Source of the DNA: Fimicolochytrium jonesii
Lineage: Eukaryota
Direction: 5' to 3'
DNA: 64,000 nucleotides
Assembly: GCF_025526975.1 (NCBI RefSeq)
Contig: NW_026515668.1
Span: forward strand, 62,001 to 126,000
Part shown: positions 1 through 64,000 of the stretch, in pieces
Numbering within the stretch: position 1 is the first letter of the stretch
How the letters are laid out: every line of letters starts with the position of its first letter
Translations under genes and position numbers: made by a program
Notes under the pieces: generated by a model
What the model was told of the DNA's origin: nothing
Database searches by the model: none
The model's input: the letters and a program-made list of their open reading frames with translations, nothing else

Positions 1-209
1 CCCCCGGCGTCGTCGGAAGTCCCAGTCGGAGGACACCGAAGCACGACGTGGTTGTTCGCAGGGAACATATTCCATAGCGTCACCCGCGATAGGGTCGAAC
101 GGCGCTTCAGCGACTTCGGCAGAGGGGTCTCGGTGGACTTGACGATGGCGGGTGGGACTGGCGAAGGAGGGGATGAATTCCCATGGAGTAGCGCTGTAGG
201 TGCATCCAT
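1..209 (-). CDS. Possible 5' end of a hypothetical gene running off the window start
   Basis: Minus-strand frame MDAPTALLHGNSSPPSPVPPAIVKVHRDP...SDWDFRRRRG stays open to position 1. No homology recognised. Confidence 0.25.
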   Translation of the reverse strand, partial: MDAPTALLHGNSSPPSPVPPAIVKSTETPLPKSLKRRSTLSRVTLWNMFPANNHVVLRCPPTGTSDDAG

Positions 210-1655
210 GTAACATATTTTCCCGTTGTCATTTAATAACGTTTCCCGCATCCAGCCTGGTCTGCCGCTTACGGCATATCACCGGCTCCTCAGTCGACTC
301 CTGTGGATGACGGCGCCATTCCCGGCATTGAAGACACCGTCTTTTGATGTCGACAGGTGAACCACCCGATCCCAAAGGTCACTTCTGACGTGCTTGCGCT
401 GTTCAAAAGCGTACCAGCCACGTATCTCTCGGATATTTTCAAACATACCCCCGTCCGCAACTGGATCTGATAAAACACAGAGCACCGCATCCTCGTCCAT
501 GTTCATGTTCATGTCCAGCTCCATCCCATCCTTCTTGCTGCTCGCTACCCAGCGGTGATCCCGGCCGGGAAGGCATGGTCGTTATCTCTATTTGAAGGGT
601 CCGCCGAGCGTGCTCCACTCGCATCGTTTTGCAATCTTTGGGTCAGTTGCGTACCGATATGCTTCCCATTGCGTCCCTGACCGTCGCGGTAGATGGAACT
701 ATACAATACACCGGCAGACAATACTCGAGTTGTACGGCTCAATCTGATTGAAGCGAAGTGCTAGGACGAGGCGATTGTTTGACTAGAGGGACTGTGTTGC
801 TCTTGCTTCGTTTGTCGGCAATCCAACACTGTTCCCGAGTCCCTCAAAGGGTATGGCGTCCCGCTCTTCTCTTCCCTGTCAGCTAAATTTACCCGGAACC
901 AGAATTGAGCAGAACTGAGCATCATGCCCTATACGATACAAGGACGTAACGGGGTTCGCTTTTGCGACCTCTACCGGGTAGATGACGCAGGCAACACGGA
1001 GGCAACGCCGGGAATCTTCTTTGACTGCTCCCAAAGCACTCCCCATGTGTCAGGCGAACCAACATCAAGGCTAATCAGCCAGTCCATGCCGAGACAGCAC
1101 CCACCTACGGCCTGCCTCCAATGTTCAGCCAACCAAACCAACTCAATGTCAACCATCCTGCTTCACAACATCTGATTTCACGATTTTTTCCTCTCCATGC
1201 TGCGCGCCATTTGCACGCCGGTCTCCCTTCCCACACCACCAGACCCCACCGCCGTCTTGAGCCGCTCTCCGTCTCCACGCGGCTCTCCCAATGACTTCCA
1301 GACATGCAGAGTCAAAGCGGGCGGTCAAATGTGAACCCGTTGTTGGAAAACTGCCGGTAGGAGGTGTTACAATTCTGCTCGCAGGGGAAATCGACAGCGG
1401 CGGAGGAAAAATCACGGCGGCGTGACGGAGACGATTGAGAAAAAAAAGGGGAAAGACGCGGTCACGTGGTCCGCGGTTTCTTTCACGCCGAAAAGGAAAA
1501 GGACATCCCATAATTGCCCCACTCACCCCTTGGTGTGTGCTCGATTGTCGTTTGGGGTCAATAGAGAACGGTTGCAATCCTTCTGTTGGCGAGGCCGGAA
1601 CAGACAGGAAAACGCCATCAGCAAACCGGCAAACGTACCAGGGCAAACATCCGCC

Positions 1656-2114
1656 ATGTCCACCGACATACCTAGGGAAGATATAGTCGCCGCAGAACCG
1701 GCAGCCGACGACCACACCGTCGTAGTCCACAACAACACCATAACCACATTCAACTCAACCCCCTCCTACGTCTTGAGGACCTACAGCGAAGTCAAACTGG
1801 ACCGCACCGTCACCTTCCGCGGCCACCAGCTCCATATCGAATACCTGAAAGGCTCTTACGAAAACACCTGGATGAACGAAACCGAGCTCAGAATCCTGCT
1901 TACGGCCGAAGACACGGACGGCAAACCGCAGGCGGAGTTATTCTTCTGGGACTACATGCATGATTATCACCAGAACGTTGACCCGGAGCTGACTGTTGAT
2001 TACGACGATGGGTTTCCGATAAAGAGGCTTCAACTGCAGGATTGGTATAATTTGTGTGGACAGAAGCTGGGCGAGAACATCGATTATCATTGGCGAAAAG
2101 AAGGAGGAGGATGA
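1656..2114 (+). CDS. Small intronless hypothetical protein with a weak chromodomain-like segment
   Basis: ATG in a gccATG context at 1656 with C-rich coding-like codon use. The segment KLDRTV...HIEYLKGSYENTWMNETEL loosely resembles the chromo consensus EYLVKWKGY..NTWEPEENL. Confidence 0.55.
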   Translation: MSTDIPREDIVAAEPAADDHTVVVHNNTITTFNSTPSYVLRTYSEVKLDRTVTFRGHQLHIEYLKGSYENTWMNETELRILLTAEDTDGKPQAELFFWDYMHDYHQNVDPELTVDYDDGFPIKRLQLQDWYNLCGQKLGENIDYHWRKEGGG

Positions 2115-2858
2115 GGATGCTCTTTGTGAGTACTGGAACCGTGAGTGATTGCGTATGTTGGAGAGAGAATGAGGCCTTTCGTATGTTTTGTTGATCACCT
2201 GGAACTGGATCGAATGCATTTCCCAAAAGATATGCGTCGGACTTTCTCTGCGAGTTGCGTTGATAGTGCGAGATGTGACAGTGCACTTACATATACAGAC
2301 GGTCTCTGTAAGTGCACAGTCACATCACCTTGATAGGGGATATACTGTAGTTGCTCCCATTTGACCTTCAAAATAAGCTGTGCCTCCGAAATTCACGACA
2401 TACCTCCAGATCCATCTCGTGCATGAAGTGCCTCAGGTCAAACACCGCCATCCATCCATAGTCTCCTGGTATGTTCAAAGCGAACATTCGATTTGAGAAG
2501 CGACGCTCACAGGAAGAAGGGGGGGGGGGGGGGGGTGTGCGTGTAGTGGCCAAAGCCATGCATGACATCACCCGGCGCAAACGCGTGGCTTTGCCCGTCT
2601 CTTCTGTGTAAGAGCCAGGGACCGTGCCGACCGAATGCCAAGCGTTTTGATTTGATTAGAGGGTTGATTAGGAAGTGGGGGGCAAGAAGCGGGGATGGGC
2701 CTAATCAGTCGCTGAATGCCAACGTGGCTGAGCGCCTTGTGTCGTCACGCCCTCCTTCTGCCTTCGCCCTGTAGCATGTATAAAAGCAACCCCCCCCCCA
2801 AAAGTGCCCACGCTCCCCGAAACCCCCAACAAGGCTAACACCCAGACTCCCACAGCAC

Positions 2859-4013
2859 ATGCCCTCAACCTCATTCGAAAGCCCTCTCCTCGCAACAATG
2901 ACCAGCCCCCAAGTGGCCGCTCCCGCACTCCCTCCCCGCCACCGCACCCCATCCCCACAACCCCCCCTCGACGCCGCATCCAGCCCCCAAACAACAGCCC
3001 CCGTCGCAACAACCGGCCTCGCACCAGCAGCAGCAGCATCACCCTCCAAAATATCCTCCCTCAAGCAAGTCGCAGCCGCAAAACAGCTCGCGACGAAAAT
3101 GTCTGACCGCGCAATAGCTGCTGCAAACGATATGAACCTTCATGTTCCTACCGTCAAGGAGGTGCTCGCGTTCTCGCCTGTCAAACATGCTTACAAGACG
3201 TTGAAGCCGTTTATCGTGAATGAGGACGGGAGGTTGGGTGAGGATACGCCCGAGGCGAAGAGGCGGAGCTTGGAGAGAATTCAGTTTGTCAGTACTTGGT
3301 TGGATGCAAAGTATAAGGTGCCTTTCACAAAGTACAAGATTGGTGTGGGTAAGTACCAGCGGCCGAACGTAGTGATTGCGAGCGATAGCGAGGGGACGAG
3401 CGGAGCGTGCCACACTGCGCCAAAGGCGCAATTCTCCCCTAATCACGGCTCTTAGCGTGCTCAGCGAGCTGCGACCGAAGGGAGCGATCTGGTTTCATTG
3501 GGAACCTCGCTGCGCGAGTGATGCGCTGCGCGAGTTGATTCAACTCGTCAACCTTACAAACAACCGTACATGTACATGTACTCACCCTGCCTCTATTCCT
3601 CAGACCCAATCGTCAGCGCGATCCCGATGGTCGGCGACGTCATCTCGACCGCGCTCTCCTGCTACATCGTCTACCTCACGCGACGCTTCCACGTCCCCTG
3701 GATCGTAACCGCCAAAATGGTGTGGAACGTCATGCTCAACGCCTCCTTCGGCGCGATCCCGATCGTCGGCTCCATGTTCGACGTCGCCTACAAACCCAAC
3801 ATGCGCAACCTCATCCTCCTGGAGGAGTACCTCCGCGATGAGGCGATAAAGTCCGGCAAGGACCCCAAGCATATCGATGCGGCGTTGAAGAAGGCACGCG
3901 CGGAGGTTATTTCATTGCATGACCCGGGGGAGACCTATAATTCGGATGGGTCGGTGAAGGAGCCGCTGCTGTCAAAGAGCGCTGAGCCTGTGCCAATGAG
4001 GACGGCGATGTGA
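2859..4013 (+). CDS. DUF4112 family membrane protein (2 exons; intron 3349-3603)
   Basis: The spliced product reads WLDAKYKVPFTKYKIGVDPIVSAIPMVGDVIS...MVWNVMLNASFGAIPIVGSMFDVAYKPNMRNLILLEEYL, matching the DUF4112 pattern. Intron is GTAAGT...CAG. Confidence 0.85.
3378..3534 (+). repeat. GC-rich hairpin element in the DUF4112 intron (copy 1)
   Basis: cgagcggagcg...tgcgccAAAggcgcaa...tcccc...ttagcgtgc aligns by eye with 38703-38785. Confidence 0.65.
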
Positions 4014-4410
4014 TGGTGGGAAGCGGCAGTAAGGACAACACAGTCTCTATCCTCTTTCCCCACACTCTTGTATATATAGTTTTTGCTTGCCTTGTAGCAT
4101 CTCTGTGTCGTTCGATTTTGTGTGTTTCTTCGTAGTCCGTACCGGAATTAAATAGTCTAATCTTCACCAACAACTTCCTCTATTCTCGCGGTCTTCCTCA
4201 CAAGCTGTGAGTATCCATCTGTACGTTTGTCCCATCATTCATCGTCTTCCGGGTCGATTGCCTCAGAGAATTGTATTCGAAAATGGGCAGATAAAACGCC
4301 AAAAACTTATAGCAGGCACACCCATCTGTACAATGTACACTCATATTGCGCCTCAAAGAAGCACCCCAAAAAACGTAAAAAAATATATGCAAGAAACGAC
4401 TGAGAAACCC

Positions 4411-7400
4411 TCACGACTCGTCGGTCTCAGCCACGGCCTCAATCGGATGCGAGTGCGACGATGCCGGCGGTGGTGCGTTGACGAGCACGTTGGTAGCGCT
4501 CGTTCCCGGGTTGCCGTGCCAGAGGGTCGAGTAAAACCTAAAAACAAAACGGACATCAGCAAACCCATAAATCAAGGCCATCATCTCACCAAAGGGAAAG
4601 TAAGCAACAACCCACCTCGAAATAATACTAGCAACCGGAATCTGTCTCGGCCCAGGATCAATCCCCTCCAACGTCGCCACAAACTTCCCCACCCATTTCC
4701 CAACCTGCTCGTCCTCATACACATCCCGCCTATACCGCAACCCGCCCACAATCGTCCCTTCCCCCGTCTCGATCAGGTGTAATTTCACATGCGCGTGGGA
4801 TGTTTCATCGTGGGTCCAACTCACACCGTCGGAAGAGGAGGAGGCGGCGTGGAGGAGGATGTCGGCGGGGGAGAGGCCGTAGGAACGCCACATCTCGGCT
4901 TCTTTCTGGGGTGTGTATTCGAAGACGATGGGGAGGGCCGTTGCGCTCGGGGTGGGGATCTTCCAGCTCGGCGTCCCGGCGCCGCAGCGGCGGGCCGCGC
5001 GGATACTCCTGCTCACGCTCCCAAACAGCGCGGAGAAGGTGATCCCCTTCCTGGTCAGGTCGATCTTCACCGGGAACGTGTCGGAGACGGGGCCGACCGC
5101 CAACCCGTTCCGTCGGAAACTGTGGGTGAGCCCGAGGAGGTATTTGTCGGACCCGGAGATGTGTTTGAGGACGATGGCAAAGGCGGAGAGACACGCGGCG
5201 GCCGTCGCCGTGCTGTACGCCGTGGTCGTCGTGCCGTGCCGCGCGCCGAGGGCGTTGTTGGTATCCTCTTCCTCCTCGTCGTCGTGGGTCTCCACATTCG
5301 AGCTCTCGGACGTTCCCCCACCGCGTGATCGCGACCGGGACTGTGCACTCCGCCTGCCGCCGGTGCCCGTCCGCGCCCGCCGCCGCTGCCGGGCCGTCGC
5401 GCGGTACCCGTCCTGGAACAGGCGGAGGTTGCTCACAAGCTCCGCGGGGAGCGTGATCGGGACCATATCCCACATCTGGGTGAAATCCTCCCCCTGCTGC
5501 GGCTCGGTAGCCCCACCCCGACCCCCGCGCAACGCGTACCCCTCCAGCCCCAACGGCGCCACCTTCACCTCCACCACCGGCGGCCGCAACACTCCCCTCA
5601 ACCGGATCCCCAGATCATCGTCCCGCTCCACCGCCGCCTCGGCATCTCGCAACTGTGTGTCCAACCCCTCCCGTTCCCGCACACACTTGGCGATGCGTCT
5701 CTCCAGCGCATGTTTCCGCTTGCCGCTCTCCATGATGGTTTCCTTGATCCTGTTCCGGACGTACTCGATCAGCGCGAGGAGCTGGCGGCGGTCTTTGGGC
5801 AGCAGGGCGAGGGTGTGCGTGAGGTGGGAGTCGGTGAGGGCGGCAAAGTCTGTGATCTGGGTGAGGTTGTGGTCCTGCAGGAGGGTGAGGACGGCGGCGG
5901 GGACGTCGTGTTTCAGGAGGAAGGGGAGGATCGACCCGGGCTCGGTGGGGGGCGTTACCACGAAGGAGGTGGAGTAAGGGGTGGTGGAGGAGTCCGCGGC
6001 GGGGGGGCGGGTGTCGAGCCCGAGGACGGTTTCGAGCAAGGTGAGCTGCGAGTCCCGGGAAATCAGGTGCACGGACCCCGTCGTCGGGTCCTCCCACCGC
6101 ATACACTCCCCCGCCGCCGCGGTCGTGGCGTTTGGGTCTTCTCCTTCATCCTCCATCCCCCTCCGCTGCTCCCGTAACCCCTCCAACTCCCCCTCACACT
6201 CCCCCCGCCGTTTCCTCAACTTCTCCACCCGGTCCTTCAACCCTTCCTTCTCCCGCTCCAGTTTCTCCAACTGCACTTCCAACCGTCCCCGCTCGGCGGC
6301 GTCGACGGTGTCTTGCACGGTCTCGATGAGCACGGAATGCCAGTAGGCGAGGTCGCCGCGGGTGTGGTGGGACGTGGTGGCGAGGGAGGTTGAGGTGGGG
6401 GTGCAGGAGTGCGCGAAGAGGGGGAAGGTGTATCGTTCGCGGGGGGTGTACCCATCAACGCACACATCAATCCCCCGTGTCGATGAAGGGGATGCGAGAC
6501 GGGCCGTCTGACACGTCGTGTAGAGCGCAATGACCTCGTGCGCGATGAACCGCAAGCTGGACTCGTCCGCGACGGCTTTGGAGGCCATGAACACCACATA
6601 CGTCTCCTGTTCCGTCCCTCCACCGTCCGAAGATACAACCCCCGGAAACACCAACGCGTAAAACGGCCGCTCGAACCGCTCCTGACCGCCCATCCAGTGC
6701 CGGACGTACGACGTCATGGTGCGTGTGTCCACTTCACGCACTTCGTGATGGTCAGACCTCCCACGCACCCATCCCCGCAGATCAACGACGGCCACAACTT
6801 CATCGTCCCGAACCTCCCGCCACGGCCGCTGGTCGAGCAACCCCTCGACGTCGGCATCCACGATCCGGTCGTTGCGGTACAGCTGCGTGCGGAGGACGGC
6901 GTGCGTCTGGCGAATTCTTTTCAGCACCGCCGCCAAATCACTGATGACCACCGACGCCGGCTGGGTCACAGATGGATGGTGATCTCGTGGTTGTGCTTGT
7001 GGGTTTGGGATAGGGGCCACCCGCCACCCCACACTCGCCCAAAACGGCGGCCCGCTCCACAACGACACGTTGCTCTCCAGATCGTCTTGTGTCGGACACA
7101 CTTTCGTGAACACAGTGAGTTGGTACGGGGTGACGGGGTACTTTGCGTCTGTGTAGTCGTCGTCGTCGTCGTCATCGAGGGCGTCGTAGGAGGTTGAGAA
7201 GGTGGGGTTGACGTCGGAGAGGGGCGAGGCGCTGCGTGGGAGGGGGAGGGAGTCGGTGGAGAGCTGCGGCGCGGGTGGGGTGGGTGGGCCTGCAGTTTTC
7301 TTTGCCTTGTCTGTATTTTTCGCGCCCTATCAATAAGCCCGCACGAGAGTGTTATGTATGCGTCCAATACGCTCCACCCGTCAACAGCTGTGATCCGAAA

Positions 7401-8520
7401 CGCCCAGAAAAAAAACCAAACATACCTTCGCGCCCGCCACGGTCGGTTTTTTGGTACTCGCATTCCACCGCGGCAACTCCAACGGCACCGACGCCGCTTT
7501 CTTCTTCCCCACCTTTCGTTTCCCCTTCCCCTTCCCTCCCTCATCGTCCCTCTCCGACCTCCTCCTCCCCGCCGATGTCCCGGACGCATCCGACGCAATC
7601 GACGCCTGGCTCGTGCGTGCGCTGCGTGACAACAGTGGCCCGTCGTCCGCGGAGGGGTCATCACCCGGTTCGGTGTCTGCGGGTTTACCGGTGATGGTGG
7701 TAGAAGGAAACCGGCGGCCACCGGACCCCGGGCGGCCTTTATCGATCGGTAGCGGGACGGGTTGGATGGAGATGGAGAGCGGGGAGGTGGGGGTGAGGTC
7801 TGTGAGTGAGGAGTGGTGGGAGATGGGGCGGGTCGTGCGCGTGGAGGACGGGGTGGGGGAGGTGGTGAGGTATTCTGAGCTGCGTTTACCGGCGCTGGCG
7901 GGCCGGCGAGTGGGTGAGGATGATGTTGATGTGGGGAGTGTGGTTAAGGAGGATGGAGGGAGGCTGTCGCGCTTAGTTGAGCCGGAGGTGGGTCGACGCT
8001 GGGCGGACGGTTTCTGCGGCACTGGGGTAACCCCGTCGACCTGTGATTTGACACTCAAGGACGGCAATGCTCGCGGCGGGATCGGGTGCCGCGGGGCGAT
8101 GACGGGGTCTGGGCCCCATAGGGTGCCGTATGAGGCGTGTAGGGACATTTTCCGCTTTTGTCTGGTTAATGCGTCGCTGGCGGCGTGGGTGTAATGCGAT
8201 TGTTGCTGAGATGGTTGTGGTGAATGAGGTTGTTGTTGCTGGTGATGTAGCAGCTGTGAATCTTTCTGCGAGTTCATGAGGGCGGCGTGGCTGCGTGTCT
8301 TGGAGAGGCGGGCGGTGGGGACGGATGTTGTTGCGGCGGCGGCAGCGATGATCGATGCCGGAGCGGGTTGTTGGGATGATAATGAGGAGCCGGTGGTTGT
8401 TGGTGACGAGGACAGGATCTGCTCCCGTTTGCGGGCGACCATTTCGCGGAAGGTCGTGCGCTGGCCGGCGAGACCGGCGGCGGGGTCGGCCGCACCGTGG
8501 AGTTGATGGACGTCCATCAT
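4411..8520 (-). CDS. Large protein: low-complexity N-terminus plus an NRPS condensation-like domain interrupted by a coiled-coil/SAM-like/coiled-coil insert
   Basis: ORFs 7381-8520 and 4411-7113 join through intron ~7425-7327 (GTATGT...TAG); a second short intron lies near 4615-4538. C-domain motifs seen: YPVTPYQ, HAVLRT, DLAYW, LSAFAIVLKHISGSDKYLLG, VGPVSDTFPVKIDL, GGLRYRRDVYEDEQV. Confidence 0.75.
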
Positions 8521-9135
8521 GGACGGCCACTACGATGGTCTTCACTCTGGCGTGGGGTTCAAGAATGCGAACCGGAAGACCGTCTTTGAAACGAACATGA
8601 AAATAGACGATCAATCTCGCGCTGGGTCTTCAAACTCGCTACCGACCAGATTCCAGTAAGATATCTTGAGTAGAATATGGAAATACCTCCCATAGGGCGA
8701 GAAAGAAAGCAAGCCGAGGAAGTGCGTCAGTGTGCGGACGGTCCCAGATCTATGGACGCTTACCGTGCTCAGAGTGCCCGTCAAACGACGCGCCTGTGCT
8801 TACCTCAGCAAGCGAGTTCAAGTCTCAGTCACATGACTCTGCGTGCGAAGGCCCTATTTATAAAGCGCTCTGTTTTCGCGCGAGGGCTTTGTCCTCCTCT
8901 GTTCCTCTGTTTTTCGTTACTAATACCCAACCTGCATCCATTACCCCTTCTCTCTCGGTCTATTCTCTCTCAGTCAACAGCAGCAGAGTGCATATACAGA
9001 CGAAGAGGACCAGCTTCACTCCGCCCTCCCGCACCAGCACTGGCCCATACCTCCCACCCGCCAAGAGCTCCATTCGCTCGTTCGTCTAATACAGGATACG
9101 CTAAAAAACCTCACCCAGCCAACATATATCTGAAA

Positions 9136-10629
9136 ATGGACGTCGAAACAGCGTCTGTTCACTCGGAGACAGCATCGGACTTTTCCGAATACTCCCGAGC
9201 CTCTACTGCTCCCTCCACGGCAGTCTCTACAGCGGCCTCGTCCGCCACCACCCACTCCGCCCACCCGTTCACATGTCTCGCATGTCACGTCGCGTTCCGC
9301 ACGGCAGAGAACCAGCGTGAGCACATGCGTTCAGACTGGCACAGGTACAACCTCAAGCGGAAAGTAGCCGACATCCCACCAGTCACAGCCGAGAACTTTG
9401 CGGCGAGGGTGCAACAGCAGCAACAGCAGCAGGCACTGCAGAACGCTGGATCGAGGAAGGAGGGCGGGGGTGTTGGCGGGTTTGTCGCAGAATGCGCGGC
9501 GTGCAAAAAGTCCTACTCGAATGAGAACGGATACACGAATCACTTGAACTCAAAGAAACACAAAGAGACGCAGGCGAAATTCGATGCAAACGGCTCTGAA
9601 CATGTCGCACTCCCCACAACCGGCAAACGACCCGCCCCCGTCGTGTCCGGCCCCACCCCGCGCGCATTGATGCCCACACCCACCACCGCCTCCTCATCCT
9701 CCTCCTCCGACCCAGCAGCGGCACCCGTTAGCTGGCGCCGCCAACTAGCCGACGCCGAAACACAAGCCGAAGTGCTCGCGATCATGGAACGCAAAGCCGC
9801 CGCAACCGAACGCCTAACCGAGCTCGACTGTCTCTTCTGCTCGCAACGCTGCCAAACTTTTGAAAACAACCTCGCCCACATGGCCCGCGCCCACAGCTTC
9901 TTCATTCCCGACATGGAGTTCCTCGTCGACCTCAAAGGCCTGATCGCCTACCTCGGCGAAAAGATCGCCGTCGCCCACGTCTGTCTCTACTGCAACGGCA
10001 AGGGACGCGCATACCACTCCCTCGAGGCCGTCCGCAAACACATGCTCGACAAGGGTCACTGCAAGATCCTGTACGAGGACGGAGCCGAGCTGGAGGTGGC
10101 CGATTTCTACGATTTCAGCTCCACCTACCCCGACGAAGTCGCTGAAGACGACGAAGACGACGACAACGCGGAATGGGAAGACGTTGACGACGAGACCGAC
10201 GAAACCACCCCGTCCTCCTCATCCCGCGGCCGCGCAGCACGCCCTACCACCACATCAGACTCCGACTCCGATTCCGAGCTCGGCGACCTCACCTCCCACC
10301 CCCTCTCCATCCACCTCACCCCCGACGAAACCCAACTCGTCCTCCCCTCGGGCCAACTCATCGGGCACCGCTCCTACAACAAATTCTGGAAACAGTCCCT
10401 CAAACCCCTCTCCTCGAATAACGACTCGGTCGTCATCAACCAGCTCATGGGCCAGTACCGCCAGCTGGGCTACACGTCCACGCCGTATGAGGTTGCCGTC
10501 GCACACCATGAGCGCCGGATGCAGGCCAAGAAGGCCATGAGGAAGGAGCTGGAGTTCAAGGCGAGGACGGGCCAGAAACATAACAAGCTGCAGAAGCATT
10601 TCAGGTCCCAGATTGGGTTCGGGGTATGA
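9136..10629 (+). CDS. REI1: Cytoplasmic pre-60S maturation zinc-finger protein REI1/ZNF622
   Basis: FTCLACHVAF...QREHMRSDWHRYNLKRKVA, a second C2H2 finger, DCLFC...HMARAHSFFIPD...GLIAYLGEKI, LVLPSGQLIGHR and C-terminal NKLQKHFRSQI. Intronless. Confidence 0.95.
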   Translation: MDVETASVHSETASDFSEYSRASTAPSTAVSTAASSATTHSAHPFTCLACHVAFRTAENQREHMRSDWHRYNLKRKVADIPPVTAENFAARVQQQQQQQALQNAGSRKEGGGVGGFVAECAACKKSYSNENGYTNHLNSKKHKETQAKFDANGSEHVALPTTGKRPAPVVSGPTPRALMPTPTTASSSSSSDPAAAPVSWRRQLADAETQAEVLAIMERKAAATERLTELDCLFCSQRCQTFENNLAHMARAHSFFIPDMEFLVDLKGLIAYLGEKIAVAHVCLYCNGKGRAYHSLEAVRKHMLDKGHCKILYEDGAELEVADFYDFSSTYPDEVAEDDEDDDNAEWEDVDDETDETTPSSSSRGRAARPTTTSDSDSDSELGDLTSHPLSIHLTPDETQLVLPSGQLIGHRSYNKFWKQSLKPLSSNNDSVVINQLMGQYRQLGYTSTPYEVAVAHHERRMQAKKAMRKELEFKARTGQKHNKLQKHFRSQIGFGV

Positions 10630-11309
10630 AGGGATTTTTTACCCCTCGACTCCCTCGGGGTTCCCTGCTTCGCACCCTTGCATATCAACTGCCCTTCTCT
10701 CCTTCGGGTTGTCGTCTCACAGACCGCATCAGATCACACACCATCTCCCCTTCGCCTTTCTTGTCGTCATAGCCATATAGCCCCGAATGTAGGCCCGAAT
10801 CCTCGCATGAAATCTCCACCCCATTTTGGGGAATATACATATTTATATCTATCGTTTTTCCCATTCGCACTACAAATCCAACCCCCCCACCGTATTCGTT
10901 TCCAGAACTCCCGTTTTCTCAAACGCATTCACCGTTTAATATTTGAAATAAGTGGGGCTATGTAAAAAAAAAAAAAAGAGAAAAGCAAAAATCATAGAAG
11001 AAAAAAAAAAGGCCTCCCAAGTGTATTGCCCCCCCATCCCCCCGCTTCGAGTCCGAGAGATATTTTCCTATGTACACAAAAAGCCGTTCCGTATGGGATG
11101 CCGGGGGGATTGGGATGCAAGGGTGTGTGCGACGAGGTGGGGGGGAGGCTGTCCGAGATGCACACAGGATGGGGGGAGGGAGTCTCAACACCGGTATCAG
11201 CCAGCCAGTCCCTGCGACCGCGTTCGGGATGCGTGTCTTCCCACTTCTCCTTTGGGTAGAGGTGGGGCGTCCTTCTTGGGTGTGTGTGGTGTCTTCAAGG
11301 TTCCCGCGG

Positions 11310-14300
11310 TCACGACCCCGCACCTCCCATCTCAAACGCATAAACCTTCACAACCGCATCCGCACCCCCCGTAGCCATCTGATGCGTCTGCTCCGGGTGG
11401 AACTTGACCGCCCAGATCCCTTCGTCGTTCTTTTTGCGGTGCGATGTGTACTCTTGCACGCATTTGCGGGTCGAGAGGTCCCACCAGCGGAGGGAGCAGT
11501 CGTGGCCTGAGGGTAAGCGAAGGTGTGTGAGTGTGAGGGAGTGGGGTGGGGTTAGGGTGAGATGCAGGTAGGGGATTTGCGGGTTTTTTCACGTACCTCC
11601 GGTGGCGAGCACGAGCCCATCGGAGGAGATATCGGCTGTTGAGACTGAGTCTTGGTGGGCGATCATGGAATGTATGCATTGGCCTGTCGAAAAAGAGAGA
11701 AGTGTTTTGCGAGTTAGGCGTGGCTGAATGACGATCAATCAAGAACGACCGCAAGAAAGAGGAAGACGAACGCACCTGTATTCGTGTCAAAGATCCGGAC
11801 ATAGCGGTCCTCGTGACATGTGACGAGGAGAGGTAGCAGTGGGTGCGCGACGACCTTGTTGATTTGGGACCGTACGGTGCCGTCTAACGTGATAAAACAA
11901 AGCAAAAAATGAGAATAATACTCAATGGAGTGAGGCCATTTAACAGGCAGGAAAAACGTGCTCCAAGATTTCCAAGCACCTTCGTCCCGTTCGCCATCGC
12001 CCCAAAACCCAAAAACCTACCATAACTCTCATCACTCTTACACCTCAACACCTCCTGCCCCGTCTCCGGGTCAAAGATCTTCACCATACTATTCTGATAC
12101 GACACCGCCAGCCGATTCAGGTTGGTATATATCCAGTCGACAGAGGTCGGGTTCTGGCCCTCGGTCGTGCCCCCCGGCTCGTTGATTGCGCCGCCGTGGC
12201 TCGCGCCGTTGTACCATAGGGTCGTGCGGAGGCCCCATTCGTCGGGGGTGGTGTTCCAGAGTTTGAGGGCGCCGTCGCCGGAGACGGAGGCGAGCCAGGG
12301 GCTTTGCTGGGGGAGCGGGTGGAGTTTCAAGTCCCAGATTACGTCGGAATGGCCGACGTAGGTGTGAAGTTTGTATTGGTTGGCTTCGTCTGATGGGAAA
12401 TTTACGGAGGTATGGTGTGAGAGGCCTGCACATAGTGACTGCTGCACGACAATGGTGGAACTCACGGTAGCTGCCATATGGATCCCTAGACGGTGGTGGT
12501 ATCCGCCACGCTCTTATCGTCGCGTCCACACTCCCTGTAAAGCATGTAGACCCATCGGCCGACAGGGCCAGTGATGTTAATGGCTCCGTATGTCCACGCA
12601 ATGTATGCAGCGGCTCTATCTCGGCTGACGCTCTGAGAGAGAAAAAAAAAATGAGCCGGAATTGCACCAGCCCCTCTCGAATCCAGAAAATCATACCTCG
12701 ACCGCTCATCCAATCGACTCAGATTCCATATCTTTGCCGTCCCGTCCTCTGACGCGGTCACGAATGCGTTATCCTGAGTAGAGAACGCAACAGCTCGGAT
12801 CGAGTCGAGGTGGCTGTGCAAGAAAGGAGTCACGGCATGCATCAGTTACCCACGCGCCTCTGAATATCGCTGTTCATGCATTCCTCTGTACTCACTTTCT
12901 TAGCAGAACTTTGGGCCGCCATATCCGTTGATTCCCGAGTTGCTTTTTCCCACCTTTCTTCTGCGATGATCGTGAGTAAACTCGGCTGACATGGGAAGCA
13001 TCTCGAAGCACCTCCCACCTTCGACCCCTCGTTCGTGTCCTCGTCGTTCAGAGCTAATGACGCCAGGCCATCGTTCTCGAACCCTATCGCGTTGCCAACC
13101 ACAGATGGTATTTGGGTGGAACTTGCCACCTCTGGGATATCAGGGGATGTTAGCCCGTCACGAGGGCCTTCTGATCAATAAGCAGATTGCCGCGTTCCCT
13201 TACCGTTATTCTTCTTTTTATTGGCAGGTTTGCCCTCTATCCTGCTCATGACTTTATTCACTTTCTCAGGAGTGAGCTTCAGTTCATGCATCTCATCTGC
13301 CGTCTATTTCATCACCAAATAAAAGGATGTTAGGTCGTTGTGATCCATTCTGATCCCCTTCAATGCCTTCATTTCCCTACCAGTCGTCCGTCGTCCAGCA
13401 CCGTAGGCTTGCGCGACCCTTGCGGAAGTTTCCCATTTTCTCGTTTCTCATGTTTCGACTTTGGTCCAGCAGTCGGTTCCGCCCTTACGACCTCCTTCTG
13501 CGGCCTGCTTTCCGTGTGATTATCAGACTGCTTTGTGTCGCTGGTTCGGGAAGAGAGATCTATGGAAGGTTCGAGGGAGGGAGCGGCTTTTGGGGGCGAT
13601 CTCTTCTCTGCTGGCGGCTCCTGGTGCACGGAAAGATGATTCTCCTTCGTTGGTAACATCTTTGCCGTCGCTTTCCGCCCGATGGTGACGCTCCGTTGAG
13701 CTCCAGTCTCATTTGGAGCTCCAGCGGTCCCCTGCTCTCCTCCCCTTCCCGGGGGTCGTCCCATCAATGGTGAATCGATCGAGATGTCGTCTCCGACATC
13801 ATCTGATTTTGTTTCAGAGCCCGGTCCTCCTCCCGTGGTCATCAAGAACCCCATCTCCTTGAGGTAACTATTTAAGAGGAAAGTAATAGCGACCCGTCAG
13901 GGATTATCCAAACGACTGAAGATTGCACCTAATAGCCATCCATACTTTTTCAGGATTTCCTTGCTACGCGCATGCCCAAAGCCTTTCGTGTAGTTCAACG
14001 ATGTCCCTAGCCCGCCTCCCAGGTTCAGCGTTCCATAATTCGCGGACGCCGCCAGCACGTTTTCCGGCAATGCCGCTGGCGGTTCCGAGACGGTCGCGGT
14101 ACTGGCAGCAGCATTGTTCTGACTCGCAGCGGTAGCATCATCAGAGGCCGTGACGGATGATCGTTTCTCTTGTTGCAGTTTAGTAAACTTTGTTCTATAA
14201 ATGTTATACGTAGGTTCGCGAAAGTCATCTGGTCAGTTGTTGCTTGCTCTGAAGGACACGGAGAACAGCACGAATGACATCGACCATCATACCTTTCTTG

Positions 14301-14728
14301 CCGTAACGCATACTCTAGCATCTTTACTCTCCGCATCAGATCAGTTCGTAGGTTCTCTGTTCCCCTTCTCTCGCCTTCTAGAAACGCGATCTTGGCCTGT
14401 AATTCGGAAGTGAGGACACCGAGTGAGGATCTTCTCACATTCAAGACCTGTTCTTCCGTGCCTCGGAAGTGGGCTTCCCAGCGCATCGGATGCTTGCTTC
14501 CTCTGCCGAAAACGTGCATACCTTAAGATCAGACTTCTCAATTTCCCACTCATTTCGCTCTCGTTCGAACCGCCGCCATTCCATCTGGAGGTAGTGTAAT
14601 ACGCCAGGGAGGGAGTATGGAGGGTGACCCCCTTCTTGGCCCGCCGTATGCATGCCCTCAGAAGCCGCGGAGCCACCTGCCGGCGGACCGCCACCGCGGC
14701 CTCCTGCGTGGCCTTGTGGGCCTGACAT
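11310..14728 (-). CDS. STRN: Striatin (STRIPAK scaffold, Far8/PRO11-like), multi-exon
   Basis: N-terminal YSLPGVLHYLQMEWRRFERERNEWEIEK and AKIAFLEGER...DLMRRVKMLEYALRQER. C-terminal WD40 repeats include SHLDSIRAVAF, TASEDGTAKIWNL and GHDCSLRWWDL...MATGGADAVVKVY. Confidence 0.93.
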
Positions 14729-15241
14729 ACGGGGGGATGGTCAACAGAAGGGGAAATCTGGGATGACCGAGGGTGTTCCTGTGAATGTCGGTCTATCTGG
14801 CTCAAGTGTATGCGCGAGTACAGAGGGTTGGCAACGAGCGAGGGTGAATTCGGCGTAGACTTCAAACGTCCGAATGTCGGCCGGGGTGCTTGGGCGACCG
14901 TTCTATGTCACGGTGATCTTGGGGGGGGGGGGCAGTCAGTCCGTTGGGGAGGTGTGTATGTATTCGTCCGGCGCAAGGGCCCGTCACCCTCCGACAGCTT
15001 CCACTTCACATCACAAAGGCATCCTGAATCCCAGGCTGTTTGAGGCGGATGCAAAAGCGCGATGCCCAGATTAGCGCGACATTAGAATCGCCTCCGGAGC
15101 GTGCTGGCTTTTTGATTAGGCGGGCGCCCACCGCTTTTGACCGGTGGTTTGCGCTGGCTTCCTGAGAGGAAGGACGGACGGACTCGGAGGAAACAGCACA
15201 ACATCAACCGGCAACGCACTGCATACGTCCCAACACTCGAT

Positions 15242-16360
15242 ATGACAACCTTACGGCGGTTCGTCGCAGACGACCTGTTCTCCTTCAACAACGTGTACGT
15301 ATCCCTTTTTGGCCATCAACTCGGGGGCTGATTTATGCGCACTAGTATCCGGAAAATAGTGTCCGCGTCAAACCGGCCAAGATGTCTCAGGCTGAAGGGA
15401 GAGGGGACGGGCACGATATGGTCTGCGAAGCAGGGCGGGGAAAGGGAAATAGGGCGAAACCCTTTGCTTTGTATGCGGCACTCGCCGGGACGGTGATGGG
15501 CTGGCTGTCAGAGTTCCCATAACTGAAATTAGTGCATTTTCCCACGCTACAGAAACCTTGATCCTCTGACGGAAACTGTGAGTTCGGTGGACTGTCTTCT
15601 TTGATGCATGCCAACCAGGTGCATCGCATTCCAAGAACAACTCGTTGACCCTTAGTTTCGCAACAGTACAACATCTCGTTCTATCTGCAATATCTCGCAC
15701 AATGGCCAGACTATTTTGTCGCTGCCGAGGCTCCTAGCGGGTCCTGCATGGGATACGGTACGGTTAGAATGCGCATCTATCTCTTGCTCATAATGTAGAA
15801 TCTCAATTAATTGTACCTTTGTTATTCCCGCCAGTAATGGGCAAAGCAGAAGGTCGTGGGAAACTATGGCATGGACACGTCACAGCCCTCACAGTAGCGC
15901 CCGAGTTCCGACGGCTAGGGCTCGCGCAGGAGCTCATGGGGATACTTGAAACCGTTTCCGACAAAATGTTTGTTTTCCACATCTTCGCATCCTCTTCCCG
16001 CCCCGCCCCATGCCCCTAACTACCCCATTCCCTTAGTTACAACGCCTTCTTCGTCGACCTCTTTGTCCGCGTCTCCAACAAAGTCGCAATAGGGATGTAC
16101 GAAAAGTTCGGATACTCCGTCTATCGCCGCGTGCTGGAGTACTACACCGGCGGTGGAGAACCTGATGATTCTACTGAAGATGCGTTTGGTACGATCACAG
16201 TCCCGCTTAGCCCTCCGTTCGTGGCAAGAGGGTACATTTGATTGACTAATGGGCGTTTCGCGTATTGACAGATATGAGGAAAGCACTACCGCGAGACGTG
16301 AGAAAGGAAAGCATCGTCCCGCTGCCGCATCCGGTCCGGCCTGAAGATCTCGAGTGGTGA
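15242..16360 (+). CDS. NAT3: NatB N-terminal acetyltransferase catalytic subunit (NAT3/NAA20), multi-exon
   Basis: MTTLRRFVADDLFSFNNV / NLDPLTET / YLAQWPDYF / MGKAEG...WHGHVTALTVAPEFRRLGLA / FVDLFVRVSNKVAIGMY / MRKALPRD. Confidence 0.95.
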
Positions 16361-16938
16361 TCAGGACTAGATACCACCAAGACTGTCAAATTCCGGCCAT
16401 TGTGTCGTGTCGCCTACCCCGCGTCTCTCACGGCAAGCAACGCGGGCGAGAGATGGACCAGAAATCTGACGCAGATAAGGGAGGTTTCACGGACCCTCCC
16501 GTCTCCGTTCCCACACTCAATGCCAACGACCGCAGACATGTGCGCTGAGATGGCGAATCCGATGAGACGTCGGAGCCTTACACGCGACAAGTCGACTATG
16601 GCAGGCAGAGGGGTGACAATCCGTCATGGGGGCTCCTTCGGCGTAGCATGTAGCGGATCTATAGTTAGCAGTCTGATCAACAACGAGCTGCGGGTTTCCC
16701 GTCGACTTGAGATCAGAGATTAGAGGACGGTCTCAAGTGGGCGTAATCCGGTGTACTGTATTTAGCACCTCCAAACTGGGCCATTACGAAGCAACCCAAT
16801 CCGCCCAAGATATCGATGATAAAACAGCCAGCCCACCAAAAATATCACTGGGCGTTGATCCCAACAATCCTATATATTTCGGTCCTAAACCCATACACGC
16901 TACACCCCTGCTTTCCCACTTGTGCGCATCCCTCCCAC

Positions 16939-18240
16939 TCACCTCCGTCCACTCCCGCCACTTGGCCCCGCAGCAACCGCCGCGGCCCTGATCTCCCGCA
17001 CAGCATCTTCAAACCCGGCGCGGTACGCGGGGGTATCCGGCGGCACGATGCGGGCGAGCATCGCGGCGGCGCTTTTGACGGGGAAGCGCGGGGCGCGGCG
17101 AGGTGGTACCGCTTTCTGCTCTTGCGGTTGTTGTTGTATTGACGACGCGAGAGTAGGTTGCGGGGCGGAGGACGGTGGTGCTGAAGGTGTCTTTTGTGGC
17201 TCGGCGGCTGGTTGTGATTTTGGTTTTGGGACGGCGGCTGGCGGCGCCTGGATATCCTCCCCGCGGATCGGATCGAAGGTGTTATTGTGCAGGTAGAGCT
17301 TTGTTGCGCGTTTGGCGAGCAGGCGCTGCACGTTGCAGGAGTGTGGGATGGGTTTCGTTAGTCCAGAGTTCCTTTGGCTATGAGTTCGTAACGTACATAC
17401 CATATCCTCCTGATCCTTCGCCGCGAGATCTTTCCCGGCCGGCGTTGGCGCGTACCGAGTCGTTACGGGGTCGTATCCACCTCTGCGGGAAAGGAACCAA
17501 CGTTAGACATGGAAAGAGTGGGATCATAGCTTAGTTCCAGAACGGAGTGCCGCACACCTACCTACCCATTAAGTCCCGACCGCCATGACGCACGCCTAGT
17601 GTCCAACACCCGCTCGGCGTGGTCCTGTTGGTCCGCCATGCGGTCCCAGCGCGAAGCATCGATGTTCGTTAGCCAGTTCCTGCCGTACCGAAAAGTATCA
17701 GAAAGCGCTTGGTAAGAGTCTGGGATTCACCGTCTCTCCGCTCTTCCACCAAGCCGTTCGTTTACTGACCTCCGAAGCTGAATGCGCTCCGTCCTCCTAT
17801 CCCGATCCGCCTGTCTTCTTTCGCGCTCCGCATTGGCTACGTCTGTGCGATACCGCTGTACATCTGCCCAAAGTGGCGATCAAACCAAGAAAAATAAATC
17901 AGCTACGGCTCGCATAACTCTCTACTTTCTCCCCCGCCAGTTCCAAAGCGGTTATGCAAAACATGCGTGCGTGTCATGTACCGTCCCTCTCAAGGCCACA
18001 CCTACCATCTTGCACACTCCCAAACGCAAAAACCAAATCACTCGCATTCCTTGTATTCGTCCCGATCCTTGCATATCTCCCCGTGCCGCTGACCGCCGGG
18101 ACACTCGGGTTGTAATGTGACCCCTCCGCATAATGCGACAGCATTCGTCTCTGTGTCCGGCCGGAATCCCATGCTATAGGACCCGTGATGTCGTTGTGAA
18201 GGGTCGCGACTCCAATGGGCTCTCCTGCCGTGCTGGTCAT
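16939..18240 (-). CDS. Hypothetical multi-exon protein (charged helical middle, Pro/Ala-rich C-terminus)
   Basis: Coding-like minus-strand segments separated by GT-AG introns (MTSTAGEPIG..., DVANAERERRQADRDRR, WDRMADQQDHAERVLD, LLAKRATKLYLHNNTFDPIRGEDI). No family recognised and exon structure is approximate. Confidence 0.55.
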
Positions 18241-19472
18241 CCTTGGGGAGTCGGTGATGTTAGATACTGGCTAACGCGGCTATCTCCTAAGAGATGCGGG
18301 TTCCCGTGAGAAAGGCGGAGACGAACGACTGACAGTGTGAGGAATGACAGCGGCTTATGTCACGCGTTTTCCTCCCAAGTTTTGGCTTTGCGAACAGACC
18401 GGAAGTTCGTCCATTCGGCCCTGACACGCTTGGCTCCATGAAGATCGATCGCTAGACTTCTTCTTCGTCTATGAGGGCTGTCCGTGCACGAGCTCAAGCT
18501 TCAGGAGGCCATCTTATGTACTGGTGCACAAATGGTTGGTAGAGTAACAGCAAGTTCGCATTGCCGGGTTGTGAATGGCCCTTCAAACCGGATATGTCTG
18601 ACTTCATCGCGCCTGTTTTGTTTCGTGGATCAGGAGCAAAACTATTGGATTGGAGGAGGTAGAGTGGGACGCGGCGGCACAGCACTGCTCAAACCATCGC
18701 ATTACTGTCGGTACGCATAGTTCGAGAGGGCAGATGGAGAGCCTGAGAATCGAAGCATACTTACGATACAAACTTGCCGGCGAAGATGTCTGCTTTCCGT
18801 GCAACGTTTTTCTTGTCCGCTTTTCCTTGTAAGAAATATTGAGTATGGAACAAAGCGCCGTTGAAAACATGTCATCTTCAACCGGCTGTTCGGCGTTCAG
18901 GTGTGGCCACCGTGTTCCGAGGTCTCGGATGCAAAATCACTGACAGGTTCGCCCGTCACTTTTTCATTTTACCGCAGCGGCCAAGATTGGACCTTCCTGT
19001 TCTTCTTCTGCTATGACGTGGGGCATGCAGCAATCCGCCATCGGGGTTCTCTATCTGTGTCGTCAGAGAGGCACCTCAGCGTGTCCCCTTTTTGTCACAT
19101 GCCGTCAGTCGAAAGTCCAGAGTTTTTGTCCCTGTTCGTCCAATTTGCAAGGCACCCCCCCGACTTTGCTCAAGGGAACAGACTCTTGGGTTGCGTTTTT
19201 TCTCAGAGTTTGTTTTTCAAAGGGTTTGCGTTCCAGCGGTTCACGAGAAGCAGCAACGTCGGCACACACTAAAGGAAAGTGTTGACACCCTGACCCCCCA
19301 ATTGGAAGCTGTTTTGAGTAAAACTGAAGGTGAGCGTGCTCACGCCTACTACTATGCATTCAGCCTCCCAATCGGGGTCACCTTTCCAAATCCCAGTTAG
19401 CGGTGTCGGCGCTATCGATTTTCTTGACTCACTGAAACTCAAGCTCCAGATCTACCCGCCTTGACCGTAACC

Positions 19473-21143
19473 ATGCCTCGGAAGTCTCAGAAGATTTCCT
19501 GCCCTCCTGCCCCCAAGGCAGTACCGCCAAATGTTAGGCCGCAGGTTCAGGGGTGGCTTAACGCCGTTGACAAATACGCATCCGAAGTCTCCGACGGCAA
19601 ATTCACATCCATGGCCCTGCCAAGCATGACTCTCGATGAGCTGAACGGCTTTCTGCAAGGCTTCTTTCGTCAGCTCAAAAGGAAAGATGGCTACCTGTAC
19701 CCTCCCACATCCATAGCCACCTGTTTCAGGTCGTTGAACCACTATATCAGGAGCACGCGACAGGATGGGCTGGACTTGAGTAAAGATGAGCGATTTGCAG
19801 TATTGCGGGAGCTTGTTGAGACAAGGAAGCTACAAGGAGCAACACTCGCGGGGAGTGAGACGTGGGGAGCGCACGGAACTCGATCCGTCAAGAAGGCTGC
19901 AACCAGGCAAACCGCCAAGAAGACTCCAACCCTTCAACCACCAGAACAGAATGCTGGGAAAAGGAAGGAGCGGCCAAGTCCATCTTCCTCAGAGATCAGC
20001 GATGTCGAGGATTCTTCTGAGAGCCAGGAAATCGAGATCACGGACAAGGCGGCCGAGCGAACGGAACCCGCCAGCGACAATGCAGTCAAACAGATGGCTA
20101 TGGAAACAGAGGCACCCAACGTCCGCCTCCACGAGCGGGAAGATACACCCGCCACGGCACACATGATCTCGGAGAGCTCCGTGAACATCTTTTCCGACGC
20201 GACCAGCGACGAAGATGAGGAGGACGCAGTTAGCGACACTGATAGGGCCAGCCAGCGAACGTTCGATGACTCCGACTCATACTCAGACCTCAATGTGAAC
20301 GATCTGAACACAGAGCCCGCCGCGCCCGTGCTTCCGTCCGATCGCACGCTTCCTCCCTGTGAGGAGATGGATGTTGCTCTGCAAAAGATTTTGAGCCAGC
20401 GGAAACAAGGAGTCGGCACTAAAGCGACTACGCAAGACCGCAATTTGCAGGCGCTGGAAACACAAGGTTTTAAGACGGTCAGACGACTCGCAAGAAACAC
20501 GATGATGTTTGGCTGTGACGATCGGCGACTTCGGTCTCCGACTGGTGCTGGCGAAACAGTGAAACTCACGAGCAGTGTGCGGACCAGGGGTGAAAACGGC
20601 GCGAGCGGACACCGGCCATTGGATCAAGGCGGAATTCAGAAATCGTCGGAACTCGTGAATCAAGAAAGCCGATCGAGCAATGGCAGCGGCAATCTCATGA
20701 CAGCAATCCCCGGAATGAGCACGCAATCAGTGCTCCCCGACACCAACCACGGAAACGGGAAGCCCCCCCAGGAAGTTCAACCCCCGGACGTGGTGGGCCC
20801 CATCCGGCGACACACCCTTCCGCGCACCCAACTCGCAACCCATAATCCATTCCTGACCTTCCCCAATATCGGGAACATGCTCCCGAACGCCGCGCCCATC
20901 GGCATGCTCCGCCCCTACGCCTACTCTCCGAGCACCACCGCGGATCAGCGGATGTACTCGCCGCCAATAAATTCGCCGCCGATTTACTCGCCGCCGCCGC
21001 CGCCGCCGCCTACGGCGCCCGTATGGGACTTCCATATGACGGCCGCGGCGTTGCGGGAGGGCGGCGTGTTTGAGGGGTTGGCGGGGTTGCTGATGTCGGC
21101 GTCTCGGGAGGGTGGAAGGATTGCGGTGCATTTTGATTCGTAA
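19473..21143 (+). CDS. Intronless protein with an N-terminal Crypton/DUF3504-associated (ZMYM/QRICH1/KCTD1-like) domain and a disordered remainder
   Basis: TLDELNGFLQGFFRQLKRKDGYLYPPTSIATCFRSLNHYIR...DLSKDERF resembles the ELNxxLxxFxxxxRKxDGxxYPPxSL motif of Crypton-derived proteins. Confidence 0.7.
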   Translation: MPRKSQKISCPPAPKAVPPNVRPQVQGWLNAVDKYASEVSDGKFTSMALPSMTLDELNGFLQGFFRQLKRKDGYLYPPTSIATCFRSLNHYIRSTRQDGLDLSKDERFAVLRELVETRKLQGATLAGSETWGAHGTRSVKKAATRQTAKKTPTLQPPEQNAGKRKERPSPSSSEISDVEDSSESQEIEITDKAAERTEPASDNAVKQMAMETEAPNVRLHEREDTPATAHMISESSVNIFSDATSDEDEEDAVSDTDRASQRTFDDSDSYSDLNVNDLNTEPAAPVLPSDRTLPPCEEMDVALQKILSQRKQGVGTKATTQDRNLQALETQGFKTVRRLARNTMMFGCDDRRLRSPTGAGETVKLTSSVRTRGENGASGHRPLDQGGIQKSSELVNQESRSSNGSGNLMTAIPGMSTQSVLPDTNHGNGKPPQEVQPPDVVGPIRRHTLPRTQLATHNPFLTFPNIGNMLPNAAPIGMLRPYAYSPSTTADQRMYSPPINSPPIYSPPPPPPPTAPVWDFHMTAAALREGGVFEGLAGLLMSASREGGRIAVHFDS

Positions 21144-22068
21144 GCGTGCGCAAGGAACATTCGGCGGATGGGTGTTCGAAACGAAATGGGGGATGAACTT
21201 CTGGGAATCCCAAGCCTTCTCACACAACGGCATGAGAAGCTCCTGGGTTTCGAGCAGTGAACACTTTGGTATCACATCTGGATACGGTGGCACTTCATCC
21301 CTGACATCCCTGCATTAACGAAACATCTCATCATCCAGCGAGCCGCGAATCCAGACGAGATGCCAACATCATCTTCATTACGTTACGGAACAATGTCTCG
21401 GAGGAGTGCTCTGGAAAGACAAGTCATACTCAATGAACAATCGGCATGACAGCTGGATATCCCACGGTGCCGCCTCGTCGCCGCACATCCCTGCTCCCAA
21501 GCTACTCATTCCACACCGCAACAAGAGCGTCCGGCGATCAACTATCTTCTTCAACACATTACCCGAACAGTTTTGTCGAAGGTGTAATGTGGGAAAAGTA
21601 CATGATGATCGTCTCGAAGGAATGAGAATGGAAAGCAGATCCCGACGGACATGGAAGGATTGAACGCTAGCTTTTGATACAGAAAAACCGTGTGAAAGCA
21701 CCATATACACTAGAAGCGGCGTGCGGCACGAGCATTGTAAAGATTCATTTATATGCGCCTCTTACTAATGTATCTTCCATCACGTTCAACCTTTGCATGG
21801 AAAAGGGAGTTCTTTTGAACTTGTCCTTAAATGATTCGAATATATTTTAGCCATAAAAGTCCCAACGTCCGTTCTACGAGCGTAAAACATAGGTTGTAAG
21901 ATAGGTAAAAGCCCCAAAAATGGTGTCCGTTCCCACTTGCTCACGGAGGCGCACAGCAGATGCACGCTGACTCAACTCAAACTCTTCATAATAGATACTC
22001 CAAAAAGGTACCCTCAGACCACCAAATAACAAGATGGCGAAACCTCAACGCTCCCAAACATAACCCAC

Positions 22069-23670
22069 TCACCCCCTCCGCCTCCTTACTCCCTCCCCGT
22101 CCCCTAACCTCTCCCCCGGCTCATTCCCCACACACGCCTCCGCACCCGGGGGGAGGAAGCATTCCGCCGTCGGTTTCGCCTCGCCCCCATCATACAAGTC
22201 TTCTGTGTCGTCATGGGATGAACGGAGTGTGGAGGGTTGATAGAATAGGATGGGGATGTCGATTTGTGTTGTATGTGAAGAAGAGTTGGGGGGGCGGTGG
22301 GTGAGGGTGAGGTGGGCGTAGTGGCGGATTGTTATTACCTCTGTCTGTGGGATGGGGATGGTGAGCATGTCCCTGGAAGTTGCCAAGACGTGTAAAACGG
22401 AAACCAAAACCCCCACCTCGATGTTCTCGACGGCCACCACGTCACGATCCAGATCATCGCCCAGAAACGGGACCTTCAGCGTATGACGTTCTTGTTCGGT
22501 ATCCCCGCCAGATGGGGTATACGTGAACAGCTCATGCAGGACCTCAATCTCCTCAAGCTGTTTGGGTTCCGAGGCGCCCCATGGTGGGCGGAGATGGCCT
22601 CTTACTGCCAGGTTATACCTACAAAGAGTTGCGAGTAAGCCCCCAGTCTCAACCCGTCGATCGTTCATTGCAGAAAGGAGAGATAAACGGCACGTACGTA
22701 CAAGAACTCAAACCGCGACTCCTGCCTCAACGACCACGTAAACCGCTCCACCGCCACCTCCGCCGCACACTCGATCGTCACCGGTACACGTTCCGCGGAG
22801 ATCGGGATCCGGGTCGGGATGACCACTTTGACGTCCGCCGTGGGCATCCACACCGTCTGTCCCTCTCCATCCCCATCCCCATCCCCTTCCAGAAACTCCA
22901 AGCCCCCAACCCGCCCCATCTCCACCCTCCCCGGCCCCCTCCGCACCTGCACCTCCCGTTTGGTCACAACATCCTCCCACGTCCAAAACGGGACGCGCAC
23001 CCCACACACCGTCGCACTCCGCCACTCGATGGCCGCGAGCACAACGTACTGGATCAACGCGCGTGGGGTTGATGTCGACGGCGGCATGTGGGAAGGGATC
23101 TGGAGGCCGAAGTGGAAGGTGTGGTTGCGGGGTGTGAGGGTTGGTGAGGCATCGGAGTGGGAATAGAGGGTGATGGTGCGGTCGATGAGCTTCTGCGGGC
23201 CGCGGAGGTTGACGTTGAACTGCGCGGGGGGTTTGTCCGTAGATCACTGGGTTAAAACGCGAAACGTTCTCATTCCCATTTCCCATTCCCCTCCACTACG
23301 TACGCAACCCCCCACCACCCACCTCGACTTCATCCAGCTTCGCCACCGCGCCCGCAACGAACCTCAGTTTTATCGCCGCGACCATGCTCAACGCGGTCTT
23401 CAGGTGCAAGCGTACATATCCATCCAGCTGCGCGCCTGCTTTGGCGTGGCGATGGGGATGCGCGTTGAGGACGATTTCCGGGTTACGGAGCTGGATGTCG
23501 AAGAGTGTGATGCTCGAGGGAGCTGCTTGGGAGGTTATCCAGGAGGTATAGGGGACTGTGGAAGGCATTGCGGAGATCGTTTTGTGCCGGCGCCATGGGA
23601 GATCGAGAGGACGGAGTTTGTGAAAACCGCTTCGGTCACGCGTTCTTCGGCCATGTCCGATGCAGCACAT
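22069..23670 (-). CDS. Arrestin-like (alpha-arrestin fold) protein, multi-exon
   Basis: LDGYVRLHLKTAL...IKLRFVA, FHFGLQIPSHMPPSTSTPRALIQYVVLA and beta-rich C-terminal exons are consistent with arrestin N and C domains. Boundaries are approximate. Confidence 0.55.
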
Positions 23671-24054
23671 GGAAACCCCCCAACACACACCCCTAACCAT
23701 CATAAGCACAATGTTGAAATGTACAGCCTACGTACAACCACCATTTACGCAAATCTCAATCCAACTCGCGACCATGGGAGTGAAGGGAGAGGAGGGGGGG
23801 GGGGGGGGGGGGGGGGTGATATGACTCAGATATGTTGTGTTTGGTGCGAAGTATTTGCAGCAGGGGTATGCGATGTGTACGGAAATAAGGGGCGAGGAAT
23901 AAGGGGTGAGACTGTTAATCTCTGGAGCAGAAGAAGATCAGATACCAACTGTCCCTCCTCTCCCATCTTCTCCGCTGTATGTTCGATTATATGTGTTTGT
24001 GTGGTTGCCGGGTCGGGAGGCGCTGGTTCATGCACGCGGAATGAGTCCATTCGT

Positions 24055-27000
24055 TCATTCCCCCATACCGTTATCGGGCCTGCCAAAAAGAGCAAAAATC
24101 AACATGTTCAGCGAAAAAAGACCCAAATCCAAGCCACAACTCCGTCACGAAAAAACCTACATCTCACTCGGCTTTAACAACCCCGGCACCTGCAACGCCT
24201 TCTCCAGCTCGCTCTTCTTCTTCAGTTCCGCCTCGGCTTCCCGCTCGCTCAGGAAAAGCTCGCTGTTATCCGTGCCCGAGAATTCCTACATCCAACAAGC
24301 AGGGTCAGTTCACAATCAACGCGTGCAACCGGGGGATGTGATTTCATCATACCTTCAAGGTAACCAAGAAATCACGCAAATTGGTCCTGAACGCCGGTTC
24401 GTCTGAGCAGGTGGTGAATAAAGCTACGACGACCTTTTGTATTTGCGCGCTGAACCAAATCAGAAAAGAGTCGTATCAGCTACACACTCCCGAAGAACCT
24501 TCCACCCCAACAACATACAAAATCAGCGTTTTCTCTTATCTCACCTCTGCAAATGCGGAAACGCCCTCTGCAACAAATCCATGACATACTCCCCAACAAA
24601 GCGCTGGTTGGTCATAGTCGGATCCGGCACCTGCGCGCGGTCAAACAGCGGCACCGTCAGCTTCGGCGGCTGCGTCGTGTCGGCTACCAAGGTGAACATC
24701 TCGCGGAGGATCATTGTTTGGAGTTTGAAGCCTAATAAATAAATCACCGACAAGTCAGTAACCGTGCCTTTCTGAATCCCAACCACAACCCACTCCGATA
24801 CATACCACTCTTATGAAACGGATTCGTCAACACAAAAAACACATCCTGCAACAGACTCAAAAAGTAACTCTGGTAGAACCCGCTCGCGGTCACGGGGTCG
24901 GCCAGTTTCTCAAAGTTTGTAAACATCTCTAGGATGATCGTGAGGCCAACGTCGCTGATGTCCCGCATCGTGTGCTTGAAAGCCCACACGATGCTGTCGA
25001 GGAAAAGCCGGAATTGGGGGGGTGGGAGGCGGAGGAGGGCTGAAATCAAGGATCTTTTCAGCAGCAGGTAAAGCGGATACGAAGCAGATGTTGGGAGCTC
25101 GTTTTGCCCACCTTGGAAACAGTTTTTGTTAATAGCCTGCATCAAGCTAAAGAACCCAACACGATGTTCAGGGTAATCCTCAAAGTTGTTATTGATCATA
25201 TTCAACGTCGATTCAAACACAGCGTCAAGGATGGCAGGAACCTGCTCGTTCATAGCACTCTGACAAACAACTCAAAAAAGTCAGTGTCATACCTCAACAA
25301 ACGTCTTCACAAACACACACAAACCACCCACCTCAAGCTTATTAATGATATTCGCCAAAACATGCAACACAAACGCATCCTTCGCCGGCTCGACGCTGCG
25401 CGCATAGTCGCTTAGCACCGTCTCGAGGAGGGGCGGGATCAGGTTGTGCATGACGGTGGCGTGGTCTTCCGCTTTGCTGATGTAGGTTTGGACGAGCCGG
25501 AGGACGTCCTTTTTTATCGTGCGGAGGACGCGGACTGTTGGTGTTACCGTTGCGATGTATCCTACATGAACAAATACAATTGATTAAAAATCTTGGTTCA
25601 AATGCCCAAGAAAGATCCAAGATTGACTCACCTTTGACCTCAATCTGCTGACAAATCAACCCGCCCACCGCAGCATACAGCGCTAGCAAATCCAGGTAGT
25701 TGCGCGCAATCTGGATATAGAACGTAGCTCCGACGGACGTGCAGGCGGATATGTTCGTTTTGATGATGTTGGCGAGCATCTTGACCGTTTCCGGATTTTC
25801 GAGGATGTTGGGCTCGATGCGCGCTTGGGCTATGTAGTTGTCCCACTATTATTTGAGAGGGAAAGGGGTGATGAGGAAAGCAGAGGGTATGATAATTCCC
25901 AGCTAACGAATGTGATCGGTTTCAAAACGTACCGCGCGGTTGGCCCCCTCCATAAACCGATTAATAAGCCGTTCCTGCGCCCTGCGCTCGGACTGCGCAG
26001 AGATGATGTACCCGACCGCTTCATAGAATGTATGCAGCTGCGGGGTAGCCAGATCGCTAGTGATGATATCCATCGAGTCGAGTATCTCGTCAATGTACGG
26101 CATGTGCTCGTTCAGCTGCTGGGCGACAAAGTGTCGTTTGCATTTTTGCGCGATTTTGATGAAGGTGTCGCATGCCATTTCCTGTACACCTAGAGAAAAC
26201 AGACCAAAGTTACGTGTAAGTTCCACCAACTCATTTACCGTGTCACGCTCACAAACACTGCTCGCACATTACCTTCATGCATCTCATGCATAAACTCAAA
26301 CAACTTATTCACAACCGTCTTCAAAAACTTCCAATGCGCCTTCAAGAACCGCGGGTACTGCCCCACAATATACATGATATTCGACGCAACGATCGCTTTA
26401 TTATCCTTGCCCTTCTTGATCTCGCACAGGCTGAGGAGCTCCTTGATGACCGTGACGAGGAACTTCTTCTCGACTTCTTCTGACATGGCCATGCTGATGG
26501 AGCCGATTGCCCAGCAGAGCTTGTTGAGGTTTGTCCAGGACCATTCGGAGCCGTCGGCCTGTGGGAATTGGATATCTGAGTTGGGTTGACATTCGAGAAA
26601 GATGTTCGAATGAGAAGTGGGAACCTCACCTGTCCCCTCAGCTTATCCGACATGATCCGTTCCATATCCTCCACATCCAAATGCGTGCAATACACTAGCG
26701 TCTCCCGCATACTCTTATACAGCACAATCGTATCACTCTCCTTCAACGACTCTCGCACAACCTCTCCCTCATCGTTCTCGACAACAATGACTTCCTCGGG
26801 TTTGACCATCTGCTCAATCATGATGGTGCGCAGCCGGGACAGGACTTCGGGGTACATGTCCTTCCTCATGGGTTGGTTGTTGCCAAAGGAGGAACGGACG
26901 CCGGCGAGGTTGAGGAGGGGGACCTCGACGGTTCCGGGGAAGGTGTGTTTTTCTTCGTACAGTTCTCCGACAAGTTTGTACCAGTATTCCAGGCAGATCT

Positions 27001-28432
27001 TGAACAGCTCCCGATCGTCGACCGCGGAAATGGCGAGCAGGTACCGGTGGCCGATGATGAGATGTTGTTTCAGACTCGTCTCTACGAGGGTGGCGGATTC
27101 AAGCGCCTTGACATGTGCACTGAAGAAGCTGGTCAGGAAGAGAGCGAGGTTTTGCACGAACTGCTGGTCGTTGTCCGAAAGGTCGTCCCAAGTGGCTTTG
27201 AGGTCAGTCTCCACAGGAAGCATAGCTGGTATGCTCTCCACGGTGATCGAGTATAACTTCACAAACTTTTCATCGTACGCCGGTTCGTGGACTTGGAGGG
27301 CCGCAATCTCCGTCAAACACTTCAGAGACACATTTCGAAACACCGGAACGGTGAAAAACCGCCGTTCCAAAACCTCAATAAGGTTGGTCTCAAAGATATA
27401 CCCCAACGGAATCCAGTTAAGAAACCTCAGCAATGTCTCCAGCGTCGCGTTGATCAAGCTCGGCTTCTGCGCCTTTTCGAGGACTTCGTGGCAGAGCTGG
27501 AAAATTTCGGAGAATTCGGCACACATGGTGTTTTTCAGGTTTTTCGCTTTGACGGACGTCATTTGCTCGGCGGAAAAGTCGAAGATCTCCTCGCTGTAGA
27601 AGAATCAGGATGTGAGCCCACAGAGTGGTGAGCTGGGTCAAAACTTAAGCACAACATACCTCAGCAGCTTCAGGATGTTCATGTTGTTCTCGCATAGTGA
27701 GAGGTTGCTCTTGCTGGCTGTGACGAGCTCCGGGATGAACGTCGGCCAGTTATGTGGCCACTCCTGCTTCAATATCTTTGAAAGCGTTTTCGTCAGCCAT
27801 GCCAACAATCGGTCCCTTGCATTACGCAGAATACGTACTTGCACCAAAACGATGTTCAATTTCGAAAGCAGCAGGCGGTTCTTCTCCAGTGTCTCGTCGT
27901 CGGACGAGTTTTTGATGATGAAAGCAACAATGAAATTTTTGATGCCTAGGGTTTGTGGGACACTGATTGAGCAGGGTGCCAGTGGTCTCTTCCAGGTGTA
28001 TCCGATCCACGTACCTGCTCGCTGATCTTCCGGCAGGATCTTCCACATGCTCTTGATCAAGTTCTCCAGTATGGACAGTGCGATATACTGCGAGAGGTAC
28101 GGTGAGAGGTGCCCATCAAACGATCCCAGAGAAGTTTGCCAGACACCTACCTTGGACTGCAAAACCTGTGACCGCTCAAGGATAGCGTCCACCCTCTTCC
28201 AAGCGTCGGGGTGCTGCCTGAATTGCTCGAGGACTGTATTCGCCACCGATTGCTGCAACGGGCATCAGTGTCAGTGCCCCCTACACATTCATGTTCCTGG
28301 CATCTCACCAAAAGAGGTCTGCGTCGCAGATGACCCTGTCCTTACCTCTGGCCCATACACAAACATGGCGTTAACGACGCCGTCGAACAGCCCAGTGTCT
28401 AGATCACCGCTAAAGTCCAAGATGCCCTCCAT
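24055..28432 (-). CDS. CRM1: Exportin-1 (CRM1/XPO1), multi-exon
   Basis: [137 protein letters not shown]. Confidence 0.97.
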
Positions 28433-29105
28433 CGTGATAGTATGAAGCAATTTACAGAGTCGAAGAGGTGAAAGTGTCGATGCTGGTGAAGTAGCCCGCC
28501 CTGTTCCTGTATATCCCAAGAGCGTTTGTGCTTTCTCAGAGAGTAACGGCTGTCCCGTTCCCGAAGTTGTGGGAGAAAGCGGAAGGAAGTTCGAAATGGA
28601 CCGGTTGCAGTGAACACCTGGTCCGTGTGAGTAGGTTAGGTATATGTAGCGGCTTCACTTGTGGTGGGCAACAGAAGACGCAGGCTGGTGGCGGAGGAAG
28701 GGGTTGGTTGCTAGTGCCAGGAAGCGCACGGCAAACGGTTGCGTTGGCATGGAGGCAGGACCGGGAGGGGGTTGGGAAAGGGCCCTCGAGACGGATCCGC
28801 TCGCTGGATAAACAACCGCTGCTAAACCGCTTCCTTACGCGCTGTCCCCACCACCCCGCCCGCTATCCTTGACTTGGAATCCTCTGTTCCCCTTCATCCA
28901 AGTTCTCTTCGGTCTTCTTCCGCGCCTTTCCTTCAGCCAAAACGTTGACATTCATTGATGCAGAGCCTCTACACCCTTATAGAGCGTGCACGTCAAATGG
29001 CATTTACTACAGAACTAGCCATCGGACTGACCAGTCTCTCCTCTTTTCGACCGACACTCCGAGTCGGCAACCCGTCTCGTCAGTCAAGTCCATCTAGATA
29101 TGCTG

Positions 29106-30571
29106 TCATTGCTCGCAAACATCACCCTCCACAATACAAAGTGGATCGAGACATGCCTTTGGTTGCGTGCATCCCCAAGCTCCTCCATCTTTCATCATGA
29201 TTATGTGCGAGGTGAAGCCAGTGCTCTCGAAAGCAACATGTGAAGGAGACTTGGCGAGTTCCTTGGCCGGCTTTCTTGAATATGTGCGCAAAGCAGTCCG
29301 CTCGTAACTCTGAATGCGGGGCGGGCGATGGATGGTGAGCATTTTTAGCATTCATGTTGATTCATCGCTCTTCGCTCTATATGTTTTGTGTCCGAAGTCG
29401 AGCGTGCTTTCGGACATCGCCAGGACATCGTGCACATCCGTCCCACAGTCGCGAGGAGATCCCACGCACTTACTCCTGTCGGCCGGCTCGACCTTGAGGT
29501 TCGTCCCGCACTTCGAGGTCTGCTGTCCCGTGTAGCCGGTGGGACAGGGCGCCGACACAGGCATGTCCACCTTCGTGTCTGCGAAAACGCCGTCCGATGG
29601 GCAAGTCATCGGCACACATCCTGACGTGTTTGTATCCCAGATGCCGGTATCTATGCACGTCCCGAGCAGACTGCCGGTGTAGCCCGCAGGGCATGATGCC
29701 GTTGCCGTATAGTTGATGCCTCTGGTGGGGAACGTGCCGTTATCCAGGCATTGCGTAGGCTTAGGGATGCACTGGGATTGATCGATCACGAACTGGCCGT
29801 TGACACATTTGGCCGACCGTTTCCCGGTGAATGCGTACGGACATGAAGCCCATTGCACAGTGCCATCCGGGACCGGAGTCCAGAGGCCACTAGTGTCCTT
29901 GCAATCTTGCGGCAAGGCCACACATTGGCTGTCGTCGATGTAGTTGGAGAAAGTCCCGTCCTCCTTGCACAGCGCATATCGCAGGCCGCTGTAGCCGACC
30001 CGACACGGGGCCGCGCCCTTCTCACCCGACTTGGTTGCCGGCCACACTACGCCGTTGACCTCGGTCTTAGGGCAGTCTGTCGCACGAGAGCATCCGTCCA
30101 TTGTACTGCTATTCTCGAACCCCTGAAGGGTGCACTTAGTCCTCCGCATGCTCCTATAACCAGTCAGACAAGGCGCCTCGCTGTAGCCGCCAACGGACAG
30201 CTCGGGAAACCCCCCGTCCGCATCGCATTTCTTTGCACGGCAATCAGAGACGTACGACTCCGCATCGGTGCCCCAGGTCCCGTCCGGTTTGCAAAATTGT
30301 TTGGAGAACGTCCCGGTGTAATAGTCACTGGGGCATCCCGCAATCTCGCTCCATTGGCCCGGTTTCCTCCTTGGGTGAACGTCTCGTTAGGCGGACAGTC
30401 AGGCGCCGGCGTGGTTCCGCCTGAAGCCTCAGTGCTGCTCTCGGATTGGGCGGGGTGCTGCTCTCGTTGCTCACAGTCTTGGGGCGGAGGAAGTACCACC
30501 CGCCGCTTAACCCGGTCGCCATCAGACAGCTGCAGAGCAGGGCCACAAACAGGACAATAATAGTCACCATG
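29106..30571 (-). pseudogene. Frameshifted Cys-rich surface/secreted protein with tandem HRM-like (C..W/F.....C..G..G....C...G.W.....C) repeats
   Basis: Hydrophobic N-terminus MVTIIVLFVALLCSCLMATGLSGGWYFL. Frameshifts near 30445 and 30365 link to GQWSEIAGCPSDYYTG...CPKTEVNGVVWPATKSGEKGAAPCRVGYSG.... A stop at 29352 is followed by a Cys-rich tail to 29106. No introns. Confidence 0.7.
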
Positions 30572-30665
30572 GTGTGCTTGTGGACGTGCGATGATAAAAA
30601 AAACGCGACCTCCAGTGGAGTGCAGGTATTCGTATAAAGGGTAACGCGCCGGCACAACAAAAGTC

Positions 30666-30950
30666 ATGGCTTCTCTAGGTGTCCTGTCCCTCGATACCGA
30701 GCACCGCTTTATGACCGAGTTCCATGAATATGACATACCTCTCACCAAGACGAACATAACCGAAGCGAAGGAGATCCTGTCAGATCTGCTCAGGACGTCG
30801 GATACACGCATGGTGGCGATCGTAGCCAACGAACGCTTGCGGCGATTCATGAGCACGCCAGTTCCGGATGCAGATGAGGACATCAAGCTGAAAATCGTGG
30901 CCAGCGTCGTTGAGGTTTACCGTGCGCTGGCACATAGGCTGCTCTCGTAG
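30666..30950 (+). CDS. Small intronless ORFan (94 aa)
   Basis: Clean ATG-to-stop ORF with helical composition, packed tail-to-tail with the 30953 ORF (2-nt gap). Confidence 0.55.
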   Translation: MASLGVLSLDTEHRFMTEFHEYDIPLTKTNITEAKEILSDLLRTSDTRMVAIVANERLRRFMSTPVPDADEDIKLKIVASVVEVYRALAHRLLS

Positions 30951-30952
30951 GC

Positions 30953-31414
30953 TCATTCGCGCAATGTACATGCACGGTTAGCTAACTGTAGTTCACCGTC
31001 GTGGAATGTCTTGTTTACAAAAACCCCGTAAGGCGCCCAGAGTGCGTCATTCCAGCGCCTGAATGCCTCCTTGGCGCGATCACTACTTAGAGCACGCCTC
31101 AGCCGGCGCAACGCGTGATACGACCGAATGCATCGCACGTAGCGGTTAGGATGGATCTTGATGCACGCGATGGGTTGCCTTTGAAGTATTATCCGGTTGA
31201 ATGCCCTGCCGTTTACATTCGTTCGTGTATTGCTCGTTGAAAGGTTGACATATTTCCATTCGGAAATATCATTATGCTTGATGAAGACATCAGACAGATC
31301 TGTTGAGTATCCTATGAGGTACTCGTTCCCCAAATGATATGTATGCAAAGTTCTCCCGCCTCTAGTGGCATGTTCGTTTAGCTGACAGTTCTTTGCTAAA
31401 CCTGCCTTGGGCAA
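30953..31414 (-). CDS. Intronless ORFan, possibly 5'-degraded
   Basis: 153-codon open frame in lower-GC DNA with only a non-ATG start; ends ...RRWNDALWAPYGVFV.... Confidence 0.45.
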   Translation of the reverse strand: MPKAGLAKNCQLNEHATRGGRTLHTYHLGNEYLIGYSTDLSDVFIKHNDISEWKYVNLSTSNTRTNVNGRAFNRIILQRQPIACIKIHPNRYVRCIRSYHALRRLRRALSSDRAKEAFRRWNDALWAPYGVFVNKTFHDGELQLANRACTLRE

Positions 31415-31427
31415 ATGCAGATAGTCC

Positions 31428-31838
31428 TCAAAGTAATATATGATGTATTTGTGTCCGAGCCAGTGGAGGTATGGGGCATTGCTGTTGTCGTCGCAACGAG
31501 GCGGTTAGGGATATATGACTGAGTTGACGGCACAATGCGTTGTACGTAATCGAATCCAGAACTCCGACGCGTTGTTTGACAGTGAAACCAGGGCCGTGGA
31601 GCCGGTCAAACAGCATCTCTCGGAGACAGTAGCCGAAAGCCGACTTGTGGGAGGATTCACGCGCTTCTCTATAGAGTGAGTTGATCAGCCAGTAACAGTA
31701 TCGAGACGATGATACCTCGAGAAGGTCTTCCCAGCAACATTTAGCCGCGGCTAGATGTCTCAGGGAACCTACTGCGCAAAGGGTATCGTTGGAGAGAACA
31801 AAAGGTGGCCTTGCTTCTCCATCCTCGATCCTCTGCAA
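31428..31838 (-). CDS. Intronless ORFan, possibly degraded
   Basis: 136-codon open frame with a non-ATG start, 13 nt from the next ORF. Confidence 0.35.
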   Translation of the reverse strand: MQRIEDGEARPPFVLSNDTLCAVGSLRHLAAAKCCWEDLLEVSSSRYCYWLINSLYREARESSHKSAFGYCLREMLFDRLHGPGFTVKQRVGVLDSITYNALCRQLSHISLTASLRRQQQCPIPPLARTQIHHILL

Positions 31839-31856
31839 ACTGTAAACGGAAAAGCC

Positions 31857-32171
31857 ATGGCGGACATCATCAAGTTACTCGCTGCGCTCGACACCGCAAG
31901 TTGCGCCAACGTTTCCTACTTCACGCTCGCTGGCAAGTCGTTCATCGGAAGAGTCGTGTACACCTTTCCTGCGAACCCGACATATTTCGACGTTATCACC
32001 GAGTACCATGGGAATCTTGTGAAATTCAAGCTGTGGAATTCTACACACTGGAAAACGAGAGTAACGCCGAAAACAAACGACATCATACGATTCACTGTGA
32101 TTGGTTTTTCACCGGAGTACGGAGAGGGCTTGCTGGATTGTACTATAGAAGAGAAGCTAGAAGCGATCTGA
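31857..32171 (+). CDS. Small protein resembling a degenerate thermonuclease (SNase OB-fold) of the giant-virus type
   Basis: gccATG start. VSYFTLAGKSFIGRVVY...FDVITEYHGNLVKFKL...IIRFTVIGFSPEYGEGLLDCTI parallels FSL.G....A.VV.VYDGDT..V.....G...KF..R...FDKYGRLL, but the catalytic DGDT is absent. Confidence 0.45.
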   Translation: MADIIKLLAALDTASCANVSYFTLAGKSFIGRVVYTFPANPTYFDVITEYHGNLVKFKLWNSTHWKTRVTPKTNDIIRFTVIGFSPEYGEGLLDCTIEEKLEAI

Positions 32172-32798
32172 TAGTGTTTGAGTATAGGCATTATTGAGTT
32201 TATACAAAGTTCTACTCGCTCTCACACGTCTCGTCTATCGGTATCTGACCAAAGGTGCGCAGAGCGCCGACGTACTCTCGGAAATGAGACTTCTGGAATA
32301 CCTCGCCTCCGATCAATAAGTGAGCGAATGTCACCGAGTCCAAGGGGATCCCGGGGTCCAAGGAGATCCTACAAGCTGTTGCCGCGATTTGGCCAGAAAT
32401 AACATCACCGCAGTAGCCTTCCGCGCGAAATAACAGCCTTCCGCGCAGAATAATCACCGCTGCCTGCGAAGCTCTCACAACGTTCCAACGCTGCGCGACT
32501 GCTCAAGGAGTCTGAAGGCTCGGACATATGAATCCGCTGCGTCGTCGGCAAACACCCTTTCCCTCCACAATCTCAGCATTTCAAGATCAAGACCAAGATT
32601 CCGTGGCCCATTCGCCTTTCATATCGTCGCTCTGTCCCCCGCGCGCTCTCTCGGAGAAGGAGAAGGAGGTATCGCCGACAAGGGTAGAACATTGCGTCGT
32701 CAATACAACGAAGAATATCTAAGGGTAAGCTTTATTATCCATTTGAACTGGGTATCAGGGTGCCGTCGCCTCATTGTTTGCTATTACGTACGCTAGCC

Positions 32799-34043
32799 AT
32801 GACCAAGCGGAAACGAGACAACAAAGAGAACACGGCTGAAGTCACCAAAACCCAGAAGCCCCGCCTGCAAGGTTGGTGTGGTGTGTCCATCTCATTGAAC
32901 TAAGCGGTGGCCGTTCATTGGGGAAGCTACGCTACGGCCGTAGGCTGGTGTGGTGTGGTGTGGTATATATCGTCCAGTGGGTCACTGGCTTACCCAACAC
33001 ATCACCCAGAGACACCAACCATTCCGCCGGACTACGCTCGTTTCAAGAAACGATGGCTCAACAACCTCCTACGGCAACTGACGAACAAAAGCAGAATGCG
33101 CATCGCTGCTTTCGATCTTGACGCCGTGATACCCACGCTTTCCGCTAAACGTCAACCCAACACAATCACGAAACAAGGAAACGTCATAAGAAAGAAGACT
33201 CCCCAATGAGTTTATATGAACGAGATCTCGTTGCCGTCCTCCAGCACCCGGTCTTGGATAGAGGTATGAGCTAAATAGGAATGCTTTCCTTTCCGAGGAA
33301 AAGGTCCAATGCACTTCCAATCCCCAGCCATCTGCGTTGCAGAAGATGCAAAGGGCCTCCCGCTGTTCGCGTACGTCAATAACGCCGTTCATACGACAAA
33401 TATCGCCGATTTGAACAAAGCCATCCAGCAAATGATGGTAGAATACCCAACCAGCCTACTGAAGATGGACGATGCACGTCATGTAACATTCCCAGGGCAA
33501 CCGAAAGAATACGGAGCATGTAATCTGGGAATCTGGCAAGCGCAAGCGGCAACAGTGCCTTCCATCTCTGCCGAATCCGCCGTCTACCGTCACACAGCGG
33601 CTCAGAGCTTTCTGTGCTCCGAGGTCTTCCGGCGGCTCTGTTTCTCAGTTAGTCTGATGTTCGACAAGGTCGACCCGGGCATGGCAAAAGAATACCGGGA
33701 AGCGTTCAAACGGATGGCACCAGAGCATCAAGGATTCTGGGCTTCAAACCCCTACCAGAATTCGTTCGCGATGGTTGTGCTTGTCATCCACGAGTACGTT
33801 CTCAAGCATCGTGACCTGAAGGACGCCAAACACGGATGGTGTGCTGTCGTGTGCCTCGGCGACTTCAAAGACGTTAAATTCTGTCTTCCCGGTCTGGGGT
33901 TGCGTATTCCTTTTCAACCTGGCGATATTTTGTTCATTCGCTCCTTTGCTTTGGAACACATGGTTCGCAAGTGGCAACCGGGCTATCGATACACTATTGT
34001 GTTTAAAATGCACCAGCTGATTCTGAATGGAACCCCTGTTTAG
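32799..34043 (+). pseudogene. TET/JBP-family 2OG-Fe(II) dioxygenase (fungal KDZ-transposon-associated type), 5' part disrupted
   Basis: HRDLKDAKHGWCAVVCLGDF...CLPGLGLRIPFQPGDILFIRSFALEHMV...YRYTIVF gives the HxD...H...R signature. Same-frame upstream stops at 33207, 33267 and 33276. A basic N-terminal exon MTKRKRD begins at 32799. Confidence 0.8.
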
Positions 34044-34469
34044 TTTACGTCTCCTCGCCATAGCTCGTTTACGCCATGTTCTTTTCATCCCAAATCATGC
34101 ATACATCAACAGTAACCTCATATGTAAAGCTTCCCCAATGGAGGAGTGGGCGGATGTTTGCGAAATGCCCGCGAGAAAGCTGAACGGATTGTGCGACGCG
34201 CGCGTTTGCTCACAAGTCCCGCCCGCCCACTTTGGAAGGGCCTCAAAAGTCTTCGAACGCCCCCTTAACAAACCCATTGATTCCCATTGCACTCCTTCCC
34301 CTCAGCACCTCATATTGCAACTGCTGCCACTCCCTCCAGGAAGAGCCTCCGACGGTCCATAGTGTACGTCGAGTCAACAGGCTCAAGCCCCGCTCGCTGA
34401 TCAAGTTCCGCCTGCTCGCGTCGCCCATCGCCGCCCACGTCACCACCAAAACACACACAAATCTCAACA

Positions 34470-35777
34470 ATGAAACATCCACTTCTCGCCGCCCTCCCCT
34501 TCCTATTCACCACCCCATCCGCCCTCGCCCAAATCGACACACCCCTCGGCCCCTTCCACCTCACCACCCTCGGCGCAACGCTCCTCAACCGCTTCGTCCC
34601 CGAGCTATGGACCGACCTGGGCCTGTTTCGGCACACGGTCAAGAATGTCGGGCAGAGGGCGTGTGTTCGTCTCACCGATGGAGACGACGCAGGGAAGGCG
34701 TTTGGGGCCGCATATCCCGTGAATGTAGAAGACATCGCCATGGACCGGGTGGGAAAGATCGCATTCATGGGCTCCGACCCCGTCCGCCGGAAAGCTGACG
34801 GGTCGCGCGGGTGGATGCCCGGTAGTGGGTTTCTGGACGCGGAGTTTGGGAGTAGCGCCGAGGGGGCTGTTTGGGCGTACCATTACGGGAAAAGTGAGGG
34901 TGGGATGACAAAGCTGGAGATCGAGCCCCCGTTGCCGAGTTTCCACCCGCATGGGATGGCGAGTCTGAGACTGGAGAACGGGACCGTGCGGCTCTTTGTG
35001 GTGAATCATAGGGCGGAGGTGCCGTATAACAAGACGGCGCTGTACTCGGTCGTCGAAGTGCTCGATTATACCCCCACCACCTCCTCTTTGGATGAACCAC
35101 AAGAACGACACACGAAACTCAACCACATCACAACCATCCAACACCCCCACATCTACACCCCAAACAACCTCTCCCCCATCTCCCCGACCGCCTTCTACGT
35201 CTCGAACGACCACGCCGCCCGCTCCGGCACCCTCCGCACCCTCGAGGAGTTCGCGCAGTACCCCTCCGCGTGGCTCACCTACTGCGACTTCACCCGGTCC
35301 GTGGACTGTTCGGTGGCGTACACGGGTCTACGCAGCGCCAACGGGGTCGCAACGGACGGGAAGGGGCTGGTGCTGGTGTCGGAGGTCAGCGGGGGGGACG
35401 TGCTCGCGTTCCGGCACCACCCGTCCACAGATAGCCACACACCCCCGCATCTCGAACTCACCACCCGATACAACCTCGACTACGTCCCCGACAACATCGG
35501 ATACGACCCCGTCACGGACACATTCACCCCCGTCGGACACCCCCGCGCGCTCGCGTTCCTCGCCTTTGCGGAGGGCCACGCACCCACCGCCCCGTCGTGG
35601 GCGGACGCCATCACCGCGGATGGGAGCATTAGCAGGGTGTGGAGCGATGACGGCGGGGTGGTGGCGGGGTCGACGGTGTTTGAGGTCGATGTGGAGGAGG
35701 ATGTGGCGTTCGTGAGCGGGGTGTATGATCAGCGCGGGGTGGTTAGGTGTCGCGTGCCGGAGGGGTTTGGGCGGTGA
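34470..35777 (+). CDS. Secreted paraoxonase/arylesterase-like six-bladed beta-propeller
   Basis: Signal peptide followed by PON-family motifs NVEDI, FHPHGM, LFVVNH, PNNL...FYVSNDH, SANGV, PDNI, GHP. Intronless. Confidence 0.88.
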   Translation: MKHPLLAALPFLFTTPSALAQIDTPLGPFHLTTLGATLLNRFVPELWTDLGLFRHTVKNVGQRACVRLTDGDDAGKAFGAAYPVNVEDIAMDRVGKIAFMGSDPVRRKADGSRGWMPGSGFLDAEFGSSAEGAVWAYHYGKSEGGMTKLEIEPPLPSFHPHGMASLRLENGTVRLFVVNHRAEVPYNKTALYSVVEVLDYTPTTSSLDEPQERHTKLNHITTIQHPHIYTPNNLSPISPTAFYVSNDHAARSGTLRTLEEFAQYPSAWLTYCDFTRSVDCSVAYTGLRSANGVATDGKGLVLVSEVSGGDVLAFRHHPSTDSHTPPHLELTTRYNLDYVPDNIGYDPVTDTFTPVGHPRALAFLAFAEGHAPTAPSWADAITADGSISRVWSDDGGVVAGSTVFEVDVEEDVAFVSGVYDQRGVVRCRVPEGFGR

Positions 35778-36435
35778 TGCGGGGGGTTCTGAATTCAGCT
35801 TGATGTAGATTTGGTGTAGGATAGGACTGTTTTTGAGAATCGTAGGATAGCGGTTGGGGGCGGAGATGGAACACATGGATGTTTCGTAGACGAGAAACGT
35901 GCTGTAAATGTACAATCTTGCGTCATTTATACGCGAGTCCCATCGCGAGAAAACGAGAAATGATGTGACAACCGCAACCTCGGGACAATACTCCACCGGA
36001 CAGAGGCTTATGCGTCCCGTTCCATCTAAGAGCGAAAACGGCCGCGCGCCAATAGTCGGAAGCAAATGGGTAGCCCGTCCTCATTCTTGCCAGCATGACA
36101 TGACAAGCAAGCCAGGGATGCGTCTGTGAGCCGCATTTGGTACGCAAAAGCGGGGATGTGGGCCTCCAGATAACTAAATAGCAGATTCCCGGCGTATCCC
36201 ATCTCATATAAGGCATGCAAAAAAGTATGTGTGAAACAATGTTGTGTATGTAATATATACATAGATAAAAATAAAAGGGGATCGAAGGGTGAACTGAAGC
36301 AAGCGGGTTGGTGGGGTGTTTTCTATGCGGGTTGTGTGTGGAAAATATGTGGAATGTGTGGGGTTGGGATTCTGAAGGTGGATGCGGCGAAAAGGCCGCA
36401 ACAGTATGGGACGTGTAGGACGGTGAGAGGGTTGT

Positions 36436-37625
36436 TTATGCCATGCTGTGGTCGGAAGAGAAAATACGTCAATGAGATGATCGTTTGTTGATAAACGTAT
36501 AGACGTGTCTCAAAACACATACCTGTCAATAAGCGAATCCCTCATCTGATTCACAATATACGTCGGCTGAGCATCCTGCAGCTTGAAGATGCTTTCTATC
36601 ACACTCAGCTCCGTCGACGTCGTATCCAGCCCAGAGAACGCGCTCCAGTCGTTCACCACCAACCCAGCTCCAATCAAGTCCGAACCGCGGTTGACCGTTC
36701 CCGCCACCAACGGAATCTGCAACAGCGACGAGAGCTCGTCCTGGTCCTCCACGGAGGTCTTTGGGTGCACGAGGCCGCCCTGGTTTGAGAGCGCGCAGTA
36801 GGATCCGACGAGGACGTTGCCTGCGATGGTTTGTCGGAAGACTTCGACTTTGAGTGCGTCGGCGATGATTTCTTCCGTCTCGCGGTCGACGTCTGGGTGC
36901 ACTAAGGCGACGTAGTCGTTGCAGGCGATGACGTTGCCGAGGGCGGAGAGACGCTCTTCGACGCGTTGGATGGCGACGGTGTCGGGGAGGGAGTTGCGAA
37001 GGTGCTGCATTTCTTGGTCGGTGGTGGTGTTGGGGAGGAGGAGGCCGTGGCGGTTTCCGGCAGTCAAGCGGCCGATGATACGGGTGCCGCCGATGGAGGT
37101 GTGGACGACGGGGACGACGTCTGCGAGCTCGGATTCGAAGACGCTAAGTGAGAGAGGAGGGAAGGATAGAGATTGAGAAGGTGTCTTGTACGGCTTTGCA
37201 TACGAAAAAGGCTTGTTCGAGAGAATGGGCTGATCTCCTGCAATTCCACGGGGAGCTTCCTCGCCAGCGGGATTCTCCATGGGCTGAACCCTTCTAGTGA
37301 CCTCCGTGCTTTCCATACTCTCAACCATCCTCCCTATATCATCCCCCACTTCCACGTCCATTCCGATCCGCATTCCAACTCTGCCATTCCTCCTTCTCAC
37401 AACTCCAGCGTCCCCTTCCAAAGTTCCCTGCCGTGCGGGCGGAATCCGGATATGTACCTGTAGAAGTTCTCAGAGCCGCCGATAGCGACGAGAGCGTACG
37501 AGTTTGTGAGACGGGAGAAGACCCCAATGTCGTTGCTGTTTTCGAATTGAGCACCTGTTCGAAACCATGCGTGAGTAGGAGCGGACGGTGGGAAGTGGCA
37601 CTCATTTGACCTTACGAGTAGCCAT
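36436..37625 (-). CDS. TIF6: Eukaryotic translation initiation factor 6 (4 exons)
   Basis: [42 protein letters not shown]...[16 protein letters not shown]...[20 protein letters not shown]...AGTVNRGS. Last exon completes DSMA*. Confidence 0.97.
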
Positions 37626-38166
37626 TTTGGGTGAGTTTTCGGGGGGGTTGTTGGGGGAGTAGTTGACGGGGGTTGGGTGGAGGTAAAGAGGAAGGGGGTT
37701 AGGTCGAGTAGGACGACGACTGCCAGTTGCCAGACCGTCTGTCTGTGTGTGTTTTGTGTTTGCTTTTTGAACTTTTGCGAAGGGATTTCTCAACGCGCTG
37801 GTCCACCCACCCTCCCCCTACTGCGAGACTCCTATTGTGGAGCCTCCTCGCAAATCAGATTAGAACCCGCGCGGGCTGCTAAGTAAATCATGTCATGTCC
37901 GTCTTGCTCTCTCTGCATGACTCGTCAGACTGACTGCGCGAATAGATAAATCATCTGTCTGCCACAGGGTCCCACGTGCAGGGGCGGGAGCGCGCAACCC
38001 TAACCCCCCCGGGCGCAACCCAAACGGGCGTTGGCGAAGCGCTCCCGTTGGGACCCGACCGACGACAACAACAATCCTCGTCTTGACCCCCCCCAGAACG
38101 TCGACCTGTCGTTGCGCTATCTCCCCCCCTCCCCATCCTTCCTCATATACCGCACACGCAGCAAAG

Positions 38167-39411
38167 ATGGCAACCCCCGCCACTCGCCAGGCCGTCAAGG
38201 TCGACTGGGCCACTCTCGGCCAGAAGCTCAAGCCGGACACCCTCGCCGCCGTAAACGCTTTCCGCAGAAGGCACATCGAACTCACAAAGACCGTCGCCGA
38301 TCTCAAGGACCACGCTACCGTCATCGACTTCAACCACTACCGCTCGGTGCTGAAGAACTCGAAGGTGGTCGACGACGCTGAAAGGGCTTTCACTAGCTTC
38401 AAACCGGCGACTTACGACCTCAGGGAGCAGATTCGTGCGCTCGACGCCCAGCAGCAGAAGGCGGTATGTATGGACGCAGAGAGGAGGGAGAGATACTTAG
38501 CAGAGCCCGCGGGATACCGAGTGCGGTTGATTCGTACAAGGGAGCCAAAGCGGTGATGGTGATTTCGCGCAAGGGTCGCTGCGAGCTAGGACGAGTGCTG
38601 ACCGCGGCGAGCGAAGCGAGGTGCAGGGATGCTTGAGGCCGACAGCCCTATGGGTGCCCGCGAGGGCGACCAGAGCAAACCCTCCGCGAGGAGTAGTGAG
38701 CCCGAGCGGAGCGAGTTGCCATTGCGCCTTTGGCGCAATGCTTCCCCCACAACGGTTTTTTAGCGAGCATCGCCGAGCGTTGCGCTTTTTGCGAGCGAAG
38801 CGAGCACGCTCCGCCCACCGCAACCCAGCACTCTTGTCGCGAGCGGAGGGAGCAGGTTATCGCTTTCATCCGTCATCTCCGAGATTCCCACCGGAATTGC
38901 CACGCATCTGAGTCCACCAGTCCGAAATTCCCACAAACTCATGATCCCATCTCTCTCTCAATCTTAGGTCGCGGCAGCGCAAAAGACGCAGCAAAAAGTG
39001 AAAGGCGAGGTAGACGAGCTCAAGGTTCTGTTGACCAACATCGAGACGGCCCGCCCCGTCGACCAGCTCACCGTCGACGACGTCGCAAAGGCTTACCCGG
39101 AACTCGACAAGACCGTCGAGAAGATGGTCAAGCGTGGTCAGTGGAAGGTGCCTGGTTACTACGAGAGGTATGTATTCTAGGGATTTCGCTGGGAGTGGAT
39201 TTTGGGAATGTGGGAGGAGATTTGGGTCGGGGTGTGGGGATTTGGGACAATGGGAGGACCAAGAGGAGGGATTGGGGTTTCTGGATGAGGGAGAAGAGGA
39301 GCATATTGCGAAACTCTCACGCCACAATCGACATCGATAAGCACAAACTAACAAAATCCTCCTCCTCCCCTCTTCTCACACAGGTTCGGCGAATTCATCG
39401 TCGGTTTCTAA
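38167..39411 (+). CDS. ATP7: Mitochondrial ATP synthase subunit d (introns 38464-38967 and 39168-39383)
   Basis: VKVDWATLG...NAFRRR...IDFNHYRSVLKN...LTNIETARPVDQLTVDDV...KRGQWKVPGYYERFGE. Confidence 0.93.
38560..38856 (+). repeat. GC-rich multi-hairpin element in ATP7 intron 1 (copy 2, longer)
   Basis: Repeated gcgagcgaagcgag / cgagcggagcgag units and a perfect 9-bp stem cattgcgcc-TTT-ggcgcaatg at 38720-38740. Similar to 3397-3475. Confidence 0.7.
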
Positions 39412-40767
39412 GCTGCGCATTCGCGACTTGGCCTTCGTTTAGACCTAAAATCTCTTGAAACCACCACCCATGGATATACACCCACAACCATTATACAAAA
39501 CTACAGGATATCTACCCAACCTCGCTTGTGCCTATCGCTATTTGTGTGGTCTTCTGTGGGGGATTTGGGAAGATTTGCGGGCCGGTCGGCAGGGAAAAAG
39601 AGACAGGTTCACGGAAAAGAGCGAATTTATCCATTTGGGGCGTCCTGAAAACGCAGAGGGCAAAAATGGTCCAGGCACACGGGAGGTGAAAAAAAGCGAG
39701 CCTCTTCCGTCCGTCCAGCTGGGACTCTGGAAGACAACCGGTTTACCTCCCCGCTACTCCCAAATCCCCTAGGGGCGGTTCCCTTGGTTAGGGGGTTCAG
39801 ACATGGAACTCCCCCCTCGTCCAATTGTAGCAGTCACATAAACATGACTATACACAGTCCGAGACCCACAAATGTATTGACGCCCCCAAAAAACACAGAA
39901 ACGGTACATGCGAGGAACCAAGGACTCCATACATACGCCATTCCAATTTTTTTTTGCCCTCCCGACATCCACAAACGACTCGCCATGAAAACACACCCTG
40001 ACCCTGAACATGGGAGAGATGGCACGCCGGGGGGGATATCCAGTGGGGGATCAATGTATCGGATATGGGGGCGTTGGGGACGGCGGGACTACTAACTGGG
40101 TGCGTGAGATACCGGCGGCGGGTGTGCGGGGGTTGGGGAAGGTAGATAGAATTCGCAAACGGGGTGTATTCTGAGCGGCCATGTAGATCTGCGCAAGCCC
40201 CGTTTTTTTGGCCAAATCCCCCGTGTAGCGAAAGGCCCCCCCCCCTTCCCCCCCCCCCCCCCCGAACGAGTAAGAACATGATGACCACGCCCGGGGATTT
40301 TTGTCGTCGTGAAGACTGGGGGGTTATGCGCGGACCGGATGGCGGGATTTGGCGTGCATGTGGGTGGGGGTGGTGCTGGGATCCCGGTTCTGATCGTTGG
40401 GCCCGCCTGCGTCCCTGCGTCCCATGGGAAGCATGTGTCGAGAGCTGGTTTAGCAAGTCGACGAGGGGCAGGTTTGCAACGTGTCTGAGCGAGGGTGCGT
40501 ACCGCAGGGGGGGGGGGTACGAGGTGAGGGTGGGGTCTGGCTTGGCGTCGTGGGTTGTCGCATCGTCAGGAGTAAGGTGACACTTATCCGCCCCTACATG
40601 CGCTTGGTGCACGCGCCTGCAACGTGCTGGCGGTGAGTCCCGTCCGCGGGTACGGGAATCCGTATTCCAGCCGAATCGGCGGGGAATATCTCCCGATTGC
40701 CCATCTCTACATCCGTGTTGCCACAGTTGCAACTTCGGGACGGGATGCCAGTCTACTGTCCCCCTCC

Positions 40768-42627
40768 TCAAACGGTCGGAACATCCTCCTCCTCCATCTC
40801 AACCTCATCATCCGCAACGACAAACCCCGTCAAATCCCCTTCCTCCTCCTCCCCACTCCCATCTTCCCCATCCCCCACACCTCCCCGTTGTCTCACACCA
40901 GGCGTCGACCGTCCCCATGCAAACCGATACCCCCCGCCTACCCGTCTCCCCAACCCGCCGACCGCCGGCGACAGGAGAGATTTGGCGTAGAACGCTCTCA
41001 GAGACGCGGGTGATTTCCCCACCGATTTGACGGCAGAAGACGGTGTAGACCCTGCCGAGTTGCTGACTACGAAACCGGTCAAGTCTTTGTCCCAGTCTTC
41101 GTTGGGGAGGGGTTGTTCGTCGCCGGAGTCGGAGGAATTGGACCCAGGTGAGAGGGCGGCGGAGAGGTCGAGGAAGGGGTTGGCTGTTGTTGGGGAGGGG
41201 CGTTTGGTGGCGTGGCGGGGGATGAGTTTGCGACGCCGGCGGAGGGGGGTTTTGATTATTGGGGGGGATGGTTTATTTGGTGGTGGTGGTGCTTCTTCGA
41301 CGTCGACAACATGCGCAGGTGACGCGACCCCAACGGCGACGTTATGGTTGATTGGAGGTGTCCCATCTCCACCAGAGGTGGTCGACCCCGAACTCGCAAC
41401 CGAAGGCGAGACGATCTGCTGCGACGTCAGACTTAGATCGTGCTCCACGGCCAGGAGGGCGGATTCGAAGGCGAGGTCGTCGTCGTTGTCGGATTCGATT
41501 TCTGTTATGGTGTCTATGAGTGTTGTTGTTGTTGTTGTTGTTGTTGTGGAGTGAGGGATGGAGGGGTGAGGGCGGGTTTTAAGGGGCGTTTCGGGGATGT
41601 AGTGTGTGAGGTCGAGGTCGATGTCGAGGGGAATGTCGTAGTCCATGTCTGAGTCGGTTGGGTCTGGGTGTGGTGGTGGTGCGAGGGTGGTTGTTGCGTG
41701 GGAGATAGGGGGGAGCGCTGAGATACGACGGGTTGTTGGTGCGGCTGTTGTTTCTTGATATGTGCATCGTTGTGCTGATGTTGATTTCGATGTCCCGCCC
41801 GCACCTCCGTGCATCGCCGGCGGCATATTCTCATTCCCACCACCCTGATTCATGTTCACAGTTCCCGCACCGCCTGGATGCGCATGGCCATTCCCTGCCC
41901 CCTCTCCACCTCCCAGACCTCCACCAACCATCCCCCTCAACACCCCCTCCAACCTAACAGCCGGCTCCACAGCATTCATCTCCGCAACCCCACCCCCCCA
42001 CACCCTACACACCCCCGTATGCAACAACAACACCCCCCTCCTAACCATCCCCCCCTCAACCCCAACTTTCACCCCCAACGGCATATCAACACTCAACCCC
42101 GGAATAAACCCACACTCCATCGCCGTGATGCAGCTGAACCCATCCGTCAAGACCAACCGGAGCATCTTGCGCGGGAGTTTAACGCGTGGTGGCGTTGTTG
42201 CCGGTGGACGATTTCGCATCCCAGGGGTGGGCGGCATCCCCGGCTCGGCTTTTTTGGGTTTTTGGTCGATCACCATCTCCAGCAACGTATGCTTCGATAC
42301 CCCGACCTCCATCACATCCTCCACCTGCAGCACCACCGCCCTATTCCTCCCCCCATCCGCTCCAAGAACAACCCCATGCGCATCCCCGACATTCCCCGGA
42401 ATCACCCTCCGCGTAATAATCCCGCTCTTGAGGTCCGTGAGCAGGATTTGGTTGACGACGTTGTCGAGAAGCTGGGCGTCGGTAGTGATTGGCGCGGGGG
42501 CTGAGGAGCGGAGGTAGGCGACGCATTCGGAGAGCCAGGTTGGGTGGACGTGGAAGCCGCGGGTTGTGAGGAGGGGGAGGAGGCTGGGTGGGATGGGGGG
42601 TGGGGGCTGGGATTGGGTGCACTGCAT
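40768..42627 (-). CDS. RMI1: RMI1 (RecQ-mediated genome instability 1) N-terminal OB domain with a long disordered tail
   Basis: WLSECV...ILLTDL...VVLQVEDVMEVGVS...RKMLRLVLTDG...AMECGFIPGLSVDMPLGVKV...VRRGVLLL...VWGGGV matches RMI1_N. Intronless. Confidence 0.9.
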   Translation of the reverse strand: MQCTQSQPPPPIPPSLLPLLTTRGFHVHPTWLSECVAYLRSSAPAPITTDAQLLDNVVNQILLTDLKSGIITRRVIPGNVGDAHGVVLGADGGRNRAVVLQVEDVMEVGVSKHTLLEMVIDQKPKKAEPGMPPTPGMRNRPPATTPPRVKLPRKMLRLVLTDGFSCITAMECGFIPGLSVDMPLGVKVGVEGGMVRRGVLLLHTGVCRVWGGGVAEMNAVEPAVRLEGVLRGMVGGGLGGGEGAGNGHAHPGGAGTVNMNQGGGNENMPPAMHGGAGGTSKSTSAQRCTYQETTAAPTTRRISALPPISHATTTLAPPPHPDPTDSDMDYDIPLDIDLDLTHYIPETPLKTRPHPSIPHSTTTTTTTTTLIDTITEIESDNDDDLAFESALLAVEHDLSLTSQQIVSPSVASSGSTTSGGDGTPPINHNVAVGVASPAHVVDVEEAPPPPNKPSPPIIKTPLRRRRKLIPRHATKRPSPTTANPFLDLSAALSPGSNSSDSGDEQPLPNEDWDKDLTGFVVSNSAGSTPSSAVKSVGKSPASLRAFYAKSLLSPAVGGLGRRVGGGYRFAWGRSTPGVRQRGGVGDGEDGSGEEEEGDLTGFVVADDEVEMEEEDVPTV

Positions 42628-43001
42628 CTGTGGGGGTGAGGTTGTGTTGCTGTTCTGGGGGTTTGAGAGTCGACAGTAGGAGGGGCTGATGCCTGCTGAG
42701 CGTCTGTCCGATGCCCGCTCGAAAGACGGCGAAGGGAAGGGCGAAAGGGGAAGAGAGTGACGGCACGCGCGCTGTCGAAAAGGGCTCCCACGGCGGGCTT
42801 TTCTCGCCTTCGGACACTCTCGCTGTTCCACCCATCCCTCCTCGGCCTGGTTTCCCTCCGTGCCTTGCATACCTTCCAAGCGATTACATATATAGCGTCA
42901 CTTCTTCCAACCACGGTTTTCATTAGGTGTAAACTACAGTATATCATTCAGCCAAACCATCATCCCAAGCACAATCACACGCCCCAAAATCCTCCAAAAA
43001 A

Positions 43002-45402
43002 ATGCCGCCATCAAAACTCACCCAACAGCAATCCGCATCAGAACTCCTCCGCCTCCGCCGCGCCGAAGAGCTCCTCTCCTACATCGACCGCATGAAAGCG
43101 CAAGAAGCCGCCACCCGCCGCACGCTTCTCGCCGAGCATGTTGCTGTGCAGAAGGCCGCGATTGATCGTAGGTCGACGGTGCTGGAGAAACGCAGGGTCG
43201 CGAGGGAGAGGGAGGAGGCCAGGGCACGGAGGGAGGGTGTTAGGGAGGTGAGTGGGGAGATGTCTCTTCGTGCAAAATCTTGGAAACGAGAATGCGCTCA
43301 TGAGTCCCTTTTGTAACTCACATCACCAACAGCGCCGTCGCTACCTCGAAGCCATCTCTCGCATCCCCGATACCGTAGATGAGTCCCAGCCCGCGCACAC
43401 CACTTCCTCGAATCAGCACCATCCACCCAAAGCACCACCACCCGTCTACACAGGCAGCATCCAATCCATTCCACTGCATCACAACCCCTCCCGCACCGTC
43501 CTTACCGGGCTCCAGACAAGCAGCGCCGACGTATCCCTTCCGCGGCGGTCGATGACGAATCTCATTTCCGAAGACCGACATCTAGACGGTGATGCAGCGG
43601 TTCACCATCGTGCTCCTACCAACCCTCGACGCCTAGCATCCAACGCGAAAAGCCACCCCAGACGTCTCCACACCCGCACCCTGCACAAATCGGCAGCTTA
43701 CCACGCCCAAGCAGCCGACATGCGCATGGTTCGGACAGAGGCGGGGCGGAAAGTACTGCCGCCGCCTAGCCGACAAGGAATACCTGCTGACGAGGTCGGA
43801 AATGTGAGCGGCGACGACGCGAGCCGTCCCATCACAACACCATCCTCCAAACCTTTCACCCCCACAACGCAATCACAGAAACCCAGCACCGCCGACACAG
43901 GCAAACAGATCTGGCGTCGCGTCCAACTCCGCCTCCTCGCCGCCGGCCAGTTCCAATCCCCCACCGCCACCGCCCCTCCCAAAGTCTTCCGCACAGAAGC
44001 CGCCTTCCGCCGCTTCAAAGAAAAATACAACGACCCGAATTTAGACAAAGACATCCCGGATGAAGAGACGGAGAACAGTGAGGAGAAGGCCGGCCCGGCG
44101 GGGACACGGTTGGCGAGCAGGGTGGCGATGTACACGTCTGCGACGAGGAACCGGAAACGAACCGTGGCGTTTGTGCAGAGCCGGGGGACGACGGGGGGCG
44201 GGGTGGTGGGGAATCTGCGGAGCGGGGAGGCGGCGGGGAGGAGCGGGACGCCACCACCTCGGAATGGTGGTGGGAAGGCGAAAGAGCCGACGGCGCTGAT
44301 GTCGGATACTGACCTGGGAGTGTTCGCCCTCCACCTCCGCACCGCACGGACCGACCGCTCCTCCCCACCGCCTAATCTAGACCTCATCGACACGGGCGAG
44401 TCCACCACCATCCCCGCCGACGACACGACAATGGAAGTCGACGCATTCGGCGTCCCCGTCCGTGCAGGTGGCAAACGACGCGGGACGATGATCGCAGTTA
44501 CGCGGCAGGGCGGGGTGGACACGCGGCGGGACAGTGTCAGTGTCGGACGTGGAGGTGGTCGGGGTACACCTGATCTCAACACGGGGATCGCGGAAGTGAT
44601 GTTAGATACCAGCGGGACGGTGTTGACACATGAGGAAGCGCTCTCGGCTGCCGTGGAGCAGATGGGGAAGGGGAGGAGGGGGATGAGTGCTTCACAGCAA
44701 CCAACGCAGGCGAGGCAGTCGGAGTATGGCAAGGAGAGGGGGATGAGTGGGACTGGGGATCGGGGTAGTGGCGCGGGAAGGGAGAGGTTGAGGACTGCGC
44801 CGACGGGGGACAGCGCAGGTGCCAATCTGAATCAGCAGCAGCAGCAGCAGCAGCGTGGGGAGTCGCAGGTGAGAGCTTCCACGGCTCCACCGGGATCGTC
44901 TGCCAAACAAGGCGATTGGCGGGCGGGCACGAAGCCTGCGAGCGGGAATGATCTCGGGGTTGGACTCGCAGAAGAGGATGAGGGTGCCCATGAAGATACC
45001 GTACATGAGACAGAGGAATCCAACACCGGCGACACAGTCCCATACGACCCCACAACCGCCCTCCCCACAACCGCCCTGACCACGCACCCTTCCTCCCCAC
45101 CTCCCCGCCGCCGTCCGCGAGTCTTCAAAACCTGGCAACCCATCTCCTTCAGCGCCGCGGCCGAGACCAAACGGGTGTTGATGCCCAAACGTCTTTTCGA
45201 ACTGCCAGCGTCGTCCTGTGGGGAGGGAGAGTGGACGTCAACGGTGATGAAGGGTGTGACGCCGGTTGTTGTTGATAAGTGGAGGGATGATGATACTAGT
45301 AAGGGAGGGGAGAGGATTGCGGTGCCGAAGGTGATGCGATTTTGGAGTACGGCGCCTGGGGCTGCTGCTGCGGGAGCGCCAGTATCGCATGCACGGAGTT
45401 GA
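43002..45402 (+). CDS. Hypothetical, largely disordered protein (intron ~43248-43332)
   Basis: An N-terminal coiled-coil exon joins a long open frame through GTGAGT...CAG. No family recognised. Confidence 0.7.
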
Positions 45403-45509
45403 TGAGAGTGATAGAACGATGTTTTATGGACTTGGATAGTATGTACATACATGACTCGTAATCTACAAAGCCACATTATATTGAAAGTGATCAACCAGCC
45501 TACAGAAAT

Positions 45510-46358
45510 CTACATGCTAGCAGACAGCTTCTCGGCCAACTGCTTCAGCTCAGCCTTGTCGGCTTCCTTGCCCGGCCACCCGACGCCCAAGCCTTCGGTC
45601 TCGTTGGGCTTGGGGATGATGTGGAAGTGCACGTGCTCTACGACTTGGTGGGCTAGTTTTCCGTTGTTCTGATAGGGGAGAGAGGGGTATAAGTAGAGAC
45701 GCCGGTGCGTCAGGGATATAACAACGGTTCGATGACCTACCTGGAGAACGTTGTAGTTGGGCACATTTAGCGCCTTGGCGACCTTCTTTGCGACGGGGAG
45801 GATGTCAGCGAGACTCTCGTCGGAGAGCTCGTGCATGAATTGTGCATGTTCTAGGAAATCAAACAATATCGAGTCACCATCATCCGTTATCGAGTCACCA
45901 TCATCCGTTTCGCTTCTGACGCGTACTCCCCATCATGCCCATACACTTACGTTTGGGAATCACCAACTGTTTGCATCACATGCGGCAAGAGAGCATCCAA
46001 TGGTGAAGTTTGTTGAGTCCATCATTTTTTCTCCACGTAACCCAGCACGGTGCACTCATCGCCTCCTACTCACAGTCTGCGTTTGTTACTTCCAAAGTCA
46101 GCGTTCGGTGCTTCCTCAAATTGGAAAGGCAGCCCATACCAGTCATTACTCACATGTCCCTTAGCGATAGGTCCAACGTCCAGAAACGCATAGGTGAGCT
46201 CCGTCTCTATCACTTTGAACGACGGGATGGCTCCCTTGATGATCTGCGAGTCGGAGAGTAAAAAACGTGTGAGGGGCTTGACTGGTATAGGGAGGACCAA
46301 GCTCTTGCAAATATGGCAAGGCCCAACATACCTTGCAGAAGATGCAGTTGGCTGCCAT
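45510..46358 (-). CDS. HNT1: HIT-family nucleotide hydrolase HNT1/HINT (multi-exon, including 3-nt and 16-nt exons)
   Basis: MAANCIFCK/IIKGAIPSFKV...AFLDVGPIAKGH/T/LVIPK/...YNVLQ/NNGKLAHQVVEHVHFHIIPK, containing the HxHxH triad. Confidence 0.95.
45867..45908 (+). repeat. Perfect 21-bp tandem duplication in an HNT1 intron
   Basis: tatcgagtcaccatcatccgt occurs twice in tandem. Confidence 0.9.
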
Positions 46359-46809
46359 TGCGATGATGTTATGGGTTCCCCGATGGTTGACTGTCAAGGT
46401 AAGTGAGGGTTGAAGTTGAACTTGGGAAGCAGCGGGTGACAGCGAAGCAACTGGAGAACACAGGCGGAACCGCGCTGTCGAAATCAGCGGGATTCCCATA
46501 TTGACAGGACGCAAGCAGCCCTCTGTGCGCCACCCTCTGGGGGACTTGATGTAGAGTGCGGATATCACCTTCCTAGTTCTGAGACACTTCCCGTCCTCCG
46601 GTGATCCAGCTATCCAAGTTATCTGATTGCAGCAGACTGAGCCCAGAAAGCCTCACCCGAACGTTCGCAGCTTAGACCCTCAGACCTCTCTTTCTCATCC
46701 GAGTTCAAAGCGCATACTGGCGCCTGCAGCATAGCATCCTCTAGCTCAATATCAATAACTTAGTAGATTCCAAAGCAAGTGACCACGCATAGCCGTAGCA
46801 TTCAACAAT

Positions 46810-49154
46810 ATGCCAGATTCCAAACATGCCGTTCGGTTGAAATCAATTGGTAGGTTTGTATTTGCTCGTCATGGACGACCAGATCTAGTGCTCAGGTGTA
46901 CCTTATCCTTTGCAGTGTACCCCACCGACCCTCAAACCATCGTCGCCGAGATCTCTGCAGCGGGCGCCGCAACGCCATGCGATCCCACCGATCCAGCGTA
47001 CAACACGCTGGCCAAACTGTCCACGGTCAGATGGTAGGCAGACGCTAAATATACGACGTATGCAAGATCTTCTCAAAAATTCATGAATGTATATGCTTGT
47101 ACCCATTTCGCAGGCTTCCGCCACTCATACCAACATCCAATGACAAACACCGCAACCCACTATACATCGAGGCGGAACCTAATGTATTGCGCGACGCTGG
47201 TAAGGAACCATAGTATCCTATCCTGCATTGACCCCTCCCGCCTAGCGTTCTGAAACTTGCCTCTCCATGCTTGAAGCGAAACTGAACTTCCCACGCAAAG
47301 ACATCATGCAGTCATATAGGGAGAGGGAGTTCCTAAAAGTAATACTTTGTGGGAGATGCGTGCCATCCTCCTAACTGACAGATGCTGGAGCTGTTTTCTG
47401 CGACCGCTGAATGCTCATCTTTAACGTTTCCTAGAGCAATCCGAATTCTCGCTTTATACTCGTGTTCCGTGCACAGACTCTCGCCGCGAAAGCCGAAAAT
47501 AAGGAGTGTAAGCATATAGCTAGCCACATCACCACTCTTCTCTTCACTTTGTTGTTTCGATCGTCAGTGCACTCCTGACGCATCTCCCATCCCATGCTTT
47601 TCTCCATTACATCAAACAGCGACGCCCGCCTCCCGCACACCCCACTCCGCCACCACCATCCCACTCTCCAAACGCCTCATCCGCCGCCTCAGCCGCGACC
47701 CCGAGTTCATGCAACAAGTCCAAGACGCCCATTTGCACTCCGCACCCAATGACAGCCGACATCGACGAGCCCGTGCTGCTGTCCTGGAGACTGGCGCTGG
47801 AACGGTCCCGGGAAGTGGGGATACGAAGCGCCGCGGTAGAAAACGGGTCAAAGCCCCGGTCGAGAGAAACGATGAAACAGTACCAGCGACACACGACGCA
47901 CCCCAAGCAGCCCTCGACGACGACCAACTACCACCTCCCCATCGCAGCGATCCATCCCATAATCACGTCAACGATGAAGACAACGACATCCAACCCCATC
48001 ATACAAAGAAACCTCCCCGATTCCACCCACCCCGCACGCAATCCCTCGCCGACGTGCTCCGATGGGAAAAAGAAAGCCCGTTTTGGCGGCTCAAGGGGCG
48101 GCGGAAACATGGGGAGGAGGGAGTTCAATCACAGCGACGACATGGGCGTCGACATGGGGAAGGAGAGGGACAGGGAGATGGCGGTGAAGAAGAGGCGGCG
48201 TTGAGATATACGTACGAGTTTGGTCCGCCGGGCGGGATAGACATGGAGGAGGTATGTGTTCCGACCTCTCGATGACTCGAAACGTTGTCGAGCAATCATT
48301 TTCACACTCTTTGCAACTAAGGATGTTCTGTTGAACACATTCACGGATGTGACCCGCAAAGGCACGCAGATCCAGCGTAGCGGGCGGGTCGCGCTCGCTG
48401 ATGCTGGGCTTGTAACGTTGGGGGTTGTTGGTGATGATGCGAAAGGAAAGCATCTGCCGTCATCTGCGGCGTCATCGGCGTCGTCAGCTCCTTCGGCGGC
48501 GACGAGGGAGTCGGGTGAATTGACGGGTCAAGCGGAGCTGAAGCATAGGGATCGCATGGTGAGTTCCTAAACCTTTGCGGTTTGTGAAGGAGATTTTGGG
48601 ACGGCCAAGATACCCTTACTAAACTCATCCCCCCAACGAAGCAGGTCACGACAGCCCATCACGCCGCACCCCCACCGCACACCGATACCGCCGCCTCAAC
48701 CACATCAACGCCCCACGTGCCCGTCCCAGCCGCCACCAAACCCGTCCCGCCCACAATCACAAAACCCTCAACCCGCGGGCCTGCCGCCGTAACCACCGCA
48801 CACGCCTACCCCTCCAAACCCAAACCCATGCCCCTCCCCGCCCTGCCCCGCACATCCCTCATTAACACCAACTCTCTCCCCCGAACAACCGCCCTAACAG
48901 CAGCACGCTCCCTCTTCGCATCCCTCCCCTCCCTCCCCCTCCCCTGCCTCCCACCGCCTCCGGCACCCACAACCTACCACCACAAAGTACACACGACGAG
49001 CACGCTGCTGTTTATCCAGCAGTCGCAGAAGGCGCATGCGGAGCTTGTTGGGGCGTTGAGGCAACGGTTGGTTAGGAGGGTGAGGGTGGGTGCGGGGGAT
49101 GGGGTGGAGGTGTCCAGGGTCTGGGGGAGGGTTAGGGGTGGAGCGTGGAAGTGA
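46810..49154 (+). CDS. Hypothetical multi-exon protein
   Basis: Coding-like exons (MPDSKHAVRLKSI, VYPTDPQTIVAE, FMQQVQDAH...LADVLRWEKE, DVLLNTFTDV, LLFIQQSQKAHAELV) separated by GT-AG introns. Structure is approximate. Confidence 0.55.
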
Positions 49155-49415
49155 GGGTTAGTCGGCGTGTTGATTGATGGGTGTTTGATGTACTTCTGCT
49201 ATCTTGGACGTGGACGATCGACCACAGACGATTGCCTTCCACATCCGACTCCAATCCACAAGTGTTTCCGAATACAGATTTCCTGTTTCATTTTCTCATC
49301 ACAATTGCATCTCATATATAGTACAACTCCCCTAGAAGTAGTTTGGCAGAAGTAGTCGATAGGAGTAGCCGTCGATCCACGCTTCCCGATATCGAGTAGA
49401 ATTCCACCTTTCAAG

Positions 49416-51128
49416 TCAGTCGGTCTCCATAGAGTCGGACCCTCCTGTCTGGTTCAGACGATCTACACGTTTTTGGGATAGAGGATCAGTATCCTTTCCG
49501 GCTTAACGTTGATTGTGGAAGTAAGAGATTACATACCTTGCACCGCCTGGAGGAACGTTTGCAAAGCTGATAGAACCCCGCGGGGAGAATGAGTTAGTAG
49601 ACGGGTCAGGGGAACCTCACAAGCAGATGGTCTAGTCGGGGTTCTCTAACCTTCCGTGTTGCTGTTCGGACCTGTGAGTCGTTCGCAAAGTCGTGGAGGC
49701 GATAATTAGCAAACAATGGAATAACAGATTAACAGAAGAAGCGGAGAAACCACATACCTAGCTGTCCAATCAAGCTGTTTAGCTGTCCGGTACGCAAAGC
49801 TGCACTAAGAGAGCGGGCCGATTCGCGGAAGTCAGCGCCGTTCATGATCGTCTGAGCAACAGATGAAAATTTAGGAGAGGATGAAGCGTTTGATTGAATA
49901 GTCGGCGCAGCTTACCTGAATCTCCGCGGTTGTACGATTGTCCTTTGGCGGGAGGTTTGGGAACAATGCCCTTGAAATTTCGGTGTTGCTTAGGATCGGT
50001 TGCACCATTTCTGGAGTGATCACGCCCAGAACCTCATCCGCTGGAAAAAAAAAAGGGATTGTAGGCATGAGAACCATATTCGCGTACCGTGCTTCGGAGG
50101 CCATGTTAACACCAACAGGAAAAGAGATAGCCATAGGCTTACCTGGCTCAGCCTCCCTATCTGAAACACTGATATTTGCCAAAACACGGCGGATCTGTTC
50201 CAGCTGGGCAGTGGTGGAGCCATCAGGCGACAATGGGGTTTGTTCTCTGCGCGCGAGAAAATCAGTACCAATCGTTCGATCGGGGGCATCGAAGGGGTAG
50301 GTCCCTCCACCTTTGACTCTGCTGCAAAACGGACAAGAAGTCGCTCTCGAAGCCGCCAGCCGACGGAGGGTTGTTGATGATGGAGTTCACTTTCCGCGCC
50401 AACTCTTCGTCCCTGTCCGCTTTTGGTTCTGTAATCGCATTTTGCGTGAGACTCTCGATTTGTGGGATGTGATGCCCCTCGCGGAAACACGGACGGGCAG
50501 GAGTACCACATATCGGCTCATCGCTTCGCCATACCTTGCAGCCAAAAGAACAGTCGTTGCGATGATGACTTGAACTTCAGCACATACACGCGCCCCTCGG
50601 ACTGCGTCACCTTCAGGAAATCGGCCTCTTCTGGGAAGATAATAAGATCATCCTCTATCGCTCCCGTGCGACGATCTTTCCAATACAGGTGCATAAGCCC
50701 ATCCTGCCAAGTGTCCAACCAAATCCAGTCATCAGTTTCCGCTCCCCACCGTGCGTGCCACCACCCGTCTCTCCCTCTATCGCAAGAAAAGGGCTCTTCC
50801 TTACATCGCCCTGGTTCATGTACAGCAGTCTGCGGGATTTGAACGCGTCATGTGAGCGTGGGTGATGGCCTTACAGATCACCCAACATCGACACATACCC
50901 TTTGCGAGCCTCCGGCGTAACGCGAGTGCCTTCTCGGGTGCATTTGCCTTTTTCCAACAGCGTCAAATAGAAATTGCGACGTACGGAGATCGTTAGCGGA
51001 AAAGTCGGTCGCCGGGAGATGCTAGGCGGGATGTCCCTACCGGCTCTGAACGAAACGAGACCTTCAGCGCCGTGCTGGGCAGCGGGTGCCGCGCCGAAGA
51101 TATTACCACCTGCTGAGCGGGTTGCCAT
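49416..51128 (-). CDS. RPN13: 26S proteasome ubiquitin receptor RPN13/ADRM1, multi-exon
   Basis: LVSFRAG/KC...VTPEARKG/LLYMNQGD/DGLMHLYWKDR...EDDLIIFPEEADFLKV...GRVYVLKFKSSSQRLFFWLQ forms the Pru domain, followed by DEUBAD-like C-terminal exons. Confidence 0.93.
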
Positions 51129-51325
51129 TGTTTGCGCGTGCGGGCGGGCGAGGACGAGTGGAAAGTGAGACGATTAAAGGGTAGAAGCTGGGTCGAGCGT
51201 CCACCTTCAACTTCCGGAAGCGACGCAACTGTCTGGTTTCCCACGCGTCGGTCAACCCTCCAGATCCACTCCAAGCATTCGCGACCAAGTGGACGGAGAC
51301 GGTCATGTATACATACGTAGTATTC

Positions 51326-51361
51326 AACCCTGGACCTGATCTAACCCTAACCTAACCCTAG
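51326..51361 (+). repeat. Short interstitial telomere-like (CCCTAA)n tract
   Basis: caaccctggacctgatctaaccctaacctaaccctag, about 200 nt upstream of the RPN13 ATG. Confidence 0.6.
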
Positions 51362-53380
51362 GCGTTCAGTTGGAAACACAACGAAAAGGGAAGTTTGCAT
51401 ATAGGCTCATAGAACAGCGACGGGTCAAAAAAAACCGAGGAAATGGCCGAGCAGAGGTCCAAATCCAGTCCGTTGGGAAGGATGCCAAACAACAGGATAA
51501 GAACGATGTGGCCCAGATGTATATGACAACCATCTCGAGTATCCATATTTTCCGTTGATCGTCATGAAGAATGTCCAATCGGTCAGCAAGAGCTGCAAGA
51601 TCATCCCGCGGTGGTCCAAAGCTTGCGTGGACAGATCATATTCTTTTCCTTACGTTTTGTGTCCAGGGGAGTGGGTTGGTCTTATTCCGTTCGTGCCAAA
51701 GTAAGCACCACATTGCCACCACAAACCGAGCAGCCAACACTTGATTCCGCATCACTTCCTGTATCAATTTCTCCTACCGATCGTCATCAAAAGCCAGATG
51801 GTCAGCAACATCACGTGGCCCATTTGGGATGCCCTCGAAAAGGGAAGGATTTGCCTACTTTGTGTGTACGACGGAATCGTTTCGCCTTCTTCCACTTCTT
51901 GGCTTCAGCGAGGTGATTGCGATCGATGGTAGACCCCGGCTCATCGTGAACCATTGCAATCTCTAGCACACATCGTTCGTTTGTTTCCTATTGGTCGCCA
52001 TACAATCCCCCATCTTCAGCAAGATGAGTAATGTAAGCTCGGACGTAGGTTTTTATTCACTGTTCCGGCAGATCGCTTTTAGTCCAGCATGGAAGGTTCT
52101 TTTCCAGTAGGAAGTGAGGAAAGCGATACGTCTGGATACAGCGGGCATTCTCCATCTTACAGTATTTGAAGCCCATATCATAGCACCAAACCTTTTGTTG
52201 TGTGTGTGAACGGAGCCCTTGGGGGCAGAGGGTTGACAATGAAGACGATGGACCATAACTACCCGCTGACCAATCAATATCATGACACTTGAGGAACGCA
52301 CATGGAGCATTCAATGCAGTATGCGGGATGGATCTGCAGTCAGGATCACATTGTGGAACTTGGACGGCGCCGGCCAAGAGCAAAATCAACCTTCCCAACG
52401 CCATCAGGTTCCACAACAAGGTTCTGGATGTTATTCGACACTGGACAGGCAGCGGACTCGGAAATCGCAGAGCTCCTGAATACCGTCGCGGCGTCCTTTA
52501 AAACTGGGCAACTACGCAATAATTCGACAGCGCAACTAGCTGTCACTTTTGGCCTGCGAAGACGAGCCGCTGAAATGGAAACTTTGCCAGCGACTGAAAG
52601 GAACGGAGGAGCTGCCGGACTTGCAACGCCATCCCGCCCGACCGAGCAAGACGCAATCCCGCGACTTCCGCGGCGGCGCTCAGAGAATTGTTCCACTTCA
52701 ACCGGACCATCACAGAGGCAACCATGGCGGTTGGAGCGTGCAGAGGATTCTTCGTGCACTATTTTGCACCTATTCCATATCTCCATCCGTCGCCGCCCTT
52801 CCCGCGCCTCTCATATTCCTGCCTCCTCCCCTCTTCCCTCTTCATGGCCCGCGACTTCCTGCCCCTTCTTGAGCGCCTGCTCCCCTGTTCGCGCCAAAGG
52901 AGGCGCACGCCCACTATTGGTGCGTCATGAATTCCCTCCCGGTATAGTTCTTGATGTCGATCATGCGAACTCTCTTGTGATGGGTGGTGCTGCACCAAAG
53001 CTTTCCTCGACACGGTTCCCTACATATACGAACGGTTTTGGAAATGGATGGACGTGCGAGCCCCCCTGGGAGCGTCTGGCGGAGTTTACGACGGTACGAG
53101 AAGCTACGTGTGTTTTCAAATTGGGACTGATTATGCCCTTTCAGCGACGCTCGGATTATGTTGACTTGGTTCAGCATTTCAATTTACGGGATGGAAGTTC
53201 TTCTGTCATGACAATAGCTTACAATTTACAACCCATCTGATGCATATTCCGACCTTTTAATTTAAAATTTACATGTCCTGTTGGACGTCGACGACTCTTC
53301 TCAATAAGGCTGCATGAAAGCGCCGCAATGCACATCAGTGGTCAAGTTCTCTGCCAGACAGACCGATGGCGCCCTCACCA

Positions 53381-54362
53381 CTATTTGCCAGCGCTATGTA
53401 CCGCCAGCAGGCCCGAGAGGTCGATCGATGTGCCCTGACGCTCCTACATGAAGTCCCAGAGTTGGCCGCAGTCAGTCCTCATCCCAGAATTCTCAAGGCC
53501 ATGCATCCCATGCACACACGTACATTCTTGTAGCTCAGCATCAGCTCCTTGAAAGCAGTAAACTCCGCCAGGCTGCTCAGAACATCAAATACATCCCCAT
53601 CTAGAGCTTCCTTCCGAGATCTACCGCGTTCCAAACAGGTCACTGTCAGTTCTTTTTGTCAAGTTGTCAGCAAAGGCAAACCAGGTCCCACTTCATCATC
53701 ATCAAAAAGGTTGACATGCTGAACCAGCTCAGCCGCGCCTTCAACCGCTTCTCTATGAATGTTTCTATGAGCTTCACCTGGAAGAGATGATGCTGGCATG
53801 AGCTTCCATCGGTCACAGTGCGGACATGGAATCTCACCAAACAGACACATACATAGCTGTGAAAGAGATCAGTGTAGACAAGCTTGTTCTCCTCGTCATC
53901 GGTAAAGACATCGCAGTTCTCTGCCATGAACGTCTCCTGTAGCTCAATGAAATATGGGTCTGATGGAGCAGGTTGAATCAGCCCGTAGTCCAGTATCAAA
54001 TGTTATGTCTCATTTGAAATGACATACATACCCATGAGCATATCTTCTAGCTCGCCCACGACTTCGTCGAACTGGACATCTGCACTGCTGCATTTGCTGA
54101 AAGGCCAAGCGGAATCAGCGTTTTGATCAGGGCAATGCTGTTGACCTGGCTTCATGCGCTTTAAATATGGAAGCCAGTTCTGCGTCGCCATCGTATCCTC
54201 TAATCTCGCAAAACCGACAAATGGCGCGCGCAGGTTCCCCACCCACCTGCTCTTGGCCACCACCTCTTCCCCTTCCCCGTCGCTTTCTTTCAAGCTACGC
54301 GTCGAGCTACGCGTCGAGCCGACGCGGCTACTTGAATCGAACCGGATGTCCTCCCCGTCCAC
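53381..54362 (-). CDS. ARL2BP: ARL2-binding protein (BART/ARL2BP), multi-exon
   Basis: FDEVVGELEDMLM/DPYFIELQETFM...FTDDEENKLVYTDLFHSY/VKLIETFIEKRL/GDVFDVLSSLAEFTAFKELMLSYK. Confidence 0.9.
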
Positions 54363-56711
54363 ATCGAGATCTAAGTCTGGTCACGGCAAAAGGATTGTTG
54401 GTCACCTCTGCATTCTGCCGCGAATGGGATACGAAGACTGAACCTACCTACGCGGGAGGCAGTTGCGGCCATTTCGGAGCTGATTTTGGTGAGACTGAGG
54501 TGTGTGTCGTCCTGAGTGGAACGTCCTCACTGCACGGTTGTAGCTTGAGCAAAGTTCCGTAATGTGGGTCCCGGAGTATCGCTGCCTCCTGACACTACTG
54601 AGGTGATCGAGCGTATGCAGCTACTCTCTATATGCCTGTGTAAGATGCCTGTCGTAGTTCTGGCGTTGGAATGTTGAAACTTGACGGAGCGGCTAAAAAC
54701 GCGTGACACTGCGACTTTTGGAAGCATGGACGGTTTCTGGCGGTCACTCCTGGTTCGGGGCCAGACGGTGTGGACAACTACCCAGTTTGGTCGCGGTGAA
54801 AGTCCCCGGCTAGCACCTTCAGCATAGTACACTTGCGGTCCAATCGTCCTTAGCACCATAAGCCTTGCCGAATTCACCCTCGTCCATCACGGAGGAATTT
54901 TGTCACTCCAAGCTGGTTCTCAAAGAAAGTTGGACAGGCTTCAGCCAACCTGCTAAAGTTGTTGCGCAAAGCAGAATCACGTTCAATAGCTGACGCCTGG
55001 GATGAATGGATTAGTGGGATTCGACTTGGTGTCGAGGGAAGATGGTGTGAGAGGGGCCCTGGCGGCTCAAGCGATATTTACAGCTCTCACGAAACGGACG
55101 CAATCAGTCACTAAGTGGGAGCGAGCCCCGCAGAAGCGGCGGAGAGGAATGCGAAGGGTGGAGCGGCGACAGCCGGGATCATCAGCCACAGCAACGCCAT
55201 TAGCAGCGCCCTGCAAGGCCGCCCGATCAGAGTTCAGTCCAGTGGGCAGTGGGAAAGGTCGCAATGTCAGGGGCGCGGGAGGGCAACTGTCAAAACGCAA
55301 GCACTGATTGCTGTGGCCTGCGCGATCGAGAATGCGACCAGTGCGCAGATATTGGTGGTGTGGGAGGATTTGGACGGGACGACGGCGACGGCGGGGAGGC
55401 TCAGCAATCAGAACAACGACGACTGAGATTGCGCCTCCTGGTAGCCATGCATTCCCGTTCACGCACGCAACTTCGGCGATTGGCTAGTCTCCCGAGTTGC
55501 AATGCTCGTCCAACCGTCTCCCCGCCGTTGCCCGATACGATGGATACCTAACCCTTCCAGAACCCAGAGGCGTCCAAACAGTAGCTGTCAAATCATGATC
55601 CGGACATTTCGTGGACGACGCGATGGTCCTTGTGGTTCACTTACCTATCATCATCGTTGATGGGGACGGGTGACGAGAAAGTCAACAATGATTTTCACCG
55701 GAACCCGGCATTGTAGGTCGAAGAGGAGGTTAAAGCCTGGAAAGCGAAAGATGGTGACGACTAGCTACTGGGAGAGTGCACCGGCCAAAAAACGACAACG
55801 CAAAGAAAAACCTCTTCCTGTCTCATCAATTGTCTGACAACTTGTTCGAGGATTGCATATCGATGAAGCAAGACCGTACGAGTACGTTTCATCATACCGT
55901 GCAACAAGCCGTGGCCGAATGTGGTCGTGGGATCGGCGACCGCTGCAAAGACGTCCTCCGATATAACGGGGAAAGCTGTCCCTCTTCTTTCCAACACCTC
56001 AACACGCCCGGCCTCTGTAAGGCGACCATGTCTCCGATCGATATGACGAGGATAGTGGAAAACAATACCAAAGATTGAGCGGTTGATGGAGGATGATGTA
56101 TTTACCAGGTATTTCTCTCTGTGAATTTGCTGCTACATTATCTTCTATCAATACGTCCTGGTTGCGGGCGGATGAGCGGGCATGGGTCTTTGGAAGTGGA
56201 ATAAGGGAACAGTGGAATCAACAGATCGATCTGCGTTCATCTATCAAGATGAATGAACGCAGACGCCAGAGGGAGCAACGAATTGGAACCGACGAAGGCA
56301 GCAAGGAACGCCGCAAGCTCAGATGTTGTGGAGAAATCATCGTTCCCTCTTCGTAGATCAGTAGCATATCAGATTTCATATAGCTGTGGTTCATAATGGG
56401 TGTATCATCGTCACTTTTGAATCAAATATTTCCATCCAATGGAGTGACATCTGTTAGCCTTGATGCCGATACAAGCATTCTCAGCGGACGCTATGCATGT
56501 GTGTGTGTTGCAGGGAGAGTGGAGCGGTTGTTTGCAAAGGAAGTAATGATGCCATCTCCGAGGCAGTTTGTTCACAAGGTGACGCGTCTTTTCCCACGGC
56601 GTTGATTTTCGGCGAACGAGCACCACAACCTCCCTCAAACCCCCACCCCAAACATCTATCACAAACGCTGACCACCCACCCCCGACCTACTATACAATCC
56701 ACCTTCACCCA

Positions 56712-58152
56712 ATGTTCCGCAACCAGTAAGTTCTGCCTCATCCCGCCCTGTCTCACCCCCGTGACGTGCCGTGTGCACTGCCAGCACCCTACTATTTCCG
56801 CTAACGCGATCTTGCCAGGTACGACTCGGACATCACGATATGGTCTCCGCAGGTAAGAAAACGTTGGAGCTCAGCACGATTTTGGGCGAGAGCCCTGAGC
56901 GGTTGTCGAGATGATTCATAGCTGACACTGGGGTTTCATTTGTAGGGGAGGATCCATCAGGTGGAATATGCAATGGAAGCCGTGAAGCAGGGTTCGGCGT
57001 GCGTCGGTCTGCGCTCCAACACCCATGTTGTGATATTAGCTCTCAAGGTGCGTGTTCATGCGGAGGAGAGCGTTAGGCGAACGGGAAAGGGATGAGTTGC
57101 TGATCCTCACGATGCTCTGCAGAGATCACCCGGCGAACTGGCGTCGTACCAAAAGAAGCTGATGCGTATTGACGACCATATGGGGATTGCGATTGCTGGG
57201 TTGATGTCAGATGCGCGTGTGTTGAGGTGTGTGCCTTTGTTTTTGAGGCTGCTGAAGTGAAGGGAGGAACGCTGAGACTGATACATGTTACGAATCCAGC
57301 ACATATATGCGCGCAGAAGCTATGAAGTCGAAACTTATCTTCGACCGACCGCTGCCTATTTACCGGATCGTCGCTGCTATTGGAGACAGTGAGTCCGTCT
57401 TTTTCTAGATCGGCAGCTTGACGACGTTGCACTAACAACTTCTGTGATGTTATGTGATGTTCTTCAGAGGCCCAAGTGAACACACAACGTTACGGTCGCC
57501 GCCCCTACGGTGTAGGACTGCTCGTGGCCGGTTACGACGTGAGTACGCAAAACCGAGATACCATTTCGTTGAACTCGACCTCGCGAGCCTAATCCCAAAC
57601 TCCCGTCTCACCCATAGGACGCCGGACCACACCTCTTCGAATGCGCACCCTCCGGCAACTTCTTCGACTACTACGCCATCTCGATTGGCGCCCGGTCCCA
57701 ATCCGCAAAGACGTATCTTGAGAAGCATTTTGAGTCGTTCGCAGATGGTACGCTCTCAAAATCCTCCTTTCCGTCCGTCGAACACCGTTCCTCATTAGAT
57801 GATATGAAACAGCATCCCTCGACGACCTGATCGTGCACGGCCTACGAGCGTTGCGGGATACCATGCAGCAGGACAAGGAGCTGGATATCAAGAACTGCTC
57901 TATTGGGATTGTGGGCAAGGGTGTCAAGTACCATTCATTGGAGGGCGAGCCTGTTCAGAAGTGAGTTTGGGAACCATTACAGGCCTTAATCGTGACGCGC
58001 ATTGAGTTGTCAAGTATGCTCATCCGCACGACTTTTTTCTCCGCACATACAGATACCTCGACCTCCTTGGCGACGGTGCGGCCCCCGCCTCCACAGACGC
58101 ACCAGCAGCACAAGACGATACCGGTGCCGCGCCCATGGAAACCGACCAATAG
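56712..58152 (+). CDS. PRE5: 20S proteasome subunit alpha-6 (PRE5/PSMA1), multi-exon
   Basis: [33 protein letters not shown]...ELASYQKK...[13 protein letters not shown]...[16 protein letters not shown]...CAPSGNF...[14 protein letters not shown]. Confidence 0.96.
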
Positions 58153-58320
58153 TATTCCCGTCTCCCCACCACCAGTATATACAGAAACGATGCGAGCTGC
58201 GGGGTGTTCATAGTGGAAATGATATTTGCAAGATATGTGATTTCAAGAAGAGTTTGCATGTTATGTTGGGGGTATCTGTTGTTGTGTGAGGGAGTTTGTG
58301 GGAAAGTTTGTGGTGCAGGG

Positions 58321-59587
58321 TTATGATTTCGAGGGTTGTGCAGGTTTGGCAGACGTGGATTTCCCGTGCGGATTTCTGCTTGTTTTGATGATTTGATGAT
58401 CCAAATCAGCACATCGCGTATGCAACCAAAGGCAGGACTTGGGCACGATACATACCATACCAGGAAGTAAAACCTCCAAAACCCAGACCCCATCCACACT
58501 CCCAGCCTTCCACGTCGGTTCGACGAGATGGCGTAACAGCTTCTGCGTCCCGGGATCTATAGTGTTGTCTAACGATGCTGCTAACGCCTCTAACGTCGGT
58601 GTCATGTCCTTCGATTGTCGTGGAATGTAATGGGGCAGTTCCTGGATGATATTCCCCTTCTTCTTCTCCAGCTTGGTAGGCAGCAGTGTCGGTAATTTCC
58701 CTTCCTCCTTGACGCCCCTCCCTGATCCTCCTGCATCATCCACCGAATGCTGTTCACGCTGGATATGCGAAATCAACCCAGCGGTCGTCATACCCCCGAC
58801 ACCAGAAAGCGGATCGTCCGTGTCCGTGAAAGGAGATGATTCGACTTCACCCTCTTCCAGAGGGCGGCCGGAGGTGTGCCAGCCGTAGGGGTCTGCGTAG
58901 ATATTCTTTTCGCGTTTGATTCCTACGATTCAGCATGCTTAGCATATCAGATCACCAGAGGGCGAAAAGGAAAATTGGGACACACCGTGACGAGATAACC
59001 GCACATCGAAAGATTCCTCAACGCATCCGATGGCGAGCTCAACCAGTTGCTCAAGAAAAGCTGGTGACTGCTCGGCTTCATCGATGATACTCGGATGCAC
59101 CACCGTGTCATAAACCGTATACCTCCCCCCATCTACACCCAGCCTCAAAAAGTTAGAACATCCCCCATTCTTCCACCACGTTGATCTGACTCAACACATA
59201 CCATCCCCACCCCTCCTCCTCCCTCCCAGCACAACAGTAACAGCCCCGTCCTTTCTCGGCTCGCTGATCCGATCCGTCTGCGCGAGATTGATCTTATGTG
59301 TTGATTTGCCATCCGTGGTGGTGAGACACCATCCCGGGCGGACTGCACGGGTTGGCGCGAGCGGGTTGAGGGGGTTGATGCCTTCGGCTGTGGCGGATTT
59401 TTGGAGGGTGGAGATGAGGGATTTGTATTCCTGTAGGGTTGGGAGAGGGATGTTACATGGGTGGATGATAGGAGGATATGAGGAGGGAAAGGATTTGAGA
59501 CGCTACCTTTGGGTCTTTGGCGTAGAGGGAGTCGAGGGCGGTCCATAGGTTGGTGGCGCCTTCGCGGAAATCGTCGGGTGAGGGCAT
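58321..59587 (-). CDS. PIH1-domain protein, PIH1D2-like (R2TP/dynein assembly co-chaperone family)
   Basis: N-terminal LWTALDSLYAKDPK/EYKSLI, YTVYDTVVHPSII...LVELAIGCVEE, and C-terminal CS-like LEVLLPGM...KSTSAK. Confidence 0.7.
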
Positions 59588-60128
59588 GGGTAGGGTTTGA
59601 GGTGATTGTTGCGTTTTGCGGTTGTACGGTTGTGTATGAGTGGTAGGAAGGTTGGACTTTGTCGGTTTTTCGCGTGGGCACTTGTAAACGCGTCAAAGCA
59701 ACACGACCCGTCTTCTCAGCACCCTCTCTGACAGTTTTTTTCTTCAGGTTTTGGTTGCGGTATCGGAATCCTCACCGACCCACGTGGAGGAATGCTCGTC
59801 TCCCCGCGTGGGCGACGACCAACGAAGGGGGGTAGAACCCATCGTGTGGCACGTGTACACGGTGAGTTTGCGAACCGTTTGCGGCATTGTAGGAGGAGTA
59901 AGGAGAGGAGTATGAGGCTGGTAAGTAGTGCACTGCATGTCCCACGCGTTTCGTTTTGCGACCTTGACATCTAACCCTTTCTTGTTCATTTCATTCACAA
60001 AGGCTGAAAAGGCCCAAGTTCGCTGCGTTTCGGGTCGTCCGGCCCGCCGGCCCGGGGCGAATCGGATTCGACTTCGCGGATCTGGTCCCGTGTCACCTCC
60101 GCTACGGAGGCGCCGAAGAACGGATGCC

Positions 60129-60368
60129 GTGTCCTACGGAAGGCGAACGATACTGGCGGGTCTCGTGGGGCTCGCTACGTCGCCGGCCTTGGGCAAGCCG
60201 GGTTCGTTCTCGGGGGTCTGGATCATCTCCTCGTCGGGACAAGCCTCCTTTCGGTACAGTAAGGGCGAAGTGAGGGACGCCGACTCCGCCGAAGTGAAGG
60301 TCTCTGGCCGAGGCTACTATGACGACAACTACGGAGGCCACGGCGGGGGTTACGGCGGACTGTATTAG
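60129..60368 (+). other. GC-rich mini-ORF with a bacterial twin-arginine-like signal peptide (possible foreign fragment)
   Basis: A GTG-start frame reads SYGRRTILAGLVGLATSPALG-KPGSFSGVWIISSSGQASFRY...YGGHGGGYGGLY*. Confidence 0.35.
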
Positions 60369-61642
60369 GCCTCATCCCTCTCAGGCCCTTTGGCTAAGAT
60401 GTAGCTTACATTGACGTAATTCACCTCTCCCCAAGGGTTTGCCGTGACAAGAAATCTGTTGCTGTCAAACTTCTGTCAATTTCGTGCTTCTGTACGCGTT
60501 TCACCATTTCAAGCGTTTCTGATGACATGATGACTATCAAGAATGGACTGGCAAGATATCCTGTATCTGATCTGGTCAGTTTGACAGCCAATCCTACTCG
60601 CATGTCGAGTATTTTGTAAATCATATCTTTGAAACTCGCTGGGTCACGCCGGTGATGTGCACCCGACGCTGCGACGCTTCCTAGTATTGCATTTCAGTAG
60701 TTTCGTGCGAGCTGGCTACATGTGGAAGGATGCCTTGTACGAATGGGGAGGGTCAGGCTGGATGGGGTACACATGAACGCCCAATCTCGTCGAATCCGCA
60801 CTTTGCGGCAGGACGCCGTATTGTGAGATGTGATTGAGCGATGTGATTTACGGCGTGGAGCGATGAAGGAAGAATCCTTTGAGAGGGCCATTCCGTAGCG
60901 CCCGAAGAGTAACCTCGAGGCGTAGGACGCGGTCCGAGCAGCGCTCGCTCAATAAACCAGATCGGAGGATGAGTTACATCGCTGTCTTTTCCCCGATCGT
61001 TTCAGACGGACTTTTCCAGTGGTATTTTTTCAATACGGCGAAAAACGCAACAAGCGCTGCGGTGTTGACAACCACCGTGCCTGGTCCTGCAGTCTTTGTC
61101 AAATACGCTCTCGCAAGTTTACATGTCGAAACCCCGGCACATCATTTTCCGCTTCTTTATGCCGTCTTTGAAACCCACGTTGAATAATCCCAAAAATGGT
61201 ATCTACATGCAACGGACCAGCGACCCTCAGAATAAGCGTCAGAGCGTCATTTTCCTCTTATTCTCTCCTTCCCATAGACCTACAGTGTCGAGTTGTTCGC
61301 ATCTCAACCAATGAAGGCAGATGAAGGCTGCACGGTACGGGATCTTATACCCCCCGCCAACCCCTTCCCTCTCCAAAATCACCCCAGCGTCCATCGAAGT
61401 CCAGTAGTTCACCGCATGACTGCATGAGGCTCTTCAAGTAAGGTACGAAGCTGGCGCGCACGGCGGCGATGTATTGAGCGCGAGAGATGAGCGCACTTGT
61501 CGGGGGTTGATAAGAGCTGTTTGCTGGCGCGAGTTTGGATGGTGGTGGCGGAGGATCGTGGTGTAAAGATATACATGTCCCCGAGGTGGAGGTGCATCGA
61601 GCCGAGGCGAGATCTCGTGTCTCCACCATCTATCATTAGCCC

Positions 61643-64000
61643 TTACACCAACCCAAAGCCCTTAGCATTCTCCACAGCCGTAACCAACATCCTCCTCAAC
61701 TTCTCCCTCCCCTCATACTCCGGCAAAAGCAACCTCCCAAAGCACGTCAAAGCCGTCGGCAACCGATCCGAATCCGGTCCATTCCGCTGTATCACGAACG
61801 TCAGATTCCGCAGGCCGTTCAGCGGGACGCGATCGGATGCGGTGACGAAATTCAGGAGGGCTTTTTTTTGGAGGAGGGTTAGGTCGGTGTGGACGACTGA
61901 CCAGAAGGCGACGATGAGTGGGTGGGTGGGGTGGTACCCGTCGTCGTATTCGGCCCCGGCTTGGAGTTGAGTGAAGTCGAGGGTTGTGGAGGCGGTGCCG
62001 CAGATCATGAGTTCGAGTTCGCTGGGGCGGCACATCTGGGGTTATTGCTAGGTGTGAGTTGTGAAATATGAGGGGGTTTGATGAATGCGCCAAGAAAACC
62101 CACCTTTAACGCCTCACCCCCACAAACCCTCCAAAATCCCTTCCTAAACGCCGCAAACTGCCTCCTCGTCGAATCGACCACAAAATGGCGGACAAACAAA
62201 TCCACATACTGTTTCCTATTCTCGTTGGTGACGAGCACGTCCTCGCCGCCGTGGACGAGCGGGAAAGTCTTGACTTGCCCGTAGACTTCGTAGGAGATTT
62301 CAAAAGTGCGTACGAACACGTCTGCGACGTCGCCGTCGGTCCAAGTGAGGAGTTGCTCGAGGCCGCGACCGAGGGACTATGAATGAGTCGGGGGAAGTGG
62401 TTGAGTAAGTATTGGTGCCGCAACCACAAATCGAAGTGGGTAGTAACTCACCGGCCACCCCTCCTTCAAATCCTCCAAAGTCGGCCCCTCATCCAGCAAC
62501 CTCTTATACATAACCCTCGGGAACCTCACATCCAACATCACCCCATTATACAGCGCCAGCCCAAGCACCGTGCCCACCAGCTCAAACTCTCGCTCACTCT
62601 CCAACGATGCGCCGTTGAGCCAGCACAGCCGCGTCTCGTCGTCGTAGGTGAACATGCCGTAGGAAGGATCGACGAGCTGGTCAATGAGGATCTGGAAGAA
62701 CTCCTTTTGCACGCCGCCTTGGTCCATGCCTTCTTCGCCGCCGCCGATGAAGCGGATTTTGAGCGGTTTTTTGAGCTCGGTTTTGTGTTTGTCGAGCTGT
62801 AAAAACGTGAGGCGGGATTCAGTAAGGCATAAACAACGTTGATTTATGACGACTAGAAGGGACACATCTCACCCACCCACCTGTTCCAGAACATCCTCAA
62901 CCAACCTCTCCCTCCTCAAATCCAGCAACAAATACGGGCTACTCCGATCCTTCAACGACTGCTCCAGCATCGCCAAACCGGGGGACGCCTGCAAGAACTT
63001 CTGCGCATTCAGCACAAGGGACTGATGCACGAACGCATCCTCAAACTCGAGCGACATCTGCGCCATGGCGTCGATGTGCATGATGCGCATCTTGGAGACG
63101 GGGTCGAAGAGGAAGGGGTGGTGGAAGTAGCTGAATTCGGGGATGGGGGTCGGGAGGCGGGTGGTGTAGTGGATGTTTTGGGGGGAGGGCGGTTGAGGCT
63201 GAGAGGCGTGGCCCTGACGGGAAGGCTCTTGTTTCTTCGAGGTAGTAGTTGTGCGCTTCCATATCCGGTACTCCTCTTTGAAATTGAGCTTCTTTGTCGC
63301 AGCGTCGCTGTAGAAGGCCGCGATAGGCAGTAAAGGCTCTGGTTTTGCGGTCTCGTTGGCTGTATAGAGCATTTTCAGCACGTTGATGCAGGATAACAGG
63401 CCATCATCGATCTTGGTGCTGGGTTGAAAATTCGTGTCGAGGTACGACAGGAACAGATTGACGATCCGACGCAGGCCATCCGACTCGTAGCGCGACAGCC
63501 AACGGGAGAGGGTTCGCTCCATGTTATGTTTCAAACCGCCCAAGACTAGACATAGTCGGCGCAACAGCGGTTCTTGTGATTGCGCGCCGTCGTGCCATAA
63601 CGGACATTCCAGAATGATCAGAAGCTGGCGGCAATGGTGCGTAGATGCGGAGTTGAGTTTCCTCAGGTTCATTTGCAGTCGTGCAAGTGTGATCTCCAAC
63701 GCTTCCACAATGGCCATATAGAAAACCTCTCGCGGGAGCAGCTCCGCAATAATCGAGGACGCTTGTCGGAGTGCCGACATGTCGATGCCCGACGGGTGAG
63801 TGCGCTCTTCATCTGCAGCGAGAAAGCTGCGATTGAGAGCATCGCTGTCGGAATAGAGGGAGCGAAGTCGGTCAGTCAGCGGTTTGGTGTCGTTGGAGTC
63901 GTCGTACGCGGCCACCAGAGACTTCAGCAACGGTAGTGTCATGGCGGTCAAAGCCTGCGGACGGTTGATGATGGCAGGCTCGAGTGGTCCATTTGTACCA
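61643..64000 (-). CDS. HECT-domain E3 ubiquitin ligase (HUL4/HECTD2/UBE3A-like), 5' end beyond the window
   Basis: FSYFHHPFLFDP, PYLLLDLRRERLVED, LKKPLKIRF...EEGMDQGGVQKEFF, LLNFVTASDRVP, RLPTALTCF (catalytic Cys), ENAKGFGLV. Confidence 0.93.

Follow-up and report, generated by a model that had tools for sequence, protein, structure and literature searches.

A single minus-strand gene of Fimicolochytrium jonesii (8517-4411, three exons, in the 64,000-nucleotide stretch analysed here, hereafter the window) encodes a 1309-aa protein in which an NRPS-type condensation fold without its catalytic His is predicted to close around an antiparallel coiled-coil stalk with a SAM domain at its tip. To judge from their sequences, proteins of this design constitute a conserved family across zoosporic fungi, which is new here. 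Our preferred reading, to which we give a probability of about 45%, is that the protein is a non-catalytic scaffold of the microtubule or flagellar-base apparatus of the zoospore.

A condensation fold encoded by one gene

The motifs on which the first-pass annotation had based its domain call are all present, in order, in a single stop-free minus-strand frame (7326-4411): YPVTPYQ at 7140, HAVLRT at 6903, SKAVADE at 6582-6562, DLAYW at 6354, ILPFLLKHDVP at 5931, LSAFAIVLKHISG at 5190, VGPVSDTFPVKIDL at 5097 and GGLRYRRDVY at 4746. The range initially given to the gene, 4411..7140, is too short, exon 1 lying at 8517-7426 and 426 residues preceding the N-lobe; overlooked with it were a basic N-terminal extension relevant to function and, near the 3' end, the 78-nt intron 2 (4615-4538), across which the frame stays open. 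Splicing of this intron restores SRFYxxxW, a motif that is contiguous in 8 of the 10 aligned proteins. When the window was searched by tblastn with nine family members, this locus was the only one recovered.

Table 1. Features of the gene and its product, in window positions
Feature	Position	Strand	Description and basis
Exon 1	7426..8517	-	Start codon and 364 aa, basic, Ser/Thr/Pro-rich, likely disordered; protein P0002 maps here
LPRWNASTK, short conserved motif (PxWNxS type)	7450..7476	-	Candidate binding motif in extension
Intron 1, 99 nt	7327..7425	-	Predicted; GTATGT...TAG
Condensation-fold N-lobe, residues 427-697	6328..7140	-	Profile matches to NRPS C-domain N-lobes; model
Degenerate active-site motif SKAVADE	6562..6582	-	In place of HHxxxDG; profile alignment
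Ascending coiled-coil helix, about 54 aa	6139..6300	-	Model helix 281-334; heptad periodicity
Beta-hairpin and helix at stalk tip	6016..6108	-	Ahead of the SAM fold; model
SAM-fold domain, residues 830-884	5767..5931	-	Structural and weak sequence matches
Descending coiled-coil helix	5587..5766	-	Most conserved region; conservation, model
Condensation-fold C-lobe	4616..5478	-	PF00668 positions 224-433, E 4.6e-05; profile; model
Intron 2, 78 nt	4538..4615	-	Predicted; GTGGGT...TAG (GT-AG); in frame, no stop
Exon 3	4411..4537	-	End of conserved C-terminal helix motif, tail, stop

Two separate genes, or an unspliced intron, might imitate an insert, and joined gene models do exist in the family (P0012, P0025 and P0026). 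However, one stop-free frame spans the region, the GC3 of the insert is 0.87, and the insert is conserved at a fixed length in all 60 two-lobed homologues, whichever phylum they come from. The single gene proposed at the outset is upheld by this frame and this constancy of length; an annotation artefact, already refuted by sequence conservation, we regard as extremely improbable.

The extension encoded by exon 1 had no match in a Pfam scan. Its net charge is +26 (last 60 residues excluded), and it is net-basic in 38 of 41 homologues. The motifs MVARKREQ and PRWNxST are common to orthologues, and of the 41 homologues whose extension exceeds 120 aa, 15 have a PxWNxS-type motif.

The segments flanking the insert had been taken for the lobes of a split condensation domain, and this was borne out. 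For each of the two lobes, a profile built from 73 homologues hits NRPS condensation domains (best E 2e-14), and in an AlphaFold model (pLDDT 87) both lobes reassemble, with 405 of 426 residues aligning to the condensation domain of SrfA-C (Z 26.4, rmsd 4.7); together, the profile matches and the structural alignment confirm a relationship beyond chance. A further comparison, with the model that the Atlas itself provides for the Rhizoclosmatium orthologue, aligned 468 residues (TM 0.74 by target), and the closing of the lobes into a single condensation domain around the insert is thus predicted by two independent models. Of the profile checks suggested initially, those by profile and structure agree on the condensation fold, the structural comparison recovering the two-lobed CoA-dependent acyltransferase fold of PF00668, but the protein itself scores 18.8 bits against PF00668, under the Pfam cut-off of 30.6; that cut-off is passed by 4 of 10 close orthologues (best homologue 66.9 bits), and the best-scoring stretches are C-lobe only. 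A feature search of the Atlas, which covers clusters of at least 50 members, returned generic condensation or acyltransferase clusters only, and an NCBIfam scan of seven family proteins gave nothing meaningful.

Within the N-lobe, a family-specific hairpin, FYRNxxIVDADV (at about 6876-6850), is conserved at 95-98% in residues N90, I93, D95 and D97. The C-lobe motifs G663, G670, R676, G683, P684 and P690 are 90-100% conserved; this lobe also contains a low-confidence Ser/Arg/acidic loop and ends in a stretch resembling a C-to-A linker.

SKAVADE aligns with HHLVVDG, HHIILDG and HRIAADD of known domains. Across 65 aligned rows the first His and the Gly are absent throughout and the Asp is invariant, and the catalytic column, where HHxxxDG has its second His, holds 15 different residues, with His in one row, that of Synchytrium. 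The loss of the catalytic His noted earlier therefore extends to 64 of 65 homologues. Heterocyclisation (Cy) domains (5t3e, 5t7z; Foldseek E 2.5e-09) likewise have the condensation fold without the catalytic His, but their cyclisation motif, DxxxxD, is absent from the family, its first position being Ser in 53 of 65 rows and Asp in none; Cy-type chemistry was rejected on this ground. Adenylation and carrier domains (AMP-binding, PP-binding), of which the first reading had likewise seen none near the gene, were found in 0 of 87 homologues scanned and in 0 of 115 window ORFs, these being the 134 of at least 130 aa minus 19 that overlap this gene or its neighbour.

The invariant Asp and the one Synchytrium His, as they appear in the alignment, leave room for residual chemistry. 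The cleft might still bind a ligand (acyl-CoA, a phosphopantetheinyl carrier or a peptide) or perform His-free chemistry, with the stalk relaying lobe movement to the SAM domain so that the protein acts as a sensor. Such a sensor would accord with the retention of both lobes, the constancy of the Asp and the C-lobe motifs, and the location of the insert in the linker between the lobes. The same C-lobe residues, however, belong to the usual fold motifs of condensation domains as well, and the variety of residues in the catalytic column, the missing DxxxxD motif and the lack of a partner enzyme in the window argue against it; we consider it rather unlikely.

The predicted stalk and SAM tip

Measured from its conserved W anchor to its conserved P anchor the insert has 254 aa, shorter than the ~280 aa first estimated, and 219-227 aa in most homologues. 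The ascending arm spans 60 aa from W to R in 60 of 67 homologues, and the descending arm 61 aa from Y to P in 65 of 68. That the arms form an antiparallel coiled-coil stalk, as originally proposed, is supported by the model and by alignments to IpaB, Smc, Rad50 and dynein stalks, which span both arms. D351 at the stalk tip is 96% conserved, and the descending arm bears a charged patch of K476, E480, R481 and R488 (842-residue numbering). The mean share of the top residue is 0.54 in the descending arm and 0.50 in the SAM domain, compared with 0.46 in the main C-lobe and 0.37 in the N-lobe, and these sequence averages indicate that selection has moved to the insert.

The SAM fold anticipated at the tip of the stalk was recovered by structure comparison of the model, which has the five helices of a SAM domain and is closest to CASKIN2 (Z 9.8, rmsd 1.7, 66 residues aligned). 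Among the top 50 rows for model residues 101-214, six are compact domains, all of them SAMs (Z 9.1-9.8); Foldseek also gives RAD51 N-terminal domains, which have the same broad fold, none significant. PDB sequence matches at E<=1 are SAMs in five of five cases (best E 0.043). The SAM segment of this protein had no Pfam match, and for the SAMs of 17 family members the best Pfam values, E 0.048-0.17 in five family-member pairs, fall short of every SAM cut-off.

The first-pass annotation had supposed that the SAM domain polymerises, in which case head-to-tail contacts between SAM domains would build a filament, with the pseudo-condensation domains standing out from it on their stalks. Besides having the SAM fold itself, the family retains a basic stretch where helix 5 begins (K/R-D/E-R-R-K) and acidic residues in the mid-loop region (E430 in 49 of 68, E/D437 in 59 of 68), which is the charge pattern of polymerising SAMs. 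Head-to-tail docking, however, requires helix 5 to begin with a glycine, and the glycine of ANKS6, ANKS4B and BICC1 aligns to columns occupied in the family by K/R and D/E, where Gly is not among the four commonest residues; the preceding column has Gly in 7 of 67. In the model, moreover, helix 5 is continuous with the descending arm and runs directly into the stalk. Because this usual end-helix glycine is missing, polymerisation is unsupported, and a filament seems to us improbable. When the stalk tip with its SAM domain was put into complex prediction as a pair, with the alignment unused, the score was 0.00, which speaks neither for nor against binding. The ANKS6 and BICC1 matches (E 0.04-0.3) were rejected as evidence for cilia.

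A family of zoosporic fungi

A wide search with one query sequence against a database of 50% clusters gave 83 matches, 24 named by organism, 13 without an organism name and 46 without a name look-up. All 24 named matches come from Chytridiomycota (at least seven orders), Gonapodya, Blastocladiomycota and Rozella, and the members matched here we take to be zoosporic. Most matches without names nest among named chytrids, and deep nodes of the tree are weakly supported. The comparison with the presence of flagella that had been suggested thus holds on the side of presence (24 of 24), but since 50% clusters hide members and the deep nodes are weak, absence from non-flagellated fungi is indicated only indirectly; given the one-sequence query, remote homologues outside fungi may exist. 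Sixty of the 83 matches are two-lobed, and all 60 carry both arms and the SAM domain. The orthogroup, OG0000425, is present in 11 of 11 chytrid strains (PMC6572847, Table S5), and the same table gives XP_016609182 as the Spizellomyces punctatus orthologue; in R. globosum the gene is BCR33DRAFT_714469. Second members of the orthogroup may be paralogues or may have been drawn in by a chimeric gene model.

DNA scans with two short patterns, which reach close relatives only, gave 236 metagenome-contig and 155 prokaryotic-genome matches, with no confirmed relative among them. P0080, a repeat protein with a 47-residue match, was rejected as a homologue. Fusions to cyclin, Stm1/HABP4 and a mitochondrial carrier (P0012, P0025 and P0026) were rejected as functional clues because each occurs in a single lineage only and resembles a joined gene model.

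A literature search found no description of such proteins, in keeping with the initial impression that the architecture belongs to no described family, and no mention of six family locus tags. Family locus tags are absent from the supplements of PMC13358043 and PMC12659703, from those of PMC4457425, which use older gene ids, and from the accessible part of the supplement files of PMC8887899 and PMC8371127.

Function and relation to known systems

Where the first-pass annotation had inferred a scaffold or a ligand sensor, the kept condensation shape, the lost catalytic His and the fixed rod with its SAM tip make a structural scaffold likely. In such a scaffold the His-less condensation fold would serve as a rigid base, holding one partner, for the fixed-length stalk and its SAM tip; the stalk, roughly 8-9 nm long at 1.5 A per residue, would space a second binding surface, to which the conserved charged patch and the SAM domain both contribute, and the basic extension would bind an acidic polymer, with microtubules as the most likely one. 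The product is possibly part of the fibres around the base of the zoospore flagellum; according to PMC12659703 (section 6), the molecules that make up the electron-dense structures around chytrid centrioles are not known. We infer the link to the flagellum solely from the distribution of the sequences. For any zoospore or aquatic trait the same pattern would arise if the gene had been lost once, where terrestrial fungi branch off.

No homologue emerged among known flagellar proteins: family terms and four accessions are absent from a flagellar-protein atlas (PMC13358043) and its two supplements, the atlas starting from known reference proteins. No X-box was found in the 640 bp upstream, which is uninformative because S. 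punctatus ciliary promoters show no RFX enrichment (PMC10530576).

The same distribution and the same anatomy would also suit a scaffold without catalytic activity that serves some other trait of the zoospore stage or of aquatic life, for example ribosome or mRNA storage, zoospore cleavage or encystment; in it the SAM domain and basic tail would bind RNA or a signalling partner. Some SAMs bind RNA, as do basic disordered tails, and of 17 SAM stretches compared, 3 show a weak match to the ribosomal SAM family mS41 (best E 0.048). That match, however, is at chance level, structure comparison ranks protein-binding SAMs highest (CASKIN2, liprin, Hyphen, CNK, EphA5, SHIP2), and a fixed-length stalk would fit a spaced lattice better than RNA storage; we think a role of this kind somewhat unlikely. 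Within our preferred reading, a flagellar-base scaffold, we offer a more specific proposal tentatively: an NRPS condensation domain was domesticated before the Rozella split, now acts as a fungus-specific spacer in kinetosome-associated fibres or the flagellar base, possibly as a heterodimer of two paralogues, and was lost with the flagellum.

With NRPS condensation domains (SrfA-C 8f7g/2vsq, Txo1/Txo2, TycC, McyB) the family shares the two-lobed fold and recognisable C1, C2 and C-lobe motifs and active-site Asp, but it lacks the catalytic His and the Gly as well as A and PCP domains, and it has an inter-lobe insert of 220-250 aa, a long basic N-terminal extension and a conserved, near-single-copy gene. 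The closest precedent for a possible working mode may, by analogy, be the glycopeptide X-domain (4tx2, 4tx3, 6m7l; Z 23.8-24.8), a condensation fold with a degenerate HRIAADD that acts as a binding platform; the X-domain, however, lies in a terminal NRPS module, recruits P450s (according to the entry titles) and has no insert, whereas the family protein is encoded by a stand-alone gene outside any NRPS. In fungal Lys2 the N-terminal ADA domain is a degenerate condensation-type domain in a housekeeping protein, an enzyme that keeps its A, PCP and reductase domains; we know of no coiled-coil/SAM insert in Lys2.

The SAMs of CASKIN2, liprin, Hyphen/Aveugle, CNK, ANKS6, BICC1 and SASH3 share the five-helix fold (Z 9.1-9.8, rmsd 1.6-2.6) and are weak sequence matches; unlike them, the family SAM is carried by an antiparallel stalk that forms within one chain and is set into an enzyme fold, and it misses the helix-5 glycine. 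Dynein stalks with their MTBD (5ayh/8i3j), Smc/Rad50 arms, the LSD1 tower (3zms) and p85 iSH2 (Z 9.6-10.4) also place an antiparallel coiled coil within a globular fold, some with a small tip domain, but the resemblance is generically helical, not homology, and the family has no ATPase, a shorter stalk and a SAM tip.

Within NRPS assembly lines, condensation domains that have lost activity are already familiar as docking platforms; in this family the fold has left secondary metabolism, its inter-lobe linker tolerates an insert of 220-250 aa, and stalk and SAM tip inside the domain are kept across four phylum-level zoosporic groups. The database label 'condensation domain-containing' on these genes can inflate chytrid NRPS counts. 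The family provides a concrete candidate for zoospore structures without known proteins (PMC12659703, section 6). If the proposed role is true, the zoospore ultrastructure on which chytrid taxonomy draws would become approachable at the molecular level for the first time, and a fold from secondary metabolism would have been recruited into the cytoskeleton.

Gene model and genomic surroundings

The motifs quoted in the first-pass annotation were all found, in the order given, in a single stop-free minus-strand frame (7326-4411), and P0002, a 1309-aa database entry from Fimicolochytrium jonesii with the same sequence as the region (labelled "uncharacterized protein"), could be mapped to the exons in the Table. 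The range first proposed covers these motifs but misses 426 N-terminal residues of P0002. Both predicted introns are backed by conservation, since motifs encoded by exon 1 recur in orthologues and splicing of intron 2 rebuilds SRFYxxxW, uninterrupted in 8 of the 10 aligned proteins.

Table. Features of the studied gene and its surroundings
Feature	Position	Strand	Basis or remark
Exons of studied gene	8517-7426, 7326-4616, 4537-4411	minus	mapping of P0002
Introns of studied gene	99 nt and 78 nt	minus	GT-AG, predicted
REI1/ZNF622-like zinc-finger gene	9136-10629	plus	head to head with studied gene, ~620 bp between
Striatin	11335-14907	minus	Pfam scan of ORFs
Exportin-1	24747-28264	minus	Pfam scan of ORFs
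eIF6	36513-37789	minus	Pfam scan of ORFs
RMI1	40771-42897	minus	Pfam scan of ORFs
HECT ligase	61646-62868	minus	Pfam scan of ORFs

The neighbours are the REI1/ZNF622-like gene, a DUF4112 gene, striatin, exportin-1 and further housekeeping genes, with the window extending only 4.4 kb on the downstream side; striatin, exportin-1, eIF6, RMI1 and the HECT ligase are ordinary housekeeping surroundings. The reported absence of adenylation and carrier domains held, there being none in the 87 proteins scanned and no biosynthetic domain in 115 window ORFs. Elsewhere in the window, ORF 29355-30386 (minus) carries a hormone receptor domain (HRM, PF02793, E 1.2e-07, over the cut-off), a class B/adhesion GPCR-type extracellular module unusual in a fungus, ORF 33279-34040 (plus) matches Tet_JBP oxygenases weakly (E 5.3e-05, below the cut-off), and ORFs 19428-21140 (571 aa) and 43252-45399 (716 aa), both plus, have no Pfam match at E 0.001.

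Fold of the lobes and of the insert

By itself, the P0002 sequence matched PF00668 below threshold and in the C-lobe only (18.8 bits), and its PDB match was weak (E 0.0073). With a profile of 73 homologues, both lobes matched NRPS condensation domains (E 2e-14 for bacitracin synthetase, 6e-10 for McyB and 2.5e-09 for an X-domain), and SKAVADE aligned onto HHxxxDG. The 842-residue core was modelled with AlphaFold (mean pLDDT 87.2, pTM 0.77), and all matches listed for it by Foldseek were condensation-type entries. Structural alignment superposed 405 of 426 SrfA-C domain residues (Z 26.4; rmsd 4.7, a value near 5 Å that points to an altered lobe angle or model error), and therefore both lobes are closed together in the model, the outcome that the first-pass annotation had asked AlphaFold to decide. 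The Atlas's own, lower-confidence model of a Rhizoclosmatium orthologue (pTM 0.48; 468 residues aligned, TM 0.74 by target) agrees with a reassembled condensation fold. Judged by membership criteria, the family qualifies as neither a C, a Cy nor an X domain.

Loss of the catalytic His extends through nearly all of the aligned family: among 65 aligned rows the catalytic column holds 15 different residues, with His in one, while the active-site Asp is invariant and the motif Gly is gone. The single His is that of the Synchytrium homologue P0049 (SHTLCDE), by retention or chance reversion. Ligand sensing or unusual chemistry is an unlikely function.

The insert takes the place of the linker following the conserved YW motif and measures 254 aa in P0002 and 219-227 in most homologues. 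Modelled on its own (pLDDT 90.4), it starts with a helix, followed by a beta-hairpin with a further helix, then four short helices and finally a long one. Both arms show clear heptad periodicity, and the register breaks near the SAM. A wide structure search aligned both long helices jointly to the antiparallel coiled coils of IpaB, Smc, Rad50 and the dynein stalk (Z 9-11.6, a generic level for helices). The compact part aligned with SAM domains, namely that of CASKIN2 at Z 9.8 (rmsd 1.7, 66 aligned) and those of Hyphen, liprin, CNK, EphA5 and SHIP2 at Z 9.1-9.5. The stalk and SAM tip first envisaged are now predicted by model and structure search. Foldseek with the insert gave no significant match, its list mixing SAMs with RAD51 N-terminal domains. 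With a SAM-only profile (17 sequences), the PDB hits at E<=1 numbered five; each was a SAM, the best at E 0.043. Pfam matches of the SAM stretches were at chance level; given these values against the structural Z of 9.8, structure backs the SAM fold well and sequence backs it weakly. Where the matched SAMs have a helix-5 glycine, the family has K/R-D/E. Polymerisation through the SAM is unlikely to be the protein's main principle.

Arm lengths are fixed in the alignments (60 aa in 60 of 67 homologues, 61 aa in 65 of 68), with freely variable tip loops. The homologue P0114 (R. globosum BCR33DRAFT_714469) apparently lacks part of the descending arm (segment 568-625), possibly through a splice error. 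Conservation is higher in the descending arm (top-residue share 0.54) and the SAM (0.50) than in the lobes (0.37 and 0.46), and K476, E480, R481 and R488 (core numbering) are 90-100% conserved. Of 41 homologues, 38 have an N-terminal extension with a net basic charge; Ser/Thr/Pro make up ~30% of it, and PxWNxS occurs in 15 of 41.

Family, distribution and descent

Run as a lone query against 1.84 billion representatives, the core sequence had 83 matches, one of them (P0080) spurious. Every two-lobed match (60/60) has both arms and the SAM, a consistency check, the segment profiles being derived from the same sequences. Beyond the family the profile finds only ordinary NRPSs (E 3e-13 or weaker); the bacterial NRPS matches show that the fold is related, without pointing to a donor. 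The family is real and conserved, its architecture is near certain, and an annotation artefact is very improbable, even though P0012, P0025 and P0026/P0097, in which the homologue is fused with a cyclin, Stm1/HABP4 or mitochondrial carrier domain in a single lineage each, are probably chimeric gene models.

The family is apparently undescribed. Its members are labelled only "hypothetical", "uncharacterized" or "condensation domain-containing", and full-text searches of the open literature gave no description of family or architecture; subscription papers and closed supplements may list the gene. The word "condensation" is absent from PMC13358043, PMC6572847 and their supplements, and the passages of PMC8106346 on C domains of gut fungi regard them purely as parts of NRPSs.

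Organisms could be named for 24 of the 83 matches, the 37 look-ups favouring the most divergent sequences. The 24 comprise Chytridiomycota (Spizellomyces, Batrachochytrium, Chytriomyces, Lobulomyces, Synchytrium, Caulochytrium and others), Gonapodya, Rozella, and the Blastocladiomycota Allomyces, Blastocladiella, Coelomomyces, Sorochytrium and Paraphysoderma, all of which are zoosporic. The homologue P0048 has extreme Asn/Lys/Ile bias (FYMINK/GARP 3.58); our guess is an anaerobic gut fungus, which would extend the family to Neocallimastigomycota.

Midpoint-rooted FastTree trees (68 of 73 rows; 89 rows excluding P0080) recovered Spizellomycetales (0.99), Rhizophlyctidales (1.0) and Blastocladiales-Sorochytrium (0.99), consistent with vertical descent, with weak deep nodes and Paraphysoderma, Synchytrium and Caulochytrium on long branches. 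A divergent clade (P0057, P0061, P0077, P0082, P0085; support 1.0) includes another copy from Chytriomyces sp. MP71, with 28% identity to the first, so that at least there a paralogue exists. The rows consulted in Table S5 of PMC6572847 place the orthologues in OG0000425, which occurs in 11 of 11 chytrid strains and has two members in 8 of these; this paralogue may account for the pairs, but a chimeric gene model would do so just as well.

Proposed function

In how it may work, the protein comes closest to the X-domain of glycopeptide NRPSs, where a condensation domain without activity serves as a platform. Its anatomy, the loss of the catalytic motif, its stand-alone status and the constant length of the stalk are established from sequence. 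Some other zoospore function, compatible with the same distribution, is doubtful. Because the stalk is fixed in length, the tail basic and the distribution zoosporic-only, the likeliest site is the microtubule or flagellar-base apparatus (probability about 0.45); distribution is the weak link, since a single loss might account for it and absence from non-flagellated fungi shows only indirectly. At that site the protein would act as a non-catalytic spacer, whose base, outer stalk with SAM, and basic tail would each bind a separate partner.

What the first reader, a model, noticed from the sequence alone, without database searches (positions are those of the whole stretch)
28950..32400. Decaying island of compact intronless ORFans resembling an endogenised large DNA virus fragment
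Seen in sequence: between intron-rich CRM1 and the paraoxonase gene lie five tightly packed intronless ORFs on both strands with 2-95 nt gaps. They are less GC-rich, lack the host's C/G block skew, and several have frameshifts or lost starts. Content is a membrane-anchored Cys-repeat protein, small ORFans and a degenerate thermonuclease-like gene. Established knowledge: zoosporic fungi are reported to harbour endogenous giant-virus (Nucleocytoviricota) sequence. Inference: this is a relic of a giant virus or Polinton-like element. No hallmark gene (capsid, PolB, packaging ATPase) is visible, so the origin is not proven.
Basis: partly seen in the sequence, partly recalled or inferred. Interest (0 to 1): 0.75.

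Follow-up and report, generated by a model that had tools for sequence, protein, structure and literature searches.

The report
Decayed virus-like gene patch beside TET
A 3-kb patch of tightly packed, partly broken genes differs in sequence make-up from the fungus-like genome around it and is likely a leftover of a large DNA virus, a kind of relic already reported in such fungi, here lying next to an overlooked gene predicted to encode a TET-type DNA-modifying enzyme.

Summary
The island is real but smaller than stated: about 29,250-32,250, with four genes rather than five. It has the lowest C/G block skew in the window (0 of 264 other windows as low). It is not notably low in GC. Gene A is an N-terminally anchored protein with six HRM/sushi-like Cys repeats and two frame breaks. 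B and C are ORFans, and C has one frame break. D is intact. D's first 60 residues resemble the N-terminal module of giant-virus thermonucleases (empirical p about 0.003) and not a prokaryote-type set, but the catalytic motifs are absent. No hallmark gene, terminal repeat or relative with known viral context was found, so viral origin is likely (0.6) and unproven. TET genes are reported as cargo of fungal transposons, Polinton-like viruses and one endogenous giant virus. Whether this one belongs to the island is open. No genome, reads or sister species were available. Verdict: probably a new member of a known kind; interest 0.35.

The parts
29250..32250 (.). Compositionally distinct segment (approximate edges, 500-nt windows in 250-nt steps)
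   Evidence: Negative host 4-mer likelihood in nearly all windows; block skew 0.077, 0 of 264 outside windows as low; CC/GG O/E 0.86 vs 1.02, TpA 0.75 vs 0.61, CpG 1.06 vs 0.99
30451..30570 (-). Gene A, N-terminal piece: ATG at 30570, hydrophobic anchor segment, start of a Ser/Thr/Pro linker
   Evidence: Seen in the sequence; codon bias +0.15 in this frame; the same layout in relatives such as P0008 and P0019
30374..30448 (-). Gene A, middle piece in a second frame: rest of the linker and the first Cys of repeat 1; a frame break on each side; an 11-nt direct repeat (30465-30455 and 30442-30432) lies at the first break
   Evidence: Only this frame extends the match over the whole repeat unit (model 3-51 against 24-51), although at a lower score, 12.5 against 17.1 bits; sequence
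29352..30386 (-). Gene A, body: 344-aa open frame with six HRM/sushi-like four-Cys repeats (the first incomplete in this frame) and a short tail
   Evidence: Pfam HRM E 1.2e-7, 32.5 bits, cut-off 26.2; six unit matches; model of residues 96-344 with mean pLDDT 87.8, all beta; 121 matches incl. itself
30666..30950 (+). Gene B: intact 94-aa ORFan
   Evidence: Best codon bias of six frames; no family at E below 0.04 in Pfam, NCBIfam or PHROGs; not searched in the large protein collections
30953..31504 (-). Gene C, C-terminal piece: 183-aa open frame without its own start
   Evidence: No relative found; best codon bias of six frames, though weak
31428..31736 (-). Gene C, likely N-terminal piece in another frame (ATG at 31616 possible); one frame break near 31,500
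   Evidence: Open frame 31428-31874; best codon bias of six frames over 31500-31736; no Pfam or PDB match
31857..32171 (+). Gene D: intact 104-aa ORF (138 aa from an upstream ATG at 31755), likely an OB-fold derivative of giant-virus thermonucleases without the catalytic motifs
   Evidence: Profile score 34.2, z about 7 against shuffles, rank 1 of 568 window frames; prokaryote-type profile z 0.8; 3 of 1016 real protein pieces score as high; Atlas lean to OB folds at 0.80, a lead only
32799..34043 (+).
   Evidence: Pfam Tet_JBP E 5.3e-5, below cut-off; the only PDB matches are Naegleria Tet-like dioxygenase chains, E 0.57 and 0.78; HxD at 33807, second His near 33957; stop-free models with 0, 1 or 3 introns exist
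26342..28432 (-). Host CRM1/exportin-1, 5' exons (left flank)
   Evidence: Pfam CRM1 repeats E 1.9e-32; best PDB match 4fgv, 364 bits against 315 for the next
34470..35777 (+). Host paraoxonase-like gene (right flank, beyond the TET gene)
   Evidence: Pfam Arylesterase E 0.08 only; host-like GC3 0.79

Best explanation
The 3-kb patch holds four tightly packed genes, two of them broken by frame shifts, and is likely a small, no longer mobile remnant of the accessory-gene region of a large eukaryotic DNA virus (giant virus or Polinton-grade) that once integrated into this fungus-like host. Shown: foreign composition, packing, three frame breaks, and the repeat architecture and fold of A. Inferred mechanism: the virus integrated, most of it (capsid, polymerase, packaging ATPase, ends) was deleted or rearranged away, and the remainder is drifting. 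In the virus, A would have been a membrane-anchored surface or attachment protein presenting a chain of six disulfide-bonded beta modules. D would have been a small nucleic-acid-binding OB-fold protein derived from the viral thermonuclease family; its motif loss looks like old divergence rather than decay, because its frame is intact. The patch is predicted to make no virus and to be silent or nearly so.
For: Lowest block skew and lowest host 4-mer likelihood in the window. Gaps of 95 and 2 nt. B, C and D have no detectable relatives in the searches run, as half of Mycodnaviridae genes are ORFans (52% in PMC13533422). D matches a profile of 53 giant-virus-bin thermonucleases (z about 7, rank 1 of 568) and not a 12-sequence prokaryote-type profile (z 0.8); 5 of the top 7 of 3,843 frames in a plain phmmer are these nucleases. 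A's repeats are closest on average to a compact, N-terminally anchored class (highest class mean for 5 of 5 repeats; 18 of 50 top places from 58 of 608 units). A's model matches viral proteins in BFVD, including two Edafosvirus proteins at E 2e-5. The insert lies inside a 2.24-Mb contig between host genes. Lone viral genes on otherwise fungal contigs are reported in chytrids (PMC13533422).
Against: No hallmark gene in the frames scanned and no terminal repeat or target duplication. No relative of A or C was tied to a viral contig: 7 protein scans of IMG/VR were blank, and 0 of 46 virus records, 27 of them giant-virus bins, matched the A profile or C (no positive control rang). The named relatives of A among 30 clusters looked up are protist proteins (Blastocystis, Ancoracysta). 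A's fold also matches animal complement proteins. The D match is not significant at database scale (HMMER E 2.7 among 1,027 frames; hhalign probability 17%), covers only its first 60 residues, and its C-terminal part scores at chance. GC is unremarkable, and an island-trained model did not recognise the island's own parts.
Confidence: 0.6

Rival explanations
1. The patch and the TET/JBP-like gene are the cargo of one DNA transposon or similar mobile element (KDZ, Plavaka, Helitron or the like) that has lost its transposase; the TET would have kept the element free of silencing marks.
For: A TET/JBP-like gene starts about 550 nt from the edge. TET genes are cargo of 11 lineages of fungal DNA transposons (PMC12730594). 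Its catalytic exon also has low skew (9 of 287 outside windows as low) and GC3 0.56, like C and D. The island shows no CpG depletion.
Against: No transposase in the frames scanned and no inverted or direct terminal repeat better than 12 of 14 nt. The TET region has host-like 4-mer and dinucleotide make-up. The word 'chytrid' does not occur in PMC12730594. It does not explain D's likeness to giant-virus nucleases.
Confidence: 0.15
2. The genes came from another eukaryote (a protist) or are fast-evolving lineage-specific host genes, now partly pseudogenised; A is a surface protein of the kind found in Blastocystis.
For: 450 of 608 repeat units from A's relatives fall in my catch-all, protist-like class and take 19 of 50 top places; named relatives are protist. 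GC3 of A (0.68) and B (0.66) is within the host range.
Against: Gaps of 2 and 95 nt and the loss of block skew are unlike the host genes of the window. No close relative of A turned up in the word-based search apart from itself. The protist proteins read are long, mostly with a signal peptide and a C-terminal anchor.
Confidence: 0.15
3. Bacterial or phage DNA, either transferred or joined in by a chimeric assembly; the frame breaks may be sequencing errors.
For: Compact intronless layout. HRM repeats also occur in prepilin-type, bacterial-looking proteins. D's nearest Atlas clusters are phage, bacterial and archaeal, at lead level only (0.87-0.88). No reads could be checked.
Against: The prepilin class has the lowest mean score for 4 of 5 repeats. 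No phage match for C, D or the TET at useful E. D does not fit a prokaryote-type nuclease profile. Promoter-like sites are at chance level, 2 against 2.9 expected. Host frames of 971, 716, 709 and 651 aa in the same window run unbroken.
Confidence: 0.1

Closest known systems
Giant-virus relics in zoosporic fungi (Mycodnaviridae and lone viral genes; PMC13533422)
   Same: Gene-dense, ORFan-rich, apparently intron-free DNA inside a fungal contig; the paper also describes single viral genes left on otherwise fungal contigs.
   Different: Those elements were defined by a major capsid protein and other core genes and reach 350 kb with inverted terminal repeats; this patch is 3 kb with no core gene, so it cannot be placed in the family.
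Giant-virus thermonuclease (SNase, PF00565) family, loci L004-L104
   Same: The N-terminal extension and first strands align with D.
   Different: D lacks the acidic catalytic motif, the second motif, the central helix and the C-terminal part, and has no Pfam SNase match; it is at most a non-catalytic derivative.
HRM (PF02793) / sushi-like tandem-repeat surface proteins, N-anchored class (P0008, P0019, P0021, P0032, P0035, P0068, P0092)
   Same: N-terminal hydrophobic anchor, short linker, tandem four-Cys beta modules; 28-40% identity in the best stretches.
   Different: A has six repeats, no recognisable C-terminal lectin-like domain and two frame breaks; the relatives are unnamed and their genomic context could not be read.
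TET/JBP genes of fungal DNA transposons (PMC12730594), Polinton-like viruses (10.64898/2026.06.19.733378) and punuivirus (10.64898/2026.10.09.758095)
   Same: A 2OG-Fe(II) dioxygenase with HxD...H next to foreign DNA; the punuivirus TET is intron-bearing and host-like inside a viral element.
   Different: No transposase, capsid or terminal repeat links this TET to the patch, and its activity, expression and phylogeny are untested.

Membership tests
Endogenous Nucleocytoviricota element / Mycodnaviridae | Core genes (major capsid protein, PolB, A32 ATPase, VLTF3, D5 helicase) | tested here: not met
   None in the island frames scanned against Pfam; the rest of the window was not scanned in full and no genome is held
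Endogenous Nucleocytoviricota element / Mycodnaviridae | Higher gene density and fewer introns than the host | tested here: met
   Gaps of 95 and 2 nt; no intron is needed to read B or D; no RNA check
Endogenous Nucleocytoviricota element / Mycodnaviridae | Composition different from the host | tested here: met
   Block skew and 4-mer likelihood; GC does not differ, and the test did not separate it
Endogenous Nucleocytoviricota element / Mycodnaviridae | Genes whose best relatives are giant-virus genes | tested here: inconclusive
   Modest match of D; context of A's relatives not obtained; B and C have no match
Endogenous Nucleocytoviricota element / Mycodnaviridae | Placement in the marker-gene tree; silencing or methylation | not testable with these tools
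   No marker gene; no sequencing run listed
Polinton-like virus / Maverick | Capsid, packaging ATPase, integrase or replication gene within 15-40 kb bounded by terminal repeats | tested here: not met
   None in 28.9-34.3 kb; a deleted remnant is not excluded
TET-bearing DNA transposon | Transposase or Helitron replicase beside the TET gene | tested here: not met
   No such family in the frames scanned
TET-bearing DNA transposon | Terminal inverted repeats and target-site duplication | tested here: inconclusive
   Nothing above 12 of 14 nt between the tested flanks; the true ends are unknown and may have decayed
TET-bearing DNA transposon | Multiple dispersed copies | not testable with these tools
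   No genome; no second copy within the window
Thermonuclease (PF00565), for gene D | Match to the family model | tested here: not met
   No SNase row at E up to 1; no staphylococcal nuclease chain at E up to 10
Thermonuclease (PF00565), for gene D | Catalytic acidic and arginine motifs | tested here: not met
   The aligned positions carry other residues
Thermonuclease (PF00565), for gene D | OB fold | tested here: inconclusive
   Single-sequence model pLDDT 36.8, its fold search uninformative; Atlas lean 0.80
HRM domain (PF02793), for gene A | Pfam gathering score and four-Cys repeat | tested here: met
   32.5 bits against 26.2; six units
TET/JBP dioxygenase (PF12851) | HxD...H iron-binding triad | tested here: met
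   Motifs at 33807 and near 33957, the latter aligned with the Naegleria enzyme; triad as described in PMC12730594
TET/JBP dioxygenase (PF12851) | Pfam gathering score | tested here: inconclusive
   23 bits against 34.9, E 5.3e-5
TET/JBP dioxygenase (PF12851) | Oxidation of methylated bases in DNA | not testable with these tools
   Needs an assay

The most novel reading that the evidence does not exclude
The patch and the TET gene are one element: the stump of an integrated fungal giant virus or Polinton-like virus whose host-like, probably spliced TET latency gene has been kept intact while the neighbouring viral genes decay. This would be a fungal parallel of the punuivirus TET, and possibly a viral demethylase domesticated by the host. 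Gene A would mark an undescribed family of HRM/sushi-repeat attachment proteins of such viruses.
Probability: 0.2. Interest if true: 0.65.

Novelty: new member of a known kind. Interest (0 to 1): 0.35.

Why it matters
As a relic alone it adds one small example to a reported phenomenon, and without a core gene it cannot extend the virus tree. It would matter more if the TET gene proves to have arrived with it, because that would extend virus-borne counter-silencing from green algae to fungi and give a testable case of a host keeping the viral enzyme. It would also matter if the N-anchored HRM-repeat class proves viral, because that would name candidate attachment proteins for viruses of wall-less spores.

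Tried and rejected
No own genome is held, so copy number, other viral genes and synteny were not tested. Sequencing runs: none was listed, so expression and the reality of the frame breaks are untested. Seven protein scans of IMG/VR found no relative: C (12), A (13), P0008 (28), P0002 (29), P0032 (33), alignment A3 (48), P0068 (69). The one metagenome scan gave L001, a different repeat protein among bacterial-looking genes, which I rejected. The one scan of prokaryote genomes with the TET exon gave L108, where the match falls in a potassium-pump-like membrane gene (name recalled), also rejected. Word-based protein searches found nothing for C or D and only itself for A; only near lengths were searched, and B and the TET were never searched in these collections. 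PF02793 rang in 0 of 21 virus records, the A profile and C in 0 of 46, and the TET exon in 0 of 32; 54 of 100 handles given were not held, and no positive control rang. The model of D was unusable. D against YokF gave no colinear match. An intron reading of the breaks in A was considered: it would remove the first Cys of repeat 1, so two frame breaks are preferred, but RNA could overturn this. No RNA family at E up to 0.5. Bacterial promoter and terminator scans were at chance. A second fold search of A's model had not finished after four collections and was not read. Earlier scan notes: nothing for this genome or by sequence. Literature: none of the 20 papers listed of 475 held 'hormone receptor domain' or 'PF02793', and none of the 20 listed of 110 held 'thermonuclease'; these two searches do not show absence from print.
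Full report
WHAT IS THERE. The region lies between the 5' end of CRM1 (Pfam) and a paraoxonase-like gene (weak Pfam match). The one database protein identical to part of it comes from a contig of 2,244,513 bases, so the patch sits inside a long host sequence. The CRM1 exon matches PDB 4fgv best (364 bits against 315; that 4fgv is a fungal protein is recalled). A fungal host is therefore consistent with the data.

COMPOSITION. The skew claim holds: 0.077 over 29,250-32,250, with 0 of 264 outside windows as low. Host 4-mer likelihood is the lowest of 63 two-kb windows and is negative from about 29,250 to 32,250 except near 31,500. Windows at 14 kb and 53 kb come close, and a model trained on the island did not recognise its own held-out parts. 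CpG is not depleted (1.06 against 0.99), so there is no trace of methylation-driven decay.

GENES. Codon bias favours the frames of A, B, C and D but not the ORF at 28,958-29,200. Gene A begins at 30570 on the minus strand with a hydrophobic anchor, passes two frame breaks in its linker and continues in a 344-aa frame. That frame passes the Pfam HRM cut-off and holds six repeat units. Only the middle frame supplies the first Cys of repeat 1 and extends the match over the whole unit, although at a lower score. A model of residues 96-344 from a 52-row alignment is confident (pLDDT 87.8). It matches tandem sushi proteins in PDB and, in BFVD, an unnamed protein (E 2.9e-8), herpes- and poxvirus complement-control proteins and two Edafosvirus proteins (E 2e-5; that Edafosvirus is a giant virus is recalled). 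TM-scores are low (0.15-0.35), so this shows a module type, not a donor. Among 121 matches I sorted four classes by eye from their termini. The compact N-anchored class has A's layout and the highest mean score for 5 of 5 complete repeats, with 18 of 50 top places from 58 of 608 units; the catch-all protist-like class took 19. Of 30 clusters looked up, those with an organism name are Blastocystis and Ancoracysta, and the N-anchored ones are unnamed. Their context could not be read. B is intact and has no family match. C lacks a start in its main frame; an upstream open frame with the best codon bias probably holds its N-terminus, which makes a third break. C has no relative in any search run.

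TEST OF THE THERMONUCLEASE IDEA. Pfam and PDB sequence searches do not call D a nuclease. A recalled motif retrieved 101 virus loci, 54 labelled as giant-virus bins. An HMM of 90 distinct sequences (100-260 aa; one non-nuclease and duplicates dropped) ranks D first of 1,027 window frames but at E 2.7; 6 of 2,000 shuffles score as high. A profile of 53 of the 54 giant-virus-bin sequences scores D at 34.2 against 14.5 plus or minus 2.6 for shuffles (0 of 300 as high); hhalign gives P 0.0015 and probability 17%. D ranks 1 of 568 window frames, the next scoring 21.5. A 12-sequence prokaryote-type profile gives z 0.8, partly because it lacks the N-terminal extension. D's C-terminal 44 residues score at chance (774 of 1,000 shuffles as high). 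Against real proteins, 3 of 489 ORFs score higher, all three cyanophage nucleases, and 3 of 1,016 pieces of longer proteins do. The resemblance is real at about p 0.003 for a hypothesis stated beforehand, is limited to the first 60 residues and lacks the catalytic motifs. It is the only sequence-level pointer to giant viruses.

THE MISSED NEIGHBOUR. At 32,799-34,043 lies a gene whose last frame matches Tet_JBP below cut-off, has Naegleria Tet-like chains as its only PDB matches and keeps the HxD...H triad. Stop-free models exist with no intron (244 aa), one (257 aa) or three (about 330 aa), so its structure is unsettled. Its 4-mers and dinucleotides are host-like, while its skew is low (9 of 287 windows as low for the last exon, 14 of 282 for the whole gene) and its GC3 is 0.56. 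No transposase or terminal repeat was found.

HOW IT LIKELY AROSE. A large DNA virus integrated; deletion left four accessory genes; A and C have since broken. Three breaks in 3 kb contrast with unbroken host frames of 650-970 aa, which argues against assembly error, though no reads were available. I give this 0.6, a TET-bearing transposon 0.15, a protist or host origin 0.15, and bacterial DNA or an artefact 0.1.

WHAT IS KNOWN. PMC13533422 (parts 1-3 of 8 of the text and passages read; 4 of 10 supplements searchable, no hits) reports capsid genes in 17 of 141 fungi, lone viral genes on fungal contigs, 52% ORFans in one element, and polinton-like integrases in five isolates. PMC12730594 (part 1 of 7, passages and section 23) reports TET genes in 11 transposon lineages of rusts, mushrooms and Pezizomycetes. 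Preprint 10.64898/2026.10.09.758095 (abstract, passages and section 10) proposes that an intron-bearing TET keeps the endogenous punuivirus unmethylated. Preprint 10.64898/2026.06.19.733378 (passages) reports TET genes in some Polinton-like groups and Polinton-like ATPases in numerous chytrid genomes. Preprint 10.1101/2025.04.19.649669 (passages) finds viral regions in 153 fungal assemblies and frequent pseudogenisation. PMC12344493 (passages) added nothing used here. I did not see the gene tables in the preprints' supplements or the Mycodnaviridae data deposit; they may list genes like A or D.

VERDICT. The patch works like a small endogenous viral relic but fails membership of Mycodnaviridae, Polinton-like viruses and TET-bearing transposons on their defining genes. 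It is best filed as a probable new member of a known kind. The TET neighbour is the part worth following up.

Noticed in passing
   Followed up: partly
window 14001-18000 and 52001-55000: Two more stretches with near-zero host 4-mer likelihood; four open frames there gave no Pfam match below E 0.5.
   Followed up: partly
window 31728-31767: A 40-nt imperfect palindrome (83% complementary) between the divergent starts of genes C and D.
   Followed up: no
window 32415-32453: A 19-nt tandem near-duplicate just outside the right edge of the island, with a second short near-duplicate around 32340-32370; possible junction scars.
   Followed up: no
window 19428-21143 (+): 571-aa frame whose N-terminus has a faint QRICH1-domain match (E 0.28); it recalls Crypton-derived domains (from memory).
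   Followed up: partly
proteins P0002, P0005, P0013, P0017, P0044, P0062: An unnamed class of Asn/Ile-rich HRM-repeat proteins with a C-terminal anchor in ENA assemblies, on contigs up to 84 kb; source unknown.
   Followed up: no
proteins P0043, P0053, P0056, P0073, P0078, P0100: HRM-type repeats behind a prepilin-like N-terminus (N_methyl match in P0056), suggesting a bacterial use of this module.
   Followed up: no

What the first reader, a model, noticed from the sequence alone, without database searches (positions are those of the whole stretch)
40768..41190. RMI1 carries a C-terminal tail resembling the FANCM MM3 motif (possible Rosetta-stone fusion)
Seen in sequence: the intronless RMI1 ORF ends with NPFLDLSAALS-(acidic)-DLTGFVV...SLRAFYAKSLLSP...EEEEGDLTGFVVADDEVE instead of a second OB fold. 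Established knowledge, recalled from memory: animal and plant FANCM contain a conserved MM3 region of the form FLDxEAxxS-acidic-DFxxD...MRAIYxKSLxSP followed by an acidic DSFxVDxE, and FANCM binds the RMI1/RMI2 subcomplex of BLM-TopoIIIa through MM2. Inference: this lineage may have moved the poorly understood MM3 module onto RMI1, which would link MM3 function to the dissolvasome.
Basis: partly seen in the sequence, partly recalled or inferred. Interest (0 to 1): 0.85.

Follow-up and report, generated by a model that had tools for sequence, protein, structure and literature searches.

The report
RMI1 fused to FANCM's orphan motif
In this chytrid fungus one open reading frame joins the DNA-repair protein RMI1 to a copy of MM3, a conserved piece of the FANCM helicase with no known job, and part of MM3 resembles the histone-gripping motif of Spt5, so MM3 may be a histone-binding arm that here would ride on the Bloom complex.

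Summary
Confirmed. A 619-codon frame (42627-40768, minus strand) has RMI1's two N-terminal domains, no second OB fold, and a 132-residue tail that is a true FANCM MM3 homologue: 46% identical to Geranomyces FANCM (E 2e-24), and 28.6 bits on an animal-only MM3 profile against at most 5.7 in 3000 shuffles.

The fusion is a singleton so far: 0 of 116 other RMI1-type proteins, 10 named chytrid RMI1s among them, carry MM3. The own genome, own FANCM and RNA were not available, so 'moved' versus 'copied' and expression are open.

All four MM3 boxes score like those of real FANCMs, and no near-identical donor turned up, which favours an old, selected fusion. New lead: the only solved-structure sequences matched by an MM3 profile are Spt5 (E 0.012), at the motif whose F, E and V residues bind histones H3-H4. 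MM3 keeps that triad in 82 of 101 FANCM-type rows, but this tail has lost the E. Verdict: a real, novel domain architecture; function inferred, untested.

The parts
40768..42627 (-). RMI1-MM3 fusion ORF, 619 aa plus stop
   Evidence: exact protein on public record
42427..42570 (-). RMI1 N-terminal helical domain (aa 20-67), with LLTD at 62-65
   Evidence: Pfam PF21000 E 8e-10; coordinates
41971..42348 (-). RMI1 first OB fold (aa 94-219)
   Evidence: Pfam PF08585 E 2e-21; human RMI1 44 bits against TDRD3 27 bits
41437..41490 (-). acidic-hydrophobic linker motif (aa 380-397) shared with other chytrid RMI1 linkers; likely the RPA-binding motif
   Evidence: the same pattern found in 4 of 9 other RMI1s; RPA role inferred from PMC7838300
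41224..41247 (-). basic patch (aa 461-468); the RMI1/FANCM junction likely lies between aa about 400 and 480
   Evidence: a profile of the FANCM region before MM3 does not match it
40792..41187 (-). FANCM MM3 homologue (aa 481-612)
41149..41181 (-). MM3 box 1 (aa 483-493), Spt5N-like; the near-invariant E is S here
41065..41085 (-). MM3 box 2, DLTGFVV (aa 515-521)
40954..40995 (-). MM3 box 3, Y-x-x-S-L-x-S-P helix (aa 545-558)
   Evidence: the only helix of 4 or more residues in the MM3 model
40900..40941 (-). GGY-x-FAWGR-x-TP block, seen only in Spizellomycetales-type FANCM rows (aa 563-576)
   Evidence: alignment of 34 rows
40810..40836 (-). MM3 box 4, second DLTGFVV (aa 598-606)

Best explanation
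This is an RMI1 reading frame whose C-terminal OB fold is absent and whose tail is a FANCM MM3 segment, likely gained in frame from the lineage's own FANCM gene, likely expressed as one protein and kept by selection, and predicted to act as a flexible docking arm, most likely for displaced histones H3-H4, on the BLM-Top3a-RMI1 complex. Shown: the architecture, the homology, and that MM3 box 1 has the spacing of the Spt5N histone-binding residues. Established: OB1 binds Top3a and BLM, while OB2 with RMI2 forms the pocket for FANCM MM2, which in animals holds MM3 next to the complex. Inferred: without OB2 that tether is gone, and the covalent tail would restore MM3's presence at dissolution or fork-restart sites. 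Odds by step: real genomic fusion 0.9, one protein 0.85, tail under selection 0.7, histones as the ligand about 0.35.
For: Homology. The tail is 49-58% identical to Spizellomycetales MM3s, within the 44-66% they show between genera, while the RMI1 part is 39-46%. All five scored blocks fall within the range of the FANCM comparison rows. Boxes 2 and 4 are the same heptapeptide with 6 of 7 codons synonymously different, and both carry a T seen in 1 of 101 and 0 of 95 other rows. No near-identical donor. The 240-codon linker stayed open in 12 of 20000 base shuffles and has no donor consensus; it holds an RMI1-type acidic motif. Spt5 lead: 3 of 177635 PDB sequences matched, all Spt5, E 0.012; weak Spt5_N hits in 3 of 13 MM3 fragments; F/E/hydrophobic triad in 82 of 101 rows against Spt5 F180/E184/V187 (PMC8886531).
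Against: One genome only: 0 of 116 RMI1-type hits have MM3, and two metagenome scans found nothing. The box 1 glutamate (98 of 101 rows, S in none) is serine here, so the very motif that suggests histone binding is damaged in this copy. Codon bias gives the linker and tail little support (scores -0.14, -0.07, -0.06 against +0.11 for the N-terminus; GC3 0.55-0.65 against 0.74). The Spt5 match is weak, below Pfam's cut-off, and acidic. Trees do not fix the donor (p-AU 0.07-0.43 for three placements). Powellomyces, Geranomyces, Gaertneriomyces and Zopfochytrium RMI1 models also lack OB2 yet have no MM3, so losing OB2 does not demand the tail. Human FANCM lacking MM3 rescued SMARCAL1 lethality nearly like wild type.
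Confidence: 0.5

Rival explanations
1. Recent passenger: a piece of FANCM was copied onto the dispensable, disordered end of an RMI1 that had already lost OB2, and is now decaying without a function.
For: Singleton; loss of the near-invariant E and of acidic residues in box 1; short OB2-less RMI1 models in relatives show the end is dispensable; weak codon bias.
Against: A recent copy should leave a near-identical donor; the best of the 8 MM3s compared is 58% and none closer appeared. Those searches can miss it: length limits, 50% clustering, and Gaertneriomyces MM3 was not seen either. All boxes are otherwise intact.
Confidence: 0.2
2. Functional fusion, but boxes 2-4 dock a non-histone partner (a replisome, kinase or repair factor) and box 1 is no longer needed once MM3 is tethered to RMI1.
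For: Box 1 E is lost while boxes 2-4 are intact and boxes 2 and 4 changed in parallel; box 3 has no Spt5 counterpart in the alignment. This overlaps the best explanation in all but the ligand.
Against: No candidate partner emerged from any call; the Spt5 match also covers box 2.
Confidence: 0.2
3. Artefact: a misassembly or wrong gene model joins RMI1 to the organism's real FANCM MM3, or the tail is not in the RMI1 transcript.
For: No reads or RNA could be examined; a misjoin would also explain why no own FANCM MM3 was seen and why the tail is as conserved as a FANCM.
Against: The join is in frame; the record lies on a 2.24-Mb contig; no other FANCM-like sequence lies before or after the tail, though Spizellomycetales FANCMs run on 80 or more residues past box 4; no long repeat at the junction; no donor consensus in linker or tail.
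Confidence: 0.1

Closest known systems
RMI1 (BTR/dissolvasome subunit) of chytrids and animals
   Same: N-terminal helical domain, OB1 and an acidic linker motif; groups with Spizellomycetales RMI1 (87/95).
   Different: No OB2, so no RMI2/MM2 pocket; ends in MM3; long branch (1.58 against 0.28-1.11 in that group).
FANCM MM3 (human aa 1502-1708, function unknown; PMC6743340, PMC6538672)
   Same: All four boxes in order and spacing; 46% identity over 155 columns to Geranomyces FANCM.
   Different: Sits on RMI1, with no helicase, MHF-binding or ERCC4 part; box 1 E replaced by S.
Spt5 acidic N-terminal histone-binding motif (PMC8886531)
   Same: F, E at +4 and a hydrophobic residue at +7, then an acidic run and F-I/V-x-D.
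   Different: Weak match (E 0.012) over boxes 1-2 only; may be convergent; binding untested; the tail lacks the E.
Budding yeast Rmi1 (single OB fold; recalled)
   Same: Works with OB1 only.
   Different: Short, with no linker or MM3 tail.

Membership tests
RMI1 | N-terminal helical domain plus OB1 | tested here: met
   Pfam above cut-off
RMI1 | closer to RMI1 than to TDRD3 | tested here: met
   44 against 27 bits in PDB; nearest hits are named RMI1s
RMI1 (long, animal/chytrid type) | C-terminal OB2 that binds RMI2 | tested here: not met
RMI1 | sole RMI1 of the genome, binds Top3a and BLM | not testable with these tools
   no genome held
FANCM MM3 module | profile match to animal FANCM MM3 | tested here: met
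   28.6 bits against at most 5.7 in 3000 shuffles, reversed -0.7
FANCM MM3 module | four boxes in order | tested here: met
FANCM MM3 module | near-invariant E of box 1 | tested here: not met
   S489; E in 98 of 101 rows
FANCM | SF2 translocase, MHF-binding and ERCC4 parts | tested here: not met
   none in the protein or the window
Spt5N-type histone-binding motif | F, E(+4), hydrophobic(+7) in an acidic stretch | tested here: inconclusive
   met in 82 of 101 FANCM-type rows, two of three in this tail; E 0.012
Spt5N-type histone-binding motif | binds H3-H4 | not testable with these tools

The most novel reading that the evidence does not exclude
FANCM MM3, without a known function since it was defined, is an Spt5N-type histone H3-H4 capture module, and this chytrid has moved it from FANCM onto RMI1, giving the Bloom dissolvasome its own histone-handling arm in place of the lost FANCM tether.
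Probability: 0.2. Interest if true: 0.88.

Novelty: new variant of a known kind. Interest (0 to 1): 0.62.

Why it matters
MM3 is one of three conserved motifs in the middle of FANCM, a cancer-predisposition gene and ALT-cancer target, and two papers read here call its function unknown. A natural fusion shows MM3 is a portable module of about 130 residues and places it on the complex that FANCM otherwise recruits through MM2. Following it gave a concrete, cheap test: three residues predicted to grip H3-H4. If true, FANCM and BTR would handle parental histones at remodelled forks and junctions, as Spt5 and Mcm2 do for their machines. The limit is that the fusion is known from one genome.

Tried and rejected
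Pfam has no family for the tail (0 at E<=1). Word-based search with the RMI1 N-terminus found only the query. Atlas: no usable hit for the tail; for Spizellomyces MM3 one SPT6_acidic cluster at 0.75, which is chance level. Two metagenome scans: 592 and 163 pattern hits, none confirmed. Earlier scan findings: nothing in 3 look-ups. Complex prediction of Spizellomyces RMI1 OB1 with its FANCM MM3 returned 'no answer' (score 0.00, alignments not used) and is not used either way. Fold of MM3: pLDDT 59, pTM 0.20, one helix, too poor for a fold search, so none was run. An MM2 profile from 18 fish rows found no MM2 in chytrid FANCMs but also failed on molluscs (best 1.8 bits), so co-loss of MM2 and OB2 is undecided; its anchor motif was recalled. 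A hidden OB2 exon or further FANCM pieces in the window: none. Linker 236-482 against six FANCMs: no match above shuffles (best 4 of 200, low-complexity). TDRD3 identity rejected. Horizontal origin not needed, and not excluded by trees. One row of unknown taxon was in the first animal profile and dropped. A wrong training frame was corrected.

Full report
Observation. The minus-strand frame 42627..40768 encodes 619 residues without a stop. Pfam places RMI1_N_N at 20-67 and RMI1_N_C at 94-219, and finds nothing in the last 160 residues. Human RMI1 scores 44 bits and TDRD3 27. A profile of 8 RMI1 C-terminal OB folds gives the protein -2.5 bits and at most 3.8 bits to 2075 six-frame pieces of the window, so there is no hidden OB2 exon. 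The exact protein is on record in NCBI, UniRef and nr as a cluster of one, on a 2.24-Mb contig. No whole genome is held, and no RNA or read evidence could be examined.

The tail is MM3. Residues 470-612 found 2 proteins among 1405 candidates of 1085-3095 aa, both Geranomyces variabilis helicases (E 2e-24 and 6e-24, 46% identity), whose best solved relative is human FANCM (E 2e-157). I fetched the best 120 of 5207 FANCM relatives. The tail aligns to one internal region of them, strongest in Spizellomycetales (99-104 bits for Geranomyces and Spizellomyces) and weakly in fish. A profile from 43 animal rows alone scores the tail 28.6 bits; 3000 shuffles reach at most 5.7 and the reversed tail -0.7. 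That the animal region is MM3 follows from position: in gar it lies at about 1585-1690, between an MM2-like motif at 1286 and ERCC4 from about 1850, as human MM3 (1502-1708) lies between MM2 and ERCC4 (PMC6743340, passages). The mouse MM3 guide and primer in bioRxiv 2020.10.29.357996 (passages) translate by hand to EVSGEDV and PEQDENY, which fit the fish rows.

How widespread. One HMMER pass over 1.84 billion representatives, with a profile covering both halves, gave 319 hits at E<=0.001, of which 150 were listed and 139 were new. Of these 116 match the RMI1 N-terminus and 23 only MM3. None of the 116 (61 of them 400 aa or longer) has MM3: best 3.0 bits against 79.7 for the window protein. Of the 23, 10 carry FANCM-type Pfam domains and 13 none. 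I named 20 hits. Ten are chytrid RMI1s: six with OB2 (Spizellomyces, Borealophlyctis, Rhizophlyctis, Quaeritorhiza, Batrachochytrium, and Triparticalcar below cut-off) and four models without it (Powellomyces 384 aa in two strains, Geranomyces 348, Gaertneriomyces 206, Zopfochytrium 399), which may be true losses or short models. Two metagenome scans found nothing. The fusion is therefore a singleton, within the limits of 50% clustering and the 169 unlisted hits.

Origin. Both halves group with Spizellomycetales (MM3 85/84, with the long Nowakowskiella row inside; RMI1 87/95; neither starred). Without 7 rows the MM3 group dissolves, and AU tests reject none of three placements (p 0.43, 0.07, 0.27). 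The better pointer is the block GGY-x-FAWGR-x-TP, found only in the tail and Spizellomycetales-type rows. Nothing FANCM-like lies before residue 475 or after the stop. The linker keeps an acidic motif found by the same pattern in 4 of 9 other RMI1s, likely the RPA-binding motif that PMC7838300 (passages) describes for human RMI1. So the junction lies between about residues 400 and 480. The organism's own FANCM was not identified. No near-identical MM3 appeared, which argues against a very recent copy, but split models and clustering can hide it: Powellomyces FANCM was missing for that reason, and no Gaertneriomyces MM3 was seen.

Is it coding and selected? For: the 240-codon linker stayed open in 12 of 20000 base shuffles, and the single donor-like site in the ORF lies at codon 206. 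The tail is 49-58% identical to Spizellomycetales MM3s, which are 44-66% identical between genera. Each block scores within the range of the 11 FANCM comparison rows. Boxes 2 and 4 are both DLTGFVV with 6 of 7 codons differing silently, and their T occurs in 1 of 101 and 0 of 95 other rows. Against: codon-bias scores are -0.14 and -0.07 in the linker and -0.06 in the tail, against +0.11 in the N-terminus, about 0 in a neighbouring low-complexity ORF and -0.13 to -0.23 in the flank. The box 1 glutamate, present in 98 of 101 rows, is serine. These rows are redundant, with many fish.

What MM3 may do. It is predicted to be mostly unstructured, with one helix at box 3 (pLDDT 59), so it likely works as linear motifs. 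A 34-row MM3 profile matched 3 of 177635 PDB sequences at E<=10, all Spt5, over boxes 1-2 (E 0.012). Pfam Spt5_N appears weakly at its first positions in 3 of 13 MM3 fragments (E 0.045-1.4). PMC8886531 (passages) shows that Spt5N binds H3-H4 through F180, E184 and V187. MM3 box 1 has F or Y, E at +4 and L/V/I/M at +7 in 82 of 101 rows. A box 1-2 pattern occurred 66 times inside called MM3 regions and once in 264452 other residues, and that one is a FANCM stretch the profile had missed. The histone reading is a lead at about 0.35: the match is weak and acidic, and this tail has only two of the three residues.

Mechanism. In human cells RMI1 OB2 with RMI2 forms the pocket for FANCM MM2 (bioRxiv 2026.09.10.750333, PMC6538672, PMC4573851, PMC4696737; passages), which places MM3 beside the complex. 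An RMI1 without OB2 cannot form that pocket. A fused MM3 would supply the motif directly: OB1 would hold Top3a and BLM, the acidic motif RPA, and the tail displaced histones or another partner. These last steps are inferred. Relatives lack OB2 without gaining MM3, and human FANCM without MM3 still rescues SMARCAL1 loss (bioRxiv 2024.02.27.582393, passages), so any benefit may be modest.

Literature. Ten searches on FANCM with MM3, RMI1, chytrid, Spt5, H3-H4 and AlphaFold showed no report of an RMI1-MM3 fusion or of an MM3 ligand. I saw listings with abstract starts, and passages of 13 papers. PMC13451438, PMC12851032, PMC13728430 and bioRxiv 2025.03.07.642025 added nothing on MM3; the last ties FANCM to histones through TONSL. 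Deans and West 2009 was not read, most subscription papers are not searched, and no supplements were opened; predicted-interaction tables there could already hold an MM3 partner.

Verdict. A real and apparently unreported domain architecture, a new variant of RMI1, known from one genome.

Noticed in passing
FANCM proteins (20 Mortierellaceae rows): 20 of 20 Mortierellaceae FANCMs lack MM3 (best 5.2 bits), while 76 of all 120 rows have it at 25 bits or more (31 rows trained the profile): an apparent lineage-wide loss.
   Followed up: partly
P0124, P0133, P0126, P0138: RMI1 models of Powellomyces, Geranomyces, Gaertneriomyces and Zopfochytrium lack the C-terminal OB fold found in six other chytrids; true loss or short models not settled.
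   Followed up: partly
P0003, P0004, P0007: Geranomyces and Triparticalcar FANCM models lack the ERCC4/HhH end that Spizellomyces and Powellomyces FANCM have.
   Followed up: no
window 38600-38855: The first intron of the neighbouring gene holds a GC-rich stretch with several GCGAGCG(A/G)AGCGAG-like repeats; possibly a small inserted element.
   Followed up: no
window 43252-45402 (+): A 716-codon low-complexity frame divergent from RMI1, with a 377-codon antisense frame at 43698-44831; not annotated here.
   Followed up: no
window 33279-34043 (+): A 254-codon frame that looks like a 2-oxoglutarate/iron oxygenase of the kind found in fungal transposons (label recalled, not scanned).
   Followed up: no
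window 34470-35777 (+), 36510-37700 (-), 38168-39412 (+), 45510-46600 (-): Neighbours read as an arylesterase-like gene, eIF6, ATP synthase subunit d and a HIT protein (labels recalled, not scanned); useful anchors for a synteny check of the junction.
   Followed up: no
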